In this document: positions 1 to 64,000 of the stretch, one piece after another | Numbering within the stretch: position 1 is the first letter of the stretch | Layout of the letters: each line of letters starts with the position of its first letter | IMG/VR virus record: IMGVR_UViG_3300042568_000467 | Span: 27,439-91,438 of that record | Source: a virus | Direction: 5' to 3' (one strand) | Length of the DNA stretch: 64,000 bases | Program-made: the position numbers and the translations under genes | Notes under the pieces: generated by a model | The model's input: the letters and a program-made list of their open reading frames with translations, nothing else | What the model was told of the DNA's origin: nothing | The model's database searches: none

Positions 1-211
1 CATATGATATATTGTCAAAGTCGTTATGTAGTATAAATGAAATATCTTTTTTAAAAGATATACCCCAGCCAAGCTGATTTGCAAGGCTCATCGGAAAACA
101 ATGATAAGCTTGTCTACCTGGCGTTTCTTCCATCCAATCTCTATTAACTGGTAACGGAGATATGGTAGCCGAATCGTTATGCAAGGCGTAGGCATCTATA
201 CTTATTGTCAT
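1..211 (-). CDS. DUF6065-like protein, partial (runs off window edge); paralog of 44276..44992
   Basis: Not in ORF track. Manual translation from ATG at 211: MTISIDAYALHNDSATISPLPVNRDWMEETPGRQAYHCFPMSLANQLGWGISFKKDISF..., aligning with RNWMDETTHKHAYRCFPLTLSNQVGWGLSFPEDITF of 44276..44992. Confidence 0.8.
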   Translation of the reverse strand, partial: MTISIDAYALHNDSATISPLPVNRDWMEETPGRQAYHCFPMSLANQLGWGISFKKDISFILHNDFDNISY

Positions 212-227
212 TCTAGTTATACTTTAC

Positions 228-575
228 CTAGAATAAGTTTCCATGAAGTCTTGGACGCTCTTTATTTATATTTATTTTAGCCTCTAAAATTTCATCTAAA
301 CTATGTGTAACCTGCTCTTCATTTCTCATTGCAGCATAAACATCTAGCAGGCGAATAATAACATCTGCCATTTCCTCTACAATATGTTCGCTTCCCTTAG
401 ACTTTCTAATTGCTTCTAATACTTCAGTAACTTCTGAATGTACAAGGGCAAGCTTGTTTCCAATCTTGTCATTAGAATAATCTCCATCCCAAAACCCCTT
501 TTCTATTGCTGTTTCATGAAGCATTGCTGCTAATGCATCAAGGCCATACTCTGTTAAAACACTATTGCTGTTCAA
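228..575 (-). CDS. MazG-like nucleotide pyrophosphohydrolase
   Basis: LALVHSEVTEVLEAIRK...IVEEMADVIIRLLD: ExxE/EExxD all-alpha NTP-PPase motifs. Confidence 0.8.
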   Translation of the reverse strand: MNSNSVLTEYGLDALAAMLHETAIEKGFWDGDYSNDKIGNKLALVHSEVTEVLEAIRKSKGSEHIVEEMADVIIRLLDVYAAMRNEEQVTHSLDEILEAKININKERPRLHGNLF

Positions 576-765
576 CTTTATCCCTTAAACTAAAAGTAAA
601 TGATGGGCCATCCTCATCATAATCAATAACCAACTCTTTATCAGTTTGTGCTGCATCTAGAAACTTTAAAGTAGGCACTGTAATTTTGCCATGCTCCTCT
701 AGTATCGCTACAAGGATCTGATTGATACTGATGGACTGTATGAGACCATCTACACCCTCTGTCAC
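562..765 (-). CDS. hypothetical protein
   Basis: 67-aa ORF overlapping both dnaE and the MazG-like gene. Confidence 0.65.
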   Translation of the reverse strand: MTEGVDGLIQSISINQILVAILEEHGKITVPTLKFLDAAQTDKELVIDYDEDGPSFTFSLRDKVEQQ

Positions 766-3700
766 TTTATCTCCTTAATCATTAATGTCCCATCGTCTAA
801 CTTTGACAAAACAACCTGACACTTCATTCCCTCACGCATTTTTGCTAAGGCAATCTTATACATACTAGAAAATACAATAGCTCTAGTTAAATTTTTATCT
901 TTATCTGACATCACAATGTGCGCCATTGTTTTACCAGCTTTTGTTTTATATGGCGTAAAGTCTACCACAATGTATTCGTTATCAGCAAGATCATATTCTT
1001 TTCTGTATAAGAAATCTACAAATGAATCTTTAGATTCTGGATTAATATCCTGAACCTTTACATAACGTGCAATTCTATTGTCTCCAACCAAAATAAAATA
1101 CATTTGATTTGTTTCAATTGGTGTCTGCTCATTATGGAACAAACCGATTGATCCTGTTTCATCAACAAGTTCGATTCTAGCCCATCCAGTTCCACGTTTA
1201 ATTGATTTAGCCATTCCAAACATTACAAAGGAGCCTAGGTCATCAAACTCAGAAATTGGTCTAGCCTGTGTTTTAATTCTAGGTGGTAGGTCTAAGCTAA
1301 ATGTTGGAATTCCTAAATACTCATAGTAATTATTTTTTTCGTTTCCAGATCTAGGGTTATCCTCAAATGCGGCAGCACCAATTGCATTTAGAGCAGAGAC
1401 TGCACGGCTATTGATTCCACTTCCCTTCTTAGAAGCCTTTTCAATAAACTCTGAGTAAGAAGCAAAAGGTCTTTGATCAATAATCTTATTCGCAATACTA
1501 TCTGAAATAAATTTAACCTCACCTAGTCCGAATCTAATTGAATCACCTTTTAACGAAAAGAAAACATCAGATTCATTAATATGAGGAAGCTTAATGCTAA
1601 GCTTCAATCTTTTTGCCTCAATTAAATATTCTGTTCTGGCATCTTTGTCGCTTTCGTTTTTAAGAATCGAGAACATGAATTCCAGCGGGTAATAAGTTTT
1701 GAGCCAAGCAGTAAAATAAGAAAGCATAGAGTAAGCAACAGCGTGGGAACGATTGAACGAATACCCAGCATGAGCTTCAAATGTGTGCCAGAGAGTCTCT
1801 GCTTGTTTTTTAGAAATATGTTTTGAAGCACCCTCAATAAATCTATCTTTAAACTGATCAAATTCTTTTGCATCCTTTTTCTTTCCAATAATTTTACGAA
1901 CTTTGTCAGCTTCGGACCAAGTCATACCGCCTAGGTGTACACATGCCTGCATAACCTGTTCTTGATAAATAATAACTCCGTAAGTATTTTCGGTAAAAGG
2001 TTTCATAATAGGGTGAATAAATTGCACTGCTTCATCTCCATGCTTACGCTTAATGTAAGAAGCACCTACAGTATTCATTGCTCCTGGACGAACTAATGCG
2101 TTAGATGCAGCAAGGTCTTCAAATTTATCAACACCCATCTTTATGAGTAAGTTAGTGTATGGGGTTGCTTCAGCTTGGAATACACCTTTTGTATACCCTT
2201 CGCTAAGTGTTTTATAAACTGCTTTATCGTCTAGCGGAAGTTCTGAAAGATTAATTGCTTTACCAGTTCTATCTTTAATAGACTGAAGAGTATCTGAAAT
2301 AACAGATAAAGTTTTTAATCCGAGTGCATCTAGTTTGATTAGGCCAATGTCTGCTACTGTATCCATATCGTAGGCTACTACTGGGATTCGCCCAGAAACT
2401 TTATCTTGTGCGTCTTCACGAGACTCAACTGGAGCATACTTACGAATATCATCTTTAGCAACTACAACTCCAGCAGCATGCACACCAACAGATCTAATCT
2501 TTCCACGCAATCTTTCGGCAAGCCATAGGACTTCTGGATACTTCATTCTAAATTCTTTTGTATTAGGGGAGTCCATGAAGTCTTCAAATGTATCGATAGA
2601 CTTCATTGCACGGTTAACGTCTGAAAGCGGGACCATAAATACACGAGCAGCATCTCTAATAACACCCTTATCCTTAAAATAAGTGTATGTAGAAATAGAT
2701 GCAACGTGCTTAAACTTCTTCTTAAGATATTCCTTTACTTCTTTACGACGGCGGTCTTCAAAGTCTGTATCGATATCTGGAAAGTCATTACGCTCTGGAT
2801 TAATAAATCGGAAGAATAGCAGGTCATATTTAATTGGATCAACATCTGTAATGCCTAGGGAATAGCAGACGAGAGAGCCAGCGGCAGAGCCACGGCCAGG
2901 ACCAACCATAATATTATTTGTCTTTGCCCAGTTAATCATATCTGCCACAACCAAGAAATATGAGGCAAAACTCTTAGACTTAATAATGTCTAGTTCCTCA
3001 TTGAGCCTGTCAATGTAGACCGCATCCTTGTCCAGGTTTAGCCTTTTAAGGCCTTCAGAGGCCATCTGAGCCAGCTTATCGTCCGCATCTGTCTTAGGGA
3101 CAGGGAGAAGGTCTAATCCGCTGTTAAAATCGTATTCTCCAATTTTGTCAGCAATCTCCATAGTATTATCAAAAATGTCTGTTCGATTAATCCCTGATTT
3201 CTTGAAGTCTGATTCAATTTCTTCTCTGGTCTGAATAAATAAATTATAGTCTACAAATGATATTTTTCTATCTGGATAAAGATAGTTAAATCTATCTAAC
3301 ATATCCTTCATTTGGCGAGACATATCAAAGTCTGCTTCTTTATCTGATTTAGGGGATGTAGATAGAATAAGCATAGCCTCTTCTAATATACGATCTTCTT
3401 CTTTAGCAAAGTGGGCATCTCCTGTCGCCACCGCTTTAATTTTAAGTTCGTCTGCTAAAGACAATAGGCCTTCATTTATTTCTTTCGGATTGTGAGATTG
3501 AACCTCAATATAAAAATCATCGCCGAAATTTTTCTTAAAATCTTTGAGAATAAGTTTAGCTTCAGAAAACTCATTCTTCTCGATGCACTTAGAAATGAGG
3601 CCATTAAGACATCCAGACAATACAATAATACCTTCCGAATATTCATTGAGTATCTCCCTATCAATACGTGGCTTATGATAAAAGCCTTCGTTCCATGCAA

Positions 3701-4028
3701 GCTCTTGCAGAATATTAATATTCTCAAGACCCTTTTTATTCTTAGCCAATAAAATAATATGATTGTAAGCCTGAATAGACTTATCTGTTTTGGAGGAACG
3801 GTCAAATCTATCTGTAGGAGATATATACGCTTCTACTCCAAGAATTGGCTTTATGCCCAACTCTTTTGCAGCAATCTGCATTTCACGATGTGATGACAAG
3901 GTTCCATGATCTGTAATTGCAATTGTTGTTTGCCCTGCATCTATGGCAGCCTGACATAGTTCTTTGGGTGAATTGAGTCCATCCATTAATGAGTAGTATG
4001 AATGAACATGTAGATGTGTAAAACTCAT
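762..4028 (-). CDS. dnaE: DNA polymerase III alpha subunit (DnaE type)
   Basis: PHP motifs HLHVHSYYS, AITDHG; GPGRGSAAGSLV; catalytic PDIDTDF; YSFNRSHAVAY. Start moved from 4046 to ATG 4028 (TAATG overlap with upstream stop). Confidence 0.97.
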   Translation of the reverse strand: MSFTHLHVHSYYSLMDGLNSPKELCQAAIDAGQTTIAITDHGTLSSHREMQIAAKELGIKPILGVEAYISPTDRFDRSSKTDKSIQAYNHIILLAKNKKGLENINILQELAWNEGFYHKPRIDREILNEYSEGIIVLSGCLNGLISKCIEKNEFSEAKLILKDFKKNFGDDFYIEVQSHNPKEINEGLLSLADELKIKAVATGDAHFAKEEDRILEEAMLILSTSPKSDKEADFDMSRQMKDMLDRFNYLYPDRKISFVDYNLFIQTREEIESDFKKSGINRTDIFDNTMEIADKIGEYDFNSGLDLLPVPKTDADDKLAQMASEGLKRLNLDKDAVYIDRLNEELDIIKSKSFASYFLVVADMINWAKTNNIMVGPGRGSAAGSLVCYSLGITDVDPIKYDLLFFRFINPERNDFPDIDTDFEDRRRKEVKEYLKKKFKHVASISTYTYFKDKGVIRDAARVFMVPLSDVNRAMKSIDTFEDFMDSPNTKEFRMKYPEVLWLAERLRGKIRSVGVHAAGVVVAKDDIRKYAPVESREDAQDKVSGRIPVVAYDMDTVADIGLIKLDALGLKTLSVISDTLQSIKDRTGKAINLSELPLDDKAVYKTLSEGYTKGVFQAEATPYTNLLIKMGVDKFEDLAASNALVRPGAMNTVGASYIKRKHGDEAVQFIHPIMKPFTENTYGVIIYQEQVMQACVHLGGMTWSEADKVRKIIGKKKDAKEFDQFKDRFIEGASKHISKKQAETLWHTFEAHAGYSFNRSHAVAYSMLSYFTAWLKTYYPLEFMFSILKNESDKDARTEYLIEAKRLKLSIKLPHINESDVFFSLKGDSIRFGLGEVKFISDSIANKIIDQRPFASYSEFIEKASKKGSGINSRAVSALNAIGAAAFEDNPRSGNEKNNYYEYLGIPTFSLDLPPRIKTQARPISEFDDLGSFVMFGMAKSIKRGTGWARIELVDETGSIGLFHNEQTPIETNQMYFILVGDNRIARYVKVQDINPESKDSFVDFLYRKEYDLADNEYIVVDFTPYKTKAGKTMAHIVMSDKDKNLTRAIVFSSMYKIALAKMREGMKCQVVLSKLDDGTLMIKEIK

Positions 4029-4234
4029 TAGTATCCGCCCAAGCATTCATTTCTTGTATGATAAAGTCTAATCTTAGTCATAGTCTTTCTATTTGGAGCA
4101 TATAGTTCTTCTCCGCAGCAAGCCGCCTTTAAATACCACTCTCTTGCAAAAAAATCATACACCATGCCACTAGCATTTTTATATTTGTTTGCCACAAAAG
4201 TAGCAAATGGGTCTGGGATTTCGTATGAGATCAT
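4028..4234 (-). CDS. small hypothetical protein, Cys/His-containing
   Basis: 68 aa; CC...H...C; preceded by a leaderless promoter; stop overlaps dnaE start. Confidence 0.7.
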   Translation of the reverse strand: MISYEIPDPFATFVANKYKNASGMVYDFFAREWYLKAACCGEELYAPNRKTMTKIRLYHTRNECLGGY

Positions 4235-4240
4235 GTTGTT

Positions 4241-4269
4241 ATTCTAACAAATAATGCAGGGCCAGTCAA
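4241..4269 (-). promoter_or_regulatory. sigma70/SigA-type promoter, leaderless
   Basis: TTGACT(4264-4269)-17 nt-TAGAAT(4241-4246)-6 nt-ATG(4234). Confidence 0.75.
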
Positions 4270-4284
4270 TAGACCAGCCCTGCA
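4255..4284 (-). terminator. hairpin after SSB gene (probable terminator) overlapping next -35 box
   Basis: TGCAGGGC...GCCCTGCA inverted repeat followed by TTATTT on - strand. Confidence 0.55.
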
Positions 4285-4294
4285 ACTATTTATT

Positions 4295-4966
4295 TTACCA
4301 GTCTACGCTACTAGATGAAGCTGATGGCTCTTCGTTATTGCCACCTTCGCCCATATAAAAAGCTTCTTGCTCTGCATATGTTACGTGACGAACTGCTGTT
4401 TTTTCTAGGTCATACAACTCTAGGGCAGAGAAATCAAATGGTGCTTCGTCCTTTGCCAGCGGAATAATTGTATAACTTGTATCTGTTTTTGAACCATTAC
4501 GCTTAATTCGCCACATAAGGTTGGTGATGCTTCCCATCTCACCAGCGTATTCAATTAGGGTAGGTGTAATTGTCTTACCGCTTGTACCTTGTGAAAGAAT
4601 TGCTACATATGGCTCTTCTTTGCCATCGTCTACTAGGACATTAATGTATAGGCGTGTTCTGGCTTTCCAGCCAGCCTTTGGATCCTTGCGATGTTGTTCG
4701 TTTGCCCAGTCACGTCCTTCTGACTCCATTGTATCTAGAGCCTTGCGACGATAATCCTTTGGGTTAGTGTGCTCTAATGCGATAAATCCGCAACCAAGCT
4801 TGTCATTATATGTTGGTGAATCTGGATCAAGTTCCTGGAGGAATCTAATCTTTACGCTTTCGCCGTCTTCAATCTTTAGCCAACGACCTTTGTTTTCATC
4901 CCCACCGCTGTAGGTAGGCTTATCTAGTGCCTTGTTGAGGTCTTTTAGACCCTTTACTATACTCAT
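4295..4966 (-). CDS. single-stranded DNA-binding protein (gp32-like OB fold)
   Basis: WLKIEDGESVKIRFL, IKRNGSKTDTSYTIIP, acidic/Ser tail ending in W; sits between primase and polymerase. Confidence 0.7.
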   Translation of the reverse strand: MSIVKGLKDLNKALDKPTYSGGDENKGRWLKIEDGESVKIRFLQELDPDSPTYNDKLGCGFIALEHTNPKDYRRKALDTMESEGRDWANEQHRKDPKAGWKARTRLYINVLVDDGKEEPYVAILSQGTSGKTITPTLIEYAGEMGSITNLMWRIKRNGSKTDTSYTIIPLAKDEAPFDFSALELYDLEKTAVRHVTYAEQEAFYMGEGGNNEEPSASSSSVDW

Positions 4967-5017
4967 ATATTTCTCCTTTATAGTTGATGGTATATATCCA
5001 TCTGTATTTTTATTATA

Positions 5018-6016
5018 TCACGAGTTCCAAGATCTGTATTCAATGTCGGATACAGAATTTTTAATGCAGGTCTTTATTTCCTCATCGGTCATGTCGCCAG
5101 CATCTTTTGCATCATGAGGATATATCTTACCATATTCAAACGAAGCCCACAAGAGGTCTTTGAATTTTAATTTATTAACTATACTTCTGCCTAATTCTCT
5201 GCCAGCCTGATCTGCATCAGTCATAATAGTTATTTTATTGAAATGTCTATTTAATAAATTTTGTTGTTCGGTAGACAAAAATCCACCTAGGGTTGCAACG
5301 ACATTTGGGAATCCAGCTTGATGAACACGAATTGCATCAAAGCTAGACTCTACAACTATGACATGGGCCCCTACTTTTTTGGCACGGTGAATGTTAAAAA
5401 GCGTTTTGCTCTTTGGAAGATTTGTGCTATTCTTAAAAGATTTTCCTTCAACAGATCTTCCAACAATGCCAATTGGCATTCCGTCTGGGCTATGAACTGG
5501 AACAGTTACCATATCCATGTTTTCAGAATATCCTAAAGAAAAATCTGTTACTGCCTGTATTTCAATACCACGAGACTTAAAGTATATCTTTGCTTTATCG
5601 CTGTTAATTAATCCATTATGTAATTTATCTAAAGTATCTTGAGAGAACTCTTCAAAGACAGGCTTTTCATTCATTGCTTCTGACAATAAGTCGTCAAAAT
5701 TTTCTAACGACTCAGTTTCTTTTGTCGCAATAAACCTCATTGCCTCAAAGTCATTTTTGTGCATGACACGCTTTACTAATTCCTGTAGAGTTCCAGCTTC
5801 ACCGCATGAAGGATTAAAGCATATGAATGCACCCTTTTCACGACTTACGCTAAAGCTTGACGTGTGTCTATTAGAATGAAATGGGCAGTAGCATAGAAAG
5901 TCATTACCAGTCTCACCAACAATTTCAAGTCCTATTGATTTTAGGATTGACTTGATATGGTTTGGCGTGTAGTGCGTGGTATCGACTTCCCTTGTGTTAT
6001 ACCCTCTAATTGCCAT
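5018..6016 (-). CDS. dnaG: DNA primase (CHC2 zinc finger + TOPRIM)
   Basis: CPFH...CFNPSC Zn finger; VVESSFDA and MTDADQAG TOPRIM motifs; likely start ATG 6016. Confidence 0.9.
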   Translation of the reverse strand: MAIRGYNTREVDTTHYTPNHIKSILKSIGLEIVGETGNDFLCYCPFHSNRHTSSFSVSREKGAFICFNPSCGEAGTLQELVKRVMHKNDFEAMRFIATKETESLENFDDLLSEAMNEKPVFEEFSQDTLDKLHNGLINSDKAKIYFKSRGIEIQAVTDFSLGYSENMDMVTVPVHSPDGMPIGIVGRSVEGKSFKNSTNLPKSKTLFNIHRAKKVGAHVIVVESSFDAIRVHQAGFPNVVATLGGFLSTEQQNLLNRHFNKITIMTDADQAGRELGRSIVNKLKFKDLLWASFEYGKIYPHDAKDAGDMTDEEIKTCIKNSVSDIEYRSWNS

Positions 6017-6261
6017 GCCTTCTTCTTTCCCACATAAACACCATGAATGCTCATTAAGAACTTCCATGTCTCGCCAGTAAATTCTACCGAAAATGCTGGG
6101 TCTATGTCAAGTACTCTGACATATCCCTTACCCCTCATATCTTGAATTAACAAGTTTTCATATTGAGGTCTCAAGCTAATGAGTTGTGAGTTGTCATGAA
6201 ACTCAACATCTATTTGAAATCTTTTAATTTTTCGATGGGTCATTCGCAAAAGGATTTTCAT
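5941..6261 (-). CDS. hypothetical protein
   Basis: ORF between helicase and primase; true start may be 6243. Confidence 0.6.
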   Translation of the reverse strand: MKILLRMTHRKIKRFQIDVEFHDNSQLISLRPQYENLLIQDMRGKGYVRVLDIDPAFSVEFTGETWKFLMSIHGVYVGKKKAWQLEGITQGKSIPRTTRQTISSQS

Positions 6262-7468
6262 AAATCTCTTTGATGATACCCCTGTTGATATCCCAATCTA
6301 AGAATACATTAAAGTCTTGACCATGACGGTTCTTTCGGCTGACAACTTCAATCATATTAGTATCTGTATATTTATGGATAGCAATAGCCATATCAGCATC
6401 ATACTCAATAGCCTTTGACCATGCTACCTGAGACAGCATAGGCGGGGCATCTTGATCTGTAATGTCATCCATAGTTGCTGCAGTGATATCAATAACTGGA
6501 ATGTTGTTTGTCATAGCAAGCATCTTAAACTCACGAGACACATTCATGTTGCGCTCTGTTGCACCAGTACTTCTCTTGTTATCTGAGAATAGCTGGTGAT
6601 AATCTAAAATAACTAGATCTGGTTTATGTTGGTCAATTTTAGCCTGAACAGTATTTGCATTTACTTCCCCCATACCTTCATTAGATACAAGAATAAAACC
6701 GTTCTTGTTTTCAAATCTTTTCTGACCCCAAGATCTAAATGTATCAACATTCACATCACCCCTTGCAAAATCTGATGCACGGAATAATCCAGAACCCATC
6801 ATTGTGTAAATACGATCACGCATATTTTCTGGAGACATTTCAAGAGATACAATCATAGGCTTGAATCCTTGCTCCCAAGCCTTGCAAGCAAGATATGATG
6901 TGAACCATGTCTTACCACGCCCTGGCCAACCAATAGCAACAATGAGGTGTCCTGGAGCCATTCCAGTAGGGTATGCCTTATCAATTGCATCAAAGCCTGT
7001 TAAAATTCCTGGAGCCCCGCCCATAATTGTTGAACGTTCTTTAACCGCCAAGAAATGCTTTTCTGCCAAATCAATATCTGTAACATCTACGTCACGAACA
7101 TGATTTGTAAATTTAGACAATTGTGAAAGCTTAGCCTGTAAATCTCCAAGTACTCTGGATGCAGCATCTTCTTTTAGAGCAGACCCGCTTTGAAGAATAA
7201 TATTCTTTAATCTACTAGTTAGGTATTCATTCTTTAACTTATCTAAATAGTATCCAGTCTCAGCTTTTGTTTCAACTGGCTCGAAGTCTTTGAATCGCTC
7301 CATGAGGATTCCAGCTTCTGGTACTGCTTTAAACTTATAGTAATATGCTTTTAGCGAATCCCAGATATCCTTATGTGATGTAAAAATCTCATCTACATTA
7401 TCTGCCAGTAGTGTGCTTATATCTTTATTCTTACATACTGCTGATAGCAACTCTGCTTCTGTATTCAT
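6224..7468 (-). CDS. dnaB: DnaB-like replicative helicase
   Basis: Walker A GWPGRGKT, SLEMS, Walker B LVILDY, IEYDAD, KNRHG. Confidence 0.93.
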   Translation of the reverse strand: MNTEAELLSAVCKNKDISTLLADNVDEIFTSHKDIWDSLKAYYYKFKAVPEAGILMERFKDFEPVETKAETGYYLDKLKNEYLTSRLKNIILQSGSALKEDAASRVLGDLQAKLSQLSKFTNHVRDVDVTDIDLAEKHFLAVKERSTIMGGAPGILTGFDAIDKAYPTGMAPGHLIVAIGWPGRGKTWFTSYLACKAWEQGFKPMIVSLEMSPENMRDRIYTMMGSGLFRASDFARGDVNVDTFRSWGQKRFENKNGFILVSNEGMGEVNANTVQAKIDQHKPDLVILDYHQLFSDNKRSTGATERNMNVSREFKMLAMTNNIPVIDITAATMDDITDQDAPPMLSQVAWSKAIEYDADMAIAIHKYTDTNMIEVVSRKNRHGQDFNVFLDWDINRGIIKEIYENPFANDPSKN

Positions 7469-7785
7469 TCGCTTCCGCCCTCTACTAATTCTTTCGTTGC
7501 CTGTAATAGCAATCGACGATGCTTTTCATCCTTCTCACGCTCTGACTTTAAGTAATCAATCTTATCAAAGTTGTAGAAAAAGAAACTAAGTGGGTGCCCA
7601 GACTTGTTAGTTTTAAAATAGTATACCAAAAGATCTCTGGCTCTATCAAATCCTACGCTATCTATTACATCCTGCATAGCCCACTTCTCACGAAACTTAT
7701 TTAGCCGTGGTTTTCTGCCATACTTTTCTAAGTAAAGAGACTCGTATAAACCAATCAACACATATGGTTGTTTCTCATTTGGCAC
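7465..7785 (-). CDS. hypothetical protein
   Basis: 106-aa ORF overlapping dnaB start. Confidence 0.7.
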   Translation of the reverse strand: MPNEKQPYVLIGLYESLYLEKYGRKPRLNKFREKWAMQDVIDSVGFDRARDLLVYYFKTNKSGHPLSFFFYNFDKIDYLKSEREKDEKHRRLLLQATKELVEGGSE

Positions 7786-7996
7786 GTTTTAGCTCTTCTT
7801 CTACTTCACGAGTCTTTTCGATAAGCTTGTTTTCGACAAAAGCATAGACTCTTTCTGTAGCAGTATCTACGTTCTCTCCACTACGAACATTATCTTCTAT
7901 GCCTATACCAATTTTAATGCTCTCGTAGTTTCCTAGATTGCGTGTGAACGATAGGTCCACCTTTACTCTTGTCTCTGACATTACTCCGCCTTCCAT
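7775..7996 (-). CDS. hypothetical protein
   Basis: TRNLGNYESIKIGIG motif; in operon context. Confidence 0.7.
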   Translation of the reverse strand: MEGGVMSETRVKVDLSFTRNLGNYESIKIGIGIEDNVRSGENVDTATERVYAFVENKLIEKTREVEEELKRAK

Positions 7997-8463
7997 ACAG
8001 GTACAAATTTTCCGTCTTCTGTCTTAGTATACAATATTAAATTGTGTTTGAGAATAGCCTGCAATTCTGATCTTGAAGGTAAATCTCTAATATGTCCAGC
8101 ATCAATAATAAATTGATGTATGTCCAGAATGTCTGATTCACTTAACATATATTTAGACCAGGTGCTTTCTGGATTACTAATTGGATATACTTTTTGGGGC
8201 TGTTTAATTTTACCCTGCAAAATATACTCCTCTATAGTTACCCTGTGCCTGCCTAAAATTTTGCCTGCCTCTACTACTGTATACGCCCTCTCCATACTTT
8301 TATCTACCTGAGCATAAGAATACATAACTCTTTTTTTATCTACATAGGACCAAGCAACGACTTCGTCTTTAGCTCTTGATAGCCTTAGTACTTTATGTAC
8401 TTTACCATTTAAGAAGAAATAGACGAATTTTTTGCGTAATCTCTGTCGGTTTTCTCTAGCCAT
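7981..8463 (-). CDS. helix-turn-helix DNA-binding protein
   Basis: YTVVEAGKILGRHRVTIEEYILQGKI resembles excisionase/MerR-type HTH. Confidence 0.65.
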   Translation of the reverse strand: MARENRQRLRKKFVYFFLNGKVHKVLRLSRAKDEVVAWSYVDKKRVMYSYAQVDKSMERAYTVVEAGKILGRHRVTIEEYILQGKIKQPQKVYPISNPESTWSKYMLSESDILDIHQFIIDAGHIRDLPSRSELQAILKHNLILYTKTEDGKFVPVWKAE

Positions 8464-8597
8464 TTACCAAATGCACTTGTTTCTTTGTTAATCATCCATC
8501 GCTTACCGCAAAGAATGCAGAATAGTTCTGTGTGTAGTTTTTGAGAAAATACTCTATCTACAAATACTCTACCGCTACATTTCTGACATTTCATCAT
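8409..8597 (-). CDS. small zinc-ribbon protein
   Basis: MMKCQKC...FCILCG, two CxxC pairs; start at 8597 gives ATGA overlap with upstream stop. Confidence 0.7.
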   Translation of the reverse strand: MMKCQKCSGRVFVDRVFSQKLHTELFCILCGKRWMINKETSAFGKWLEKTDRDYAKNSSISS

Positions 8598-9394
8598 AGC
8601 GAGAATGTCTTTCCGTCCACAACGCAAGAGTAGTCTGGAGCAATATGGATCATTTGAATATGAGGGTAGTCGTTGACAATGTGTGCAATAGCAAAGCCCT
8701 TCTGCCAATCATGGTGTTGAGTATACTTCATTCCTGGACCCTTTTCGTCACACATATGGCCAATCTCATATCCACGAAGAGTTTCTCCTTCACCATTGTT
8801 TCTTAGTTCATATGTTACCATATGTGAAGCAATTCTATGTGAGTGACCTCTAATTAAAGACACCTGAAGATCTTCCATATCCTTGCGAACGGAACCAGTT
8901 GCTGCAATAGAGATGCCGTGGTGTACGTGCACGTCTCCAAAGCGACGCTTAGGCAATGAGTCATAATAAATATAATCGTAGCCTAGGGAGTCCAATGACC
9001 AAAGTGATTCTGGGGTCACATCCTTTGCATAATCTGGAAGCTTCTTGTCTATGTAATCAAAGATACGTATGTCGTGGTTTCCCAATGCTGAAAACAGTTG
9101 TGCATCTGGAAGCATCTCACGAGTCTTTGCATAAAAATCTCTTGCACCCTTTGCCTCATGACGCATCATTGGAACAATTAAATCACGACTGTCATCCTTA
9201 TGAAGCTGAAGAAACTCTGCAGATCTTCCTTCTGTATATTTACTGTAGCAAGCTTGATCGTCAGTATCCCCAAGATAATCTACTACATCTGGCTTAAACC
9301 ATTTCATAACTTTAAACCATAGAGCAATCATCTTATCATCTTGATAAGGGAATTGCTGATCGGATGACAACATCCATTTTAAATCGTTTGTCAT
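8594..9394 (-). CDS. calcineurin-like metallophosphoesterase
   Basis: SDQQ, LGDTDD, GNHD, HHG, GHSH motifs. Confidence 0.85.
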   Translation of the reverse strand: MTNDLKWMLSSDQQFPYQDDKMIALWFKVMKWFKPDVVDYLGDTDDQACYSKYTEGRSAEFLQLHKDDSRDLIVPMMRHEAKGARDFYAKTREMLPDAQLFSALGNHDIRIFDYIDKKLPDYAKDVTPESLWSLDSLGYDYIYYDSLPKRRFGDVHVHHGISIAATGSVRKDMEDLQVSLIRGHSHRIASHMVTYELRNNGEGETLRGYEIGHMCDEKGPGMKYTQHHDWQKGFAIAHIVNDYPHIQMIHIAPDYSCVVDGKTFSL

Positions 9395-9408
9395 TTAACT
9401 TCCCTGCG

Positions 9409-9436
9409 TAAAAAAGGGTCACGGAGTCGTGACCTT
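9409..9436 (-). terminator. intrinsic terminator
   Basis: - strand AAGGTCACG-ACTC-CGTGACCC followed by a T run. Confidence 0.7.
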
Positions 9437-9448
9437 GATATTATCTAA

Positions 9449-9476
9449 ATTGTAGCATATTAAATCAGCCTGTCAA
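9449..9476 (-). promoter_or_regulatory. SigA-type promoter upstream of replication module
   Basis: TTGACA(9471-9476)-16 nt-TACAAT(9449-9454), extended TGn. Confidence 0.6.
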
Positions 9477-9480
9477 TAGG

Positions 9481-9903
9481 CTAGTGGCAAATTACCATCC
9501 AATAAAATCCTATTGTAAATGATGCCTTTGCTGATGAGTTTAAGTAAGCATTTCCAGAAACTCCAGTCGGACCCAATGTCTTGCTGTCTATTGCAAAGCT
9601 AAATACGCTTGGGATGTCTGCAGTTCTTACTGGAGTTATTATAACTGATTTTGGATTTGATTGTAAAGTAGTTTTAAAATTGATTGTAAAAGGAGTTGCT
9701 TTTCCTGGAACCAATGTGACTCCTGTGTGAAGCCCGCCTAATATTTGGCTTGCCGAAACTGTTTTATTTTCTAGATTTCCAGGTGAATTTCCAGTAGAAG
9801 TAGAACCCACTTTTGGAATACTTGCTCTTATTTCTACTAGACGTCTTTCTAGATCTTGTAATGCAGCTGCGTCTAAAGGTGTGCCGTCATCAAATGCTGC
9901 CAT
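9481..9903 (-). CDS. putative minor tail/fibre-tip protein
   Basis: C-terminal beta-rich domain ending FYWMVIC; last gene of the tail operon. Confidence 0.5.
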   Translation of the reverse strand: MAAFDDGTPLDAAALQDLERRLVEIRASIPKVGSTSTGNSPGNLENKTVSASQILGGLHTGVTLVPGKATPFTINFKTTLQSNPKSVIITPVRTADIPSVFSFAIDSKTLGPTGVSGNAYLNSSAKASFTIGFYWMVICH

Positions 9904-10310
9904 TAAAGTTTTTCTCCTAAATCGTGTGCTGAAATTTCTTTTTCGGAAACCTCAATCATTTTTGATCTATCTAGACCGTATCTAGTAAAAGAATCTGGGT
10001 CTATAATGTGTCTTAGTTTATTCTGTGATACTAGATACATTTTACCATCTGCGACATTCTTGATCAAGGTGCCGTCTCTAAACCCTAGTTTTCCAACTAG
10101 TTTAATCCCTGATAATGCCGATTCAGTTGCTAATACCGTAGTAAAGCACCAAGACTGTGCGGCTCTATCCGAAATTAATCTATATCTTTTGCCATCTTTA
10201 ATCCAGTATGTATCTTTATCTGTTTTAACAGCGATACCTGAGGGGAAATTAGTCGGCTGTGATATTGCTAAGATGCTCTGAATAGGCTTCTGCCGCCTCA
10301 AATTTATCAT
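9903..10310 (-). CDS. hypothetical protein with two internal repeats
   Basis: GIAVKTDKDTYWIKDGKRYRLISD and GTLIKNVADGKMYLVSQNKLRHIID. Confidence 0.6.
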   Translation of the reverse strand: MINLRRQKPIQSILAISQPTNFPSGIAVKTDKDTYWIKDGKRYRLISDRAAQSWCFTTVLATESALSGIKLVGKLGFRDGTLIKNVADGKMYLVSQNKLRHIIDPDSFTRYGLDRSKMIEVSEKEISAHDLGEKL

Positions 10311-10455
10311 CTTCTACTTTCTTTGCATTTTGTACCTGCTCCAATAGCTGTGTATAATCTGCACGTAAAATAGCAATCTGAGTTTCATAACTTGAAACTA
10401 TCTCACCAATTCTTTGCTGTAGCGCTGTTATAACAAGTTCTGCTTTTTCTGCCAC
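10249..10455 (-). CDS. small coiled-coil hypothetical protein
   Basis: heptad-rich 68 aa, GTG start. Confidence 0.6.
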   Translation of the reverse strand: MAEKAELVITALQQRIGEIVSSYETQIAILRADYTQLLEQVQNAKKVEDDKFEAAEAYSEHLSNITAD

Positions 10456-10462
10456 GGTTATC

Positions 10463-10690
10463 CTATTCGGTAATTACAGTCAAAGAATCCTTTTCTTCAA
10501 CTAGTGCTGCTCTTTTTGTATTCAATAGAGTAATTCTAGAATTTATGTTAGAAACTTGCGAAGCATCTGCATTTGGCACTGCTTGCAATTCTAGTAAGTC
10601 AAGCTGGAGTCCATATATGCTATAGTCTACAGACTTTATGTGCTGTGCTACTAGTCCTAGCTTCTCTTCATTTGTTAGTTCGATTGTCAT
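10463..10690 (-). CDS. small helical hypothetical protein (paralog-like with 10713..10925)
   Basis: LTNEEKLGLV...YGLQLDL vs ISKEDKIQII...YNLDIEL; GGAGG RBS. Confidence 0.65.
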   Translation of the reverse strand: MTIELTNEEKLGLVAQHIKSVDYSIYGLQLDLLELQAVPNADASQVSNINSRITLLNTKRAALVEEKDSLTVITE

Positions 10691-10712
10691 TTTTTCCTCC
10701 TTTCATATTATA

Positions 10713-10925
10713 TCATTCCGAGACTTCAATGTCTAGGAGTTGATTGATGGCATTTAAAGCCATTAAATTATCATTTTTTTCAGACAGTACATTTTGAATG
10801 TGTTCATTATTTGGATTAGATTTGGCAGACTCTGCTGCCAGCTCTATATCTAAATTATAAATAACTCCCTCAAGTATACTTATCTTACTATTGATAATTT
10901 GTATTTTATCTTCCTTGCTTATCAT
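10713..10925 (-). CDS. small helical hypothetical protein
   Basis: AGGAG RBS; similar to 10463..10690. Confidence 0.65.
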   Translation of the reverse strand: MISKEDKIQIINSKISILEGVIYNLDIELAAESAKSNPNNEHIQNVLSEKNDNLMALNAINQLLDIEVSE

Positions 10926-10934
10926 ATTTTCTCC

Positions 10935-13900
10935 TTATAATGCAGCCGTAAATGTAGGGCTGTTTACGGTGTTTCCTAGTCCATCAGTATATACCATTGC
11001 AACTCTTAGCCATCTTGGGGATGTTACTGGGCTAACAGCAACGCTGTAATTTCTTGCTCCAATTGAAAGTGGTGATTCTGCAACTGTTGAAAATCCAGAG
11101 GTAGAGCTTGTTGAGCTTATTTGAACTCTAAATCCAGTAGCAGTTCCTCCAGTAACAGTTCCAGGCCCAGTCCAAGACCATCTCTTTCTTCCAGATGTAG
11201 GCAAATTGTTACCATCAAATTTAAATCCAGTAGGAGCAGTAGCAGAGTTTGCAACAGCAGTCCATCTTGCGTATAAGGTAGATTCTGCTGTTAAGTTAAA
11301 TGTGCTGCCTGCTGCGTAGTTAGTTCCAGTTCCTGCAGCATTTGTATTCCAGCCTGCAAAGTTACAGTTTGTTCTTGAAAATCCATTTGACTTAACGGTA
11401 ACGTTTCCGTTTCCAGTTGTTGGAGTCATGGTTCCAGTTCCGCCATTTGCGTTGTAGTTAAGGTTAAAGCTAGCAACCGTAGAAGAAATTCCACTAGCTG
11501 TTGTTGAAGCCGTATTGTATCCGCTAACAGCTTTATTGACAGTAATTGTAGAAGGTGCGTTAGATCCTAATCCAGAGGCAGTAACTGCACCAGTTGTAGA
11601 ATTAACCGATCCAGACCCAGCAGTTGCAGACACATATGAATAAGTAGCGCCAGTTTGTGCTCCAGAGTTTACAGAAGCTGTCCATCCTCCAGCAGCTGAC
11701 GTTGCTGTACCATATGAAAACGCTACTGCATCAGCATTTGCAGAAGTAATTTGACCACTATAAAAATAATAAGTTGTTCCATTTGTTCCGACAACTGTAT
11801 CCCTTACTGCAAACACGTAAGGGGTTCCAGCGGGATCAGCAGGAACTATTGCATATGGATTAGCTGTTCTAAATGATGATAGCGTGTTACCTCCTGGGGC
11901 CACCAAGTTTGATGTGACTGTAGAGTAAAGCAATACTGATGTTATAGATTGAGCATTAGTATATGTACCAGTTGTCCAAGTAATGCTATCAAGATACTTA
12001 ACAATAGATGTTGAAAATGTATTAGTAGCTCTAACTGTTGGAGCGCTGTTTTGTGATACTTCAGTTGAGGTCATATTAAATGGGACTCCAGCACTCCAAG
12101 CACTTGCTGTAGCTGAAGCTCCTGCAGATGTGTCACCCAATGATACAACTGATCTAATATACATATAGGTTGTTGTTGTACCACCTGGACCAGTAAAATC
12201 TGTTAATGGACTAGAAGAACCAGTTGCATCTGGTGTGACCTGTCCTGTTGGTGCATTTGCTGATGATATCCAATACATCTGATAATTTGGTCCAGATCCT
12301 CCAGAGAATGTAGCAGTAACTGCTCCACCTTGTGGGCCTGGAGTTACAGAAACTGATGTGGGAGGAAATAAAGCTAAATTAGTTATACCAGAAGTTCTAA
12401 CATAAGGAGTCCATGTTGTACCGTTTGCGGAAGCAGATACATAAAAGTAGTAGTTGCCACCAAATGCTGGAGTGTTTCCATTTTTATCTGGGTCTCCAGG
12501 TCCCCATGCCCAAGAACCAGAAGATGCTGTTATAGTGCTTCCATTCACAGTTTTTTCTTCATCAAAAACTGTAGCTGGGCTTGTTGGCGCTGTAGCGCTA
12601 CTGCTCCAATAAATTCTATAATATGCTGCGTTTGTTGCGCCAGACCAAGATGCAGTAAGTGTTGTTGAGCTACCATTATTTGATGCGGTCACTGAAGTAG
12701 GTGCGGTTGCAACTGCTGGTATTGTAACTTGAACTCTAGTTGTGCTGTATGAGCTTACATCAGATCCAGATGTATTTGCCGTAGAAGTCTTTGCAGATCT
12801 AACCCAGAAATAATATGTTGATCCAGGCGTTGGTGTAAAACCAGGTGTGTATGTTATAGTAGTAGTATTTTGCGTTTCACTGCCAGGATCATAGCCAGTG
12901 CCGTCGGAAGGATACGTTGTGTTATCAACTCTATACCAAGATTGAAACCACGGGCCAGATCCACCAGTATAAGATAAAACAAAAGATGTGCCATTCCATA
13001 CAACTCCAGTTGGAGTTGGTGCAGATAATGGTGGAGAAACAGTGATTACTCTATTCCTAGTACTTCTTGCAGGATCTCCTTGAGGTTCCCATAGCAGAGT
13101 TGCAGTATATGTTCCAACTGTATTATAAGTTTTTGTTATACCAGAAAAACCTGGATTGCTAGTTCCAGTTGAAAAATAATTCCATCCGCTATCTGTATTA
13201 TCACCAAAATCTATCTTGTATCTTTTTGGATATGATGCATATGTAGTTGTTGGATAGCCTACTGTTGATCCAGAAAAAGTAATTGAATTTCCTGTGCTAG
13301 GAGTTGTAGATGTAACATTTAGAGTCATTGCAGAAGATGGGGCAATATCAATCATTCCTGGAAGATCTATGCCAAATGGGTAAGCCCCTATGCTTGGAAT
13401 ATTACCAGTAAAATAGCTTGCAGATGCGTTAGATGAAGTAGATGAAGCTCTTGCACTTAATCTAAATTCTAATGTCCATCTTGCTACGCCAGTATTGTAA
13501 GTTGGACCAGCTATTCCAAATAGACCAGCATCTATCCATTCCCTCCAGACAACAGTTGCTCCACCGCTGCCATTTGGTGTAATTGAATATGGTGTTAAAT
13601 CTACAGGAAATCCTCCGCTATCAGTTGATGTGCTTTGTTGAGCTAAAGTATCCCATCTATGATATCTATTTTCTGTTGTTATGTCATTGCGATAAAATCT
13701 AGGCTCTAAAAGATAGTGTGTAGTGGGGCTAACATCGATTACGTTTGCCGTCCACACCATAACTCCATCAGCAATTACTCTTTGGCTAGATTGATTGTCA
13801 AGGATACTGTTGCCATTTATATCGGTAACTGTAACAGATGTAATTGTTGCAACACTTCCAGTAGACTTAAAAGAACTAACTGGAGAGTTGCCTGGATGAT

Positions 13901-14777
13901 CTGTGTATGAATTCACAAGAACTATCTCTGCAATTATATAGTTACCAGCTGCAATTCCACCTGATTCAGTATAAAAGTCAGTGCCAGTAATTGTAGTTCC
14001 AGTTCCATTGTATTCGCTATACTGTGATCCGCTTCTTGTATCGTCAATTAGTTGAGGAAAAGCAAAGGAGTCCAAGTATGTTGTTTTTAAATCTGTTCCA
14101 CCAGGGGACTTTGATGTATTGCGCCACCATTTAACATATGACCTTGACAGATCCGCTGCTTTAAACCAAGAATCATTTATCACAAAATCTAAGGTAAGCT
14201 GGGCGCTTCCAGAACTATAATTTTCTGAAAGAGTAGAAGAGGTTACGGTTGGCTGCTGTCTAATAATTTTAATTGGTGGAGAATACAATGTTGTTCCTGG
14301 AGGATAGGGAGAGTCTGTATTAGAAGCAACAAGCTCATAGAATAACCACCATCCGTCAGCCATAAATCTTTTGAATCCAATGTCTGTTTCGCTGTTGTTT
14401 GTTAGATTATAAATATCTGTTGTCTCTAGTTGATATCTATCTGTATTTCCAGTATTATCCTCAGAAATTTTCATTCTTCTTGAATTTACGGTAATTGGCT
14501 GTGTTCCATTTATGGTTCCATCGTTTCCATATAAGACTGTATTAATAAATTGCGGACTTGTTGCCCTAGTGCCATTGTATCCACCAGTTCTTATGTCGAT
14601 AGGATCTGTTAAGCTAGGTGATGGAGCATCTCCTGGCCAAACTTGAATCCAGCCAGTTGTTAATTTTGCAAACACCTTGGTTGCAGTTTTCCATCCACCG
14701 CTACCAGTACTGGTTTTAGCATATATTTTTTTAATTGCTGACCATGTGGAGGTTCCAGTTTTTACTCTAATTGGCAT
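10935..14777 (-). CDS. large tail fibre/adhesin with PKD, FN3 and InlB B-repeat-like domains
   Basis: YKIDFGD...YNTVGTYTATL (PKD); several APT..V..W..Y FN3 units; YNANGGTG...FAGWNT...TLYARW (B-repeat); Ser/Thr/Gly rich. Confidence 0.75.
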   Translation of the reverse strand: MPIRVKTGTSTWSAIKKIYAKTSTGSGGWKTATKVFAKLTTGWIQVWPGDAPSPSLTDPIDIRTGGYNGTRATSPQFINTVLYGNDGTINGTQPITVNSRRMKISEDNTGNTDRYQLETTDIYNLTNNSETDIGFKRFMADGWWLFYELVASNTDSPYPPGTTLYSPPIKIIRQQPTVTSSTLSENYSSGSAQLTLDFVINDSWFKAADLSRSYVKWWRNTSKSPGGTDLKTTYLDSFAFPQLIDDTRSGSQYSEYNGTGTTITGTDFYTESGGIAAGNYIIAEIVLVNSYTDHPGNSPVSSFKSTGSVATITSVTVTDINGNSILDNQSSQRVIADGVMVWTANVIDVSPTTHYLLEPRFYRNDITTENRYHRWDTLAQQSTSTDSGGFPVDLTPYSITPNGSGGATVVWREWIDAGLFGIAGPTYNTGVARWTLEFRLSARASSTSSNASASYFTGNIPSIGAYPFGIDLPGMIDIAPSSAMTLNVTSTTPSTGNSITFSGSTVGYPTTTYASYPKRYKIDFGDNTDSGWNYFSTGTSNPGFSGITKTYNTVGTYTATLLWEPQGDPARSTRNRVITVSPPLSAPTPTGVVWNGTSFVLSYTGGSGPWFQSWYRVDNTTYPSDGTGYDPGSETQNTTTITYTPGFTPTPGSTYYFWVRSAKTSTANTSGSDVSSYSTTRVQVTIPAVATAPTSVTASNNGSSTTLTASWSGATNAAYYRIYWSSSATAPTSPATVFDEEKTVNGSTITASSGSWAWGPGDPDKNGNTPAFGGNYYFYVSASANGTTWTPYVRTSGITNLALFPPTSVSVTPGPQGGAVTATFSGGSGPNYQMYWISSANAPTGQVTPDATGSSSPLTDFTGPGGTTTTYMYIRSVVSLGDTSAGASATASAWSAGVPFNMTSTEVSQNSAPTVRATNTFSTSIVKYLDSITWTTGTYTNAQSITSVLLYSTVTSNLVAPGGNTLSSFRTANPYAIVPADPAGTPYVFAVRDTVVGTNGTTYYFYSGQITSANADAVAFSYGTATSAAGGWTASVNSGAQTGATYSYVSATAGSGSVNSTTGAVTASGLGSNAPSTITVNKAVSGYNTASTTASGISSTVASFNLNYNANGGTGTMTPTTGNGNVTVKSNGFSRTNCNFAGWNTNAAGTGTNYAAGSTFNLTAESTLYARWTAVANSATAPTGFKFDGNNLPTSGRKRWSWTGPGTVTGGTATGFRVQISSTSSTSGFSTVAESPLSIGARNYSVAVSPVTSPRWLRVAMVYTDGLGNTVNSPTFTAAL

Positions 14778-14785
14778 GACTATTC

Positions 14786-17785
14786 CTAATAAGTTATAAA
14801 GATATCGCCGACGTGCCCTGTTGTTGTAGCAGGGGCGGAAGTTGTTGATTTAATATAAATATTTCTTACGTAAGCTCCAGCTGTTCCTCCTGGATATAAC
14901 AACGGAGCGCCTTTTCTTAATCTCATTCTTGCATCTACTGTTACGTATGGTCCTGATGGAACTGTAGATGTTCCACCAACACTGTTGGTAGAATTTCCAA
15001 GATATAGACCTTCTGTAAATTTAAGGGAAGACTTTGTATTAGAGAACATGGCAGATTGTGTTCCTCCAGCAAGAATCTCTGTGTATCCAGATGATGTAGT
15101 ACTTTCTAGTCTTAACATTGAATCTGAGCTAATTTTTCCACTTGCTATTGTTACTGTTGGAGTAAAGTTTGTATTTCCTGTTACAGTGATTGCAGACCCA
15201 CTTGTGCTATCAGTTGTTTCAGCTAAATCTGAATCGCTTGCTATAGTTAATCCAGATGATGAAAATGTATCAGAAACAGTAATTGTTGATGCGCCAATAC
15301 TTGTACCAGTTATGCTTGAGGAAGAAATAGATATACCAGCAAATACTGTTCCATTAAAGAATGCATCTCCGCCAGAAGTAAGTCTAAAGTTCTTTGCGGA
15401 TATTCCTCCAGTATCTAAATTAATGGCTAGGCCAGAACTTGAAAAATTAGACCCATCCGCAGTTCCAGTATGCGTTCCACCCTTAATAATGCCTGAAGTT
15501 ATTTTTCCCCCGCTTATGCTTGTTACATTTGTGTTAACTTGTCCTGCTGTAATAAATTGAGAAACATCTGGAATATCACCTGATGAGGCATATCCAGTAA
15601 TTACTGCAGACTTCATTACTACAGTTCCATTTGCTTGAACGTAAAAATTAGCAGCCGTGCTTCTTGCTCCACCAGCCCAGAATACAATATCGCTTGCGGC
15701 GTTGCTATTTGGTGTTGCAATACCTGCGGTATAAGATGCACTTGACAATGTAATTTGTGCATTAGATGAATCTAGAGATATTGTTCCACTGGTAGATGTT
15801 TTTTTAATTGAAGATGCATCTACATCCCATCCACCAATATTTGCACTTCTTGTAGTAAACAAACCAGTTGTTGCAGCAATTGTTGTTATACCAGAAACTG
15901 TTGCTGAGTTAAATGTTAGTCCAGATGAATTAAGTATATACCCAGCTCCAGTTAAAGATCCGCCAGAATCTCCTGTAGGCGTTACAGTATTACCACTTAT
16001 TGTTCCGCTATAAACTGATGCACCAGTTGCCATATTTATGTTTCCGCTAAATGAACCTTTTTTAGCTCTGAGATCTCCATCTATAACAAATGAAGTTCCA
16101 TTCCACTCAATATAATTAGATGTGCTTCCACCTACTTTTAATGAAGCTGATTGGCTAGAGTCTACGTACCAATAATTATTTGTATTGAATACAAGACCAC
16201 GTTTACCAGTATCTACACCATATCCAAATTTAAATGCTGTGCTATCTGCATCTGTAGGATTTGCTTTTGCTCTAAAGAATCCAGTTACATCAACGGTGCT
16301 TGCAACATATGGGGTACCATCAATAGTAACATTTGCTGAAGACGATACGTAAGAAGAAGATGTATTATTGTATTCGTCATATGTTGCAACAGCTATTTCG
16401 TAAGTTAGGCCTGCACCTAGTCCTGCAAGCCTGTATGAAGTTCCAGTTCCAGGAGAGTCAGCATAAGAATAACTTGAAGACGGAGTGGTTACTGGCCTAA
16501 ACCTTATTCTGTATCCACGTATACCTCCGCCAGTAACGGCTGGCCAAGATATGTCTGAGTAACCATTAAATCCTATTGTTCCTGCAGTATCTAGACCTCC
16601 AATTGCTGTTACTGATGTTACATTTGCTGGTCCTTCTGTATCTGCAACAACTGGGCTTGTTGGTGTTACCGATACCGATGTTCCATAAGATCCGTATCCG
16701 CCAATATTATCTACAAATCTTGCACGAACCCATCTTTTATTTGTATTTGGAGTAATTGTAATTGCTGGATTAGAGGATCCAGAAAATACTTTATTGTATC
16801 CAGTTGTTGGTGCAGTACTGCTAGAAGACTCAACTTCTTCAATTTCTATTTTATCAAACGTAGCGTCTGCTGGGGTTGTATAAGATACACTATAGCCATT
16901 GCTTATTGCTGAAGCAACAATTGTTGCAGCAGGTAAGGTATTGGCATAAGATGATAAGCTGAAAGGAACTGTAGATCCTTCATTTCCATAAATATTAACT
17001 GTGCTAACAGAACCGCTAAAAGAAGTTTGAGGTACACCAAATGCTGCTCTATTTTGAGATAAGCTTAATGTAAAAGATTGAGATGATGTTCCTGGTGTTG
17101 GTGGTACGTCAAATACTTTAGATGAGCCTCCGCCAGTTATTGTAACCTTATAATAACTAAAATATTCTTCTGCAGGATTATGATTAAATGAAACTCTAAA
17201 ATTTGTTCCAACCCAAGAACCTACTGCAGAAGTTGGTAATGTCAATGGCACAAGCTTTGGTGTTTCGAATTGAGCTTCACTAAAATTTGACTCTACGCCA
17301 GTAACAGATACGACCTTAAGTTTAACGCTATGGGCTACTGGTGGAACGGCTACGCTTACAGTTCCTGCTGATTTCAAAAAGCCTACTAGTCTGTATGGGG
17401 AACCTACTAGCGTTTCATTTTTTATATATATATTGATTCTATCAAATGCTTGTGTATATGCCTGACCATTAGCATCAAGCCCGCCCCAAGATATGTTTAG
17501 TATTCCGTTAAAATATGTAAGGTCTGTATTTAAAAATTTAGGAACATCTAGAGTTGGAATATTAGCAGTCGTTAAAGAAAGCCCTTGAGACCAATCACTT
17601 TTTACGCCATCTTCAAAAACATATTGAAATTGAAATGCATAAGGTGAATCTATTTTTAAATTTGGCACAACAACTGTAAAATTATTTTTATCAGAGGCAG
17701 CATTAGCAGCTAAATTTTCTGTAGTAGGATTTTTAATTAAATCTTTAGGATAGTATTTTTGCCAGTTTGCTGCATCTGATGTCAT
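14786..17785 (-). CDS. minor tail protein with FN3 domains
   Basis: ISWPAVTGGGIRGYRIRFR...YEIAVATYD FN3; beta-rich C-terminus; tail module. Confidence 0.75.
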   Translation of the reverse strand: MTSDAANWQKYYPKDLIKNPTTENLAANAASDKNNFTVVVPNLKIDSPYAFQFQYVFEDGVKSDWSQGLSLTTANIPTLDVPKFLNTDLTYFNGILNISWGGLDANGQAYTQAFDRINIYIKNETLVGSPYRLVGFLKSAGTVSVAVPPVAHSVKLKVVSVTGVESNFSEAQFETPKLVPLTLPTSAVGSWVGTNFRVSFNHNPAEEYFSYYKVTITGGGSSKVFDVPPTPGTSSQSFTLSLSQNRAAFGVPQTSFSGSVSTVNIYGNEGSTVPFSLSSYANTLPAATIVASAISNGYSVSYTTPADATFDKIEIEEVESSSSTAPTTGYNKVFSGSSNPAITITPNTNKRWVRARFVDNIGGYGSYGTSVSVTPTSPVVADTEGPANVTSVTAIGGLDTAGTIGFNGYSDISWPAVTGGGIRGYRIRFRPVTTPSSSYSYADSPGTGTSYRLAGLGAGLTYEIAVATYDEYNNTSSSYVSSSANVTIDGTPYVASTVDVTGFFRAKANPTDADSTAFKFGYGVDTGKRGLVFNTNNYWYVDSSQSASLKVGGSTSNYIEWNGTSFVIDGDLRAKKGSFSGNINMATGASVYSGTISGNTVTPTGDSGGSLTGAGYILNSSGLTFNSATVSGITTIAATTGLFTTRSANIGGWDVDASSIKKTSTSGTISLDSSNAQITLSSASYTAGIATPNSNAASDIVFWAGGARSTAANFYVQANGTVVMKSAVITGYASSGDIPDVSQFITAGQVNTNVTSISGGKITSGIIKGGTHTGTADGSNFSSSGLAINLDTGGISAKNFRLTSGGDAFFNGTVFAGISISSSSITGTSIGASTITVSDTFSSSGLTIASDSDLAETTDSTSGSAITVTGNTNFTPTVTIASGKISSDSMLRLESTTSSGYTEILAGGTQSAMFSNTKSSLKFTEGLYLGNSTNSVGGTSTVPSGPYVTVDARMRLRKGAPLLYPGGTAGAYVRNIYIKSTTSAPATTTGHVGDIFITY

Positions 17786-18688
17786 TTAGAACTCCAACTG
17801 CAGTTTATATTCTACATCCACTGGACGGCCAGATGGTTTTTTAAGTGGAGTTGTAAGAATGTGTCTTGCAATTAAACCATATTGAGGGTCAAATGTGTCT
17901 TCATCATTTACTCTTAGCCCATCAAAATACACAACAGTATTGCCTCCAGAGCCAGCAGTAACTTCAACCCCTATGCTAGTAATGTTTGTTAAATCTGGAG
18001 ACCCAACTATATTATTAAATACATCTGACATTGAAACTGATTGAACTTTATCTTCATTAGATCCAGACGGTATAAAGTCAGCGTAATAATATGCTGAGCT
18101 TGAACTATAAAATTTAATTCTAATTTTTGATGTGTTGTTATCTGCCTTTTTATATGCAAGAGTTAGGCTATCATTAACACTGTATCCAGATAAATCTAGG
18201 AGAGCAATTGAATTTTTATATTCTTTAGATGATGATTGATTTACATTGATCTTAATCATATTCTCACCAATCTTAGACACAAAAGTCGTACCGTCCGTTG
18301 AATTTGACTCTAGCGCTGGGCTGTCTCCGTTAGAGTCTGCCCATAAAGTATTATTGTCAAATGAGGTTATAAACTTACTATCATAGAAATTAATAGATTT
18401 TCTAAATCCAGGATACAATCCAATTTCGCTTATTACGCCAGAGATATCTTGAGGTATTGTAGTTTTAAATATTGCGTAATAATTAAATCCTCCGACACCA
18501 TCGTCTTCAATATTTATGGAAGATAAGTTTACTGGTAATTTGTATATCTCAAAACCAAGCCTTGTGTTGGTATCTGACTCAGGTAGTTGGGTTGCTGTAG
18601 CAATACCAAAAGACAACTCTTTATATGTAAAATTTGAGTTACCAGCAATAAAGTCTACTAAAAATCTTTTTCCAAATTTAGTTATCAT
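17786..18688 (-). CDS. minor tail/baseplate protein
   Basis: ITKFGKRFL...ISEIGLY pattern of tail-fibre anchoring domains. Confidence 0.6.
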   Translation of the reverse strand: MITKFGKRFLVDFIAGNSNFTYKELSFGIATATQLPESDTNTRLGFEIYKLPVNLSSINIEDDGVGGFNYYAIFKTTIPQDISGVISEIGLYPGFRKSINFYDSKFITSFDNNTLWADSNGDSPALESNSTDGTTFVSKIGENMIKINVNQSSSKEYKNSIALLDLSGYSVNDSLTLAYKKADNNTSKIRIKFYSSSSAYYYADFIPSGSNEDKVQSVSMSDVFNNIVGSPDLTNITSIGVEVTAGSGGNTVVYFDGLRVNDEDTFDPQYGLIARHILTTPLKKPSGRPVDVEYKLQLEF

Positions 18689-19086
18689 TTTTTCTCCACC
18701 AAAACATTTACCGCCTTTACATCCTCACCACTTGAATTTCTAACCCTAAAAGTAATTTTTGATGTTGGATTATTTGAGGCATCATAAACCACTTGGTTAG
18801 AAATAACCTGTATGTCCATTAGGGTTGGTGCTTTTCTGCCAAGAGACGGCTTGTCTGGGTCTTTTGGATTTTCTGGATCCTTTGGATTTGTCTCATCATC
18901 TTCATCTTCTGCATAAACAAAAGCGTCATCCTCTATTGAAATAGAGATCATGTCTCCATCTCTTCTTACTGGATAATTTCTTCCGAAGTGTGGGGCTAGG
19001 TAGAAGCTGCTTATACCATCGGCATAATCTGTTAACGGGGGGATAACTCCAACCGAGGTCGTAGATTCTTTTTTATTATTAGCCAT
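18685..19086 (-). CDS. hypothetical tail-associated protein
   Basis: position in tail module; leaderless TATAAT upstream. Confidence 0.6.
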   Translation of the reverse strand: MANNKKESTTSVGVIPPLTDYADGISSFYLAPHFGRNYPVRRDGDMISISIEDDAFVYAEDEDDETNPKDPENPKDPDKPSLGRKAPTLMDIQVISNQVVYDASNNPTSKITFRVRNSSGEDVKAVNVLVEKK

Positions 19087-19105
19087 ATTTTTATTATACC
19101 ATTTA

Positions 19106-20341
19106 TCAGCTATAAATAGAACGTGCTGATATGCTAGTATTTAACCCTTCTTTAAATGAGTTTGTTACCCTTGTCACTACAAATTTTTGAGTTCCGTCCA
19201 AATCATTTTTTGGATAGTTAATGGTGATAATGTCCCCAACAGATATTAATGGATTACTAAATATTTCCATTTCAATAACACGTTGCTGCTTTGACCATTG
19301 TGACTGTATCCATGTACCTAAATTTTTAGCATCGTCTTCCCTTTGAATCCATCCAGTTTCAAAAACTACTGGTTCTGGATTTGTTGTATCGCTTAGCGTA
19401 TTAGAGGTATACTCATGCTCTCCAGAAACTGTTATAGAATTTCCAACTACTGCAAAAGAATACAGGTTGCCGTCCGAGAGCGGAATCATCATTCCAGAAT
19501 TATTTAAAACAAAAACTTCTGCTCCAAACGAGGTAAGCCTTTGTCCTAGAATAGAGGCTAGCTTGTTAATTCCAACTGTGGCAAATAGGGGGTCAGCTGG
19601 CCTATCTTGATATTTAATTTTTATTTGCTTTAGCTCTCTAGCAGTTGTTCCAAATTCCTCTAGCCACGCAGTCTGTCCAGAAGAGATATTCTTATTTTCA
19701 ATAAGCTTATCCCCATACAAGAAGCTCAGAGTTTTAGGACCGTACTTACCCTCATATACGTTTTGCATGATTCCACTTTTATACTGATCTTCAGTTATTG
19801 GAGCAGCATAGATATAATCGTAGTTGACCTTGCCGCTATTTGCAAACATAGCCACGTTACTTGTCTTGCTTAATGGAGAAGAGCTATCTGTTGTAGTTAT
19901 CTTATAGCTATTTACATAAGCATCAATTGTTACGGAAGAAGCCCCTACAGAAACATTTACGTCTAGCTTATATACTGTTCCAGCCAAGATTCCAGTTAAT
20001 GTTTTTGAAGGAGTAGATTGGCTGTCTGCCAAAATAATCTTCTTGCCATTTACAACTTTATAAATTTTTATTTCTTTGTCTGCTGAATCAGATAAGTGTG
20101 TAGTTGTTTGTACTGAAACATAATATCCAGTATTTCCATTTGAGCTAGTAAAAAACCCTAGTCCGCCAGAGCTGGTAACATCATTAACGGTCCCTGGAAA
20201 AAACATAGCCGTTCCAAATGCGTAGTGGGAGTAAGAAGTTGATATTCCAGAGTTTTTAATTGCAACAGAATGTTGATTTGGATTTGTGCTATTATTTGTT
20301 AAAGAAAACAATGACGTTTGAATTGATCTTTGATTACTCAT
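19106..20341 (-). CDS. minor tail protein (C-terminal hub-like part)
   Basis: NPLISVGDIITINY...FVVTRV motif typical of tail hub C-termini. Confidence 0.65.
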   Translation of the reverse strand: MSNQRSIQTSLFSLTNNSTNPNQHSVAIKNSGISTSYSHYAFGTAMFFPGTVNDVTSSGGLGFFTSSNGNTGYYVSVQTTTHLSDSADKEIKIYKVVNGKKIILADSQSTPSKTLTGILAGTVYKLDVNVSVGASSVTIDAYVNSYKITTTDSSSPLSKTSNVAMFANSGKVNYDYIYAAPITEDQYKSGIMQNVYEGKYGPKTLSFLYGDKLIENKNISSGQTAWLEEFGTTARELKQIKIKYQDRPADPLFATVGINKLASILGQRLTSFGAEVFVLNNSGMMIPLSDGNLYSFAVVGNSITVSGEHEYTSNTLSDTTNPEPVVFETGWIQREDDAKNLGTWIQSQWSKQQRVIEMEIFSNPLISVGDIITINYPKNDLDGTQKFVVTRVTNSFKEGLNTSISARSIYS

Positions 20342-22470
20342 TATTTTATTCCTAACGTACGATACCAGTACTCTGCTTGAGCAGCATATCTAGCAGAAGC
20401 AGCAGCATCAGATTGAGACCAGCCTTGAGAAGTTAGACTCTTTATATATGCATCAGAATCAAACGGGGAGTCTGTTGGAACCTGAGTTGTAGAAACTGTA
20501 GCAGTTACGCTGGCGACATTTGTTTGAACTGGAGTAGATCCACTAGTCTCGCTCCATACGGTATCGTATCCTGCCCAAGAATTTAATATGTTTTCCTGCT
20601 TATAGTGTGCAACTATTTTTGTTCCAAATGCACCTCTTGTTTTTACTCTGTATTTACCATTTGGCTGATAGTTGCTAGCACCTGGTTGGCTTAATCCAAG
20701 ATACTTTAGGGCCTCTGAGCCGCTTGTAATATCTTTAGTCTGTGTTACATTAGACAGATCTTTGTACTCATATTGTATTGCATCGTACTCTATAATTTCT
20801 GAATCGATTACAAGGTACCCACTGTATTCATTTAAAATATTATTTTTAAGAGCATCGTTTGCAACAACTAAATTTAATTTTATATAGGTGCCTGTTCCAG
20901 ATAAGTCGAATGGACCAACAGATGGGCCAGGAATTGAAGGTATGTCTTGTTCTAAAGAAAGTGCTCCTAGATTTCTTTCATTAGATGCCCATATAGGTTG
21001 AGAGTTTCCAGTATAGTTATTTGTAGTAACGCTTTTCCACAAAACCTTTACCTGATTAGCCGATGGCAAATCCTGTTTTTCTAAAGATAGAATGTTTGGC
21101 AGGTTACTTCCACTAGCGCTATATCTAAACTCTAAAGGAGTTTTCCCAACTGTGCTAAACAAATATTCTCTAGTATAAAATTGTAAGATGTTGTTTTCAT
21201 CAAACACAGCTACCATTTGAGAATCTCGGCACAGTCTTTGTATCGAATCCCATACCGTTCCACCATCATCCGTCCACCAGTATCTTGGTGAAAATATTGA
21301 TGTGTCGGTAGATGTAATGTTAAAATTATAATTAGTAAATCCAATATTATCCAACAATGTTCTTACAATTGCTACTGTTGTATAGTCTTTACAAACTATG
21401 CTGGGTGCAATCATCTGTTGTAGAATTCTTGCTCCATCAAGAGCAGTCACAGAAATGTTTCCAAATTCTGATATCGACCAGCTATCTACATAGAACAAGC
21501 CTTGATTAATCTTATCGTATTTCCCAGAAGAGTCTGTTATTGCTCCATCGGTATGGTATATTTTAAAATAAGGAGATAACTCTATTCCTTTATACATATA
21601 AGTTTTTGTGGAATCAAAGGACATAGTCTTGTCAAAAGATACGACTTCTCTTGGATCCTCATATGATACAGCTGATAAGCTTAAAGAGTTTGCTGTTACA
21701 GATCCTACTGGAAGAATATCATCTGATCCGCTAGAAGTTTCTTTTGTAATATCAAAATCTACTACCCTATCTGTAATATCTTTTACCCATCTAGGAGACA
21801 TTTCAATAAGACCAATATATTTACCGCTAACCCCCGAAGTGGTTACTCTAAGACTTGTCATATTAATAGGAGCTGAAATAGAAGTAGGTTCTACTTTTAC
21901 CCATGATGTTCCATTATAATAAATTGTTACTGTGCCTGCATCTGAGCTGCTAGAAGATTTTATATCTGCACTTGTGCCTGTTGCTAGTTGTGTTGATCCA
22001 CTATATATAGTCCATGTAGATGGAGTAGAATGCCCCAACTCAAATCTAACAACTATTTTATTTGTTAATATTGTTTTTGGATAGGTAGCTGTTACATCTA
22101 ATCCAGTGCCTTTATCTGAAACATAGTATTTGTAGGTAGACTCTGCTCCAGGGTAATATGTTCTATAGCTTAAAGCATACTCACTACTTTTGGGATTTCT
22201 ATAAGTATTTAAACCAACGTCCCCAACAATAGCATACTTGATTCCCGCCTTTACTGGCCTGTTTTGTTTAATAACAGAATCTACTGGAAATAGTTTTTTA
22301 AATGGGTAGTATACATTATTAGCAGAATCTGTTCTGCTAATATCTGCACCAGATACAACAATGTTATCTACCAAAATATTCATATTATATTCTACTGTGC
22401 ACCCAGCATTTATTATAATTGTAGACTGTTGCTCTAATAGTGTTTTAAGAGAACTTGAGGCAGATATCAT
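20341..22470 (-). CDS. minor tail protein (hub/Tal-like)
   Basis: second gene after tape measure; VWDSIQRLC...AVFDENNILQF. Confidence 0.7.
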   Translation of the reverse strand: MISASSSLKTLLEQQSTIIINAGCTVEYNMNILVDNIVVSGADISRTDSANNVYYPFKKLFPVDSVIKQNRPVKAGIKYAIVGDVGLNTYRNPKSSEYALSYRTYYPGAESTYKYYVSDKGTGLDVTATYPKTILTNKIVVRFELGHSTPSTWTIYSGSTQLATGTSADIKSSSSSDAGTVTIYYNGTSWVKVEPTSISAPINMTSLRVTTSGVSGKYIGLIEMSPRWVKDITDRVVDFDITKETSSGSDDILPVGSVTANSLSLSAVSYEDPREVVSFDKTMSFDSTKTYMYKGIELSPYFKIYHTDGAITDSSGKYDKINQGLFYVDSWSISEFGNISVTALDGARILQQMIAPSIVCKDYTTVAIVRTLLDNIGFTNYNFNITSTDTSIFSPRYWWTDDGGTVWDSIQRLCRDSQMVAVFDENNILQFYTREYLFSTVGKTPLEFRYSASGSNLPNILSLEKQDLPSANQVKVLWKSVTTNNYTGNSQPIWASNERNLGALSLEQDIPSIPGPSVGPFDLSGTGTYIKLNLVVANDALKNNILNEYSGYLVIDSEIIEYDAIQYEYKDLSNVTQTKDITSGSEALKYLGLSQPGASNYQPNGKYRVKTRGAFGTKIVAHYKQENILNSWAGYDTVWSETSGSTPVQTNVASVTATVSTTQVPTDSPFDSDAYIKSLTSQGWSQSDAAASARYAAQAEYWYRTLGIK

Positions 22471-22943
22471 TAGACTTCATCCATTGTTAAAGAGACATTC
22501 CAATGCGGCTGTGTGCCTCTTTTAACTACGCTAAAGCTGCATTCACTAATAGCAACTGTATATGATTCATATCCTGAAGAAGATTGATCTGACCCTGTTT
22601 TTGCCAAGTTAATTCTAATATTAAATGTTTTCTTTCCGTCGTCGCTAAGGTAGAATTCTCTTAAGTCTTCTGCCCCCCAACCGCCATCGACTGTTAAACT
22701 TCTATATGAAGGCAGCATTTCCCATGACATAGAAAAACTCCTCTTATCAGCAATATGATTTTTTCTAAGTGTTCCATTAGATGTTCTAGTCGACATCTCA
22801 ATTCTTTCAATACCAATTTCTAGCGGGCTTCTATTGTGCTCTGTAACCTTATTCCAAATTTTAGTTGTGCCAGCAGGAGTAGCAAGCAAGTCCTTGGCTT
22901 CTATCCAAAGTACGGAGCCTCTAGGTAAAGATAAAGCTGGCAT
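22470..22943 (-). CDS. distal tail/minor tail protein
   Basis: immediately after tape measure; RTSNGTLRKNHIADKRSFSMSW. Confidence 0.65.
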   Translation of the reverse strand: MPALSLPRGSVLWIEAKDLLATPAGTTKIWNKVTEHNRSPLEIGIERIEMSTRTSNGTLRKNHIADKRSFSMSWEMLPSYRSLTVDGGWGAEDLREFYLSDDGKKTFNIRINLAKTGSDQSSSGYESYTVAISECSFSVVKRGTQPHWNVSLTMDEV

Positions 22944-25900
22944 TAGTATTTACCTCCTACATTTACTGGTCTACCTAGTGTAGCACCAACTAATTTCATT
23001 TTTGCTTCCATAGACTTCATAACATCATCCACTGTAACATTTGTACCATTTAGCTCAATATCAATATTATATATATTATTGCTATTTGGACTGTTAGAAA
23101 TATTTGGTATTCTAGTAGTCTGTTGTGATGGGATGTTAAATGCTGTATCAATATTAGGCTTTATTACTCCTGGCATTGTAGGCATAAAGATTTCTTGCTG
23201 ACGACCTAATGAGTTTATTCTATCATTAACCTCATACTTTCGTCCAGGGGTAACTGGTCCGCCAAGTGATCTACCGAGTGGTTTTGCTCTATCTCCAAAT
23301 CCCCATCCCGTTTTTAAGACTTCATAAGTCTTTCCGTTAAATTTAAAAAATTCTCCCTTTTGTAACTTAAGGGCAGATATAATATATTTGTCACCACCAT
23401 CATTCAGCGTTCCATCTTCATTTACGTACTGAGCAGAAATGCTATCAGTAGGAACTTGTAGAGGATTACCTTTACTTGTTCTATCACCCATAAAATTATA
23501 GGCATTAGCGCCACCAACTACTAATCCCTTGCCCCCAGTAGTACCACTGCCTTTTATATCTCCAATAAGATTTACAACTGAAGCTTGTACAGACATTTCT
23601 TTTACAGTTTTATCTAGTAGATCCTTTGCGCCTCCTGGAGTATTAGAAAATGTTTCTGGAATTCTGTGTCTTGCTTTTGCGCCCTTTGGAATTACTTTTT
23701 CAACAGACTTTGGTCCTCCAAGATCCCTGTTAAATGATTCTACTCCAGCTAAATCTGTTTTTTGTTGGGCGCTACCTTCATAGGCATCACCCATGATAAG
23801 CTTATTAAAAGCTGCTGAAGATAATGCTTTTTCTAAGCCAGACAGCTTATCCTTAAGACCATCAGATTGTGCCTGTAATTTAGATAAGCTTTCGCCTGCA
23901 AGCGCTGCTTTATCTGCTAGCTCTTGATTCTTCTTACCTAATTTATCAATCTTGTCTTGAATAGGCTTGATGTCTAGCTCTGCTTTAGCAATGATTGCTT
24001 CTTCTGCTTTTTTAGTTTGAACTTGATTTGTAAGTTGCTGAATAGCAATTTGAGATCTAGCAGCAGCATCTTGATCTCCACGAGCAATAGCTTGCTGGTA
24101 TTCTAATTGTAGTTTTTGTAATTCTAAATTATCATTTTCTGCTTGGCTTTGAGCACGAAGGGCTTTAATCTTAGCATCAGCAGCATCCTTAATCTTTTTA
24201 ATCTGTTCATTAAGTCCCTCTATTACCTTTCGGCTATCAATTTGCTGTTTAGCAGATTGTCCCTGAGCGGCCTTTTGAAGATCTTTAATTCTCTTCTGCA
24301 GTCCTTCATACTTTGCATACTGCTCTTTAATCCCAGCAGTGTTTTTAAGAGTAGCTGTAGTATTAGAAACAACTAGAGATTGCAATTTTAATGCGGCATT
24401 TGCAGCTTCTCCAGAAAGAGTCTGTAGGTCTAAATTAACTCCTTGTAATGCAAGCTGATACTTTGCCCATGCGGATGTAGCAGTATCTGTAGAATTTAAT
24501 ATTTTAGCAAGTTCAGGATTTTGTTTCTTTAATTCATCCAGAACTTCTTGATTAATTGCTACCTGGCCCTTGCCTGTTGTAGCCATCTTCTTTAATACTT
24601 GATCCATTGAGTCGCCAAACTCTAACTTATTTTTCTTTGCATTATCTTTTATCGCATTGCCAATTCCTTCAAAAGCAATCATAAGTGAATCTGCAGCCGC
24701 CTTAGCATCACCATCTGCCATTGCATCGTCAAAATTTCCTGCTGAAGATACTGCAGCATCTACTGCTGTTTTTATTGATCCGAACCCCTTTGTTCCAATT
24801 GCTCCAGCAGCTAATTGTGCCTTATTGGACTGAGACATAAGGGCATAGACTTTAGCTGTTGCAGTTTCAACATTATCTCCTAGAGACATAAACTGTGCCT
24901 TTAGTCTAGAAGCAACTGCGCCAACTTCAGAGTTACCCTTTTGATTAAATAGCTCAATAAGATCTGGCATCTTTTCTTTTGTTTCTTTACGAAGCTTTTT
25001 ATATTCTGCAATTGTCATCTTAATAGGAATGTTTGCCTGGAACATGCTTTCATAAAGCATGGTATTTCTTTCTTGTAATGCTTTAGAGTCTGCTACAGCT
25101 TTCTTTATATTAGCTCCATAATCAGACATTGAATATCCAGCTTTTTTAATTGCTTCAGATGACATTCCATATTCTAGTCTATTTATACGAAGCTCTTCTT
25201 GGTGATCCTTGTATAATTTAGTTAGTCCTTTTACTGCAAGTATCGTTCCAGTAATTGCAAGACCAACTGGACCAAAACCTTTAGCTAAAAATCCAAGTCC
25301 TCTTAGTACTGGGCCAAATCCTTTTGATAGTCCAGTTAGACTGCCTGCCTTTTTAGTGAAAGCATCGCTTAATTTTGTTGATCCAACACTCAGGACACCC
25401 ATTTTATTTTTCATTGTATCCATCAATGAATTTACTTTAGGAATCATTCTAAGCATTGGCATAAATGTCATTGCCATACCAGCACTGCTCATTAACTGTC
25501 CAGCACCGCCACCAATCATTGAGCCTGCGGCCATTAAACCCATACCGCCAAATGATGAGGCCATTCCGCCTCCCATAGATGGAGCTGCCTCTACTGGACG
25601 CTTGCTTCCTCTTCTTAAATACTGAACTCCCTTTACCATTCCGCCACTATTTAAATATTGAGTTCCTGGCACCATTCCGCCACTATTCATTCCAAACATT
25701 TGCTTTCTTATTTTAGAAGTTGACGGAGTCCATGATTTGTTATCCCAGTTTGCATATTTAGTTCTTAGAATTTCTCTATCAATTTTACTCAAGCTTTTGC
25801 CACCTGTGCTAAGCACATCGCCAGCTGATGATTTAATAAGTGCATCTACAATATCTGGCTCTAAAGCTTTTTTAAGATGTCCCTGAGCGTCTTTTACATA

Positions 25901-28900
25901 TCCATATGGCCTTTCTTTTTCAAGATTCTGAATAAGCTTTCCATACATTAAGTTTTGTGCTTTAGGAGTAAGACCTGAACTACCAAATAGCTTCTTGCCC
26001 ATACCAATAGACAATGCTGTTGCTCCCCAGTTGTCACCCATTTTGCCAAATCTTGCGCCAAGGTTTTTAAATGCAGTGCTCTTTAATACATTACCTACTG
26101 CTCCACCTCTGTTTAATTTTGTTGTAGAAAATAGTGATGATAGTATTTTTATAAATGGGTTTGACTCTTCTTTTGAATGATAAAATTTATTTGATTTTGA
26201 AGCTTCTAGATTTGAAAACTTAATTGATTTTCCACCAACTTGAATTTGATTTAAAAATCCAGTAGAGCTTCTTCTTGTTGGATGTGCAAAACTTCCTGGA
26301 GATCGTGACCACTTATCCCAAGCCCCTAAACCAATTGGATTACTTGCAAGCTCTTTTCTTAACAATTCTTCTGACACAGAATAAACTGGATTATTTTTAT
26401 CGTTAACTTTACCCATAGACATAACTTTTCTTGCATAAGAATTAAATATTAATTTTGATAGTCTTCTTTTTTCTGATTTTGAAATTACTCCTGAGTTAAC
26501 CAATCCATCTAAAAATACATCAGTAGATAATCTTGATCCGCCACCTCTTGCATTTACAGAGGCAAGGAGCACCCTTGGATCTACGCCTTCGGTTTCCATA
26601 TCTTTATTTATTTTTGCTGTTGATGCAGAAAATTTTCTACCAGCAACATTGCCTCCAAATACACCTGCATTGCCCTTTGGCTCATAGTATGGAGCATTTG
26701 CACGAGATGTTAATCTTCCTGGGAACATTTTGTCTATTAAGTTTTTTGAAACCATTGGCTTTTGTCCACCAAATTTTGTCATCTTTAAAAATGCTTGTAC
26801 GATTCCGCCTATATTATATTCACCAGTATTAGACTGCTGTCCGTTATTAATTGCTTGAAGCAATGGAAGATTTGCTGCGGTTGCCTCTTTGTTTACAACA
26901 AATTCACCTGGAGTAAGCATTGCTGGAACTGTATCTGTATTTCCAGTTCCTGGAACAATATTGCCTTGATTAAATTTTTTCGGTACTGTTGTTTCAATGT
27001 TATATCCAGCGCCAGAAGTTCTTACTCCAAGTATTCCAGATATTTTATTAATAAAATCTCTTGTTCTTCCCTTTTTGAACAATTCTCTCATATTAGATTT
27101 ACCAGTAGGATCTACAACTGGCTGATTAAGAGTAGGAACCATTGTTGTGTTAATCGTTCTTCCCATAGCCCCAGCTTGAGACTGAACTGCAGAAGCAATC
27201 ATTCTTTCTGTTTCTAAGTTAAGAGCAATAATTTTTGCTTTGGCTGCTTCTACGCTAAGCTTACCTGCACGAAGCTCTGCAACAATTAAAGCTGATTCTC
27301 TAGCGGCATTGTCTGTAAGCTTTGATACAACTGGAAGAATGTCATCAAACTGCATCATAAATTCTTTACTTACTGTGCCAGTTGCTGCAATTGTTTTCTT
27401 TAAGGTTTCAATTTCTACCTTTGATTGCATTCCTAAAGTAGCCATCATTGCATGCCATCTTGCTGCTTCTCCAGAAACTATACCAGTAGATACACCATTT
27501 ACTGATGTAACTCCAGGAACATTTGGCAAAGGCTCGTTCATATAAATTTGTGGGTTTTGACCAATTTTTTGATTTACAGGAATTGATCCTGGAACCATTC
27601 CAAATATAGTCTGTTGAAGTCTTTGAGCCTCTGTCATTCCAGCTCTTGGGACCATATGAGAACTTGCTCTTGTTCCTTGTGCTCCTGCTAATGGATGATC
27701 TGGATTTACTACTCTAGAGCCTCCCGCTGCCATCACGAGGTTCCCAGCCATTGTTGAAACTGCTGGATTAACACTCATCGCACCAGACTTTGCTTTTGCT
27801 TCTAGTATTGAAAATTCATCAATTAGATTACCAAGTGCTTGTTTTAATACTGCAGCTGCTTTTGCATCACTATAAAATGATTGTTCAACTAGTCTTCCTG
27901 CTTTTTCTGCAGCAAGCATCTCTGGTGTTAAATACTTCCATCCTTCTCCGCCTTTAAAGAATGCCTTCATGTGGAATATACCCTTTAGAATATATCCAAA
28001 GAAGTTTGCAAGCACACCAGTTAACATAATTACTGGACCAATCACTGCTGTAAATCCGCCAGCTAATGCTAGAACTTGCTTTACTGGTCCTGGCAAGTTG
28101 TTGGCAAATTGAACTACCTTATCAATAACCTGAATAAGAACTGTATTAATCTTTAAAAACTGTTCTCCAACTTCAGCTAGAGACGCTCTCAAGCTTTCTA
28201 TAGCTCTACGATATTTACCTGATGCAGACTCTGTTACAGCTGCTAATTCTCGATCAGCAACAGATGCTAAGTCTGACGTTGATGTTTTCATCAGATCTAA
28301 AACTTTTAGGGTTTGGCTTCCTTCTCTTCCTAAATTTTCAAACAAAGCATTTAGTCTTGAAAATTGAAACTTTCCAAACAGCTGCTCTATGGCCTGTTGT
28401 TTTTGCAATGGATTAAGTCTGTCTAATGCGCCTTGCAGCTCCATAAGTGTTCCAGTTAAATTACCAGCATTGTCATTTACTATTGAAAGTAAATCAATTC
28501 CTAAAGCTTTAAATTTTCCTTGTGCAACATCTGTTGGGTTAATCAAAGATGCAAGAGCTGACTTTAATGCGTTTGCTCCTTCTGAAGCATTAATGCCACC
28601 TTCACGCATAGCAGTTAAATAAAGGGCAAGGTCTTGTACGCTTCCGCCTAATCCCTGAATTACTGGACCAGCTTTTGGAATTGCTTCCACTAGGTCATTA
28701 AGAGTTGTTGATGTTTGGTTTTCAACTGCGTTAAGAAAGTTAATTGATTGTGAAAGCTCATCTGTATTTTGTTTAAATGCTGACTGAATTGCAAGTGTAG
28801 CTTTCATTGCTTCTTGTCTATCTACTTCACCAAGTACTGCGAGTCTTGTCGTTTCTTTAATAGACCCAAGAAGTTCATCTCCAGTTTTTCCAGTTGCTGC

Positions 28901-29686
28901 AATATCAGCTGCTAGCCCAATTGTTTCTTTAAAAGATACACCCATTGCTGCAGATATTTCTCTTGAAGTTTTAACTACATCATCTCTAACTCTACCTAGT
29001 TCAGCGGCTGAAGTTCCTGCAACATCCCCATAAACCTTTGTTAAACGAACTAGTTCTTGATCTGCTTCTCTAAATGCTTTTGCTGCTTGCGCTCCAAAAG
29101 CTATTAAAGGAACTGTTAATCCTACTGTTAACTGACGACCAGCCCACTGTGTATTTTTACCCCAGTTAATAAGTTGTCCAGCGCCATCCTGGATTACCTT
29201 ATTCATAATTTGAAGTTCTTGTCTTGCTATGGCGGTTTTGTTCTTTATTTCATCAAGCCCTCTTGGAACGTGCACATTGAACTGCATAAGTCCTTGTGCA
29301 TTTCTGCCTAGCGGTTGTAATACTGAGTTCTGTAAGGCTACTTGCTGTTTTGCTAAATCTCTTATAAGCCCACCAGATTGCTGTGCATGCTGTCTAAATG
29401 TGTTAAAGTATTGATTTAGTTTAAGTTTTCCGCCATCAAGATTTTTACCAAATTTTTCGACATCTGATTGTAGGCTTACAAAGTGTGTGGAGTACTGTCC
29501 TGTGCTTCTAAGGGTGTCAGAAAACGATCTATTCATTACGGCAATTTGATTTGCCAACATCTTGTTTGAGTTGGCTAATTGCTCTTGTAATTTAGATAGA
29601 CTAGAAGTAACCCTATGCACATCGGCGATAAGGGCTGAGAAGTCAGCGTTAGCGACTATTCGGGTACTTATTGTCTCTTCAGCCAT
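22943..29686 (-). CDS. tail tape measure protein
   Basis: 2247 aa, Ala/Leu helical; TP901-like core region; VPGTGNTDTVPAMLTPGEFVVN motif; follows the tail chaperone. Confidence 0.93.
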   Translation of the reverse strand: MAEETISTRIVANADFSALIADVHRVTSSLSKLQEQLANSNKMLANQIAVMNRSFSDTLRSTGQYSTHFVSLQSDVEKFGKNLDGGKLKLNQYFNTFRQHAQQSGGLIRDLAKQQVALQNSVLQPLGRNAQGLMQFNVHVPRGLDEIKNKTAIARQELQIMNKVIQDGAGQLINWGKNTQWAGRQLTVGLTVPLIAFGAQAAKAFREADQELVRLTKVYGDVAGTSAAELGRVRDDVVKTSREISAAMGVSFKETIGLAADIAATGKTGDELLGSIKETTRLAVLGEVDRQEAMKATLAIQSAFKQNTDELSQSINFLNAVENQTSTTLNDLVEAIPKAGPVIQGLGGSVQDLALYLTAMREGGINASEGANALKSALASLINPTDVAQGKFKALGIDLLSIVNDNAGNLTGTLMELQGALDRLNPLQKQQAIEQLFGKFQFSRLNALFENLGREGSQTLKVLDLMKTSTSDLASVADRELAAVTESASGKYRRAIESLRASLAEVGEQFLKINTVLIQVIDKVVQFANNLPGPVKQVLALAGGFTAVIGPVIMLTGVLANFFGYILKGIFHMKAFFKGGEGWKYLTPEMLAAEKAGRLVEQSFYSDAKAAAVLKQALGNLIDEFSILEAKAKSGAMSVNPAVSTMAGNLVMAAGGSRVVNPDHPLAGAQGTRASSHMVPRAGMTEAQRLQQTIFGMVPGSIPVNQKIGQNPQIYMNEPLPNVPGVTSVNGVSTGIVSGEAARWHAMMATLGMQSKVEIETLKKTIAATGTVSKEFMMQFDDILPVVSKLTDNAARESALIVAELRAGKLSVEAAKAKIIALNLETERMIASAVQSQAGAMGRTINTTMVPTLNQPVVDPTGKSNMRELFKKGRTRDFINKISGILGVRTSGAGYNIETTVPKKFNQGNIVPGTGNTDTVPAMLTPGEFVVNKEATAANLPLLQAINNGQQSNTGEYNIGGIVQAFLKMTKFGGQKPMVSKNLIDKMFPGRLTSRANAPYYEPKGNAGVFGGNVAGRKFSASTAKINKDMETEGVDPRVLLASVNARGGGSRLSTDVFLDGLVNSGVISKSEKRRLSKLIFNSYARKVMSMGKVNDKNNPVYSVSEELLRKELASNPIGLGAWDKWSRSPGSFAHPTRRSSTGFLNQIQVGGKSIKFSNLEASKSNKFYHSKEESNPFIKILSSLFSTTKLNRGGAVGNVLKSTAFKNLGARFGKMGDNWGATALSIGMGKKLFGSSGLTPKAQNLMYGKLIQNLEKERPYGYVKDAQGHLKKALEPDIVDALIKSSAGDVLSTGGKSLSKIDREILRTKYANWDNKSWTPSTSKIRKQMFGMNSGGMVPGTQYLNSGGMVKGVQYLRRGSKRPVEAAPSMGGGMASSFGGMGLMAAGSMIGGGAGQLMSSAGMAMTFMPMLRMIPKVNSLMDTMKNKMGVLSVGSTKLSDAFTKKAGSLTGLSKGFGPVLRGLGFLAKGFGPVGLAITGTILAVKGLTKLYKDHQEELRINRLEYGMSSEAIKKAGYSMSDYGANIKKAVADSKALQERNTMLYESMFQANIPIKMTIAEYKKLRKETKEKMPDLIELFNQKGNSEVGAVASRLKAQFMSLGDNVETATAKVYALMSQSNKAQLAAGAIGTKGFGSIKTAVDAAVSSAGNFDDAMADGDAKAAADSLMIAFEGIGNAIKDNAKKNKLEFGDSMDQVLKKMATTGKGQVAINQEVLDELKKQNPELAKILNSTDTATSAWAKYQLALQGVNLDLQTLSGEAANAALKLQSLVVSNTTATLKNTAGIKEQYAKYEGLQKRIKDLQKAAQGQSAKQQIDSRKVIEGLNEQIKKIKDAADAKIKALRAQSQAENDNLELQKLQLEYQQAIARGDQDAAARSQIAIQQLTNQVQTKKAEEAIIAKAELDIKPIQDKIDKLGKKNQELADKAALAGESLSKLQAQSDGLKDKLSGLEKALSSAAFNKLIMGDAYEGSAQQKTDLAGVESFNRDLGGPKSVEKVIPKGAKARHRIPETFSNTPGGAKDLLDKTVKEMSVQASVVNLIGDIKGSGTTGGKGLVVGGANAYNFMGDRTSKGNPLQVPTDSISAQYVNEDGTLNDGGDKYIISALKLQKGEFFKFNGKTYEVLKTGWGFGDRAKPLGRSLGGPVTPGRKYEVNDRINSLGRQQEIFMPTMPGVIKPNIDTAFNIPSQQTTRIPNISNSPNSNNIYNIDIELNGTNVTVDDVMKSMEAKMKLVGATLGRPVNVGGKY

Positions 29687-29697
29687 TTATGTTTATA

Positions 29698-30362
29698 TTA
29701 CTCCTTGGTGTATCCTAGTCCTTCTCCAATTCCGAATCCAGCCTGAGCTGCAAATCTTCCTTGTAGTGAAACGACATCATTGGGATTAGCATGTATTCCT
29801 GCTGCTCTCAATTCTATCTCTTCGAAACTAGAACCTTCTTCGTTTTCTTCTTCGTACTCACCTAAATCTACTCCCTTTAAAGATGCTAGAAACTTTCTTT
29901 CTCCGTGTTCCTTTTTCTTTAAAGCTTTAAGGGTAGCTATAAGTTCTGGCATTGATAAATTTTCTTCAAGTTCATCGTAATTTCTCCAATGTCCTAAAAG
30001 AAAAAGTTCTCCTTCTAAAGCGGCTAAGTCTAGTTCTGACCAGCCAGAACCGCTGCCGCTAGTAGGTTTGGGTCGTCAAGTTTAATTCCTCCGCAAACTT
30101 CTAGAATGCGGTTCATTGTTGGAACATCGATTGCATCTTCAAATGCTTCTCTGTCTGCTACCAAGTCTGGTAGTTGTTTTTCTAGTGCAATTGCACAAGC
30201 GTCAATTAAGATATTTAATGTTTCATCTTCTGTTTGGGAATCCCCAGTCTTTTTAATTGCAATCATGAACTTACGAAGTTCTTTAATAGAGAGTGGTTTT
30301 AGCTTTACGGTCTGTCCGTTTTGTAGCTGTACTTCTTCTACGTCATATACTGTTGTGGCCAA
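29698..30362 (-). CDS. tail assembly chaperone pair (G: 30030..30362; G-T fusion via -1 frameshift to 29698)
   Basis: Two ORFs between major tail and tape measure; downstream frame is -1 and open from slippery CCCAAAC at 30066-30072. Confidence 0.85.
30066..30072 (-). other. -1 programmed ribosomal frameshift heptamer C CCA AAC
   Basis: XXXYYYZ in the correct frame; the -1 frame has a TGA two codons upstream and stays open to 29698. Confidence 0.8.
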
Positions 30363-30423
30363 TTTAATCCTCCTAGGATCTAGTCTTAATTATTATAACA
30401 TATAGGCATTATCTATACAAATG

Positions 30424-30449
30424 GAAAACCCCCAGTTTCCTGGGGGTTC
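30424..30449 (-). terminator. intrinsic terminator after major tail gene
   Basis: - strand AACCCCCAG-GAAA-CTGGGGGTT followed by further T residues. Confidence 0.75.
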
Positions 30450-30469
30450 TCGCTAATAAATTAAATTTA

Positions 30470-31177
30470 TTATGCTACTAGTACACGGTCAATAATCTTG
30501 CCGTATTCTGAGCCAGCGTAGTTAGCATCTGGTAGAAGACGGAATGTTACTGGGAATGTAGTTGGAGTTGTACGTGCAAGAGAGAATTGTGACTGTTGTA
30601 CAGACAAAACTCTACGTGCATAATATACACGCTCTGAAGCTGTTGAGCTTGCTGTTGGTGCTAGACCTACTGCAATCAATTGACGCTCTGTTGGAGCTGC
30701 TCCTAGAGAACCTGCCTCAAGACCGAGGACATCCTTCTTTGTTAGTCCAGTTCCTGTTGTTGAAAGAGTTGATGCACTCTGTCCGAATACTGCTGCGATA
30801 TTCTCGAGAGTACCTTCTGACATTTCTGTTGCAATCATAACTTCCATCGCAGACTTGAACAGCTTAGCTGTATCAAGTAGCTGATCTACTGTTACTGAAT
30901 CGTATGTTGGGTTATAAGTAATTTGAAGACCATTGTTAGTAAAACCAACGTTACGGTATCCAAACTTTCCTGCTTCTTGATCAACAGCATTTAGTGTTGA
31001 TGTGTATGATACGCCTGATGCAAATGCTGGGACGCCTACTGTTCCTGCGCCTGATGCAACTGCTACGCCTGCTTCTGCGTTTGAGATGTAGTCTGAGTCG
31101 TTTACGTCAATTGTTGACAAGAACAACGGAGATGCACCAACGAGAATATTTTTAGCATTACCTACGGATTGTGCCAT
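30470..31177 (-). CDS. major tail (tube) protein
   Basis: position; NVGFTNNGLQITY, VDQLLD, FPVTFRLLPD; own promoter and terminator. Confidence 0.85.
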   Translation of the reverse strand: MAQSVGNAKNILVGASPLFLSTIDVNDSDYISNAEAGVAVASGAGTVGVPAFASGVSYTSTLNAVDQEAGKFGYRNVGFTNNGLQITYNPTYDSVTVDQLLDTAKLFKSAMEVMIATEMSEGTLENIAAVFGQSASTLSTTGTGLTKKDVLGLEAGSLGAAPTERQLIAVGLAPTASSTASERVYYARRVLSVQQSQFSLARTTPTTFPVTFRLLPDANYAGSEYGKIIDRVLVA

Positions 31178-31263
31178 AGTTTTCTTACCTCCTATATTTT
31201 AATATATATATATATTTTAAAATCTTAAATTAAAGCTGGCTAGGCTTCTTTCCTCTTAGGATA

Positions 31264-31292
31264 ATTTTATTCCATAATAGGTAAAAAGGCAA
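31264..31292 (-). promoter_or_regulatory. promoter TTGCCT-17-TAAAAT upstream of major tail gene
   Basis: same boxes and spacing as 36899..36927. Confidence 0.6.
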
Positions 31293-31295
31293 ACC

Positions 31296-31808
31296 CTAGA
31301 GGAATCTACCTACGGAATCTGTGATTCTAGAGTATTTAATCTCTAATATCACCTCTGCGGAGAAGAACCCCTGAAGCTCTTCTGAGGGGGCTGTTGGGGA
31401 TATATCTGCCACCCATATGCTATGAAATTTAAATTTATTTGACAATTCAGTCCATCTGTTAACATCTCTAGCAGACTCATCCATTCTTCTAAACTCATCA
31501 GTCATATAGTTTCTAATTTCATTTATGTCTGCCACAGACGTAGAATATAAAGTAAACATGATCTGCTCACAGCAGATTAGCCAGTTGTCTTCATACGACA
31601 TGCCAATCTTGTCGTAAACAATATGCTTCTTCCCACTTAAAAATTGATTCATTTCAGCAACTTGTTGAACTGGGATAATTGGAACAATGCTTTCATTTAA
31701 GTTGTCTGACCAATAGTCATCTTCATCAAATATATTACGGGTATATAGCTCTTTCCATAAATACTTGCGAAGCTCTAGCATGGCATCTAGCTTATAGTTA
31801 GCCGTCAC
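31296..31808 (-). CDS. tail terminator/completion protein
   Basis: synteny, directly upstream of major tail gene. Confidence 0.55.
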   Translation of the reverse strand: MTANYKLDAMLELRKYLWKELYTRNIFDEDDYWSDNLNESIVPIIPVQQVAEMNQFLSGKKHIVYDKIGMSYEDNWLICCEQIMFTLYSTSVADINEIRNYMTDEFRRMDESARDVNRWTELSNKFKFHSIWVADISPTAPSEELQGFFSAEVILEIKYSRITDSVGRFL

Positions 31809-32587
31809 ATTGCACCTCCAAATGACGCAGCAAGCGCCTCGTCAGCCTGAGACCTGATAAGGTTTGGTGAAAATGAATATTGAACTTTCTTAATATTAGA
31901 TGGAACTCTAAGTGCCTTAGTAAGACTTGAGCTAAATATTCTTTGAAATCCAGATTTTTTAATTGATTCATTTACTAACCTTCCACTAAAAAATCTTGAA
32001 TGCGCTAAAGTAAATTGGTTAGTAGCAGCAGATCCTCCAGGGCGCTTAACTGTTACAGATTGGCCCTTAGGCATAAAAACTGTTTCTCCATCAATTTCAA
32101 AAACTAATCGTTCTGAATTCTTAGGTCTAATAACTAATGGATTGCCAGCTTCCATTATAGAAGCTTTATTTTTAAACATATGCCTACGCTTTCCATTTGA
32201 TGAAGGAACCATAGATTTTGATGGCAAGAAATCATAGTTTAATCTAAAAGACAATCCTTCTTCAGAAATTTTATTTACCTTAAAAAGTCTGCCTGTTTTG
32301 TCTCCAGACTTTTGCCATTCATAAACATGGTGTAAGCTCTTAGGCTTTGATCTAGCTAATGCATCTATGTAGTTTCCAAAATCTTCAGAGACTTGATTAA
32401 AAATTGTATTTACAAATAAAGCTTTAAATTTAGCACTAGATGTTAACTTAGATATGACTGCTGCTTCATAGTATACAAATGCTGACACCTGAGCTACTGT
32501 GCTATCTTTTAAAGGTCCGCTTTGATTAGCATGCATCATTCTTTCAAGTCCGCTTGATGCTTGAACCAGTAATCCGCTATTGTCCAA
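31805..32587 (-). CDS. putative neck protein
   Basis: synteny; basic 260-aa protein. Confidence 0.5.
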   Translation of the reverse strand: MDNSGLLVQASSGLERMMHANQSGPLKDSTVAQVSAFVYYEAAVISKLTSSAKFKALFVNTIFNQVSEDFGNYIDALARSKPKSLHHVYEWQKSGDKTGRLFKVNKISEEGLSFRLNYDFLPSKSMVPSSNGKRRHMFKNKASIMEAGNPLVIRPKNSERLVFEIDGETVFMPKGQSVTVKRPGGSAATNQFTLAHSRFFSGRLVNESIKKSGFQRIFSSSLTKALRVPSNIKKVQYSFSPNLIRSQADEALAASFGGAM

Positions 32588-33005
32588 TTTGCTGGTTCTC
32601 CGATCTCTTCATAGATGAGCTATATGCAATTACACGACCAAATGGGTCGGTGACTGGCGTTGTTCCCATAACTTCAAATACAGTTGGAGTTTCGTTTGGA
32701 TAATTAATTTCATTCCAGATAGTGTTTCCATTAGAGTCCCTAATGTTTGTAACCTTTTCTCTAGATGTTAATTTTTCTGAAGTTCTAACTTGAATAACTT
32801 GATCGTTCAAATACTTATTTGAAAATATTTGCTTGTCACTAGAACGTGTAGTTGCAGAGTTGCTAATAACTCCTTTAGCGTGGCACGGTATTGTTTTGTA
32901 GTAATTCCATTCCCTAAGTATTGCTCCTGTATCAGGATCCTGAACCTCAAACTGTCTATATACATCTAGGTTCATAGACAAAACAGAGTCTATAATTCCA
33001 TTCAT
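32577..33005 (-). CDS. head-to-tail stopper
   Basis: synteny; QDPDTGAILREW...IPCHA, VFEVMG. Confidence 0.55.
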   Translation of the reverse strand: MNGIIDSVLSMNLDVYRQFEVQDPDTGAILREWNYYKTIPCHAKGVISNSATTRSSDKQIFSNKYLNDQVIQVRTSEKLTSREKVTNIRDSNGNTIWNEINYPNETPTVFEVMGTTPVTDPFGRVIAYSSSMKRSENQQIGQ

Positions 33006-33979
33006 CAGATAAGTATAACTTTAGAAACTACATAATCTGAGAGCAATTGATCTGCATAAAGATTTCCAGTTCCTGAAGTTGATCCACTTCCGTATTCAAA
33101 ATCCCAGTCAAATGTTGAAATTTTGGTAACATATTTGTTTCTCCACATGTTATCTTTGGAAAAATAATCTTTCATTAATTCCATTGCTGCAAGGTCTACT
33201 TCGTCTGGGACTGCTTGCCAGCCAAATTTTCCAAACACTGTGTATCTTACACCTCTTCTAAAAATTCCAGAGGAATCATTAATGCTTGGAGGAACCATGC
33301 CATTTGCAGTATAAACTGTATTGTCTAGCATGTTTGCTCTATTAATACGAAGAGCAAATCCACTTTCGGTAACATCTACCTTATAGTTCCAATTGTCAAT
33401 ATTATTTAGATTATCTTCTAAAAGAATATCATTTGCATGTAGTCTATATAATGACTCTATCCTAGAAGGCAGCATCAGTGAGTCTGAGTCTGTTCCATAA
33501 ACAGAACATACATCTGGATAATTATAAAATTTTTGACCTGTATAATTTTCTATTACTTTACGAGCATATCTTTCAGCTGAAACTATTTCTTCGTAAGATC
33601 TATAGTTTGGATCTGATGGGTCATTACCAATACGCAAATAATCATAAACTTGAGCATGATCAGCATATGGCTGAACAACAAAAAGTTTATGTTGTCTTGA
33701 CTGGAAACTTCCTTGAATATTATAAGACCAGACTAATTTAAAATCTCTAGCTTTATATGTTGCATCTACTGGTAGGTTTAAGCTATATACCCCTATGTCA
33801 GTTTCTGATTTTTGAGTAGTTAAACCTGAATATAATGGAGTTAATGGATTTATGGTTGTTTCTGGATCATTGCTTACATCATAGACTGCAACTGTTGGAT
33901 TAGAGTCTGCGTCTGTTGCTTCACCCCTCCAAAAAATTTTGTGTTTTACTGGGTTGGTAGATCCTACATAAATTTCCAT
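33005..33979 (-). CDS. head-to-tail adaptor
   Basis: ARKVIENYTGQKF, GKFGWQAVPDEVDLAA, ADQLLSDY. Confidence 0.7.
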   Translation of the reverse strand: MEIYVGSTNPVKHKIFWRGEATDADSNPTVAVYDVSNDPETTINPLTPLYSGLTTQKSETDIGVYSLNLPVDATYKARDFKLVWSYNIQGSFQSRQHKLFVVQPYADHAQVYDYLRIGNDPSDPNYRSYEEIVSAERYARKVIENYTGQKFYNYPDVCSVYGTDSDSLMLPSRIESLYRLHANDILLEDNLNNIDNWNYKVDVTESGFALRINRANMLDNTVYTANGMVPPSINDSSGIFRRGVRYTVFGKFGWQAVPDEVDLAAMELMKDYFSKDNMWRNKYVTKISTFDWDFEYGSGSTSGTGNLYADQLLSDYVVSKVILI

Positions 33980-33992
33980 GGCGTAGGTTTAG

Positions 33993-34388
33993 TTAGTTGT
34001 AATACTCCTGGACTTCTCTTGGAGTTGCTAATCTAAAACCCTCCTCCTTATCAAAAATTGCTTGCGCTGTTTCATTGTTCATTGCAATAAATGGGTGCTC
34101 TTTTGTGAACGTAAATCCCATAATATCATATCTAAAGTTATCTCTAGTCATTCTTACTAATACTGTGTTTTCTGGCTGTTCCGCCTTTGGATCAAACTTT
34201 GGCAATACTTCTACTGACATATCTTCTTCTTCCATCTTGTCCATGGTCTTGTTATATACAGACCAAGTAACGCCTTCTTCTGCAAGGGCTGCAATAATGT
34301 CGGCCTTGCTCTTTAGGCCATCTGTATCTACTGCAAAATCTTCTGCAATCTTCTTTATTTCAGATATCTTTAATGTCTCAAATGACAT
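33993..34388 (-). CDS. hypothetical protein, HeH/Rho-N-like N-terminus
   Basis: LKISEIKKIAEDF...KSKADIIAAL. Confidence 0.6.
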   Translation of the reverse strand: MSFETLKISEIKKIAEDFAVDTDGLKSKADIIAALAEEGVTWSVYNKTMDKMEEEDMSVEVLPKFDPKAEQPENTVLVRMTRDNFRYDIMGFTFTKEHPFIAMNNETAQAIFDKEEGFRLATPREVQEYYN

Positions 34389-34440
34389 GTAATTCTCCCA
34401 TTTCTACTCTAAACAATTATAGCATTACTAAATTAAAATG

Positions 34441-34474
34441 AAAAGCCCCCCAAAAATTAATTTAGGGGGCTTTT
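34441..34474. terminator. bidirectional-type terminator after capsid gene
   Basis: AAAAGCCCCC...GGGGGCTTTT. Confidence 0.8.
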
Positions 34475-34495
34475 AGCAGATTTAAATCCTATTAA

Positions 34496-35545
34496 TTAGG
34501 AAGCAACCTTAACGTCTTTAACGACTACCCAAGCATCTGCCTGCTCGATTTGAACGCCAACACGAGTATACATTGTGTACTCGATTGAGTCCTTACGTGG
34601 CTGGAAGAAGCGATATACAGTTACGTCACGCTTGATACCAATAACTACGTTATTTGGGAATGTCAAGTGGATGTCTCCGTGATCGCCAGTCTCGCCTGAA
34701 TATGAACCATCTTGTGATTCCTTTAGCATAGGAACTTCAACGATTGGAATTCCGAATGCAAATGGTGCTACATATCCTGCTGGACCACCAAGTCCTGGTG
34801 TTGTTCCACGGATAACGCCTGATGCGATATCTGATGGAATTGTTTGGTTTGTTCCAATGCTGTTAGCATATAGGAAATCTTGGATTAGGTTTGAACCTAC
34901 CAAGAAGCGTAGATCACCACGACGTTGCTTGTACTTACGTGGAAGTGCCTTTAGAGCCTTGTTGAAAAGCTCACGAGATACTCCTGCGCCTGCACCAGCT
35001 ACAACGTGACCGCTAGCCTTTGCCTTCTTTACAACGCCATCAAATGACTTGTATAGGTCATCGCTAGTCAAAGCTGTATTTCCGTTAAGGATTACATCTT
35101 CGATATCGTTACCTGCTTGTGTTGCCATCAAACGGGCAATGTGGTCTTCTAGATCTGGACCTTCAATGTTGTCTTCTAGAGACTCAGTTGAAAGCTCCCA
35201 ATTTAGACGAAGCTTCTTAGTTGTGATAGAGATCTTTGAGAAAGTAACTGCTGCGTTTGAGCCAGTTGCATCTCCTTCAGTTGCGAGAGTCATAAGCTTC
35301 TCACCAACGGACATACGATCAATTTCTGCTGTATCGCTTCTCATTCTGACTGTACGGGCGACCTTACCAATTACGGTTGCGTCGAACATATAATCTAGAA
35401 AGCGGGCTGATTGTTCTGCGTTTAGAAGTCCACCGTTGCCAGCTTCGCCAGCTACGTGTACTCCATTAGCGCCAGTAGTTGAGGCGAATGTCGCTGTTGC
35501 AGTTGTTCCTGCTGCGATTGCCTTTTCTAATGTTTCATTACTCAT
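34496..35545 (-). CDS. major capsid protein (HK97 fold)
   Basis: GGLLNAEQSARFLD, ELSTESLEDNIEG, ILNGNT, FGIPIVEVP; start likely 35545. Confidence 0.92.
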   Translation of the reverse strand: MSNETLEKAIAAGTTATATFASTTGANGVHVAGEAGNGGLLNAEQSARFLDYMFDATVIGKVARTVRMRSDTAEIDRMSVGEKLMTLATEGDATGSNAAVTFSKISITTKKLRLNWELSTESLEDNIEGPDLEDHIARLMATQAGNDIEDVILNGNTALTSDDLYKSFDGVVKKAKASGHVVAGAGAGVSRELFNKALKALPRKYKQRRGDLRFLVGSNLIQDFLYANSIGTNQTIPSDIASGVIRGTTPGLGGPAGYVAPFAFGIPIVEVPMLKESQDGSYSGETGDHGDIHLTFPNNVVIGIKRDVTVYRFFQPRKDSIEYTMYTRVGVQIEQADAWVVVKDVKVAS

Positions 35546-35562
35546 ATTATATTTCACCTACC

Positions 35563-36891
35563 TTATTTAATTAATTCTGTTACGGAACCGAGGAAAGAAC
35601 CGTTCCACTTTGATTTTTTGATTGTTACTTCCTGTGACCCGCCAAGGTCAGAGGACTTCTTAATTGCAGTCTCTGATTCTACTGCATCGACACGCTTTTG
35701 TACGCCATCAATCGTGTTCTTGATATCTTCTACAGCCTTTGAAAGTGCTGCATTTTGTTCTGCCAATTCTGAAATACGAACATCAGCGCTCTTGCTAAAT
35801 GCTTCAACTGTTTCTTTAATAGTTGAAACTTGAGTAGCATTTGCTTCTGAAGCCTTATTTAGTGTTTCTGAGAAAAAGCCTTTAAGATCGCCAAGCATCT
35901 TTGCAAAATCAGGTTCATCAACCACAACTTCTGATACGTCGGCTGCTTTTTCTAGAGATTCGGCAGAAGCGTCTGCTACTGCATCTGCAGGAGCTTCTTC
36001 AACAGCTGGTGCTTCCTCTGCGGGAGCATCTACTGCTGTGTCTTCTACGATTGCTTCTGGTGCTACTGCATCTTCTGCAATTACGTTTTCTGTATTTTCT
36101 GACACTTCTTTACCTCCTTCTATGTCTGCCTGTTTTGCAATTTGTGTTTCAGGCGTCGACAATCTTGACTTTTTGTGTAAATCAAGAATCTTATCTATTT
36201 CTTTTGCTTTGTTAACATCGTTTGACTCTACCCAACCAATTAATGTTGCAGGCTTACCTGTAACTGGGGAATCATAAGATGACTCTTTTGATACAAACAC
36301 TGAATCAGTATCTGCACAATAAAAAATATTTTCTGCTACAACTTCTGTTGCCATTCCTTTAAATACTAGCTGACCATTCATTTTCTGAACAGACAAGATG
36401 TTGCATAGTTCATTTGCTGGAGAGTCAACTACTGACAATTCCATCAATGCATATTCTTTAATAAATCTTACTGGCTTACCTGTAGACTTGTTAACTTCGT
36501 TTTCTGAATCTACAATCTTTCCGCCAATTGAAAATCCTGCTAATGTTCCATCTAGAATTTTTTCCCAAGTGTCTTGGGCACCTTTTGAAATGTATGCATC
36601 AACATAAACTCCATTGTAAAATTCTTTTGTTGTTGGATCATAAAATGTTTCTGGCTTAAATGAAACCATTTTGCCAACTGCATTTGATCCATGCATCTCA
36701 CGAATGTTTCCACGAAAACTTTCAAACGCTTTTAGACTTGCTTCAGCAGTAACAACATCGCCAGTCTGGTCGATATTATCTAAAGTTGCAAATCCTGAGA
36801 CAGTTCTTTTTTCACGGTTAACTTTAGTAAAAGGAACCGATAATGTAAGGTTGTCGCCATGCGAAGACCATAGTGATTTTTCAATGTTCAT
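35563..36891 (-). CDS. capsid maturation protease fused to acidic scaffold
   Basis: REMH, GFSIGG, ELSVVDSPAN protease motifs; Ala/Glu-rich coiled-coil C-terminus. Confidence 0.88.
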   Translation of the reverse strand: MNIEKSLWSSHGDNLTLSVPFTKVNREKRTVSGFATLDNIDQTGDVVTAEASLKAFESFRGNIREMHGSNAVGKMVSFKPETFYDPTTKEFYNGVYVDAYISKGAQDTWEKILDGTLAGFSIGGKIVDSENEVNKSTGKPVRFIKEYALMELSVVDSPANELCNILSVQKMNGQLVFKGMATEVVAENIFYCADTDSVFVSKESSYDSPVTGKPATLIGWVESNDVNKAKEIDKILDLHKKSRLSTPETQIAKQADIEGGKEVSENTENVIAEDAVAPEAIVEDTAVDAPAEEAPAVEEAPADAVADASAESLEKAADVSEVVVDEPDFAKMLGDLKGFFSETLNKASEANATQVSTIKETVEAFSKSADVRISELAEQNAALSKAVEDIKNTIDGVQKRVDAVESETAIKKSSDLGGSQEVTIKKSKWNGSFLGSVTELIK

Positions 36892-36898
36892 ATGCTTA

Positions 36899-36927
36899 AT
36901 TTTATAACGTTATTGTATATAAGGCAA
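36899..36927 (-). promoter_or_regulatory. leaderless promoter for head operon
   Basis: TTGCCT-17-TAAAAT-7 nt-ATG(36891). Confidence 0.65.
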
Positions 36928-36945
36928 ATAATCAGTTGAGTAAGG

Positions 36946-38529
36946 TTATTCGACTTGTCGTCCGTCGCCCTGAGTATTTCGGCCTTCTCCAGAAACATCT
37001 GGGGAATTTGCAGACCTTTCAGAATCTCTAGATCTGGTTTTTCCTGCCTGTGCTCTTGCCTCTGCCTGTTGCTGTGGCTTTAATTCAACAACTTTATCTC
37101 CGCCGTCAATAGGGACCAGACCCATTCTAATTCTTACCTCATTAGGGGTAATTACCTGCATCCTTAAATATCTCTCATCAATTTTTGACTGAGTATCTTC
37201 GTCGGTTAGAGTAAGCTCATTAAATTTAAGAAGTAAGGCATCTGTCATTTCTTCAATAATTTTATTTAATTTCTTTTCTAAATTCATTTGAGCTGGACGA
37301 CATACCTGCTCTCTGAATGTTTTGTCTGCATCTCTTGCGACTGCAAGGTTGACTCCTTCTGGAGTTCCAATTTTATTAATTGGGACACGATGAGATAATA
37401 GAATTTCGTCTCTATTAGATTTACGATATACGTTAAATGAAGACTCCTGAGTTCCAGCTTCAATTGGCTCCATCTTAAATTCAACCTTTGAGTCTGGTGA
37501 ATCTGGTGGAAGAGGAATGTATAAAGATCTATGATTTTTACCCCTTAGACCTACCTGGAAAAACTCGAGTAATTTACGCTCAGACTCTGTTGATAACTTA
37601 GCACCCTTTACGGTGATTATATATCTTGGAACCGCCTTGTTCTCAAAGTAGTCAAGGTTGTACTTTCCTGCAAACTCGTTTCCAGCCATAGCATTTGAAG
37701 ATGCCACGATATCTGGGATTCCATAGTAGTTATTTGTTGGCGTGTATTTCTTTAGATGAATAATTTCATTTGGTCTATCTAGTCCTCCTGCAATTGGGTT
37801 CTCTGTTTCTTGATCTCCAAAGTTGCGGAAGTATACTGCCTTACCGTATAACAACTGAATAAAGCCGTCACGAAGGCGACGAACACGCATTGTCTTTGCT
37901 GGGATATGTCCTATATATCCAATTCTTCCAGCAGAAGTTCTACCAATTTCTATATAACCATTTCCTGTTGCTTCAACATCAGTGTAGACTTTAATTAATG
38001 TTTCTGTAAATGTTTCTTCTTCGTTGCACTGCTCTAGCCAATCATATAAGTCTTGACGAAGTCTATTTAGCTTTCTACGTGCACGATCTAATGCTTTATC
38101 ATCTGTAATATTATCAAATGCTTCTTGAGTCTTACGTGTTTCAATAAAGTCGTGTCCAAGACCAACAATATTTGAAACCTTAGCGTTAATTGCTGAATAG
38201 TTGTATGGAGAAATTTCATAAATAGTTGAAAGGTAATCTAAGTTGTATGGTGGCTCTATAAGATCGAACATGGCGTAGCCAGTAATTGCTTGTGCCAATA
38301 AATTTTGTTGTGTTTCAGTTCCTTCAATACCTTGAAATCTTTTTTGTAATTCCCTACTCATCTTTCGACGGAATGCAGGACTTAAACCCGATATCTTTGT
38401 GAGGTCTTCTCCGCTTACCTTAAATAGGTCTGTGCTTGTTTGCTCTCTTGGAGTATTAAACTTCATCCAGTCGGCAACATTAGATATAGCGATCTCTTGT
38501 GAATCATTGTCTTCTTCGTATTGAATCAT
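36946..38529 (-). CDS. portal protein
   Basis: TGNGYIEI, NEIIHLK, YYGIPD, YFENKAVP, HRVP, ITPNEVR. Confidence 0.93.
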   Translation of the reverse strand: MIQYEEDNDSQEIAISNVADWMKFNTPREQTSTDLFKVSGEDLTKISGLSPAFRRKMSRELQKRFQGIEGTETQQNLLAQAITGYAMFDLIEPPYNLDYLSTIYEISPYNYSAINAKVSNIVGLGHDFIETRKTQEAFDNITDDKALDRARRKLNRLRQDLYDWLEQCNEEETFTETLIKVYTDVEATGNGYIEIGRTSAGRIGYIGHIPAKTMRVRRLRDGFIQLLYGKAVYFRNFGDQETENPIAGGLDRPNEIIHLKKYTPTNNYYGIPDIVASSNAMAGNEFAGKYNLDYFENKAVPRYIITVKGAKLSTESERKLLEFFQVGLRGKNHRSLYIPLPPDSPDSKVEFKMEPIEAGTQESSFNVYRKSNRDEILLSHRVPINKIGTPEGVNLAVARDADKTFREQVCRPAQMNLEKKLNKIIEEMTDALLLKFNELTLTDEDTQSKIDERYLRMQVITPNEVRIRMGLVPIDGGDKVVELKPQQQAEARAQAGKTRSRDSERSANSPDVSGEGRNTQGDGRQVE

Positions 38530-38873
38530 TACTGTCCCTCTGCCCTTAAATTTTTAATTTCGTCTTTATAGTTTCCAATATCCAAAGGATCAGGAACTAG
38601 TCCCCACTTAAGTCTTTGCTCTTGTTCTGCGTATTCTTCATCTGTAATTTTGCGTCTTGCTGAAAGAAATTTAGGCCCGCCTTCATATATACCGAATGTG
38701 CGAACTTCTCTAGCCAAAGCATCGATTCTGGATCTATTGCCTTTTTTCGACGTGATCGAAAGATAATTCCCATCTTCGTCTCCAATCCATCTGCCGTCTG
38801 GCATTTCCCAAACATATATGCCTAGCGTTGACTCTTCCTGCAGAATCTTTGTATTTGCTTTACTAATATCCAT
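38529..38873 (-). CDS. hypothetical protein
   Basis: stop overlaps portal start; leaderless promoter upstream. Confidence 0.7.
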   Translation of the reverse strand: MDISKANTKILQEESTLGIYVWEMPDGRWIGDEDGNYLSITSKKGNRSRIDALAREVRTFGIYEGGPKFLSARRKITDEEYAEQEQRLKWGLVPDPLDIGNYKDEIKNLRAEGQ

Positions 38874-38936
38874 AGAAGTTTATTTTACCATTCTTTATGG
38901 CCTAAGTCCAGCTTTTTGTCAAGGCAGATGACAAAA

Positions 38937-40691
38937 TTATATGCTTTGTAGAACGACCCAGTCATTATTATAATACTTTGTGGCTAATTCTGTCATGGTT
39001 ATGGCATTTTCTGTAATTGATTCCACAGGCTTTCCGCAATAAAGCTCGAAGTGGGTTTCAATTTTTGATGCTGTTAACTCAGAGTTGTAGGTAGCAATAT
39101 TCTTATAAAGGTTGCTTGGCCCTCCCGACCCCGACATAAGCTCATAATTAAATCTTAATTCTGCAGTTACTGGATCAGTAAATACGATTACAATGTGATG
39201 TGGCTCTTCTTCAACTAAATAGGAACTAATGTTTGTTTGATTAGTTACATCTACATTGTTTACATATATCTTGGCTATATTGGCCTTAGAAACCACTCCA
39301 GAGCCGTTCCAGGCTAGTCTGGTAGTAGAAGGGTTGTAGGCATACAAAAGGGTGTTAGCGGCCAACGTAAGGGGCGTAAAGAACATCTCTATAGACTTCA
39401 CAGAAGTAGATGAATTTAAACTAAATCCTGATCCACTTTTAGCCCTAATTCCATTCATATAATGTCTTGATAAAATTGGGTAATTCAAGGAGCCTAAGTA
39501 ATAATCAGTTGAAGAGGTTATTTTATCCCCAAAATTATCTGCATATATTGTTCTATCAGCATAAAATGTTATACAAAAGAATGATAGTTTTGGTAGATAT
39601 TTGCTTGCATCTGTAGTAGACATTGTAATTCTAATGTATACGTTACCGCTAGAGTTAAATGAATCTTTAGTATATTGTGGCAATGGCTGTCCATTTACAC
39701 ACTGAGAATATGCAATTCCATCTACACTAGACTCTACTGTAATTCCTAGATCATTCCGCCATTCAATTTTTGAAGTAGTTAAGCCTATTTGTGAAGGAAC
39801 GAAAAAGTAATCATTTATGATAAAGGTTTTGGCTTCGACTGTATCTGTTTTATAAAAAGAAATGTATCTGTTATTTGAATCGTAGTATGTGTTTTCATCT
39901 ACAAAATCTGACCACGCCTTGCTTGCTGGATATGAGTAGTCCATTACAGCTTTAATGTTTGCATCTGTTCCAGTGAATAATATTCCTTTATCTGGATAAA
40001 CAACATTAATTGCGGAAGTAGAAATATTTCCATCTACATAATGCTTTCTTATAGAATCAGGCTGTAGTCCATATCTGTATACAGCTGGAGCATCTATAAT
40101 AAATGTATCTCCGACAACTGATGTTGGGCCTACCTGTAATCCTAGTGTTGTGTTTGTAAATTTAAAATTAGATAAAGCTTTGGAGTCAACGGCAAATGAA
40201 TCTATATATAGGGTAATAGCTCCTACTGAGTAAACTCCGACAAGGTGTATGGACTTCTTACTGTATGTAACGCAGTATCTAATTGATTCTGTGTCTGATA
40301 CCTTAAATAATATATCTCCATTTTCCCAGAATAAACCTATGTCATTTGTTGGGTCTGCAAATATTGGTGTCTCTGAAGAAGATTCAATTGATGGGTGTAT
40401 CCATGCCTCTATTGTAAAATCATTATCTGAAGTATATTTTGTTCCAAAGCCCGCTCCGACAGTTGCTCCATAATAATCTTTTGTAACAGGTAAAGTTATA
40501 TATGCTGTATTTGTAATGCGGGTTCCAGAAACTCCACCAGAAACTAAGGGAAGTATATTTGATACAGGAGATCCTACATAGGTAGCATTATTTCCACATC
40601 CAGAAATATCTGTAGCGGTTGTACCAGAAGACTCATCCAGGGGCCAGAAGCCTATTGGGTAGTCCTTGATAACCTTCATCTGATATGTCAT
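38937..40691 (-). CDS. LamG/concanavalin-like virion protein
   Basis: PIGFWPLDESSGTTATDISG, FTIEAWI, HLVGVY...LYID. Confidence 0.75.
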   Translation of the reverse strand: MTYQMKVIKDYPIGFWPLDESSGTTATDISGCGNNATYVGSPVSNILPLVSGGVSGTRITNTAYITLPVTKDYYGATVGAGFGTKYTSDNDFTIEAWIHPSIESSSETPIFADPTNDIGLFWENGDILFKVSDTESIRYCVTYSKKSIHLVGVYSVGAITLYIDSFAVDSKALSNFKFTNTTLGLQVGPTSVVGDTFIIDAPAVYRYGLQPDSIRKHYVDGNISTSAINVVYPDKGILFTGTDANIKAVMDYSYPASKAWSDFVDENTYYDSNNRYISFYKTDTVEAKTFIINDYFFVPSQIGLTTSKIEWRNDLGITVESSVDGIAYSQCVNGQPLPQYTKDSFNSSGNVYIRITMSTTDASKYLPKLSFFCITFYADRTIYADNFGDKITSSTDYYLGSLNYPILSRHYMNGIRAKSGSGFSLNSSTSVKSIEMFFTPLTLAANTLLYAYNPSTTRLAWNGSGVVSKANIAKIYVNNVDVTNQTNISSYLVEEEPHHIVIVFTDPVTAELRFNYELMSGSGGPSNLYKNIATYNSELTASKIETHFELYCGKPVESITENAITMTELATKYYNNDWVVLQSI

Positions 40692-40712
40692 AATTATATT
40701 ATATACTAGATA

Positions 40713-41309
40713 TTACCTTTTATAAAAGAATATGGGAATTAGATATTTGTTCCCAGAGGTTGTTTCTGCAGGTTCATGAAATGTGTCCTTTGACTCAAAA
40801 ACAACAACGCTTCCAGCTTCTGGCTTAATGGATATATTGAAATCTGGAAAGTTTATCTCTCCGCCTTCATAGTCGTCATTTAAATAGACAACCATTGAAA
40901 CCGTTAGTGGATCTTGGTCATCATCATATGAGTCTATGTGGGATCCCATATATGCGCCAACATCATACTTCTTAATAAAAAAGGTTGTGGGCAAATATCC
41001 TGGCTCAATACCTGTATCTTTGCAAAAAGACTCTTCGATATTTATAACTTTGTAAGCTAACATAGAGCAAAGCTTTGAGTTTATTTTATCTCCGACTGTT
41101 TGATTTTTAAAATTGTTAAGTCGACATTCCTTTTGTTTACCAAAAACATCATTGGTTCCAGAAGAAGATCTCCACTCTTGCCATGGACCTATTTGTGGAA
41201 CATAAGATGGATCTAGATCAGACTCCTCTAGTTCTTTTAAAAATAGACCTGGATCCTCAATAACATTTCTGTAGTAATGCACCTTAGGATGAAGAACTTC
41301 TTTAATCAT
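40713..41309 (-). CDS. 2OG-Fe(II) oxygenase, prolyl 4-hydroxylase-like
   Basis: KY..G.YMGSHID, VVYLNDDYEGGEI.F, KPEAGS, FHEP, GNKY. Confidence 0.9.
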   Translation of the reverse strand: MIKEVLHPKVHYYRNVIEDPGLFLKELEESDLDPSYVPQIGPWQEWRSSSGTNDVFGKQKECRLNNFKNQTVGDKINSKLCSMLAYKVINIEESFCKDTGIEPGYLPTTFFIKKYDVGAYMGSHIDSYDDDQDPLTVSMVVYLNDDYEGGEINFPDFNISIKPEAGSVVVFESKDTFHEPAETTSGNKYLIPIFFYKR

Positions 41310-42009
41310 ATTTTGCCTTATATTGTAAAGGAGTTCCTTCTTCTTTAGCCTTAGCCCATTCCTTGTAAGTTTCTTCTTGCTCGGCTCTTGTTTGCTTCAA
41401 TTCAGCTTCCCACTCCGCTATTTGTTCTGGAGTGTATACAGCATCAGCATTATCCCAAAAAGATCCTACTGTATATCTTTCTGCATTCTTAACAGTTGAC
41501 ACTTCGTGCTCGTTGCCATAACCACCTTTAAAGAATGCTAGTCTTCCTGGCTTTGGTTTAATGACTATGTCATGATGCTTAAAGTTTAAATCTCCACCTT
41601 CAAAATTATCATTTAAATATAGGAATCCAGCATATTTACTTTTATAAAATGCAGAGGGAGTTCCATCTTCATGAGTATTGTCTGAATGAAAACTTGCAAA
41701 CGCACCGACTACCCACTTTTGTGCATGATAACTAACTTCAGATAGCTCTCTACCAAAACATTCTTCTCCAGCCTTTTTAATTTTTTCTTTCAGTTGTGAA
41801 AAATAATCTCTTGGTAAGCCAAATAACAATAGGTTGTCATCGTGTGGCCAATATCCCATTGCAAAAGATCCGTAGAATGAGATTTGATTCCATTCTAAAA
41901 ATCCTGCATTTACAATTCCATCCAGATATCCAATAATTGCACTACATTCTTCTGGTGTTATTAGATTATCTACAACAAAAACGTCATCCTTTAGCGTTAC
42001 AATTTCCAT
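41302..42009 (-). CDS. 2OG-Fe(II) oxygenase, prolyl 4-hydroxylase-like
   Basis: FHSD, LYLNDNFEGGDL, NEHEV, ERY. Confidence 0.9.
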   Translation of the reverse strand: MEIVTLKDDVFVVDNLITPEECSAIIGYLDGIVNAGFLEWNQISFYGSFAMGYWPHDDNLLLFGLPRDYFSQLKEKIKKAGEECFGRELSEVSYHAQKWVVGAFASFHSDNTHEDGTPSAFYKSKYAGFLYLNDNFEGGDLNFKHHDIVIKPKPGRLAFFKGGYGNEHEVSTVKNAERYTVGSFWDNADAVYTPEQIAEWEAELKQTRAEQEETYKEWAKAKEEGTPLQYKAKYD

Positions 42010-42865
42010 AGCCAGCTTCCTCTTCTCTTTCTAATGCCTCTAATGCATATTGTATATCTTGTTCAGACGGCATAACTCTTACGCCATCTTTAAAAACTAT
42101 ATTGCCTCCGTAAACATCTTCGGCCATTCTTCTTCTCTCCATTTGAGCCCACTTAACTGCTCCATACTTTGATTGATTAGCTAGCCACTCTTCAGACCCT
42201 TCGTATGGGTAAAACATAAAGTTTCTAATTAAATATTTATTTCCCTGGGTTGCTGTTCTCACTCCATGATAGTAAGGCTCTCCTGATGGGAATACCATAA
42301 TGTCCCCTGCTTCTGGTTTGTAGGCTGGAACAAACTCTCCGTCTACATAAAACTCAATTTCTCCACCTTCATAATCATCATTTATATAAACAGTACAAGT
42401 TATAAAAAATTGATTACCAGGCATATCTTTTTCTGTTTGCTTAAAATCAGTATGAAATTGCATAGTTAGATTATTTTTTAAAGTGTCTACATTTGTATGA
42501 TATTTACAAAATGATGAGGATCCTAACTCAGAATCTTTTGGAAGCTCTACATTATACTTTTCAATATAATGATCTAGTGCTACATTGTATGCGTCAAAAA
42601 CTGTTTCGGCAGCCCAGTATTCGTTATCAAATGTTTCATTTTTTCCAAGCTGGTCTTGGACAGCATCTTTATGCTTTGTACTTGAGTATAAGCCAAATGC
42701 ACTCCATTGATACCACGGATTAAAATAATGTTCTCCAGAGTCTTTATCTTCCTCCGTTAAACCTTCTGTTGATTTTATAATTTCAAAGATCTTTTTATGA
42801 TCTGGTAGCAACCCTTTGTATACTTCAATTTTAGGGTATAACGTTTTTGATACTATATCACTCAT
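41984..42865 (-). CDS. 2OG-Fe(II) oxygenase, prolyl 4-hydroxylase-like
   Basis: FHTD, VYINDDYEGGEI, YYHGV, GNKY. Confidence 0.9.
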   Translation of the reverse strand: MSDIVSKTLYPKIEVYKGLLPDHKKIFEIIKSTEGLTEEDKDSGEHYFNPWYQWSAFGLYSSTKHKDAVQDQLGKNETFDNEYWAAETVFDAYNVALDHYIEKYNVELPKDSELGSSSFCKYHTNVDTLKNNLTMQFHTDFKQTEKDMPGNQFFITCTVYINDDYEGGEIEFYVDGEFVPAYKPEAGDIMVFPSGEPYYHGVRTATQGNKYLIRNFMFYPYEGSEEWLANQSKYGAVKWAQMERRRMAEDVYGGNIVFKDGVRVMPSEQDIQYALEALEREEEAGYGNCNAKG

Positions 42866-43533
42866 TCTGAATCCTTATCTAACTTAGAGATTGTCCAAAA
42901 CCAAGGCGATGTGTATCTGGTACCTGCTGTAATTACATCGACACCATGAATATAATTCAAGTCTCCAGGGAAAAAATATGCTGCTTTTCTTTTAGGTCTT
43001 ATTGCTACATCCTGTTTTGGAAAATGCAGTCTTCCGCCTTCATAATCTTCGTTTAAATAAAATATTGTTCCAATGTCATACCACGGGAAGTTTCCAGGCT
43101 TTCCAGCATCTGGACCTTCATGTAACTCTTTATCTGCATGTGGCCACTGCATAGACCCTACTGGCCATCTGACCAAGCATGGTCCTGTTGGATAAACCTC
43201 TACATTAAAATGCTTTTCGATAACTGGCTTTAGCCTTTGGATAATCTGCTCTAGCATTACTGACACTTCGGGATTTCCTTTATCTAAAGAAGCTCTTGTG
43301 GCGACACGATCTCTCCATACGTCGTGCTGATAAATTACTGTTCCGTTTTCATTAACCACATCTTGTCCACCGTCCCAAATAGTGTTACCCTTTACATAAC
43401 TTAACAGAAATTCACACTCTTCTTCTGTAAGAAAGTTTTCCACCTCAACAATATTTTCTTTTCCTGCTCCAAAGTATCCTGAGGGTGTAATTGAGGTTCT
43501 ATGTGTTCTTAAATCAGATTCATTAACGTGCAT
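42862..43533 (-). CDS. 2OG-Fe(II) oxygenase, prolyl 4-hydroxylase-like
   Basis: PHAD, FYLNEDYEGGRL, YIHGV, GTRY. Confidence 0.9.
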   Translation of the reverse strand: MHVNESDLRTHRTSITPSGYFGAGKENIVEVENFLTEEECEFLLSYVKGNTIWDGGQDVVNENGTVIYQHDVWRDRVATRASLDKGNPEVSVMLEQIIQRLKPVIEKHFNVEVYPTGPCLVRWPVGSMQWPHADKELHEGPDAGKPGNFPWYDIGTIFYLNEDYEGGRLHFPKQDVAIRPKRKAAYFFPGDLNYIHGVDVITAGTRYTSPWFWTISKLDKDSE

Positions 43534-43550
43534 TTTTTCTACCTATCATC

Positions 43551-44279
43551 TTATTCATATTTCTTGGGGACCCAAGTTTTTTGTTTGTAAACTCCAAATT
43601 TTTCATTTCCAAGCTCGTCTTGCCTGTAAATTTTTGTATGAGCTTCATGCTTTTCAACCATTTCTTCTTGTGTAAAAAGGTTAACTTCAGACGTCCATTC
43701 TTCTCTTTTATAAGGAAAAATTTGAGCGTAAGGAGTTCCTTTTTTAATAATACCTTGAAAAGTATTCTTTATAAAAAATGGCATAAGTCCTGGTGGCCCA
43801 TACCTATCACTGTCAATTATACCGCTTGTAGTCAAAAAAGGCAGCTCAAAATGATTTATCGGATGTGTTATTAAAGCGCTATACCCCTCTGGCAAAGTAA
43901 ATCCCCAGTTTGGATACCAATGATATGACTGCTTATAGTATCCATCTGGATAATAAAACTCACCCATATGAGGTCTAGAGTCACAAAATCCTTCAAACCC
44001 CTTTTCTGGTTGAATATAAGTAACTTCATTATAGCTGGAAACAGCAACATCGCATGGAGTTGTTAACATATATCCAGATGAAAATACATCAAGTAGCGCT
44101 GGGCACGATTTAAATCCAGGGCCTTTTTTGTTTTTAGGTGGAAAATCTATAACCTTATTATCTTTGTCTGTCCAGTATTTACTGGCATTTAAAAACCAAT
44201 TTGGGGTTGTTTTTTTTGCAGGAGACGGAGCGGTGTCCTTGTTATTATAAACTCTATTTGAATTAAAAACAATTTTCAT
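43551..44279 (-). CDS. hypothetical protein, DUF6065-related phage family
   Basis: PNWF, FKSCPALLD..SSGY, GYSALITHP, SGIIDSD, IKKGTPYAQIFP; loosely parallels motifs of 44276..44992. Confidence 0.55.
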   Translation of the reverse strand: MKIVFNSNRVYNNKDTAPSPAKKTTPNWFLNASKYWTDKDNKVIDFPPKNKKGPGFKSCPALLDVFSSGYMLTTPCDVAVSSYNEVTYIQPEKGFEGFCDSRPHMGEFYYPDGYYKQSYHWYPNWGFTLPEGYSALITHPINHFELPFLTTSGIIDSDRYGPPGLMPFFIKNTFQGIIKKGTPYAQIFPYKREEWTSEVNLFTQEEMVEKHEAHTKIYRQDELGNEKFGVYKQKTWVPKKYE

Positions 44280-44992
44280 TTTGTTAAATCTTTAACTCCA
44301 AGCTTGATCGATTTAACTTCATGTTCCCCTAAATGGTTTCCCATGTAGTCTACAGCATCTCTATAGTAATCAGTCCATGTTCCTTCAGAATTTGCTTTTT
44401 CTGCTGCTTTCATGGCACCCTCCATTGTAAGCGGTATATCTCTTTTAATTAAAGGAGCATTTCTTTCTTCATCTAAATTAACTGTAGAATTATTTAAGTC
44501 TGTAAGAGATATTGGCATAATTGCAATAAATGGTTCATTCGCTTTTATTGTAATAGGGACAAAAGGTCTGGTAATTTTCCAGGCTACTGGTAGTGGGCCT
44601 TCAAAAAAAGATGTACTTAATATACTAGTAACCGCACTTGCCCCATCTGTAAAACTATTTGGAACTGGAAAGGAAAGAAGGCTATAGTTTTTATCAGTGA
44701 CAAAACGTAGGTTAGTTTTAAAATTAATTGTTGCGTGTCCCCTACCCGTTTCACAATATTTTTCTCCCTGAAGGACTTTAACGTTATCTGGATAAGTACT
44801 AGTAATTCCATCCCACATAAATGTTATATCTTCAGGGAAAGATAGCCCCCAGCCAACCTGGTTACTTAAAGTTAAAGGGAAACATCTATATGCATGCTTA
44901 TGGGTAGTTTCGTCCATCCAATTTCTTTTTGCAGAAAGTGGAACTATGTTTGCAGAAAAATCTGAAACTTTATAAGCATTTAAATTAATCAA
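44276..44992 (-). CDS. DUF6065-like protein
   Basis: RNWMD.T...AYRCFPL..SNQVGW, PVPN, WKITRP, EPFIAIMP. Confidence 0.7.
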   Translation of the reverse strand: MINLNAYKVSDFSANIVPLSAKRNWMDETTHKHAYRCFPLTLSNQVGWGLSFPEDITFMWDGITSTYPDNVKVLQGEKYCETGRGHATINFKTNLRFVTDKNYSLLSFPVPNSFTDGASAVTSILSTSFFEGPLPVAWKITRPFVPITIKANEPFIAIMPISLTDLNNSTVNLDEERNAPLIKRDIPLTMEGAMKAAEKANSEGTWTDYYRDAVDYMGNHLGEHEVKSIKLGVKDLTK

Positions 44993-45740
44993 CTGATTTC
45001 TCTTCCATTAATTGTTCTGCTGGCTTAAACTTTTTCCCTTCAGTAATATGATTATATTCATAGCTAGCTTCAATTTCTCTGTACAGTGGTGTATGTGGAG
45101 CCTCTTGATAATCTAGCATGGTTACAATTGCATATTTTGTTCCTGATGTTACTGGCATTGCAGCATGAGAATATATAAAGGAAGATGGGAAAAGATAAAG
45201 GTCTCCAGCTCTTGGCTTTACCTTAACGCCAAGCTTGTCAAAAAATAACTCTCCTCCTTCGTAATCGTCGTTTATGTATCCAACTGAAGATAAAACGCAA
45301 ACGTAGGAGTACCCGTGATCTGAGTGAACATTAAAGTGTTGATTTTTACCATACTTAATAAAATTAAAAGCTTCCCAATAATTCAATGGTGGAATTTGAA
45401 ACATATTCATGTAGTCATAAACTGCTGAAAGTTGAGCAGCCTTTGACTCTCTCCAAATACTGCGTAGCTCAAATTCTTCTTCTGTGAAGTCTTCTGGCTC
45501 GACGTGTGTTCCGTTACCAAGCATTAAGGATCCGCCTTGGTTTTCTTTAATCTTGAAATCCCAAGCATCTCTATAATCTTTATTTAGGGTGTCGTATCCA
45601 GTCTGAGCAAGGTTCCAGTGTTTCTTGCCTTGTGTTTTAGAAAGAACAGATTCTAGTCTAGTGTCTAAATTATATTCTTTTTTAAATACATCTCTATATA
45701 CAATAATTCCTGGATAAATTGTTTCTGCATTTGGTAGCAT
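44985..45740 (-). CDS. 2OG-Fe(II) oxygenase, prolyl 4-hydroxylase-like
   Basis: VHSDHG, GYINDDYEGGEL, YSHAAMPV.SGTKY. Confidence 0.9.
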   Translation of the reverse strand: MLPNAETIYPGIIVYRDVFKKEYNLDTRLESVLSKTQGKKHWNLAQTGYDTLNKDYRDAWDFKIKENQGGSLMLGNGTHVEPEDFTEEEFELRSIWRESKAAQLSAVYDYMNMFQIPPLNYWEAFNFIKYGKNQHFNVHSDHGYSYVCVLSSVGYINDDYEGGELFFDKLGVKVKPRAGDLYLFPSSFIYSHAAMPVTSGTKYAIVTMLDYQEAPHTPLYREIEASYEYNHITEGKKFKPAEQLMEEKSVD

Positions 45741-46367
45741 TTAATTTGACTCCTTCTTATGCTTTTTGTCAATATAGTCATCATATTCTTTTGAATGGGC
45801 ATCATCGTTATAGTCTAACATGGTGACAAAAGAATACTTGGTTCCAGAATTTACTGGAAGAGCTATGTGAGAATAAATAAATGAAGATGGAAATATAATT
45901 AAATCACCAGCTTTAGGCTCTATGTGTAAATCAAATTTAGGGAAAAACAATCCTCCGCCAGTATAGTTATCATTAGGATATCCTACCAAAGAAACGGCGG
46001 ATTTGTATGACCAACCGTCGTCTGAATGCTCCTTAAAATATTGTCCTTTTCCATACTTTACAACATTTGTCCATTCCCAAAAATCCATTCTAATACTATA
46101 CATTTCGCAGTAATCTAGCACGGCTTCTTTTTGACAATTATATATGTCATTATATATATCTATATATTCTGGTAAATTATACATCTTGAGATCTTGGCAA
46201 TCTCTATACTCTAGATCCTGATCTTCTAAGCATACGGTAGCTGTATTCCATTTTAAAACACCAGAATCTACCTTATCTTCAATTCTTTGAATTAAGTTTA
46301 AATCTTCTGGGAAAGAATTTGGGTATTTCCATATGCCAGGATATAGTTGTTGTTTATTATATATCAT
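45741..46367 (-). CDS. 2OG-Fe(II) oxygenase, prolyl 4-hydroxylase-like (close paralog of 44985..45740)
   Basis: EHSDDG, GYPNDNYTGG, FPSSFIYSHIALPV.SGTKY. Confidence 0.9.
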   Translation of the reverse strand: MIYNKQQLYPGIWKYPNSFPEDLNLIQRIEDKVDSGVLKWNTATVCLEDQDLEYRDCQDLKMYNLPEYIDIYNDIYNCQKEAVLDYCEMYSIRMDFWEWTNVVKYGKGQYFKEHSDDGWSYKSAVSLVGYPNDNYTGGGLFFPKFDLHIEPKAGDLIIFPSSFIYSHIALPVNSGTKYSFVTMLDYNDDAHSKEYDDYIDKKHKKESN

Positions 46368-46373
46368 AAATAC

Positions 46374-46402
46374 ATAATATCATATTTAAAAAACCTAGTC
46401 AA
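46374..46402 (-). promoter_or_regulatory. leaderless promoter for oxygenase cluster
   Basis: TTGACT(46397-46402)-17-TATTAT(46374-46379)-6 nt-ATG(46367); extended TGn. Confidence 0.65.
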
Positions 46403-47954
46403 TAGTATCTTGTAGGGTTTTACATCCGTTGTAGGCTAGCATTGACTCTGCAATTAATAGCCCCCAAGGTTCTCTATAAATCAAATACACCTTGGTGTCC
46501 TTTTTAACAATTTCAACCTTTTCAACATCTATAAATTCTAATTCATTGTCTTTATAGGATACAATTTGATCGCCTTGTTTTAATTTAGAGCTTGTAATAA
46601 ATTTGTATTTATTTGCTCTTTTTATTAAAATCTGTTCTTGTGTTGATAAATCATACTTTTCTTCATCATTTATTCTAACAATTGAAGCGTAGTCTTGTTC
46701 ATTAATATCAAAGACTGTTGACTCAATGTAAGAAACATTTTCTAAAGAATCAGAGTTCCATGCATCTACAAGAGATATGCATTTCTTTGAAACTGAACCA
46801 ATAGTACAGTTTGGATCACCTTCTGGAATTTCGTCAAAGACTGCAGTTATAAGAATGTCGCCATTAACAATTTCTTTAGCTTTCTTATATCCGTCTTTTG
46901 TTAAGACGTTAGTGTTTTCTGGAATACAAAATCCTGGAGGACCAAAGAATCTAGGTGGCGAGAAGAATCCTGGAGGACCAAAAAATGTTGGTGGAGCAAA
47001 GAATCTCGGTGGGCTGAAGAACAGCGGCGGGCTGAAGAATCTAGGTGGGGTAAAGAACAGCGGTGGCACAAAGAATCTTGGCGGGGTGAAGAACAGCGGC
47101 GGGCTGAAAAACAGCGGTGGGCTAAAGAATAGTGGTGGCACGAAGAACAGCGGCGGGCTGAAAAACAGCGGCGGGCTGAAAAACAGCGGCGGGCTGAAGA
47201 ATAGTGGTGGGCTGAAAAATAGTGGTGGGGCAAAGAACAGCGGTGGGGCGAAAAATAGTGGTGGTGCAAAGAATCCTGGAGGAGAGAAGAATGTTGTAAC
47301 CTGATTAGATGTTGTTGGTGTTGAGTTTCCGTTTGCATTTACGGCAACTACGGTATAAGACTGGGTTGTTCCCATTGTTTCTCTGATATTAATTGTTGTT
47401 GCTGGTGGATTTCCAACAACCTCATATGGAGATGCTAATCCTCCTGGTTGAGCAGAGCTGTCTGAAGAAGTAATTATATACTTAGTTAAAGGCTTGCCTC
47501 CAGAAGTTGAAGCAGACCATGAAACAGTGTCTTGTCCTCTTAAATCGGTTGTGCTATGTCCTGGACCAGTTGTATTAGATGTTGAAGTTACTGTTGCTGG
47601 AGCAGCTGGAACTGTAGTAAATGTAACAGAAGATGAAGCAGCTGATGCTTCTGACTGACCATTAGCATTTGTTGCTTTTACTGTAGCTGTACCAACAGCT
47701 CCTTGAGGAATACCAATAACCGTAATAGGCGAAGATGTTCCAATTTCTGAAAATGATCCTTGTGCGCCACAATTTACAACAACTGTATAGCTTATAATTG
47801 GTAACTGATCTGGTGGATAATCAAAAGATACTACTGCTGCTGCATTATTAAATGGGCGATTCGTTCCAACATCTGTTAGAGTTACATTGATAGGTGGTAC
47901 TGGTAATTCAAAATCACCAGATAATTGAGCTCTTCTACCAACTTTTTTTGCCAT
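46395..47954 (-). CDS. FN3x2 - (FFxPPy)20 repeat - C-terminal Hint (intein-like) domain protein
   Basis: Two FN3-like units; 20 tandem hexapeptides; then CIPENTNVLTKDGYKKAKEIVNGD (Hint block A) ... VYLIYREPWGLLIAESMLAYN (blocks F/G). Confidence 0.85.
   Translation of the reverse strand: MAKKVGRRAQLSGDFELPVPPINVTLTDVGTNRPFNNAAAVVSFDYPPDQLPIISYTVVVNCGAQGSFSEIGTSSPITVIGIPQGAVGTATVKATNANGQSEASAASSSVTFTTVPAAPATVTSTSNTTGPGHSTTDLRGQDTVSWSASTSGGKPLTKYIITSSDSSAQPGGLASPYEVVGNPPATTINIRETMGTTQSYTVVAVNANGNSTPTTSNQVTTFFSPPGFFAPPLFFAPPLFFAPPLFFSPPLFFSPPLFFSPPLFFSPPLFFVPPLFFSPPLFFSPPLFFTPPRFFVPPLFFTPPRFFSPPLFFSPPRFFAPPTFFGPPGFFSPPRFFGPPGFCIPENTNVLTKDGYKKAKEIVNGDILITAVFDEIPEGDPNCTIGSVSKKCISLVDAWNSDSLENVSYIESTVFDINEQDYASIVRINDEEKYDLSTQEQILIKRANKYKFITSSKLKQGDQIVSYKDNELEFIDVEKVEIVKKDTKVYLIYREPWGLLIAESMLAYNGCKTLQDTID
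46932..47291 (-). repeat. 20 x 18-bp coding tandem repeat (FFxPPy)
   Basis: Units FFSPPG, FFAPPL, FFSPPL, FFVPPL, FFTPPR, FFSPPR, FFAPPT, FFGPPG; synonymous variation between copies. Confidence 0.97.
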
Positions 47955-47968
47955 TTAAATAACCTTTC

Positions 47969-48469
47969 TTAAGCTGTTAAATCACCGAATAGAAGCCATG
48001 TGTTGGCGTCACGCTTTAAAATTGTTGCCATTGACCATTGAAATCTTAATTTTCTACCTGGAGTAAAGTTTAAAGTTACACCAGTAGCGGCTACAACGGT
48101 AGTTTGGCCTGTTCCAGATTGCAAAATATCTATGGTTGTTCCAATTGGAAAGTCTACAACAGAATCAAGAGGTATCGTAAAGTTATTTGCAACCTGCATT
48201 CTGATGTCAATAATTGTGTCTCTTTCATCTAAACTGCTAAGGGTATATGGAAAATATTTAGTGCTAATTCTTGTTAAAGAAGGCACTGCTATTTTATCCT
48301 GAACACCATCTTGAAATCTTACTGTACCGCCTGAAAGATCAAGGGTTCCCTTTAGCTGGATATTTCCAGCTAAAGTTGTTTCCCCCTGAAATCCAGCACG
48401 TTTATTTACAGATAGCGAGTTGACCTGAAGGTCTTCGTCGGTGTTAAACTTACCCTTGTTGAGAGCCAT
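47969..48469 (-). CDS. virion accessory protein (fibre C-terminal-type domain)
   Basis: FPIGTTIDILQSGTGQTTVVAATGVTLN...TWLLFGDL. Confidence 0.6.
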   Translation of the reverse strand: MALNKGKFNTDEDLQVNSLSVNKRAGFQGETTLAGNIQLKGTLDLSGGTVRFQDGVQDKIAVPSLTRISTKYFPYTLSSLDERDTIIDIRMQVANNFTIPLDSVVDFPIGTTIDILQSGTGQTTVVAATGVTLNFTPGRKLRFQWSMATILKRDANTWLLFGDLTA

Positions 48470-48478
48470 AGTTTTACC

Positions 48479-51400
48479 TTATGCCTGAGCCTCTGTCCAA
48501 GATAGTCGTCCGAACACTGATGCTGTTGATGAACCAATGTTCTGTACAACAATAGTTAGAACGTCTGGACCATCTGGATAGATGTTGGCGTTAGCAGCTG
48601 ATCCGCCACCGCCGAGGATTGAGTTACCAAGATCTCTAACTCCCGATAGGTCGATTGAGTTTGCTCCAGATCCTACGAAGAATCCTGCTGTAACTTCACC
48701 ACCAGCTACTGTAACGTTACCAGCAGATTGATAATCTGCAATCTGAGACAGTGAGGAGTTAGCAACGTTTGCAGCGTTACCGACTGCGTTTGTCCAAGTT
48801 GTTGAAGCCGAAGGTACACCATTAAGTATCGCTGTTACCAAAAGATTGGCGTTAGATGTTGAGGTTGTAACGTCAAGTGCTCTTAGCGTCAGCTGCATTC
48901 TATTAATAAGTTCTCTTGCACCAAATGTTGATGCGATACCGTTATCTACAGAAGGTGCTACACGAATTGAAAACAGTGCTCTTGATTGCCCTGCTGCAAT
49001 TGCGGTTGAACTTCTCTGTCCATATGTAAAGACGAGAGATTTATCATCATCATATCTTCCGTCCATAATAACTGAGGTACCCCAGTGTGATATGGATGCT
49101 GAGAATGATGGATACGCTAGCTCTACCATTGTTGGAGCAACTGCGTCAAATGTAAACAATTGCGCTGATGTAGCTCCCATTGGCGCTGCGATTACTCCTG
49201 TTGGGTTTGCATCAAGTGCTGCCTTGCTTGTTTTAATTGTATTTCCATTGATAGCTGCAATAAATGTACCTTCTGGATATAAATCGTTAATAAGTCTCAT
49301 TCCAACTTGTAGGTTGGCTGAGCTAGAAACTGTTCCTATAGAAGAACCAGATGCCTGAGTGATATTGATAGAGGCTTCTCCAGCTTTTCCTCTTGTAAGA
49401 CCAGTAAATGATGTAGCAGATTTTCCAGAATAGTTTACATACTCAACATTAGTGTTGTCTTTAATTGCTAAAGTACCAGTTGGAGGGAAACCTGCTGTTG
49501 ATCTTACTGCTAACGCCAAATCTGTGGTCAAAACAGTTTGTGTGGTTGCTGTATATGGAGGTGTTGTTGAAGACTCGTAGCGAGCTGGAAGGTTTCCGCT
49601 TCGCATATAGGCTTCTGTATTTACGTTATTGTTTGGCATCTTGTGGCAATAAATAACGTCACCCTTCGGACCTCTTACACCCCAACGTACGAAACCAGCT
49701 CCATACCAAGTATAGTCAATATAAAACATCTGCATCTTTGAAAGATCGATATTGTATTGAGATGGTCCTGTTCCATCTAGCTTATCAATATTAAATGATG
49801 ACTGTGGAATTTTTGTTTCTTGAGTTTTTGAAATTATTGCAAATTGAGTAGTAGCACCACGATAAGCAGGGCTAATAGTCATAGATGTATCATTTTGAAT
49901 TGCAATAACTTTGTAAGACTGTCCTCTAATTACAATATAATCTCCTGGGATTAATTGCTTAGAGAAAAATGTTGGGAAGTAAGCACTTGACTGTGTGATG
50001 GTTGCTCCACCAAAGTTAGCATTTACTTTTCCAGATAGCTGGAATGTAGAGTTTCTGCGAACTGCATTTAGTGTAGTTCCATCGTACTCCCAGTATAGAC
50101 CGTTTTGATTATCAAACATTCCAAGTCTATTTTGGCATCCATACCATGACTCTACAGAAGCAAAAAAGTCTCCTGTTGCAATTGAAGATGAAGGTATAGA
50201 CAGTGCGTTATACTGGAACTTATCATCAGAAATTACGCTTTGAATTTCAAATGTTCCGTTGTATTCTGTCTGAGTACATCCGCCAATCTTAATCATAGTT
50301 CCTGGCTGTAAATTGTGCTTTTCTTTTGTTTGAACTGTTACAACAACTGTACCGTTGCTTTGGATATTTTCAATTCCTGCATAAGGCTTTAGAATTGTAC
50401 CAGAAGAAGCCTGTAGGCCCTTACCAGATTGATATCTAAAGTAACGTCGAGTTTGACGAATACATGATGCATAATTTGAACCAGCATTTGTTCCAAAGAT
50501 AACTCCGCCGTCATTTGGTCTATGTGCAAACTGTGATTGTGGTCTTACATAAATTATTGCTCCACCGCCAACAGTTCCTGTTGGGGCTACTGCGTGATAG
50601 TAAGAAAATGTTTGTGGGCCAGTAATTTGAGCAACCTCTTGATTACCATTTGGAGGGTTAGTTGTTGCTGTTGCACCAATTACTACAATTTCATTACCTA
50701 TCGCAAGTCCGTGAGGAATTGTTGTTGTTACGGTAATTTTTCTTCCGCTATATGTAAATGAAGGGCTTCCGCCAATTGCTGATCCAGTAAAGACATCTCC
50801 TTGAACAACAAGTGTCTTATTTGGATCTAGAATTGCTTCAATTCCACTTCGGTTTACAGCATTTGCTGTATAGCTAAATGTTGATCCTCCGCCACCTGAC
50901 TCAATAATAAAGTTACCATTTGCAGCTGTTAGATAAGTGTCAACTACGGTAATTGAAGTTCCGTTTGCTGGGGCAACACCAGAGCTAAGTGTTATTGAAA
51001 CTGTTTTTGAGTTATTAGGAAAGCTAATTGCAGAAATGTTTGGGATTGGAGTTGGGCGAGCATAAGAATATGGTCTGTTGTTATAAAGTCCCAAGTTTTC
51101 CCATTTTGTTTGCTGAATACCATACTCAAAGTCGGTATCAATTAGAGCCTGTGGCTGAGTGACACGAAGCTTATTTGTTGTGTCTAACAAAACCTCTGCT
51201 GGCATAAATGTTTCTGAATGGTCATCAATTGTAATCTGAAGTTTATCAGTAGAACTCATTGATGCTGTATTGTATTCTAGAACAAGCGTAGTGTTTTCCA
51301 CCATTGCTGAGCTTGTGCTTGTATTGTATGAAGTGCATCCCAAGCTAGGATCTGAAAAATTATAAATAACCTGATTGGTTGTTACGTTTGTAATCAACAA

Positions 51401-51493
51401 CAATCTTTCACGAAGAATTGTCTTCGGAATTGAAATTGTCTTTGTTGAAGGTGTAAATGTGTAGTGTGTTTCTAGAATTACTTTTCTTGCCAT
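48479..51493 (-). CDS. large virion structural protein
   Basis: YTFTPSTKTI...LLLITNVT N-terminus; repeated T..PHGL..G..I.V.G beta modules. Confidence 0.65.
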   Translation of the reverse strand: MARKVILETHYTFTPSTKTISIPKTILRERLLLITNVTTNQVIYNFSDPSLGCTSYNTSTSSAMVENTTLVLEYNTASMSSTDKLQITIDDHSETFMPAEVLLDTTNKLRVTQPQALIDTDFEYGIQQTKWENLGLYNNRPYSYARPTPIPNISAISFPNNSKTVSITLSSGVAPANGTSITVVDTYLTAANGNFIIESGGGGSTFSYTANAVNRSGIEAILDPNKTLVVQGDVFTGSAIGGSPSFTYSGRKITVTTTIPHGLAIGNEIVVIGATATTNPPNGNQEVAQITGPQTFSYYHAVAPTGTVGGGAIIYVRPQSQFAHRPNDGGVIFGTNAGSNYASCIRQTRRYFRYQSGKGLQASSGTILKPYAGIENIQSNGTVVVTVQTKEKHNLQPGTMIKIGGCTQTEYNGTFEIQSVISDDKFQYNALSIPSSSIATGDFFASVESWYGCQNRLGMFDNQNGLYWEYDGTTLNAVRRNSTFQLSGKVNANFGGATITQSSAYFPTFFSKQLIPGDYIVIRGQSYKVIAIQNDTSMTISPAYRGATTQFAIISKTQETKIPQSSFNIDKLDGTGPSQYNIDLSKMQMFYIDYTWYGAGFVRWGVRGPKGDVIYCHKMPNNNVNTEAYMRSGNLPARYESSTTPPYTATTQTVLTTDLALAVRSTAGFPPTGTLAIKDNTNVEYVNYSGKSATSFTGLTRGKAGEASINITQASGSSIGTVSSSANLQVGMRLINDLYPEGTFIAAINGNTIKTSKAALDANPTGVIAAPMGATSAQLFTFDAVAPTMVELAYPSFSASISHWGTSVIMDGRYDDDKSLVFTYGQRSSTAIAAGQSRALFSIRVAPSVDNGIASTFGARELINRMQLTLRALDVTTSTSNANLLVTAILNGVPSASTTWTNAVGNAANVANSSLSQIADYQSAGNVTVAGGEVTAGFFVGSGANSIDLSGVRDLGNSILGGGGSAANANIYPDGPDVLTIVVQNIGSSTASVFGRLSWTEAQA

Positions 51494-51496
51494 ATT

Positions 51497-54400
51497 CTAA
51501 TCTCCTAATTGTATATCCACTGCTCTAAATGGATAAATTGATTTTTTAGCTGATTGACTCTCTGGACCCGACATGTATCTTGCCTCAAATTTAGATCCTA
51601 CTGGAACGGGTTCGCCGAACTGTACAAATCCATCATTATCGAAGAAATATCCATCGGATGGAATCAAACTTAGCCAATGTTTTTCTTGGTTTCCCAATAT
51701 CTGTAGTATACCATTAATCGTTATCAAAAGCTTGTAAGGATTTTGTGGTATAAATACCTCTCCGTCATATGTTAGCTGGAATCTTGACTCAGATCCGTCA
51801 AAATAGACGGAAATGTCGTCCAGCGGATATATATCGGATCCAACTGATGAGGCAATTTGGTTTGCCAAATATGCCTTATTTACTGCATGCTCGTCATCTA
51901 TAGGCGCTGCTACAGATATTGGAGTGTTTCCAAAATCAACCCCGTTAATAATAACACTGTTTAATGTTTTATTTGTAAGAGTTGTTGTATTTGTTTCAGT
52001 GACTATTTTGTTAGATGCATTTACATCTAGCCCTAGTCCTGGAATTCTAAAGCTTGTTATTGAAGAGTTTCCTAATACAATTTGATTACTTGTATTTACA
52101 GCAGTAGTTGCTGCGTTATATCCAATAACAATGTTATTTGATCCAGTAGTAATTGCAGCTCCAGCCAATGTTCCAAGCGCAACGTTTTGATTTCCGAGCA
52201 ACAATTGTCCCGCAGCACCAGATCCAACAGCTACGTTATCTGAACCTTCTTGAACTGCACTTAATGCATCTAGTCCTAGCGCAGAGTTATTAGCACCCGA
52301 AGTTAGGTTTCCTAATACAAACTCTCCGACACCAGTATTATTATTAAATGTATCAACTACACCATATACTAAACCAGGAAGGTCTGGAGTTGCGCTTGGT
52401 ATTTGATAAGTGCTTCCAAGAGCTACTGTGGTATCGGTTAGACCTATTGACATAATAATGCTTGAATTTGTCAACTTATTATTTGCAATAGATCCTGCAA
52501 GCATTGCATTTGTAACTGTATTATTTGGAAGTATTACAGTTCCTGTAAATGTAGGTGACGCAAGATTTGCCTTTAAATTAAGAGCTGTCTGCTGTGCTGT
52601 TGAAACTGGTTTGTTAGCATCTGAAGTATTATCAACGTTAGACAAACCTACGTCAGATTTTGTAATTCCAGTTGGGGTATTAATAACTGGAGACGTTAAA
52701 GTTTTATTTGTCAGAGTTTGAGCTGTGTTTAAATCTACAGTTGTTCCTGTATTAATACTAAAAGTATTTCCAGTAAGGCTTAAGCCATTTCCAGCTAAAT
52801 ATGTACCAGCTCCTGAAAATTGAGTAAATGTTATTGGGTCTGTCCCAATTGTAACAACACTCGTTGATGTTTGAACCCAGCCTGTATTGTCATTAACTGT
52901 ACCACCAGTGACAAAGATGAAGTCTCCGCCATCAACCTCTGATGGGGAATCAAAGTCTGTGGCACGAGACATCATTGCGCCATCATTTATAACATAAATA
53001 CCATTTTCGCTAGGTGTGTTTTGATTCTTTACTAAAATACGATTTCCTGCAGCTAAAGTAACACCATCAATTACATCTCCAACAGAAGTTGCAAACGATA
53101 TGTTTCCTGTAGTAGCTGCTACCGCAGACGGGTGTATGTGTAACCCTTCTGTTACCGAATCTACATAAGCTTTAGTTGCTGCATCTGTAGAAGCCGTTGG
53201 TGTTCCAAGATTTGTTATTTTGTATGTTGCTAAAGTTACATCACCAGTTGGTGCCCCAACAGAATTTAATGAAAATTCTGAAGGATCTACAGAAATTGCT
53301 CCTGTAGTATCATCATAGTCAAGACCGTTACCGACTACGGTTCCGATAGCATCCTGAGCTCTTTCATCTGTAAAATAAAGCGCTGTTCCTTCTGCAATGT
53401 CTGAAGTGGTAAGGGCATCAGCGTGAGCTATTGCATTTGTTTGTGCTGCAGAAGCTGCTCCAAATGCGTCGTATGTGTTTGGAGTTACAGAAATTGCTCC
53501 AGTTGTATCGTTATAAGAAAGACCTGTTCCAACTGCATTTCCTACTGCGTCTTGAGCATTTTCATCTGTATATGTTACTGCTCCAGTTAAAGAAATTGAA
53601 TTTGCTACATCATCATAAGATACTGAAATATTTGTGTGTGTGCCAGCTGCTAAAGCGGCTGCTACAGCATCTTGTGCTCTGTCATCTGTAAAGTATTTAT
53701 TTGTACCACCTTCAGCCAAGGCATCTGTTGTAGAGTCCGCCACTCCATTTTCAGCAGTAATAGTAAGTCCGTTTTTATCTCCTGTAATTGATATATTAGA
53801 CTTTGTAGCATTTGTAAGTAGTTCTGCTGCAAATGCTTTGGTTGCCAATTCTGCTGTGTCTGCAATACCATGAATATTGGTTGTATCAGATTCGTGGGTA
53901 GATAAGTCAGTTGATGACGCCTTACTGTTTAATTGTGTTTGTATAGAAGATGTTACACCGTCTACATAATTAAGTTCTGTTGTAGATAGTGTTGCACCGT
54001 CAAGGATGTTTAACTCTGTAGAGCTTGCTGTTAAAGCCACATCCTCATTAATTTTAGGGGAATTTAAAGTTTTGTTTGTAACGGTTTGTGTTCCATCTGT
54101 TGTAAGAAGTTTAGATGTATCTGCAATACCGTGAATATTTGTTGTATCTGCCTCGTGGTTAGTTAAATTTGTTGCAACTGTTGTAAAGAATGTTGGATCG
54201 TCATTAACTGCAGCTGCTAATTCATTTAATGTGTCTAGTAGGCCAGGTGCCCCGTCTACTAAATTGCTGACAGCGGTTGAAATATCTGATGTTAATGCTA
54301 CTGTTCCAGAACTATTTGGAAGAGTAATTGTTCTATTTGCAGTTGGCTCTGTAGCAGTTAATGTTGTTGTATAGTCGTGAGCCTGATCGTTCCATAAAAT

Positions 54401-54697
54401 GATTGAGTTTTCTGGAATTATTAAATCGCCATTTGAATCTAATTCTGCTGGGCCTCCAGGAGTTCCTTGATCTGCTACGAGGATGTAGTCACCAAGACTA
54501 TTGGTTAATCCAGAAGGAGTTACGTTTGCATAACTAGTTGTGGCTGTCCATGTAGAACCATTACCTATTTTAAACTTAAGGGTATCTGTTTCAATACCAA
54601 TTTCGCCTGCTCTTAATACTGGATTTGCTGAAACCCAATTTGCTGCGGTATCTCTTCGTAATTGAATTCTAATTGCCACTTGCATTACCCCCGTCAA
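51497..54697 (-). CDS. tail/head fibre protein with Mtd-N-like domain
   Basis: IQLRRDTAANW...LRAGEIGIETDT; TNKTL and YFTDERAQDA repeats; DAATKAYVD; start may be 54685 or 54679. Confidence 0.75.
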   Translation of the reverse strand: MTGVMQVAIRIQLRRDTAANWVSANPVLRAGEIGIETDTLKFKIGNGSTWTATTSYANVTPSGLTNSLGDYILVADQGTPGGPAELDSNGDLIIPENSIILWNDQAHDYTTTLTATEPTANRTITLPNSSGTVALTSDISTAVSNLVDGAPGLLDTLNELAAAVNDDPTFFTTVATNLTNHEADTTNIHGIADTSKLLTTDGTQTVTNKTLNSPKINEDVALTASSTELNILDGATLSTTELNYVDGVTSSIQTQLNSKASSTDLSTHESDTTNIHGIADTAELATKAFAAELLTNATKSNISITGDKNGLTITAENGVADSTTDALAEGGTNKYFTDDRAQDAVAAALAAGTHTNISVSYDDVANSISLTGAVTYTDENAQDAVGNAVGTGLSYNDTTGAISVTPNTYDAFGAASAAQTNAIAHADALTTSDIAEGTALYFTDERAQDAIGTVVGNGLDYDDTTGAISVDPSEFSLNSVGAPTGDVTLATYKITNLGTPTASTDAATKAYVDSVTEGLHIHPSAVAATTGNISFATSVGDVIDGVTLAAGNRILVKNQNTPSENGIYVINDGAMMSRATDFDSPSEVDGGDFIFVTGGTVNDNTGWVQTSTSVVTIGTDPITFTQFSGAGTYLAGNGLSLTGNTFSINTGTTVDLNTAQTLTNKTLTSPVINTPTGITKSDVGLSNVDNTSDANKPVSTAQQTALNLKANLASPTFTGTVILPNNTVTNAMLAGSIANNKLTNSSIIMSIGLTDTTVALGSTYQIPSATPDLPGLVYGVVDTFNNNTGVGEFVLGNLTSGANNSALGLDALSAVQEGSDNVAVGSGAAGQLLLGNQNVALGTLAGAAITTGSNNIVIGYNAATTAVNTSNQIVLGNSSITSFRIPGLGLDVNASNKIVTETNTTTLTNKTLNSVIINGVDFGNTPISVAAPIDDEHAVNKAYLANQIASSVGSDIYPLDDISVYFDGSESRFQLTYDGEVFIPQNPYKLLITINGILQILGNQEKHWLSLIPSDGYFFDNDGFVQFGEPVPVGSKFEARYMSGPESQSAKKSIYPFRAVDIQLGD

Positions 54698-55094
54698 TAT
54701 AAGTATCTATAAAACTTGAACTAGCACTGCCTGAAGATGCAAAGATTCTAGAATCATCAACATACTCACCATAAGTTACTTCTTCAACAATACCTGTTGA
54801 CTGGCTGTGTGTGTGCTCAAGAATTTCTTTTGGTCCTGCAACATCATACCAAACTTGTCCATTATATCCTTTAAATGTATTTTCTGATGTATCAAAGTAC
54901 AACTCTCCTAATGTGGGAGTAGCTGGTGGTTCTGGTAAAACCGCAACACCTGTGGCTACATTTCCCCATGATGATCCAGAATAAATTCTTAATTTACCAG
55001 TTGCACTATTGTAATAGATTGCACCAGGGGTTGCCACTGAAGGATCTGTAGCAAGTGCTGGTGGTGCTATAGGAGTTAAGAATTTTTTTGTCAT
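54669..55094 (-). CDS. virion accessory protein
   Basis: repeated G.IYY/LYFDT...Y.G..W fibre motifs. Confidence 0.6.
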   Translation of the reverse strand: MTKKFLTPIAPPALATDPSVATPGAIYYNSATGKLRIYSGSSWGNVATGVAVLPEPPATPTLGELYFDTSENTFKGYNGQVWYDVAGPKEILEHTHSQSTGIVEEVTYGEYVDDSRIFASSGSASSSFIDTYIDGGNASGN

Positions 55095-55097
55095 CTG

Positions 55098-56513
55098 TTA
55101 TCCTACAATAACAACTCTGTATGCTCCAGCTGTTGGTTGGGACGCAAATGTCAGTGTTACTCTTGATGTGGAGGTGTGATCTACATCACATTCTACCTGA
55201 TTGTATGGAGATGCAGTTGCATAAACCTGAACTGTTACGTCTCTTGTTCCTAGGTTGTGATCTGCGTAAAAAGTAAATGGTGCTGATTCTGTTGTGGTAA
55301 TATCAGACTTCCATGTACGTGCTATGTCGTGATAATATCCACCCTGAAGGCCAACTTGCCACTTATCTGCTGTCTCGCTCCATAAGATTTCAGCATCTGC
55401 TTCTAATCCACGGTGTACAACAATTCCAGCATCTAGTGATGGTGCATTAGACTCTGGCATGTCAGAGTTAAGATTAATCTTATTATCTGAAATGTTAACC
55501 TGTGTAGAGTTAACTGTATTAATTACACCAGCTACGTTTAAGTCTCCGCCAACATTAAGGTTGTTGGTAATTGTTACGTCATCTGGTAAACCAATTGTTA
55601 CGGCTGCGCTCTCTGTGCCTGAACCAGAAACTGTAATTTCATTTGTTGTTCCAGAAATTGTTGCTACATAATTACCAGTTGTATCAGTTCCAAGTTCTAC
55701 TGAGTTTGGCTGAATTGTAGCTGCAAAACTTACGTTACCGAGATTAGTTACTGTTCCAGTACCTGTTACATCTCCTGTAAGAGTAATATCAAAATCATTT
55801 GTATCAAAATCAAGCTTTCCATTAGTATCATCGTATGTAACAGAAATTCCAGACTCTGTATTTGATGAAACCATTCCACCAACAATGTCTTGAACTCTTT
55901 CTGCATTTAATGTTACTGCACCTGATGTTACTGTAAAATCTGTTGAATCAAAACTTGCAACACCTTTATTTGATGAAGTTGCATCTTCTGCTGATATGGT
56001 AACTGTGTTTTCTGTTACAGCAACATCAATTCCTTCTCCACCAGATACTTGCAATCCTTCTGTTAGTAATGAAATACCAGTTGTTCCAGTGTCTCCATTA
56101 ACTGTAAGTATTGTTGCTACATCTACTTCGCCTGCGGCTGTTAAGCGACCTTGAGCATCTACTGTAAATGTTGGGATCTTTGTTTGTGAACCATAGTTGC
56201 CAGCTGTTACCGCTGTATTATCCAAATCAATTGTTGTTGTTCCAGCTGGATCGCCGTATGTTGATGTTAAACCAACTCCGCCAACGATAGATGAACCAAT
56301 AACATCTTGTATAACTTCTGTGGAGCCAGACATTGGCATCCATGGACCATTTGGTGATGCAAGTCCATTGTAGTAATACATCGTGTTGTTTGATGTGTCA
56401 TAATAAATCTGTCCAGTTACTGGACTAGATGGAGCTGATGAAAGCCCCTGAATTCTGGCATTCTGAAGTTCATTCTTATTCAGATTTATGTCAGTTACAA
56501 ATAATCTTGCCAT
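55098..56513 (-). CDS. fibre-like virion protein
   Basis: GQIYYDT, TVDAQGRLTAA, C-terminal HNLGTRDVTVQVY. Confidence 0.65.
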   Translation of the reverse strand: MARLFVTDINLNKNELQNARIQGLSSAPSSPVTGQIYYDTSNNTMYYYNGLASPNGPWMPMSGSTEVIQDVIGSSIVGGVGLTSTYGDPAGTTTIDLDNTAVTAGNYGSQTKIPTFTVDAQGRLTAAGEVDVATILTVNGDTGTTGISLLTEGLQVSGGEGIDVAVTENTVTISAEDATSSNKGVASFDSTDFTVTSGAVTLNAERVQDIVGGMVSSNTESGISVTYDDTNGKLDFDTNDFDITLTGDVTGTGTVTNLGNVSFAATIQPNSVELGTDTTGNYVATISGTTNEITVSGSGTESAAVTIGLPDDVTITNNLNVGGDLNVAGVINTVNSTQVNISDNKINLNSDMPESNAPSLDAGIVVHRGLEADAEILWSETADKWQVGLQGGYYHDIARTWKSDITTTESAPFTFYADHNLGTRDVTVQVYATASPYNQVECDVDHTSTSRVTLTFASQPTAGAYRVVIVG

Positions 56514-56527
56514 GTGCTATATCTCCT

Positions 56528-56986
56528 TTAAGACAGGTATGCTGTCCCACCGAATGGTTGAGCCATTGTCAGTGTAATTTTGTTAATACTATTATAGTCT
56601 ATTCCTGTTTCTAATATATCGCCTGCGCTGTTCTTGACAGTTACATTTGGGTTGTAGCCCATATTGTGCACTATTTCAAGGTAGTGGTAGGATCCTGCAT
56701 TTACAACTTGATTGATTGAGAAAGGGTATGTGAGGGTGCTTGTACTGAGTAAATAATTAGTTGCTCCTGCCCAAGAAGCGTCGTTGGGTTTTGGCCCATA
56801 GAATCTAGTTGTTTGTTTATCGTAATAAAAATCGCCTTCAAAGCCTAGGTTATCTGCTGGAACACCATTTCCATTCAGAATTGTTTTTCCTCTAGGTCCT
56901 TGAGGACCAGGTGTATTTAAAACAATTTTATTAGTCTGTTCAGTTACTACTACTGTTGGGTTATTGTTATTGTTTATTGGCATCAA
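56528..56986 (-). CDS. virion accessory protein with short collagen-like segment
   Basis: GPQGPRG, GFEGDFYYD, HNMGYNPNVTV. Confidence 0.6.
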   Translation of the reverse strand: MMPINNNNNPTVVVTEQTNKIVLNTPGPQGPRGKTILNGNGVPADNLGFEGDFYYDKQTTRFYGPKPNDASWAGATNYLLSTSTLTYPFSINQVVNAGSYHYLEIVHNMGYNPNVTVKNSAGDILETGIDYNSINKITLTMAQPFGGTAYLS

Positions 56987-57330
56987 ATGGTTACCGATCT
57001 GCTCAACGTTATATATCCTTCAAGCAATTTAGTTTTATTTAAATTGCTATCGGTTAACATAAGGTCATATGAAGACTTTGGATAGAATAATTTATTAGTT
57101 TGAGTAGGGGTCATCTTAATTGTTAATTTACCACTTGGCTCATCAATGATTATTCCGCCAGCAGGTGATGTGAGACTAAAGGCTAGCTTGCTTCCGCCCT
57201 TTGTATCTCTTACCTGTAATTTTGCTGAACAGTCTGTAAGATTGATTGGATCTCCGTCGTTGTCTTTATATTCAACGGTAAATGTAAAGGTAGTGTTTTG
57301 ATCCACTTCCCAATTTTTTTGTCCTGCCAT
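56983..57330 (-). CDS. small beta-sandwich virion protein
   Basis: VDQNTTF...PINLT..SAKLQVR...YDL...LLEG. Confidence 0.6.
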   Translation of the reverse strand: MAGQKNWEVDQNTTFTFTVEYKDNDGDPINLTDCSAKLQVRDTKGGSKLAFSLTSPAGGIIIDEPSGKLTIKMTPTQTNKLFYPKSSYDLMLTDSNLNKTKLLEGYITLSRSVTI

Positions 57331-57355
57331 TTGCTAAATCTCCTAAATAGGAAAA

Positions 57356-57381
57356 CTCCTATGCCAATTTTAGCATAGGAG
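57356..57381. terminator. hairpin overlapping TGCTAAAAT promoter box
   Basis: CTCCTATGC...GCATAGGAG inverted repeat. Confidence 0.5.
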
Positions 57382-57404
57382 CTATCCTAATCTGTTACTA
57401 TTTT

Positions 57405-57632
57405 TTACTTCTTTGTGAACCCAAATGAGCTTTCGTTTGGATTAAGTGCCTTCAAAATAACTGGTAGACAAGCTGCAATACCACCCTTGATTAAATCTCC
57501 TGGGTCAGTATTTCCAGTCATGTAAAGAGCAATGGCAGCACCTAAAAAGTGACGACCATAGCTTGCTAACGCTGCTAGAATTTTTTCTTGCATTGTTACC
57601 TTTCCATCATTGTTAAGATCTTGCTTTGGCAT
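57405..57632 (-). CDS. putative holin / small membrane protein
   Basis: two hydrophobic segments, basic C-terminus, ALNPN motif. Confidence 0.5.
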   Translation of the reverse strand: MPKQDLNNDGKVTMQEKILAALASYGRHFLGAAIALYMTGNTDPGDLIKGGIAACLPVILKALNPNESSFGFTKK

Positions 57633-57703
57633 AAGATCCTCCTTATTTCTGGGCCCTGTGCCCAGGAATTTTGGGTTTTACCCCAATGTTTATTATATAC
57701 CTC

Positions 57704-59638
57704 TTAAGCGGAAATGTCTACTAATTCGCAATTTCCATCTGAACTGCATGCTAGCGTAGAGTTAATAGATGTTCCATCTTCTGTCTCATAAAAAGATAAA
57801 TCTTCCCAGCGAATGTTTTTTGGCATTTTGGCAAGGAGATCCTCGTATTCTTCTTTTGTTACTTCTTGATACGGAGCCTGCTTATAAGAGTGATCTGAAT
57901 GCGGCAAGAATGAAATTCCAGAAACCTCATCAAAATGCTTATACACCCAAGCACCAACTTCCATCCATTCTTCTTCTTTTACAGAAACTGTAATTGATGG
58001 CTTGTGCTCACACCATGCACGTTGGTATACCAACCATGTATTTAGGTGATCTAATGCTGTTAAATCATTTCTAACAATTGCACCTTCTGGTGCTTTAACT
58101 GGAAATGAAAATACGTATGTGTCGTTTGGCTTCATAACATCATCTTCTACTGGAATTCCAACTTCCTTTAAAAATGTAGAAATTGGATCTCCCTTTGAGC
58201 CACGAACTGTACGAATATAATATGGTGAATGCCAAGGATGCATTCCTGAAGATACCCCGACTAATTGAGACACTGTACCAGAAGGCTTTACGCATGTAAT
58301 AGCTGCAGACTCAGGAATCCCAATTTTCCCAGCCTCTTCTTTATTAACTTCACGAGCATACTCACGAAGTCTAGACAATGCATCTTCCAGCTTATCAAGA
58401 CCCTGTTTTCCAGAAAAGAACTTGTGTCCAAATTGTCCTGTTAATGAAACTCCAAGTAATCTTTCTTCTTCTGTATTGTCCTTCCAAATTTTACGAAGGT
58501 ATTTAAAGTCTGTTAGCGTTGATTGCCAAGTTCCAAGAATTGTTGCAAGGCGGACTTTATTTGCAACATCTTCATTTGTATCTTTTTCACGTAATACGAC
58601 TTCTGAAAGATTACAAAACTGGTAAGGACGTAAGATAATTTCTGAGCATGGGTTAGTTCCATAGTGAATATCTGGATCTCTTCTTCCATACTTGGCTGCT
58701 TGGGCTTGAGCTGCGGCCACATTGTATATACCTCGTTCTCCTGACTTTGAATCATAAAGATTTTTCCATTCTGCTATAAATTGTTCCATCTCTGGCTTGC
58801 GTGAATAAGCAACAGAGTTATTTGAAAGTGCACGTTGAGTATTATTTTCCCACCAGTTACCAGACTTTGCTGCGGCCATTTCAATATCGTTAATATTAGA
58901 AAGAGAAATCATTGCTGAGCGACGAACGCCTCCAACAACAACAACTTCACCGATCTTACACATAATATCATGTGCCTCAATAGGCTTTAGTTGTCTGCCT
59001 ACTGCATTTTTAAATTTTGCAATTGTAAAATCAAAAAGATTAATTAGTGGTTGTGGTCCAGACGAACGACCACCCATTGTCTTAAGTCTTGCACCTGCTG
59101 GACGAACTTTTGAAACATCAATTGCTGGGATATGTCCAGTCCATAGCAAAGCAAGCAGTTCACGGTATGCCTTAGCCCAACCTTGTTTTGAATCTTCTAC
59201 AACAATTACTGTATCTGATTTTTCAAGGGCTTCTGGAATAGCAGGAAGCTTATTAACATACTTGTATTCAACAGAGAATCCAACTCCAGTACCGCACATA
59301 AGAATATACATTGTTTCATCAAACGAACGTGGAGAATCTACTGGAACAAACGAACAATTATACCCAGCAACATTGTCACGATCTAATGCAGCGCCTGCAG
59401 TCATTACAGATCTCATTGACGGCATAACATTTCTATTAAAAACTGCAGACTTTAACTCTTCAATTAACTTTGATTCTGGTTCGTATGCATGTTCTTTGAA
59501 AAGACGATCTAGCATAAACTCAAAATATCTGTCTACTGTTTCTCCCCATGATTCACGGCGATTCTCTTCTGGAATCCATCTTGCATAACGTGACAAAGCA
59601 ATAAAATTTTCGTATGGGTTTTCAATAGTTCTTGACAT
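57704..59638 (-). CDS. nrdJ: class II (adenosylcobalamin-dependent) ribonucleotide reductase
   Basis: PSMR, YNCSF, GTGVGF, GGVRRSA, TNPCSEI, TCVKPSGTVS, C-terminal ACSSDGNC; no NrdB nearby. Confidence 0.92.
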   Translation of the reverse strand: MSRTIENPYENFIALSRYARWIPEENRRESWGETVDRYFEFMLDRLFKEHAYEPESKLIEELKSAVFNRNVMPSMRSVMTAGAALDRDNVAGYNCSFVPVDSPRSFDETMYILMCGTGVGFSVEYKYVNKLPAIPEALEKSDTVIVVEDSKQGWAKAYRELLALLWTGHIPAIDVSKVRPAGARLKTMGGRSSGPQPLINLFDFTIAKFKNAVGRQLKPIEAHDIMCKIGEVVVVGGVRRSAMISLSNINDIEMAAAKSGNWWENNTQRALSNNSVAYSRKPEMEQFIAEWKNLYDSKSGERGIYNVAAAQAQAAKYGRRDPDIHYGTNPCSEIILRPYQFCNLSEVVLREKDTNEDVANKVRLATILGTWQSTLTDFKYLRKIWKDNTEEERLLGVSLTGQFGHKFFSGKQGLDKLEDALSRLREYAREVNKEEAGKIGIPESAAITCVKPSGTVSQLVGVSSGMHPWHSPYYIRTVRGSKGDPISTFLKEVGIPVEDDVMKPNDTYVFSFPVKAPEGAIVRNDLTALDHLNTWLVYQRAWCEHKPSITVSVKEEEWMEVGAWVYKHFDEVSGISFLPHSDHSYKQAPYQEVTKEEYEDLLAKMPKNIRWEDLSFYETEDGTSINSTLACSSDGNCELVDISA

Positions 59639-59727
59639 TTTTAAATAACACCTTTTCTCCGCCCTGCGGTTTATGATTTTTTAGTTGAAGTCTAATTCTA
59701 CCAAACTTTAATCTAAAGGGGAAGGGG

Positions 59728-60711
59728 TTATGATATTTTTTTAAATACTTCTTCAAATGCTTTATTGGTCAACTGATCCCAATTATATTCTTTATGTATT
59801 TCAGTTGACTGAGCATAATAGTATCCAGAATATGCTTTAAAATTAATTGCTGCATCTTCTATTAAACTAACTAAATGATTGCTATCTGGCTTGTAAACTT
59901 TTCCAGGATGCATAACATCCCATGGAGAATCTATAAGTGTAGAGTTTAACTTTAGAGGTCCTAAATATTTTTTGTAATCTGCCCAGTCGTGTGTTGATAT
60001 AACTGGCATACCTGTTGCAAGAGCCTGGAATGGAATAAATCCAAATCCCTCTCCATAAGTAGGATAGATCATAACATCATGTTGATGATACATGTCTACT
60101 AGTTCGTTATCCTCTAAATCTCTTTCATCTAATTTAATATTACTATACATTTCGTGGGGAAGTCCAAGAATACTTCCATCTTTATCGTATACTCTAAGAA
60201 CACTAGATTTATGAGCCTTTATTGTTAATGTATAATTAGGATTATTTCCAAACGCTTTTATAAATGCGTTTACTGTATCTTGTCCGCCTTTTCTTTCTGC
60301 TGGTTCTCCAACATGCAAGAACTTTACAACATTTGTAGACTCACGTTTTTTAGGTGACCAGATTGGATCTATGCCATGCGGAAAAACATTAGATACCTTA
60401 AATCCATTATTCTCATATACATCTTTACACCATTGAGATGTTGTCCAAAACTCGTCGCAAGAATTTATTTTTTCTCTCCACGATTCTGGAATAACTGTTG
60501 ATTCCCATGGAGTATAACCAATCTGATATTGATTTCTATGTAATTTATAATTTGTAGGTTGTGAAAAATTAATTTGTAATTTAGCTTTAGGGTTTTGATA
60601 GGTTAATCTATGACCCATTTTGGTTAGACATTCTGCCACTTTAAATCCAGCATGACCATAACCATTTTTGGTTGTTAAGTTGGATCTAGGCGTAGAATAT
60701 GATATTTCCAT
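59728..60711 (-). CDS. glycosyltransferase family 4 (GT-B)
   Basis: PWEST, PHGID, RKGG, YPTYGEGFGFIPFQALATGMPVI. Confidence 0.88.
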   Translation of the reverse strand: MEISYSTPRSNLTTKNGYGHAGFKVAECLTKMGHRLTYQNPKAKLQINFSQPTNYKLHRNQYQIGYTPWESTVIPESWREKINSCDEFWTTSQWCKDVYENNGFKVSNVFPHGIDPIWSPKKRESTNVVKFLHVGEPAERKGGQDTVNAFIKAFGNNPNYTLTIKAHKSSVLRVYDKDGSILGLPHEMYSNIKLDERDLEDNELVDMYHQHDVMIYPTYGEGFGFIPFQALATGMPVISTHDWADYKKYLGPLKLNSTLIDSPWDVMHPGKVYKPDSNHLVSLIEDAAINFKAYSGYYYAQSTEIHKEYNWDQLTNKAFEEVFKKIS

Positions 60712-60731
60712 TTAATCTTTCTGGTTGACTA

Positions 60732-60752
60732 ACTTGACACCTACTGTCAAGT
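60732..60752. promoter_or_regulatory. perfect inverted repeat at strand-switch point
   Basis: ACTTGACA-N5-TGTCAAGT; + strand half is the -35 of TTGACA-18-TATGAT. Confidence 0.6.
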
Positions 60753-60790
60753 AATGTTATGATTATAGTTCGTTATCTCTAAAGGAGGAA

Positions 60791-61348
60791 ATGCCAATGG
60801 AGAAAATAAAAGAACGTTTGAGTGATGTTGCTCATAACTGGGCTTATATAGGAATGATAACATTGTTCCTGTTTACTGTCCAGCCTGGTCCAACAGAAAC
60901 TCAAGCTCTTGAGGTGGAAACACCTAAATCAACAGTACAACTAAAGAAAGAAACCTTAGAGAAGTACAGCACTACTGTATACAAGCCTTCTGAGATGCTA
61001 ACAGACGGAGAACTAAAAGAACTCCTATCAGCTGTTGGTTTTGAAGGAAAAGCCCTTAAACAGGCTTGGGCTATTGCTAAGTCAGAATCCAATTCAAGGC
61101 CTATGGCTTACAATGGTGACAGGAAAACTGGAGACAGTTCCTACGGAATTTTTCAGATTAATATGTTGGGTGAACTCGGCATTGATCGTAAAGAAAAATT
61201 TGATCTAAAGTCAAACATTTTATTGTTTGACCCAGTAATTAACGCAGAGATAACGTATTATATGACTAAAGGCGGAACCGATTGGTCATCATGGTCTTCC
61301 CTAAATGGGGCAAGATACAAAGAGTTCTTAGCTGAATTCAAAAATTAG
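60791..61348 (+). CDS. lysozyme-like/lytic transglycosylase with N-terminal hydrophobic segment
   Basis: AIAKSESN catalytic Glu, SYGIFQIN, LFDPVINA, GGTDWSSW; AAGGAGG RBS. Confidence 0.85.
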   Translation: MPMEKIKERLSDVAHNWAYIGMITLFLFTVQPGPTETQALEVETPKSTVQLKKETLEKYSTTVYKPSEMLTDGELKELLSAVGFEGKALKQAWAIAKSESNSRPMAYNGDRKTGDSSYGIFQINMLGELGIDRKEKFDLKSNILLFDPVINAEITYYMTKGGTDWSSWSSLNGARYKEFLAEFKN

Positions 61349-61360
61349 AAGGGTAGGTAT

Positions 61361-61573
61361 ATGAACATACAATATGTGTCTAAATACCTACTTCTAGCAG
61401 AGAAGGGCCTTGTTCCTAGACTTAAATGTCCTATGGATCAGGGCCCTTTAATGTGCAACGAAACAAATGAGGGTATAATTTATTTATACTGCTTATCCTG
61501 TCAGTATACAAATAATATTGGATTGGAATTTTATGGAGAGCTTAAAAAATCCGTTGACCGAAATTCAAACTGA
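61361..61573 (+). CDS. small zinc-ribbon-like protein
   Basis: CPMD...CLSC. Confidence 0.65.
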   Translation: MNIQYVSKYLLLAEKGLVPRLKCPMDQGPLMCNETNEGIIYLYCLSCQYTNNIGLEFYGELKKSVDRNSN

Positions 61574-61655
61574 CGGAGGAACCATTAAAGAAACAGATGC
61601 CATGGGGCGGGAAAAGTTTTGGGAAGACCTAGGAAGGCCAGATGACAGAAAATAA
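61533..61655 (+). CDS. 40-aa small protein (below ORF-track cutoff)
   Basis: MESLKNPLTEIQTDGGTIKETDAMGREKFWEDLGRPDDRK; fills the gap and overlaps both neighbours. Confidence 0.5.
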   Translation: MESLKNPLTEIQTDGGTIKETDAMGREKFWEDLGRPDDRK

Positions 61656-61857
61656 TCCAGAGCCTCAAAATCTAGAAGATAATTTGCCAATGGTAAATTA
61701 TATTATGCTTCATAGAATTTATGACCTGCTCACTATAATATCTAATAAAATAGTGGGTGGCGAAGATACACAAAAAATGATACAATATCATGAACAGGGG
61801 TTCCTACTTGGGCCCACCCCTTCTTATTCAGTTGAGGAAAATAAAGATGGCGACTAA
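61642..61857 (+). CDS. hypothetical protein
   Basis: AGGAAGG RBS; LPMVNYIMLHRIYDLL. Confidence 0.7.
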   Translation: MTENNPEPQNLEDNLPMVNYIMLHRIYDLLTIISNKIVGGEDTQKMIQYHEQGFLLGPTPSYSVEENKDGD

Positions 61858-62044
61858 AAACGCAATTGTAGAAATTATGGTAGAACAACTTAATATCCAA
61901 CAGCGTCAGGCGGCAGTAATGCATAAGCAGGACCTTGTTGAGTTAGAAAAGCACCTATTGTCAGTCCAAGAAGGATATCGACAAATGTGTAGCGGCATGG
62001 TTGATGCACTAATTTCTCGTGGTGCTATTTCAGTAGATCAATAA
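61847..62044 (+). CDS. hypothetical protein
   Basis: likely start ATG 61847 after GAGGA. Confidence 0.6.
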   Translation: MATKNAIVEIMVEQLNIQQRQAAVMHKQDLVELEKHLLSVQEGYRQMCSGMVDALISRGAISVDQ

Positions 62045-62082
62045 TATTTGAGTTATTAGGTTCATGTGGGTATAATAAATTT

Positions 62083-62244
62083 ATGTCCCCACATGAATTT
62101 TCTAAGCAAATGAAGAACCCCTATTTCCAATCAAAATATTACAGGGAAGAAAGTCCTGCTGGGCAAATGGAAGCCAAGATAGAAAAACGTATAGAAAAAA
62201 TAATTTCTAAAATACTATTTTGGAGAAAGAAGAAAGATGCTTAA
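62083..62244 (+). CDS. 53-aa basic small protein (below ORF-track cutoff)
   Basis: MSPHEFSKQMKNPYF...ILFWRKKKDA; TTGAGT-17-TATAAT-6 nt-ATG leaderless promoter; overlaps next start. Confidence 0.65.
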   Translation: MSPHEFSKQMKNPYFQSKYYREESPAGQMEAKIEKRIEKIISKILFWRKKKDA

Positions 62245-62797
62245 TTTTGAAAACAACCCAAACGTTCAAAGACTTCACCCAGAAGAAGAGATTTGGGTTT
62301 ATAAGAATTTTCTAAGTAAAGAAGAAGTGTCTAATCTATATGACGTATCTAAAAATTTAGGTGATGAGGCTTGGGGCGGAGACGCTGCCAGACATACAAT
62401 CGAATGGTATAACGGAAGAAGTAGTTTAATTGTTCCAGAACTAATTCCAGTAAGAAATAAAATTCAAGATCTTGTTCAAGGATACAGTGTAACTCCTGGA
62501 GAATCACTTGCCAGAATGTGGGCTGGAGATACAATGCATGAGCATGAAGACAGTTGTGGTGATGAAGGAACTGATGATACCGACGACAACAACACATGTG
62601 CTATAACTGAGTATGGATGCGTTGTTTATATCAATGACGATTTTGAAGGCGGAAATCTATATTACCCAAATCTATCTCTATCATACACCCCTTCTGCTGG
62701 AGATTTAGTTATACATGGATCAAGAATCCGACACGGGGTTTCTGAAGTTAAATCTGGCATCAGATATGTTTATCCAAGCTTTTTATATAGGAGTTAA
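62237..62797 (+). CDS. 2OG-Fe(II) oxygenase, prolyl 4-hydroxylase-like
   Basis: MHEHED, VYINDDFEGGNL, RHGV, GIRY. Confidence 0.9.
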   Translation: MLNFENNPNVQRLHPEEEIWVYKNFLSKEEVSNLYDVSKNLGDEAWGGDAARHTIEWYNGRSSLIVPELIPVRNKIQDLVQGYSVTPGESLARMWAGDTMHEHEDSCGDEGTDDTDDNNTCAITEYGCVVYINDDFEGGNLYYPNLSLSYTPSAGDLVIHGSRIRHGVSEVKSGIRYVYPSFLYRS

Positions 62798-62803
62798 AAT
62801 AAA

Positions 62804-63388
62804 ATGTCTCAAGTTTTTAAGCAAGAAGATTTTTTAACAAATATCAAAAACACTGAGTCTCTGACTGAAATAGGTCATGGAATTCTTTTATATGAAAACT
62901 TTCTTCCAGAAGAAAAATTAAATTTAATTAAAAAAGAAATAGAGCAGATAAAGAAAGAGTCTTGGAGTAGCCATGAAGATGCTTCTAGTGATATCGATGG
63001 CCTAATAAGCCCACCAGTAAGATCGCTTGAAATATTTCAAGATAAGCTAATTGATTTTATAATTCCTAAATATTGGACCAATGGTCATATTTGGGTTAGT
63101 AGATCTGCTCCTCATTTAAAACATTTTAAAACTAAAATATCTAGAACCTGGACTGCCGCTGACTACATAGTAGTGCTTTATATTGGTGAGTTTGAGGGCG
63201 GAAACTTAGTCCTAAAGAGTAAAGACAACTGGGAAGATTTAGACTTTAGTATTCCAGTTAAAGAAAATCAACTATACCTACTTCCATTAAAAAATGGTGA
63301 ACAGTATGAAACTGATGAAGTAACAGATGGCATCAAGTATGCTGCTGTTGACTGGATATATAGACACGATGAAATTTTCATCGGATAA
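62804..63388 (+). CDS. degenerate 2OG-Fe(II) oxygenase-like protein
   Basis: YENFL, LYIGEFEGGNL, EVTDGIKY retained; HxD and distal His not apparent. Confidence 0.6.
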   Translation: MSQVFKQEDFLTNIKNTESLTEIGHGILLYENFLPEEKLNLIKKEIEQIKKESWSSHEDASSDIDGLISPPVRSLEIFQDKLIDFIIPKYWTNGHIWVSRSAPHLKHFKTKISRTWTAADYIVVLYIGEFEGGNLVLKSKDNWEDLDFSIPVKENQLYLLPLKNGEQYETDEVTDGIKYAAVDWIYRHDEIFIG

Positions 63389-63392
63389 ATCC

Positions 63393-63421
63393 TTGACATA
63401 GAATTTAAACTATTTTATACT
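63393..63421 (+). promoter_or_regulatory. consensus SigA promoter
   Basis: TTGACA(63393-63398)-17-TATACT(63416-63421). Confidence 0.75.
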
Positions 63422-63427
63422 TAATAT

Positions 63428-63523
63428 GTACTGGTTGTAGCATCCCACAGATTAAGCTCCCAGTATAATGTGTAGCAATACACTAGCAATGCCCATTCGG
63501 ATCCGCCTCTGAATGGGTTTTTT
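63428..63523 (+). ncRNA. candidate ~95-nt structured small RNA
   Basis: own promoter; stem GTACTGG/CCAGTAT; GTGTA-GCAA-TACAC hairpin; terminator; no meaningful ORF. Confidence 0.55.
63491..63523 (+). terminator. intrinsic terminator
   Basis: GCCCATTCGGA-TCCGCC-TCTGAATGGGT-TTTTT. Confidence 0.8.
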
Positions 63524-63537
63524 GCTATAATATGGAT

Positions 63538-63813
63538 ATGATAAGAACTAGAAATTATACCCTAAATGCTACGACTCCTGTTGAGCTTTCAATTGAAGAC
63601 GAAATAAATGTAAAATCAACAATGATAATTTCTAACACAAGTACCAATAAGCATCTAATTATTGGAAATAGCAATATGACACCTACAGACTACGGAATAA
63701 GAATTGAACATGATGCACCGCCCGTCACTATCGACTTATATAAAGACGATAGACTGTATGCGCTTGGCGAAGATGGCACAGTTACATGTGCTGTAATGAT
63801 AATCGAAAGATAA
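63538..63813 (+). CDS. hypothetical protein
   Basis: TGCTATAAT then 6 nt to ATG 63538 (preferred over 63532). Confidence 0.65.
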   Translation: MIRTRNYTLNATTPVELSIEDEINVKSTMIISNTSTNKHLIIGNSNMTPTDYGIRIEHDAPPVTIDLYKDDRLYALGEDGTVTCAVMIIER

Positions 63814-63818
63814 TTAAG

Positions 63819-63890
63819 TATCCCTAGAGAGATTCGAACTCCCGACACACAGGGTAGAAACCTGTTGCTCTTCCGCTGAGCTATAGAGAT
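63819..63890 (-). tRNA. tRNA-Arg(TCT)
   Basis: cloverleaf: ATCTCTA/TAGGGAT acceptor, ACAGG-TTTCTAC-CCTGT anticodon arm, GTTCGAATC; CCA not encoded. Confidence 0.9.
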
Positions 63891-63894
63891 TTAG

Positions 63895-63968
63895 TACACC
63901 AGGCAGGACTTGAACCTACGATAGCCGAATTATGAGTTCGGGGCCTTAACCAACTTGGCTACTGGTGC
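63895..63968 (-). tRNA. tRNA with CAT anticodon (Met or Ile2)
   Basis: GCACCAG/CTGGTGT acceptor, CCGAA-CTCATAA-TTCGG, GTTCAAGTC. Confidence 0.9.
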
Positions 63969-63972
63969 TAAG

Positions 63973-64000
63973 CTGGACCACCAGGGCTCGAACCTGGGAC
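63973..64000 (-). tRNA. tRNA, 3' part only (truncated by window)
   Basis: CCAGG-TTCGAGC-CCTGG T arm plus acceptor strand TGGTCCA-G. Confidence 0.75.

Follow-up and report, generated by a model that had tools for sequence, protein, structure and literature searches.

Why does a phage encode a Phe- and Pro-rich repeat protein directly before a row of oxygenases that resemble prolyl 4-hydroxylases (P4Hs), and is the repeat their substrate? The question is raised by a cassette on the minus strand of an uncultured actinobacterial phage, which we studied in a 64,000-nt stretch of DNA (the window). The best explanation, to which we give an about even chance of being correct, is that the repeat tract would be hydroxylated by the co-encoded P4H-like enzymes and would form an extensin- or collagen-like appendage of the fibre region.

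The cassette lies in the virion-structure region, as a preliminary description had placed it, flanked by fibre-like genes (48479-56513) on one side and by the LamG, p114, and portal genes (36946-40691) on the other. On its upstream side is the gene of a fibre-type protein of 166 residues (47969..48469, minus strand), in which residues 49-166 match PHROG tail and virion families. In the related loci with compared maps, this fibre-type domain makes up the C-terminal end of the protein encoded immediately upstream of the repeat protein gene (R), and BLAST matches of the 166-residue protein are the genes just upstream of R in L001-L015, L119, L154, L168, L191, L208, L234, and G001. The downstream boundary is the gene of a 584-residue LamG-domain protein (38937..40691, minus strand; PF13385), which is also kept in relatives that lack the cassette; in these relatives, other genes replace the whole stretch upstream of it. 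Judged from gene position and domain type, R would be located on the virion.

The repeat protein and its C-terminal domain

The R gene (46395-47954, minus strand) encodes a product of 519 residues. The layout proposed earlier (FN3-FN3, 20 FFxPPy units, and a Hint domain) is borne out in all its parts by the open reading frame (ORF) and by the profile and fold evidence. The N-terminal part (residues 1-221; 47292..47954, minus strand) has a conserved N-terminal peptide, and two FN3-like units lie within its ~220 residues. The Pfam fn3 match of R itself is below the cut-off (E 0.0024), and PF00041 is present in 28 of the 33 R homologues. The tract (residues 222-341; 46932..47291, minus strand), which is the proposed hydroxylation substrate, consists of exactly 20 FFxPPy units with 40 Phe and 40 Pro residues, and is followed by a single Phe and then Cys343. 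At the codons of the two Phe and two Pro residues, 414 of 760 pairwise comparisons differ, and all of the differences (414/414) are synonymous; therefore, the repeat is under protein-level selection. The proline density of R reaches 14 Pro per 40 residues, while every other ORF of the 91-kb contig has 7 or fewer. R is thus the sole proline-rich protein of the contig and a candidate substrate by exclusion.

The Hint-fold domain (BIL/Hedgehog-like) extends from Cys343 to Asn509 (46428..46928, minus strand), followed by a non-conserved 10-residue tail and the stop codon (46395..46427, minus strand). Among PDB entries, the family profile matches inteins and a BIL domain (E 1e-4). The AF2 model of the C-terminal domain has a pLDDT of 87, and its best Foldseek matches are Tetrahymena BIL2, the Hedgehog autoprocessing domain, inteins, and C. 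thermocellum BIL (E 6e-7 to 2e-5). Cys1 is present, block B is SxxE instead of TxxH, and the end is YN followed by Gly. The His residues of block B and of the penultimate position are therefore missing, and cleavage is not assured.

By DNA pattern search, the tract occurs in no fewer than six protein architectures and nearly always adjoins the enzymes. The forms of R are FN3-tract-Hint, FN3-tract-stop, non-FN3 proteins of 122-150 residues, fibres of ~800 residues ending in the tract, the tract with a Cys-rich tail, and the tract with Peptidase_S74; in one relative, R is a 60-residue ORF that is almost only tract. Depending on the form, a stop codon, a Hint domain, or an S74 domain starts within 0-5 residues of the tract end. 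The Hint-less relatives stop where Hint would cut, and in L154 the S74 domain starts with SDLRDK right after the tract end (...PPGFK). From these sequences, three routes (a stop codon, Hint, and Peptidase_S74) appear to leave the tract as the end of the mature protein. An S74 domain is absent from the window.

The oxygenases and the DUF6065 proteins

The gap between R and the next gene is 27 nt, and the battery genes overlap by 4-26 nt or stand 0-21 nt apart. Profile matches and motifs confirmed the eight tightly packed downstream genes as six 2OG-Fe(II) oxygenases and two DUF6065-type proteins, all on the minus strand. The P4H-like oxygenases are Oxy1 (208 residues; 45741..46367; PF13640, E 6.8e-11; HxD...H and K-Y), Oxy2 (251 residues; 44985..45740; PF13640, E 1.5e-12), Oxy3 (223 residues; 42862..43533; phrog_61, E 3e-15; triad intact), Oxy4 (293 residues; 41984..42865; PF13640, E 2.6e-9), Oxy5 (235 residues; 41302..42009; PF13640, E 3.2e-10), and Oxy6 (198 residues; 40713..41309; PF13640, E 1.4e-11). 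Oxy3 scores 25.3 bits against PF13640, just below the 27-bit cut-off, whereas the other five are above it. In the alignment, the H, D, H, K/R-Y, and YxN[DE]xYxGG motifs are kept in all six enzymes. The PDB matches of the Oxy1-6 profile are protein hydroxylases only: B. anthracis P4H (1.4e-11), P3H1, PBCV-1 P4H (4.6e-8), PiuC, LH3, and PHD2. Six oxygenases, all conserved and distinct, seem many for a motif of six residues, which counts against the repeat as substrate.

In the maps that were compared, the first DUF6065 gene is immediately preceded by an Oxy1- or Oxy2-like oxygenase gene. DUF6065a (238 residues; 44276..44992; PF19541, E 1.7e-32) has a conserved Cys-(Phe)-Pro motif. Its AF2 model (pLDDT 82) matched dUTPases in Foldseek (E 1.8e-4), and VIA-align gave a Z of 10.6, with 14 chains at Z of at least 8, all of them dUTPases or dUTPase-like viral proteins. 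As modelled, the DUF6065 proteins fold like dUTPases. DUF6065b (242 residues; 43551..44279) is a divergent paralogue, 20% identical to DUF6065a and recognised only via phrog_7084 (E 3e-34) and the alignment with DUF6065a; its relatives occur in haloarchaeal tailed viruses. DUF6065 relatives in Syn9 (gp43), L270, and haloviruses occur without any Pro/Phe repeat.

Co-occurrence of the repeat and the enzymes

The proposed check, whether the repeat proteins co-occur with oxygenase/DUF6065 clusters, was run, and the battery accompanies R across metagenome contigs. It stands directly after R in 15 of 15 loci found with R. R is directly upstream in 56 of the 76 loci found with DUF6065; the remainder, to judge from their gene maps, seem to break off close to the battery, and in one the tract of R carries a frameshift. 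The homology-free DNA pattern search gave 81 unique tract ORFs. Of these, 58 are followed by 2.5 kb or more of sequence; an oxygenase or DUF6065 gene lies no more than four genes away in 51 of the 58, and the other seven are second copies upstream of another R and battery, or are cut. Relatives were also sampled by portal identity (at least 75%, n=29); 18 have neither R nor the battery, seven have both, and in the other four, which carry the battery, the R region is cut off or unresolved. Mapped onto the portal tree, the battery shows no fewer than 11 changes, and R moves the same way in eight of eight independent pairs (p 0.008). Because the repeat and the enzymes were gained and lost together across relatives, the phage probably hydroxylates its own repeat protein. 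However, R adjoins the battery, so that a single recombination event carries both, and linkage accounts for part of their joint inheritance. The claimed link between repeat and enzymes is supported by adjacency in every informative locus and by joint gain and loss, which is comparative support and not chemistry. A survey of 185,579 species genomes yielded only two true tract arrays, both next to the enzymes; the genes around one of them, on a MAG contig, are ordered much as in a phage. The tract is all but confined to phages.

The cassettes have 3-9 oxygenases and 1-4 DUF6065 genes, and their gene order is reshuffled, with extra genes inserted; the L208 type has one oxygenase on the opposite strand. 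In L154, a PF11397 GlcNAc-transferase-like gene (4.8e-20) lies directly after R, before the oxygenases. We take PF11397 to be the Skp1 hydroxyproline GlcNAc-transferase family; no PF11397 gene is present in this phage's own genome. A sulfotransferase and Asp/Asn beta-hydroxylase-like pair directly follows R in 28 loci.

The oxygenases and DUF6065 proteins may instead act on another target, such as other fibre proteins, host proteins (e.g., translation factors), or a small molecule, with R as a mere neighbour in an exchangeable fibre cassette. We consider this unlikely, though it fits several observations. The genome has three further PF13640 genes away from R. The oxygenase number does not rise with the proline number in PP-type cassettes (15 Pro and nine oxygenases in L011; 58 Pro and five in L055), and the SDR or luciferase-like monooxygenase of some cassettes also fits small-molecule chemistry. 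A dioxygenase array with the DUF6065-like gp43 follows the fibre genes of Syn9, where gp32-gp61 contain no Pro/aromatic repeat; thus, components of the battery can also be present where the repeat is absent. However, the enzymes stay beside the tract over six or more architectures of R and two backbones, and the fibre-C domain is the only fibre gene tracked likewise. One contig fragment, which carries a tail-sheath-like gene (phrog_279, E 9e-9), has in common with this phage the fibre-C domain, R, and the enzymes only. We counted this pairing, which outlasts changes of architecture and backbone, for hydroxylation of the tract. Moreover, the nearest solved relatives of the oxygenases all act on proteins, Pfam named no scaffold-building enzyme (NRPS, PKS, or ATP-grasp) or halogenase in the scanned cassette genes, and the P4H/DUF6065 battery is missing beside Pro-poor R homologues (FSPFxVFG tract, 7 Pro in 55 residues).

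It is somewhat less probable still that the tract is an unmodified structural element, i.e., a rigid hydrophobic polyproline-II spacer or a sticky tail, paired with the battery by linkage in a block-recombining fibre cassette. Co-transfer is the default for adjacent genes, the stretch upstream of LamG is replaced as a whole, and strong purifying selection on the Phe and Pro residues is explicable without modification. However, the cassettes are reshuffled internally, yet R without the battery was found in none of the 58 informative tract ORFs or the 29 portal-seeded relatives, and hydroxyproline-directed accessory enzymes directly follow R. The earlier alternative of a RiPP-like multi-core precursor, hydroxylated and cut into small linear or cyclic Phe/Pro peptides of antamanide-like composition, is very improbable: the near-identical repeated cores, adjoining tailoring enzymes, short forms of R, and Cys-rich tails would suit it, and the Hint thioester might aid release or cyclisation, but Pfam named no protease, cyclase or macrocyclase, leader-recognition element, or transporter or exporter in the scanned cassette genes, the fusions of the tract to FN3, ~800-residue fibre proteins, and the Peptidase_S74 fibre chaperone are virion-fibre hallmarks, the cassette belongs to the run of late structural genes, in which strong internal terminator-like sites are absent, and Hint yields one thioester per protein, not per core.

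Proposed mechanism and comparison with known systems

Gene content, folds, intact catalytic motifs, selection on the repeat, and its co-distribution with the enzymes are observations, while the substrate role of the tract, the modified residues, Hint cleavage, and the virion location are inferred. In the favoured mechanism, the host-recognition (fibre) region of an actinophage would harbour a mobile cassette whose product is a post-translationally hydroxylated aromatic-proline appendage. The six oxygenases would hydroxylate the 120-residue (FFxPPy)20 tail, mainly at prolines and possibly at other side chains, with the two dUTPase-fold DUF6065 proteins as putative non-oxygenase partners. Hint may excise itself through an N-to-S acyl shift at Phe342-Cys343, leaving the tract as the end of mature R, and the thioester would then be hydrolysed or handed to a different nucleophile. 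GlcNAc transfer or sulfation probably modifies the new hydroxyls further in sister cassettes. The product could be an extended extensin- or collagen-like stalk or an adhesive tail on the virion fibre apparatus. The preliminary reading of a hydroxylated, possibly glycosylated virion-displayed tract gains from the P4H-like affinities, the PF11397 and sulfotransferase neighbours, and the fibre and S74 variants; the substrate and the virion site are its presumed parts.

The closest published matter is the P4H of PBCV-1 and the dioxygenase array of Syn9. The earlier statement that no phage system of such architecture has been described holds for the searchable literature, with the Syn9 array as partial precedent (Iyer et al. 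2010, PMC2938197). In cyanophage Syn9, that study reported dioxygenases in tandem arrays together with a dUTPase-fold protein, and proposed that the array makes secondary metabolites. As in this phage, many 2OG oxygenases directly follow tail-fibre genes, and gp43 is a DUF6065 relative (HMM E 1.3e-16; hhalign 93.5%); DUF6065a shares the dUTPase fold and conserved Cys. However, the Syn9 enzymes are mostly of the PF13759, DUF6445, and JmjC types (the last in PMC2938197), together with two tryptophan halogenases. Bacterial dioxygenase/sulfotransferase operons, whose predicted substrates are collagen-like or phage tail-collar proteins (PMC2938197), would likewise hydroxylate a co-encoded repeat or fibre protein and then decorate the hydroxyl, as may the 28 related loci. 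They differ in being cellular, with Gly-X-Y or tail-collar substrates, and are predictions, as is the phage system.

In the Skp1 pathway of Dictyostelium and Toxoplasma, P4H1 acts first, followed by the Gnt1 GlcNAc-transferase (PF11397) on hydroxyproline. The combination of a P4H-type enzyme and a PF11397-family transferase resembles that of L154; however, the Skp1 target is a single proline of a cytoplasmic eukaryotic protein. Hedgehog/Hog and BIL Hint domains (Tetrahymena BUBL BIL2, PDB 6tmm, 6y75) share the C-terminal fold and the Cys directly after the cargo and are the best structural matches, but the phage domain deviates at block B and the penultimate His and is without a sterol-recognition region. 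Endosialidase-type Peptidase_S74, which follows the tract in L154, is another self-removing C-terminal domain of phage fibres. S74 is known from trimeric fibres, so that trimer formation by the tract is suggested but no more.

PBCV-1 A085R (PDB 5c5t), the structure matched by the Oxy1-6 profile, is also a virus-encoded P4H-type 2OG oxygenase. Eriksson and colleagues reportedly linked this chlorovirus P4H in 1999 to the virus's own Pro-rich tandem repeats as its likely substrate. However, PBCV-1 infects eukaryotes and has only one such enzyme, encoded apart from its (PAPK)n-type repeats, whereas in this phage six paralogues and dUTPase-fold partners are directly coupled to an FFxPPy tract that is putatively released by Hint.

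Repeat protein and its Hint domain

The repeat gene (46395–47954, minus strand) encodes a protein of 519 residues, composed of two FN3-like domains, 20 FFxPPy units, one Phe, and a 167-residue domain starting at Cys343. The tract (46932–47291, minus strand) contains exactly 20 units, and no other protein encoded on the contig is rich in proline. This order of two FN3-like domains, 20 FFxPPy units, and a Hint domain, which had been proposed in the preliminary description, was borne out by translation of the open reading frame, a family profile, and the fold match of an AF2 model. The Pfam match of the repeat protein to PF00041 (E = 0.0024) scored 18.5 bits against a cut-off of 25 bits; according to precomputed annotation, PF00041 is present in 28 of 33 homologues. 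When the codons at the F, F, P, and P positions of the units are compared in pairs, 414 of the 760 pairs are unlike, and 100% of the differences are synonymous; therefore, the repeat is not a result of recent slippage. A 175-residue antisense open reading frame with GGxKNx units (46777–47304, plus strand) was discarded, as it merely reflects the repeat: the reverse complement of FFxPPy codons happens to contain no stop, and nothing else keeps the frame open. The minus-strand frame is the real one since the FN3 and Hint domains are read in it.

Searches with the single sequence of the C-terminal domain gave weak matches only. Against the PDB, a family profile of the domain matched inteins and a BIL domain (E = 1e-4). 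The AF2 model (pLDDT 87) was matched by Foldseek to BIL2 of Tetrahymena, the Hedgehog autoprocessing domain (Hedgehog-C), a BIL of C. thermocellum, and more than 30 inteins (E = 6e-7 to 1e-3). The domain has a Hint fold; it is not an intein. The nucleophile at the first residue is Cys343, and this position is Cys in at least 90% of the homologues and Ser in a few. Block B is SxxE in this phage and its close relatives, as against the T/SxxH norm, and distant members of the family keep SxxH or TxxH. The domain ends with YN followed by Gly, and just 10 non-conserved residues come after it; for this reason, it was not filed as an intein. Protein splicing was rejected because there is neither a C-terminal HN with Cys, Ser, or Thr at the +1 position nor a functional C-extein.

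A homology-free search of IMG/VR for DNA encoding FFxPPxFFxPPxFF yielded 81 unique tract ORFs, and the tract was found in at least six protein contexts. The FN3-FN3-tract-Hint form accounts for 40 of the 81, and a stop codon lies 0–5 residues past the tract in 29 of the 81. The tract also occurs in proteins of 122–150 residues with a different, Thr/Ala-rich N-terminus, at the end of fibre proteins of approximately 800 residues, before a Cys-rich tail, and, in the related locus L154, immediately before a Peptidase_S74 fibre chaperone (E = 6.5e-10). The stop codon, Hint, and S74 are three devices that lead to a protein ending at the tract, which argues that the putative role of the Hint domain is its self-removal. 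The variant with S74 points to a trimeric fibre as the structure to which the tract may belong. In two related loci (L170:1069–1380 and L193:2989–3396), short tract proteins have a Cys-rich tail of 10–50 residues with many CxxC-like spacings. The short form of 122–150 residues sits on contig fragments that are 10–16% complete by CheckV. One of these fragments carries a tail-sheath-like gene (phrog_279, E = 9e-9), and by BLAST it has only the fibre C-terminal domain, the repeat, and the enzymes in common with this phage.

The gene just upstream of the repeat gene, p166 (47969–48469, minus strand), has a C-terminal domain of approximately 110 residues. In the related loci compared, the gene that immediately precedes the repeat gene has this domain at its end, whether that gene encodes 166 or approximately 1,100 residues, and the contig with the tail-sheath-like gene shows the same arrangement. 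It may be a partner or an anchor of the repeat protein.

Enzyme genes and genomic setting

The eight genes that follow the repeat gene are tightly packed, as previously described, with overlaps of 4–26 nt or gaps of 0–21 nt. The description of six of them as oxygenases with an intact HxD...H motif also held, and K/R-Y is kept too: H114, D116, H167, and K/R-Y178 (Oxy1 numbering) are present in all six. Five of the six match PF13640 at 38–49 bits (cut-off 27 bits); Oxy3 scores 25.3 bits and matches phrog_61 (E = 3e-15). A joint profile of the oxygenases, searched against solved structures, matched protein hydroxylases only (B. anthracis P4H, P3H1, PBCV-1 P4H, PiuC, LH3, and PHD2). The six are P4H-like 2OG-Fe(II) oxygenases and candidate peptidyl-proline hydroxylases.

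The remaining two genes were correctly recognized as DUF6065-type, DUF6065a by Pfam (PF19541, 113 bits, cut-off 26.6) and DUF6065b by PHROG (phrog_7084, 3e-34) and its alignment with DUF6065a; DUF6065b has no Pfam match. The columns conserved in the DUF6065 alignment are P39, G47, D55, N112, P154, and P160. The AF2 model of DUF6065a (pLDDT 82) matched dUTPases in Foldseek (E = 1.8e-4) and, independently, in VIA-align (Z = 10.6), where all 14 chains with Z of at least 8 are dUTPases or dUTPase-like viral proteins. DUF6065a therefore has a predicted dUTPase fold. Sequence-level matches of DUF6065 to dUTPase families were not seen. A complex prediction for Oxy2 and DUF6065a, both supplied as alignments, scored 0.00 and is evidence neither way.

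In some cassettes, the gene directly after the repeat gene is of a type with known or conceivable action on hydroxylated proteins. A GlcNAc-transferase-like gene of PF11397, which is also the family of the hydroxyproline GlcNAc-transferase for Skp1, occupies this position in two loci. A PF03567 sulfotransferase together with a PF05118 Asp/Asn beta-hydroxylase-like protein does so in 28 loci. The P4H/DUF6065 battery is missing beside homologues of the repeat protein with a Pro-poor FSPFxVFG tract, in which 7 of 55 residues are Pro. Their repeat genes are followed by two paralogous genes for His-rich proteins of 221 and 214 residues with HxDH...HPH motifs (loci L018–L033, e.g., L022:10001–12580). 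Many of these loci come from genomes with two such repeat-Hint genes. The 221/214-residue proteins had no match in Pfam, NCBIfam, or a PDB profile search, and hhalign gave no match to two PF13759 proteins. Their placement in the ESM Atlas (0.96) is a lead, only, that they may belong with PF13759 clusters.

The contig, whose right-hand 64 kb is the window, has a length of 91.4 kb and an estimated completeness of 85%. It encodes a WhiB protein, its GC content is 35–42%, and its portal is 58–60% identical to those of Streptomyces phages of 127–131 kb, such as BillNye (family Stanwilliamsviridae). We infer from these sequence features a siphovirus-type phage that infects a low-GC actinobacterium. 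Nearly all genes are on the minus strand. In the direction of transcription, a class II ribonucleotide reductase is followed by a strong terminator-like hairpin (57383–57354), the fibre-like genes p471, p141, p1066 (with an Mtd_N domain), p1004, and p166, the repeat gene, the eight enzyme-type genes, and then a LamG protein, p114, the portal, protease, capsid protein, and tail genes. The hairpin (13-bp stem), upstream of the fibre block, is the only strong terminator-like site on the minus strand. A promoter scan gave no enrichment over shuffled sequences.

A GT4-type glycosyltransferase gene (59728–60711, minus strand) adjoins the ribonucleotide reductase. The same pair occurs in BillNye; therefore, the glycosyltransferase belongs to the phage backbone rather than to the cassette. 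Genes for tRNA-Arg(TCT) and tRNA-Met(CAT) are located close to the contig end (63818–63968, minus strand). Outside the window, the minus strand of the contig (G000:C1:12564–17478, locus L337) carries a 361-residue PF13640 oxygenase, a luciferase-like monooxygenase, and a 933-residue protein that has a PA14 domain and a short Gly-x-x run. Homologues of this luciferase-like gene are found within the batteries of loci L008 and L154. Two more PF13640 genes are at contig positions 2771–4001.

Pairing of repeat and enzymes across relatives

The preliminary description had proposed looking for repeat proteins beside oxygenase/DUF6065 clusters in phage and metagenome contigs. Such co-occurrence was found in all four kinds of sample: loci found with the repeat protein, loci found with DUF6065, ORFs found with the DNA pattern, and relatives seeded with the portal. 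The battery directly follows the repeat gene in 15 of 15 loci of the first kind, down to 30% identity. For DUF6065 (best 80 of more than 520 loci), a Pro/Phe-tract protein is immediately upstream in 56 of 76 new loci; the rest look cut near the battery on gene maps, and one has its repeat gene frameshifted within the tract. At locus L119 (1253–2377), a +1 frameshift in the tract turns FFxPPL into HHCSL-type units, which is either an assembly error or repeat slippage. An oxygenase or DUF6065 gene lies no more than four genes away from 51 of the 58 tract ORFs that have at least 2.5 kb downstream; the other seven are cut or are second tract proteins, followed 5–9 genes further downstream by a tract gene that has a battery.

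The portal-seeded sample (best 80 of more than 575 portal loci), chosen without bias towards either element, comprised 29 unique relatives with at least 75% portal identity and at least 9 kb upstream. Neither element is present in 18 and both are present in 7; in the other 4, the battery is there but the region of the repeat is truncated or could not be resolved. A repeat without a battery was found in none of the 29. A tree built from 72 portal sequences requires at least 11 changes of state for the battery, and in each of 8 independent contrasts the repeat shifted along with it (8 of 8; sign test, p = 0.008). The entire cassette is missing from one relative with a portal 96% identical to that of this phage. 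Locus L270 (2045–6846), from a close relative (portal 84% identical), has three DUF6065b-like genes and other unknown genes upstream of the LamG gene, and is without a P4H-type oxygenase or a repeat protein.

The reading we consider most likely, although our confidence in it is evenly balanced, is that of a mobile cassette sited in the fibre region. The P4H-like enzymes would hydroxylate the Pro/Phe tail of the co-encoded protein, which would mature by self-removal of its Hint cap. The earlier proposal that the repeat is the substrate is partly supported, through the pairing of repeat and enzymes in all four samples. However, the number of oxygenases does not track the number of prolines within the FFxPPy-type cassettes, and DUF6065 relatives exist without a repeat. 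Two further points count against the substrate reading: three PF13640 genes lie away from the cassette in the same genome, and two canonical histidines are missing from the Hint domain of this phage. The idea that more tract proline means more oxygenases was dropped; only the contrast between FFxPPy-type and FSPF-type tracts exists. Enzymes that act on another target, not on the tract, are an unlikely alternative, against which the recurrent pairing has to be set. It is distinctly unlikely that the tract is unmodified and kept beside the battery by linkage; the two are adjacent, so that a single recombination event transfers both, and their joint inheritance has to be read with this caveat. 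A RiPP-like precursor is very improbable: in a Pfam scan of cassette genes from the window and from seven related loci, none was named as a dedicated exporter, protease, cyclase, or recognition element.

Hydroxylation of the tail with self-removal of the Hint cap can be extended to a broader proposal, which we regard as speculative when taken as a whole. Phages would make a new post-translational biopolymer, with the hydroxylases converting the (FFxPPy)n tail residue by residue into a multiply hydroxylated form that in some phages would be glycosylated or sulfated too. The product would be a collagen-/extensin-like or mussel-glue-like fibre tip for adsorption. By analogy with the Tetrahymena BUBL BIL, the Hint thioester might also ligate the tail covalently to another virion or host-surface molecule, and the dUTPase-fold DUF6065 could be a new class of hydroxylase partner.

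Significance and comparison with known systems

Few auxiliary genes of aquatic phages are commoner than those for 2OG-Fe(II) oxygenases, and we know of no substrate for any of these enzymes. The cassette supplies a concrete candidate that is cheap to test because the 120-residue repeat can be made as a peptide. Natural controls are on offer in the Pro-poor homologues, the cassette-free relatives, and the Hint, S74, and stop-codon variants. If hydroxylation of the tract is correct, this would be the first case known to us in which the target of phage hydroxylation is a protein from the phage's own fibre region. DUF6065 and Syn9-type arrays would thereby gain a function, and a Hint-released hydroxylated Pro/Phe polymer would join the materials that viruses use for host recognition.

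Neither megablast of the block nor tblastn of the repeat protein matched any of 50,697 GenBank phage records, and DUF6065a had no match in them; therefore, that collection contains no cultured relative with the cassette. A scan of 185,579 cellular species genomes with the DNA pattern gave mostly single chance matches and two true FFxPP arrays, both with enzymes alongside. One of the two arrays is on a 78-kb contig assigned to a 'Bacteroidia' MAG (JBBALJ010000003.1, locus L353); this contig carries a 30-unit repeat-Hint gene in a phage-like order of fibre-type genes, repeat, and oxygenases, as in this phage, and it is probably a misbinned phage contig. A full-text search found no paper on DUF6065, and the papers found on hydroxyproline in phage proteins or on Hint domains of phage fibres contain no description of such a system. 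The cassette is a variation on two known kinds of system, the viral P4H accompanied by Pro-rich repeats and the dioxygenase arrays of phages; no description of it was found in the searchable literature.

Collagen has Gly at every third residue; the tract consists instead of FFxPPy units, with Gly only at x or y of five of them. Bacterial operons of dioxygenases and sulfotransferases have been predicted to modify co-encoded collagen-like or tail-collar proteins, and in cyanophage Syn9 ten dioxygenases are arrayed in tandem (Iyer et al. 2010, PMC2938197). As in this phage, the Syn9 array directly follows tail-fibre genes, and its gp43 is a relative of DUF6065 (HMM, E = 1.3e-16; hhalign, 93.5%). 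However, gp32–gp61 of Syn9 are without a Pro/aromatic repeat. Since Syn9 has the array and a DUF6065 relative but no repeat, the association between oxygenases and DUF6065 predates the repeat and extends more widely.

Follow-up and report, generated by a model that had tools for sequence, protein, structure and literature searches.

Hint domains are known from inteins, from bacterial BIL domains and from autoprocessing modules of the Hedgehog type. A-type BIL domains are defined by a Hint fold with an N-terminal Cys, a C-terminal Asn and no nucleophile at the +1 position. They reportedly cleave at either end and can also ligate by aminolysis. BUBL BIL domains conjugate the ubiquitin-like domains that flank them to lysines, and the Hint domain of Hedgehog links cholesterol to the C-terminus of the N-terminal part of the protein. 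Phage fibres are known to carry C-terminal Peptidase S74 chaperones, e.g. in endosialidase, which are needed transiently and remove themselves autocatalytically.

The Hint domain described here is encoded by an uncultured phage. The window analysed comprises 64,000 nt of IMG/VR record IMGVR_UViG_3300042568_000467 (positions 27,439-91,438), and the domain forms part of a 519-aa protein consisting, in this order, of a conserved leader, two FN3 domains, the repeat (FFxPPx)20, the Hint domain and a 10-aa tail. The features of the gene, with their basis in brackets, are as follows:

46395..47954, minus strand: whole gene, 519 aa (open reading frame list and translation)
47292..47954, minus strand: N-terminal part, aa 1-221, consisting of the leader MAKKVGRRAQLSGDFELPVPP and then two FN3-like domains (Pfam and PDB matches)
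46929..47291, minus strand: repeat, aa 222-342, 20 FFxPPx hexapeptides and one Phe (codon-by-codon unit list)
46428..46928, minus strand: Hint domain, aa 343-509, 167 aa (AF2, Foldseek, VIA, profile alignment)
46926..46928, minus strand: Cys343, position-1 nucleophile, in block A C-I-P-E-N-T-N-V-L-T (superposition and family conservation)
46635..46646, minus strand: block B Ser437-Thr-Gln-Glu440, replacing T-x-x-H (profile alignment)
46428..46433, minus strand: Tyr508-Asn509, C-terminal block G, Y-N and not H-N (superposition)
46398..46427, minus strand: tail GCKTLQDTID ('C-extein'), 10 aa, followed by the stop codon (translation)

The original prediction, which gave the span 46428-46928 with no strand, had placed Cys1 right after ...FFGPPGF and had described a 167-aa domain that ends at Asn and is followed by GCKTLQDTID. 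The translation agrees with this. The span runs exactly from Cys1 to Asn on the minus strand, Phe342 at the end of the repeat occupies position -1 relative to the Hint domain, and the codon of Asn509 (46428-46430) is followed by a tail with Gly510 at +1 and Cys511 at +2. The FN3 part matched PDB FN3 chain 1uey (E 4e-5), and Pfam fn3 at E 0.0024, which is under the curated cutoff. Leader and FN3 domains are kept in relatives, and the number of FFxPPx units differs among them, ranging between about 20 and over 30. The same layout is kept in 15 related IMG/VR loci (44-89% identity). Repeat and Hint domain are in one frame in all 14 related loci in which the part of the gene preceding the domain is covered; locus L015 holds only the last 80 residues of the Hint domain and therefore falls outside these 14. 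A PHROGs search with the 519-aa protein matched no family, and among cultured-phage records no match was found by tblastn of the whole protein or by megablast of 12 kb.

As judged from its predicted structure, the C-terminal 167 aa is a genuine Hint domain. The AlphaFold (AF2) model has a pLDDT of 93 and a pTM of 0.88; this fold, together with the layout conserved in 15 loci, indicates that the open reading frame is no chance frame. All top Foldseek matches were Hint domains, namely BIL2 (6tmm/6y75), Hedgehog (1at0), inteins and the BIL domain 2lwy. Superposition with VIA returned 84 chains with Z of at least 8, the top Z of 15.8 being obtained with 6y75_B (Tetrahymena BIL2; rmsd 2.2 Å over 138 aa), while 2lwy of C. 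thermocellum and a RecA mini-intein both gave Z 15.2. The fold has a nucleophile at its first residue: model residue 8 (Cys343) superposes on intein residue 1, and model residue 174 (Asn509) on the last residue of the Mtu RecA mini-intein. A profile built from 51 relatives had 2lwy as its best PDB match (E 4e-8) and also matched the Pho RadA intein (2e-6). Structures of mini-inteins and BIL domains cover the whole 167 aa, with an insert of ~35 aa containing Cys383 and Cys392 as the sole extra. Structure comparison found no endonuclease domain in these 167 aa, as had been expected from the sequence.

Of the searches against Hint, PT-HINT and BIL families proposed in the original prediction, those by structure gave the Hint fold, and those with curated HMMs gave scores under the thresholds. 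It scored 13.9 bits against Pfam Intein_splicing (threshold 35.8), 11.8 bits against Pfam PT-HINT (27.7) and 17.6 bits against TIGR01445 (24.5). Pfam PF01079 (Hedgehog Hint) was absent among matches at E <= 10, and Pfam Hint_2 (PF13403, B-type BIL) gave no match to the window domain. Among 51 relatives, 12 matched Intein_splicing at E <= 0.01, 3 matched PT-HINT and 1 matched Hint_2 (E 0.003).

On sequence comparison, the window domain belongs to a large family of C-terminal Hint domains restricted to viruses, within which it forms a derived branch. The family has 70 representatives in a set of 1.84 billion proteins and occurs at hundreds of IMG/VR loci. Prokaryote genomes of 185,579 species yielded only 1 match, on a MAG contig. 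The family domains are always found at the extreme C-terminus and always after short tandem repeats; these are rich in aromatic residues, Pro or Gly and are of many kinds, e.g. GAFGAF, HYGGF, NPPPYD and PVIIAE. The N-terminal partners are of the binding type (FN3; PASTA in 8 of 51 members), and the tail measures 1-34 aa, most commonly 1 aa. Residues were counted in 126 distinct complete family domains. Position 1 is Cys (70) or Ser (56) and never another residue, and the last residue is Asn (70), Asp (53) or Gln (3), the combinations Cys-Asn and Ser-Asp occurring 67 and 53 times. The Thr position of block B holds Ser (108) or Thr (17), its His position His (84), Gln (30) or Glu (12), and the penultimate position His (77), Phe (25) or Tyr (23). 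The +1 residue is not conserved (Lys 49, Ser 25, Gly 12, Thr 10, Arg 9); in some relatives of the Ser1 type it is Ser or Thr. The window domain had been called non-canonical, and its residues are as stated then; it is, however, no isolated oddity but represents the derived state of one clade. Elsewhere in this large phage family, members keep S-x-x-H and H-N. The natural His-Gln-Glu series in block B and the pairing of Cys/Asn versus Ser/Asp form a set of variants for the study of Hint catalysis, which may aid protein-engineering tools that require C-terminal thioesters.

The family appears to be undescribed. The window domain passed no curated model, and no description of the family was found in literature on Hint and BIL domains in phages, autoproteolytic tail fibres, jumbo-phage fibre inteins or cyanophage oxygenases. 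Reports on phiCbK, CBB and the Erwinia jumbo family, and a jumbo-phage review, discuss terminase or RNR inteins only.

In the profile alignment, Ser437 and Glu440 fall on Thr and His, respectively, of the Pho RadA intein motif T-P-S-H, in line with the replacement of the block-B His that had been read from LSTQEQ. The penultimate Tyr and the Gly at +1 were likewise found in the translation. The block-B T-x-x-H, the C-terminal His-Asn and the Cys, Ser or Thr at +1 of canonical inteins are thus all absent, and where two exteins would be required, only the 10-aa tail lies downstream. In the relatives L003-L006 a stop codon follows GCKTLA or GCKTLN, which leaves a tail of 6 aa. With Gly at +1 and a tail dispensable at 6-10 aa, canonical splicing is not expected, as the earlier assignment to a non-splicing type implied. 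That the domain is an ordinary selfish mini-intein, which would rejoin tail and repeat by splicing, is scarcely credible. The Hint fold with Cys1 and terminal Asn, and the Ser or Thr at +1 of some Ser1-type relatives, would suit such an element, but the +1 residue is Gly here and varies in the family, the 'C-extein' of 1-34 aa is shortened by stop codons in close relatives, and a homing endonuclease is absent. A parasite at the end of a gene could moreover be removed by a single nonsense mutation, yet the 14 informative loci all keep repeat and Hint domain in frame. Classification as a canonical intein was rejected on the Gly at +1 and the dispensable tail. What the domain does have is the combination typical of A-type BIL domains: Hint fold, N-terminal Cys, C-terminal Asn and no nucleophile at +1.

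Three positions are replaced in the clade of the window domain: the block-B His by Glu440, the penultimate His by Tyr508 and the Asp of a family-conserved E-P-Y-D motif by Gly498. Equating this Asp with the block-F Asp of inteins was considered and dropped, as the motif register places it closer to the block-F His position; F:4 is variable in the family. As three helper positions are replaced, catalysis could be slow, conditional or lost. The Hint fold might even be catalytically dead and retained on the mature protein as a structural, folding or docking domain, for which these three replacements and the scores below the thresholds of the curated intein models could be cited. Such a loss of function is nonetheless quite improbable, as Cys1 is among just 6 invariant columns of 132 in 20 distinct Glu-type domains, the first residue is Cys or Ser throughout the family and changes together with the Asn or Asp that closes the domain, and the block-B His changes to Gln or Glu only, not to random residues. 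The earlier statement that the domain could equally be weak or inactive was, given the invariance of Cys1, too pessimistic. The terminal Asn is lost in some Glu-type relatives, with Gly in P0008, Ser in P0011 and His in P0023 and P0050, and P0013 ends in C-Y-G-S-Y with Gly where the Asn would be. As the Asn is missing in these few relatives, the C-terminal step is not universal. The invariant Cys could in principle have a role other than the acyl shift.

Taking residues and predicted fold together, the Hint domain seems likely to be a self-removing, BIL-like cap that cuts rather than splices. Its putative chemistry combines an acyl shift with resolution of a thioester that needs no +1 nucleophile. 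Cys343 would attack the carbonyl of Phe342, and the resulting N-to-S acyl shift would leave a thioester at the end of (FFxPPx)20; upon its resolution the Hint domain would depart. The mature protein would then be FN3-FN3-repeat ending at Phe342. Asn509 may in addition cyclise and clip the 10-aa tail, a step that looks secondary. The cap is presumed to sit on a virion appendage protein. The analysis shows the fold, where the catalytic ends lie, conservation across the family and the gene neighbourhood; we infer that cleavage occurs, at what stage it does so, and a role of the cap in maturation or assembly. If the cap cuts itself off, or ligates, this would constitute a new maturation route for phage appendages. 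The likeness of such a cap to the Peptidase S74 chaperones would be functional only, since the chaperones have an unrelated fold and an unrelated chemistry, based on a Ser-Lys dyad in place of a Hint thioester.

The closest structures are BIL domains, domains of the Hedgehog type and mini-inteins, so that the likeness to BIL- and Hedgehog-type Hints proposed from the sequence holds. With the A-type BIL domain of C. thermocellum (2LWY; rmsd 2.0 Å over 132 aa at the Z given above) the window domain shares the mini Hint fold, the N-terminal Cys, the C-terminal Asn, the lack of Cys, Ser or Thr at +1 and its occurrence in a variable, non-housekeeping protein of the surface type. Unlike A-type BIL domains, the family is restricted to phages, lies at the extreme C-terminus after a short tandem repeat with a 1-34 aa tail behind it, and is linked to hydroxylase or DUF6065-like genes; in the window clade, moreover, Glu and Tyr take the place of the block-B His and the penultimate His, and the window domain does not reach the PT-HINT threshold. 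With Hedgehog/Hog (1AT0; Z 14.5-14.7 in VIA) it shares the fold and, putatively, the arrangement in which a functional N-terminal part is followed by a C-terminal Hint domain that removes itself via a Cys thioester. The window domain, however, lacks a sterol-recognition region and a PF01079 match, and whereas Hedgehog has T-x-x-H and no terminal Asn, the window family keeps Asn, Asp or Gln. Membership of the Hedgehog group was rejected, as only 10 aa follow the Hint domain and no adduct-recognition region is present.

BIL2 of the Tetrahymena thermophila BUBL1 locus (6Y75/6TMM) is the top match (Foldseek E 2e-6) and shares Cys1 and the terminal Asn, with an identity to the window domain of only 15-17%. 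It raises the possibility of thioester transfer, in which a specific nucleophile attacks the Cys343 thioester and the C-terminus of the repeat becomes covalently linked to it. Candidate nucleophiles are a cell-wall amine, a lysine or the N-terminus of a second virion protein, or a hydroxyl introduced by one of the neighbouring oxygenases. Such a transfer is rather unlikely, though several features would fit it: besides the match with BUBL BIL2 (Z 15.8), Hint domains in this family are always paired with binding-type N-terminal domains, modifying enzymes are encoded alongside, and in the Glu-type branch the terminal Asn is less well conserved than Cys1, which fits a need for the N-terminal thioester alone. 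The match with BIL2 is, however, tied with ordinary mini-inteins within about 1 Z unit, and the N-extein here is a Phe/Pro repeat, whereas BUBL BIL domains flank ubiquitin-like domains. Acceptors can be named as candidates only, the region for adduct recognition that follows the Hint domain in Hedgehog is lacking, and the near-universal terminal Asn, Asp or Gln would not be needed for transfer.

Homologous C-terminal Hint domains are present in cultured phages, namely in gp110 of Erwinia jumbo phage pEa_SNUABM_2, in Yersinia phage fHe-Yen9-02, in Dickeya phages and in Phage NCTB (25-30% identity, E 1e-8 to a family member). These proteins are annotated as virion structural protein, as tail fibre or as 'contains intein domain'. 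They share the short tail after H-N, but in pEa_SNUABM_2 gp110 ('virion structural protein') the Hint domain follows collagen-like G-X-Y repeats and further sequence, and it ends in LVHN|T, a canonical H-N followed by Thr. No oxygenase is annotated beside the cultured-phage homologue, and no discussion of its Hint domain was found in the literature. The collagen-like repeats also bear on an RiPP-like reading, in which the Hint thioester releases or macrocyclises FFxPPx peptides to antamanide-like products. Head-to-tail closure by a thioester is possible in principle, but spacers and protease sites are absent from the repeat, a 121-aa tract would offer only one thioester, two folded FN3 domains are joined to the repeat in a protein of a virion module, and unrelated repeat chemistries at the same position across the family argue against cyclisation. 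This reading is very improbable, and a role as RiPP or macrocycle precursor was rejected on the diverse repeat chemistries and the fusion to folded FN3 domains in the virion module.

The gene lies in a virion module, with fibre and decoration proteins, portal, protease and capsid, and has the following genes beside it:

45741-46367, minus strand: 2OG-Fe(II) oxygenase, directly downstream (Pfam PF13640, E 7e-11)
44985-45740, minus strand: 2OG-Fe(II) oxygenase, second of the directly downstream pair (Pfam PF13640, E 1.5e-12)
44276-44992, minus strand: DUF6065-type gene, the other conserved partner type (Pfam DUF6065, E 1.7e-32)
43551-44279, minus strand: second DUF6065-type gene
42862-43533, minus strand: further 2OG-Fe(II) oxygenase paralogue (Pfam PF13640)
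41984-42865, minus strand: further 2OG-Fe(II) oxygenase paralogue (Pfam PF13640)
41302-42009, minus strand: further 2OG-Fe(II) oxygenase paralogue (Pfam PF13640)
40713-41309, minus strand: further 2OG-Fe(II) oxygenase paralogue (Pfam PF13640)

Orthology mapped to distant loci showed that the two oxygenases directly downstream are the paralogues most often retained beside Hint-capped genes elsewhere. Across 40 orthologues, the oxygenase residues H139, D141, H192 and K202 show no or almost no variation. In 49 of 63 clusters the start of an oxygenase or DUF6065-like gene lies on the same strand, at most 1 kb downstream, and the proline fraction of the repeat correlates with the number of oxygenase genes (Spearman 0.78, 49 clusters). 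The adjacent hydroxylases probably act on the Pro-rich stalk; if the cap cuts itself off, or ligates, many 'orphan' phage 2OG oxygenases would gain a concrete and testable protein substrate. The family is a virus-only group of Hint domains that follow hypervariable aromatic/proline repeats in virion-module proteins as their cap, and it travels with dedicated 2OG oxygenases and partner proteins of dUTPase fold. It has also been considered that the Hint domain is a ligation device, which would join the activated C-terminus of a Pro/Phe stalk, once hydroxylated by the neighbouring oxygenases, to a virion protein, to another stalk via a newly formed hydroxyl or to the host cell wall. This is unlikely; it would provide a phage counterpart of lipidation and conjugation of the Hedgehog/BUBL type and of sortase-like anchoring. 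A predicted complex of the Hint domain with the oxygenase encoded at 44985-45740 gave ipSAE values of 0.02 and 0.00, which have no bearing on docking either way. The four further oxygenase paralogues are syntenic in all related loci. The product of the second DUF6065-type gene was modelled with a pLDDT of 90.5 and has a dUTPase/dCTP-deaminase-like fold, with Z 9.7-5.7 for the top 22 matches and a drop thereafter.

The gene carrying the predicted Hint cap lies on a viral contig of 91 kb, estimated to be 85% complete, and codes for a protein consisting of five parts:

46395-47954, minus strand: Hint-capped gene, 519 aa
N-terminus of the protein: short, conserved leader
after the leader: two FN3-like domains (Pfam fn3 E 0.0024, below cutoff; PDB FN3 chain 1uey E 4e-5)
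aa 222-342: repeat of 20 FFxPPx hexapeptides plus one Phe
46428-46928, minus strand: Hint domain, 167 aa, Cys343-Asn509
after Asn509: tail GCKTLQDTID, with Gly510 at +1, then Cys511

All residues named in the original prediction were found in this protein. Block B indeed deviates, reading L-S-T-Q-E-Q where T-x-x-H is expected, the domain ends in Tyr508-Asn509 followed by Gly510 and Cys511, and an endonuclease domain is absent, the sole extra being an insert of ~35 aa with two Cys residues. These form a C-x8-C motif between blocks A and B (aa 383-392, window 46779-46808), which is kept in the window's clade (NCTIGSVSKKC, NCAQGYISTDC, NCAYGVVTVEC), is missing from sister branches, and could be a disulfide or metal site. 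The leader, M-x-K-K-x-G-R-[KR]-x-Q-x-x-x-D-F-x-x-P (aa 1-21, window 47892-47954, minus strand), is common to FN3-type members despite their quite different repeats (proteins P0010, P0011, P0052 and P0069), and may serve in attachment or recognition.

Searched as a single sequence, the domain matched Pfam Intein_splicing with E 0.048, PT-HINT with E 0.29 and the Pho RadA intein with E 0.09, and its TIGR01445 score was under the cutoff of that model; sequence models by themselves thus give feeble support for its identity. A profile of 51 family domains matched the bacterial intein-like (BIL) domain 2lwy with E 4e-8 and the Pho RadA intein with E 2e-6, aligning Ser437 and Glu440 with the Thr and His of T-P-S-H in the latter. 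An AlphaFold model built from the same alignment (pLDDT 93, pTM 0.88) had only Hint domains as top Foldseek matches: Tetrahymena BUBL BIL2, the Hedgehog autoprocessing domain, mini-inteins and a C. thermocellum BIL. VIA-align comparison gave 84 chains at Z >= 8, the best being 6y75_B (Z 15.8, rmsd 2.2 Å, 138 aa), with Z 15.2 to both 2lwy and a RecA mini-intein. Model residues 8-174 superpose on intein residues 1 to last, which puts Cys343 and Asn509 at the two catalytic termini. With relatives included, profile and model make the identity as a Hint domain clear, as had been proposed. BUBL BIL2 (6y75), the nearest structure, is a member of a conjugating system, which would fit a domain passing its Cys343 thioester to a specific acceptor. 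However, its Z is tied with those of ordinary mini-inteins, and such a transfer appears improbable.

The domain belongs to a large family, of which it forms one branch. When 1.84 billion representative proteins were scanned in full with HMMER, 70 relatives came up; in 68 of them the match reaches to a few residues from the protein end, and the two exceptions, a repeat adhesin and a two-Hint protein, were left out. IMG/VR was scanned with the window's domain as well as three sub-alignments, giving 189 loci and 138 distinct ORFs with a Hint domain. Among prokaryotes (185,579 species, each represented by one genome) a single MAG contig matched, and the family looks confined to viruses. The order is constant: a globular N-terminal part (FN3 matches in 3 and PASTA in 8 of the 51 members scanned), a short tandem repeat, and the Hint domain last. 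Repeat types vary widely (FFxPPx, FGFTPFG, PFFPPFF, PHFPPHF, GAFGAF, HYGGFGHGYGGF, NPPPYD, PVIIAE, PGFNEPAF). Several viral contigs (L024/L030, L026/L029, L040/L051, L043/L044, L074/L102, L134/L161) carry two separate Hint-capped repeat genes, ~10 kb apart and with differing N-terminal parts. Unlike the single C-terminal cap, a 728-aa ORF in two IMG/VR loci (L108:2265-4451, L109:2791-4977) contains several tandem Hint domains, with five profile matches and H-N then Cys at the junctions.

Residues at catalytic positions in 126 distinct complete family domains
Position 1: Cys 70, Ser 56
Block-B Thr position: Ser 108, Thr 17, Val 1
Block-B His position: His 84, Gln 30, Glu 12
Penultimate residue: His 77, Phe 25, Tyr 23, Met 1
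Last residue: Asn 70, Asp 53, Gln 3
+1 residue: Lys 49, Ser 25, Gly 12, Thr 10, Arg 9, others

Cys1 occurs together with a terminal Asn in 67 domains, Ser1 with Asp in 53. Since both end residues are always chemically competent and switch together, the counts argue for family-wide selection on chemistry at both domain ends. The tail varies from 1 to 34 aa, one residue being commonest, and in four close relatives (L003-L006) a stop codon cuts it to 6 aa. This stop replaces the counterpart of Gln515 (L003:10541-10543, same place in L004-L006), leaving GCKTLA or GCKTLN with the former frame (PID/SID) still legible beyond. The unconserved +1 residue and dispensable tail suggest that splicing is not the purpose; a selfish intein is unlikely.

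The window's clade is the derived, least canonical branch, having exchanged the block-B His for Glu, the penultimate His for Tyr and the Asp of an E-P-Y-D motif (kept in 97 of 126 members) for Gly498. These replacements make it more likely that catalysis is slow or conditional. Even so, in 20 distinct domains with Glu at the block-B His position Cys1 is among only 6 of 132 columns that are invariant. The terminal Asn is not, giving way to Gly in P0008, Ser in P0011 and His in P0023 and P0050; P0013 also has Gly there. Selection would then act mainly on the N-terminal acyl shift, and a dead structural domain is less probable than the original prediction allowed, and unlikely overall. The most likely reading, and a fairly probable one, is a putative BIL-like self-removing cap: Cys343 would form a thioester with Phe342, the Hint domain would then depart, and Asn509 may cut off the tail. 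RiPP-like cyclisation is unlikely.

By gene content the Hint gene is within the virion module, with PHROGs matches to virion structural, head decoration and tail fibre proteins upstream and portal, protease and capsid on the downstream side. The Hint gene is followed at once, on its own strand, by six PF13640 2OG-Fe(II) oxygenases and two DUF6065-type genes, a set syntenic in all related loci. The distinct Hint proteins formed 65 clusters, 63 of them offering 1.5 kb or more of sequence on the downstream side; in 49 of these 63 an oxygenase or DUF6065-like gene starts within 1 kb downstream on the same strand, and of the nearest such genes, 130 are downstream and 11 upstream. The linkage places the cap in a conserved multi-gene system. 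The higher the proline fraction of a repeat, the more oxygenase genes tend to follow within 8 kb (Spearman 0.78 over 49 clusters; as these are related to one another, the p-value makes the case look stronger than it is); mean 2OG-oxygenase gene numbers (L017-L190) were 0.5 below 10% Pro, 1.8 at 10-25% and 5.0 above 25%. The oxygenases retain the H-x-D...H triad and a Lys. Linkage, correlation and intact residues together support the repeat as a hydroxylase substrate, and the cap may help a hydroxylated appendage to mature or assemble. For most GAFGAF repeats and Pro-free His/Tyr/Gly repeats, the only partners are DUF6065-like. The two DUF6065-type genes (43551-44279 and 44276-44992, minus strand) are distant paralogues (BLASTP E 0.007). 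The modelled product of the former (pLDDT 90.5) has a dUTPase/dCTP-deaminase-like fold, its top 22 structure matches all belonging to that superfamily (Z 9.7-5.7; below 5 afterwards). In the consensus, G-I-I-D-x-D is similar to dUTPase motif 3, and a conserved His is absent.

Cultured phages also have Hint domains: tblastn with a family member gave hits in 48 records of Erwinia jumbo phages and in Dickeya phages, Yersinia phage fHe-Yen9-02 and Phage NCTB, where the proteins are labelled as virion structural or tail fibre protein, or with 'contains intein domain'. Isolates thus do possess virion proteins capped by a Hint domain, and no paper in the literature searched discusses this. In virion structural protein gp110 of Erwinia phage pEa_SNUABM_2 (L191:4014-5456), a collagen-like stretch of G-X-Y repeats, ~90 aa long, and further sequence precede a C-terminal Hint domain that has the canonical end H-N before Thr (LVHN, then T) and a 10-aa tail, which makes it a ready experimental model.
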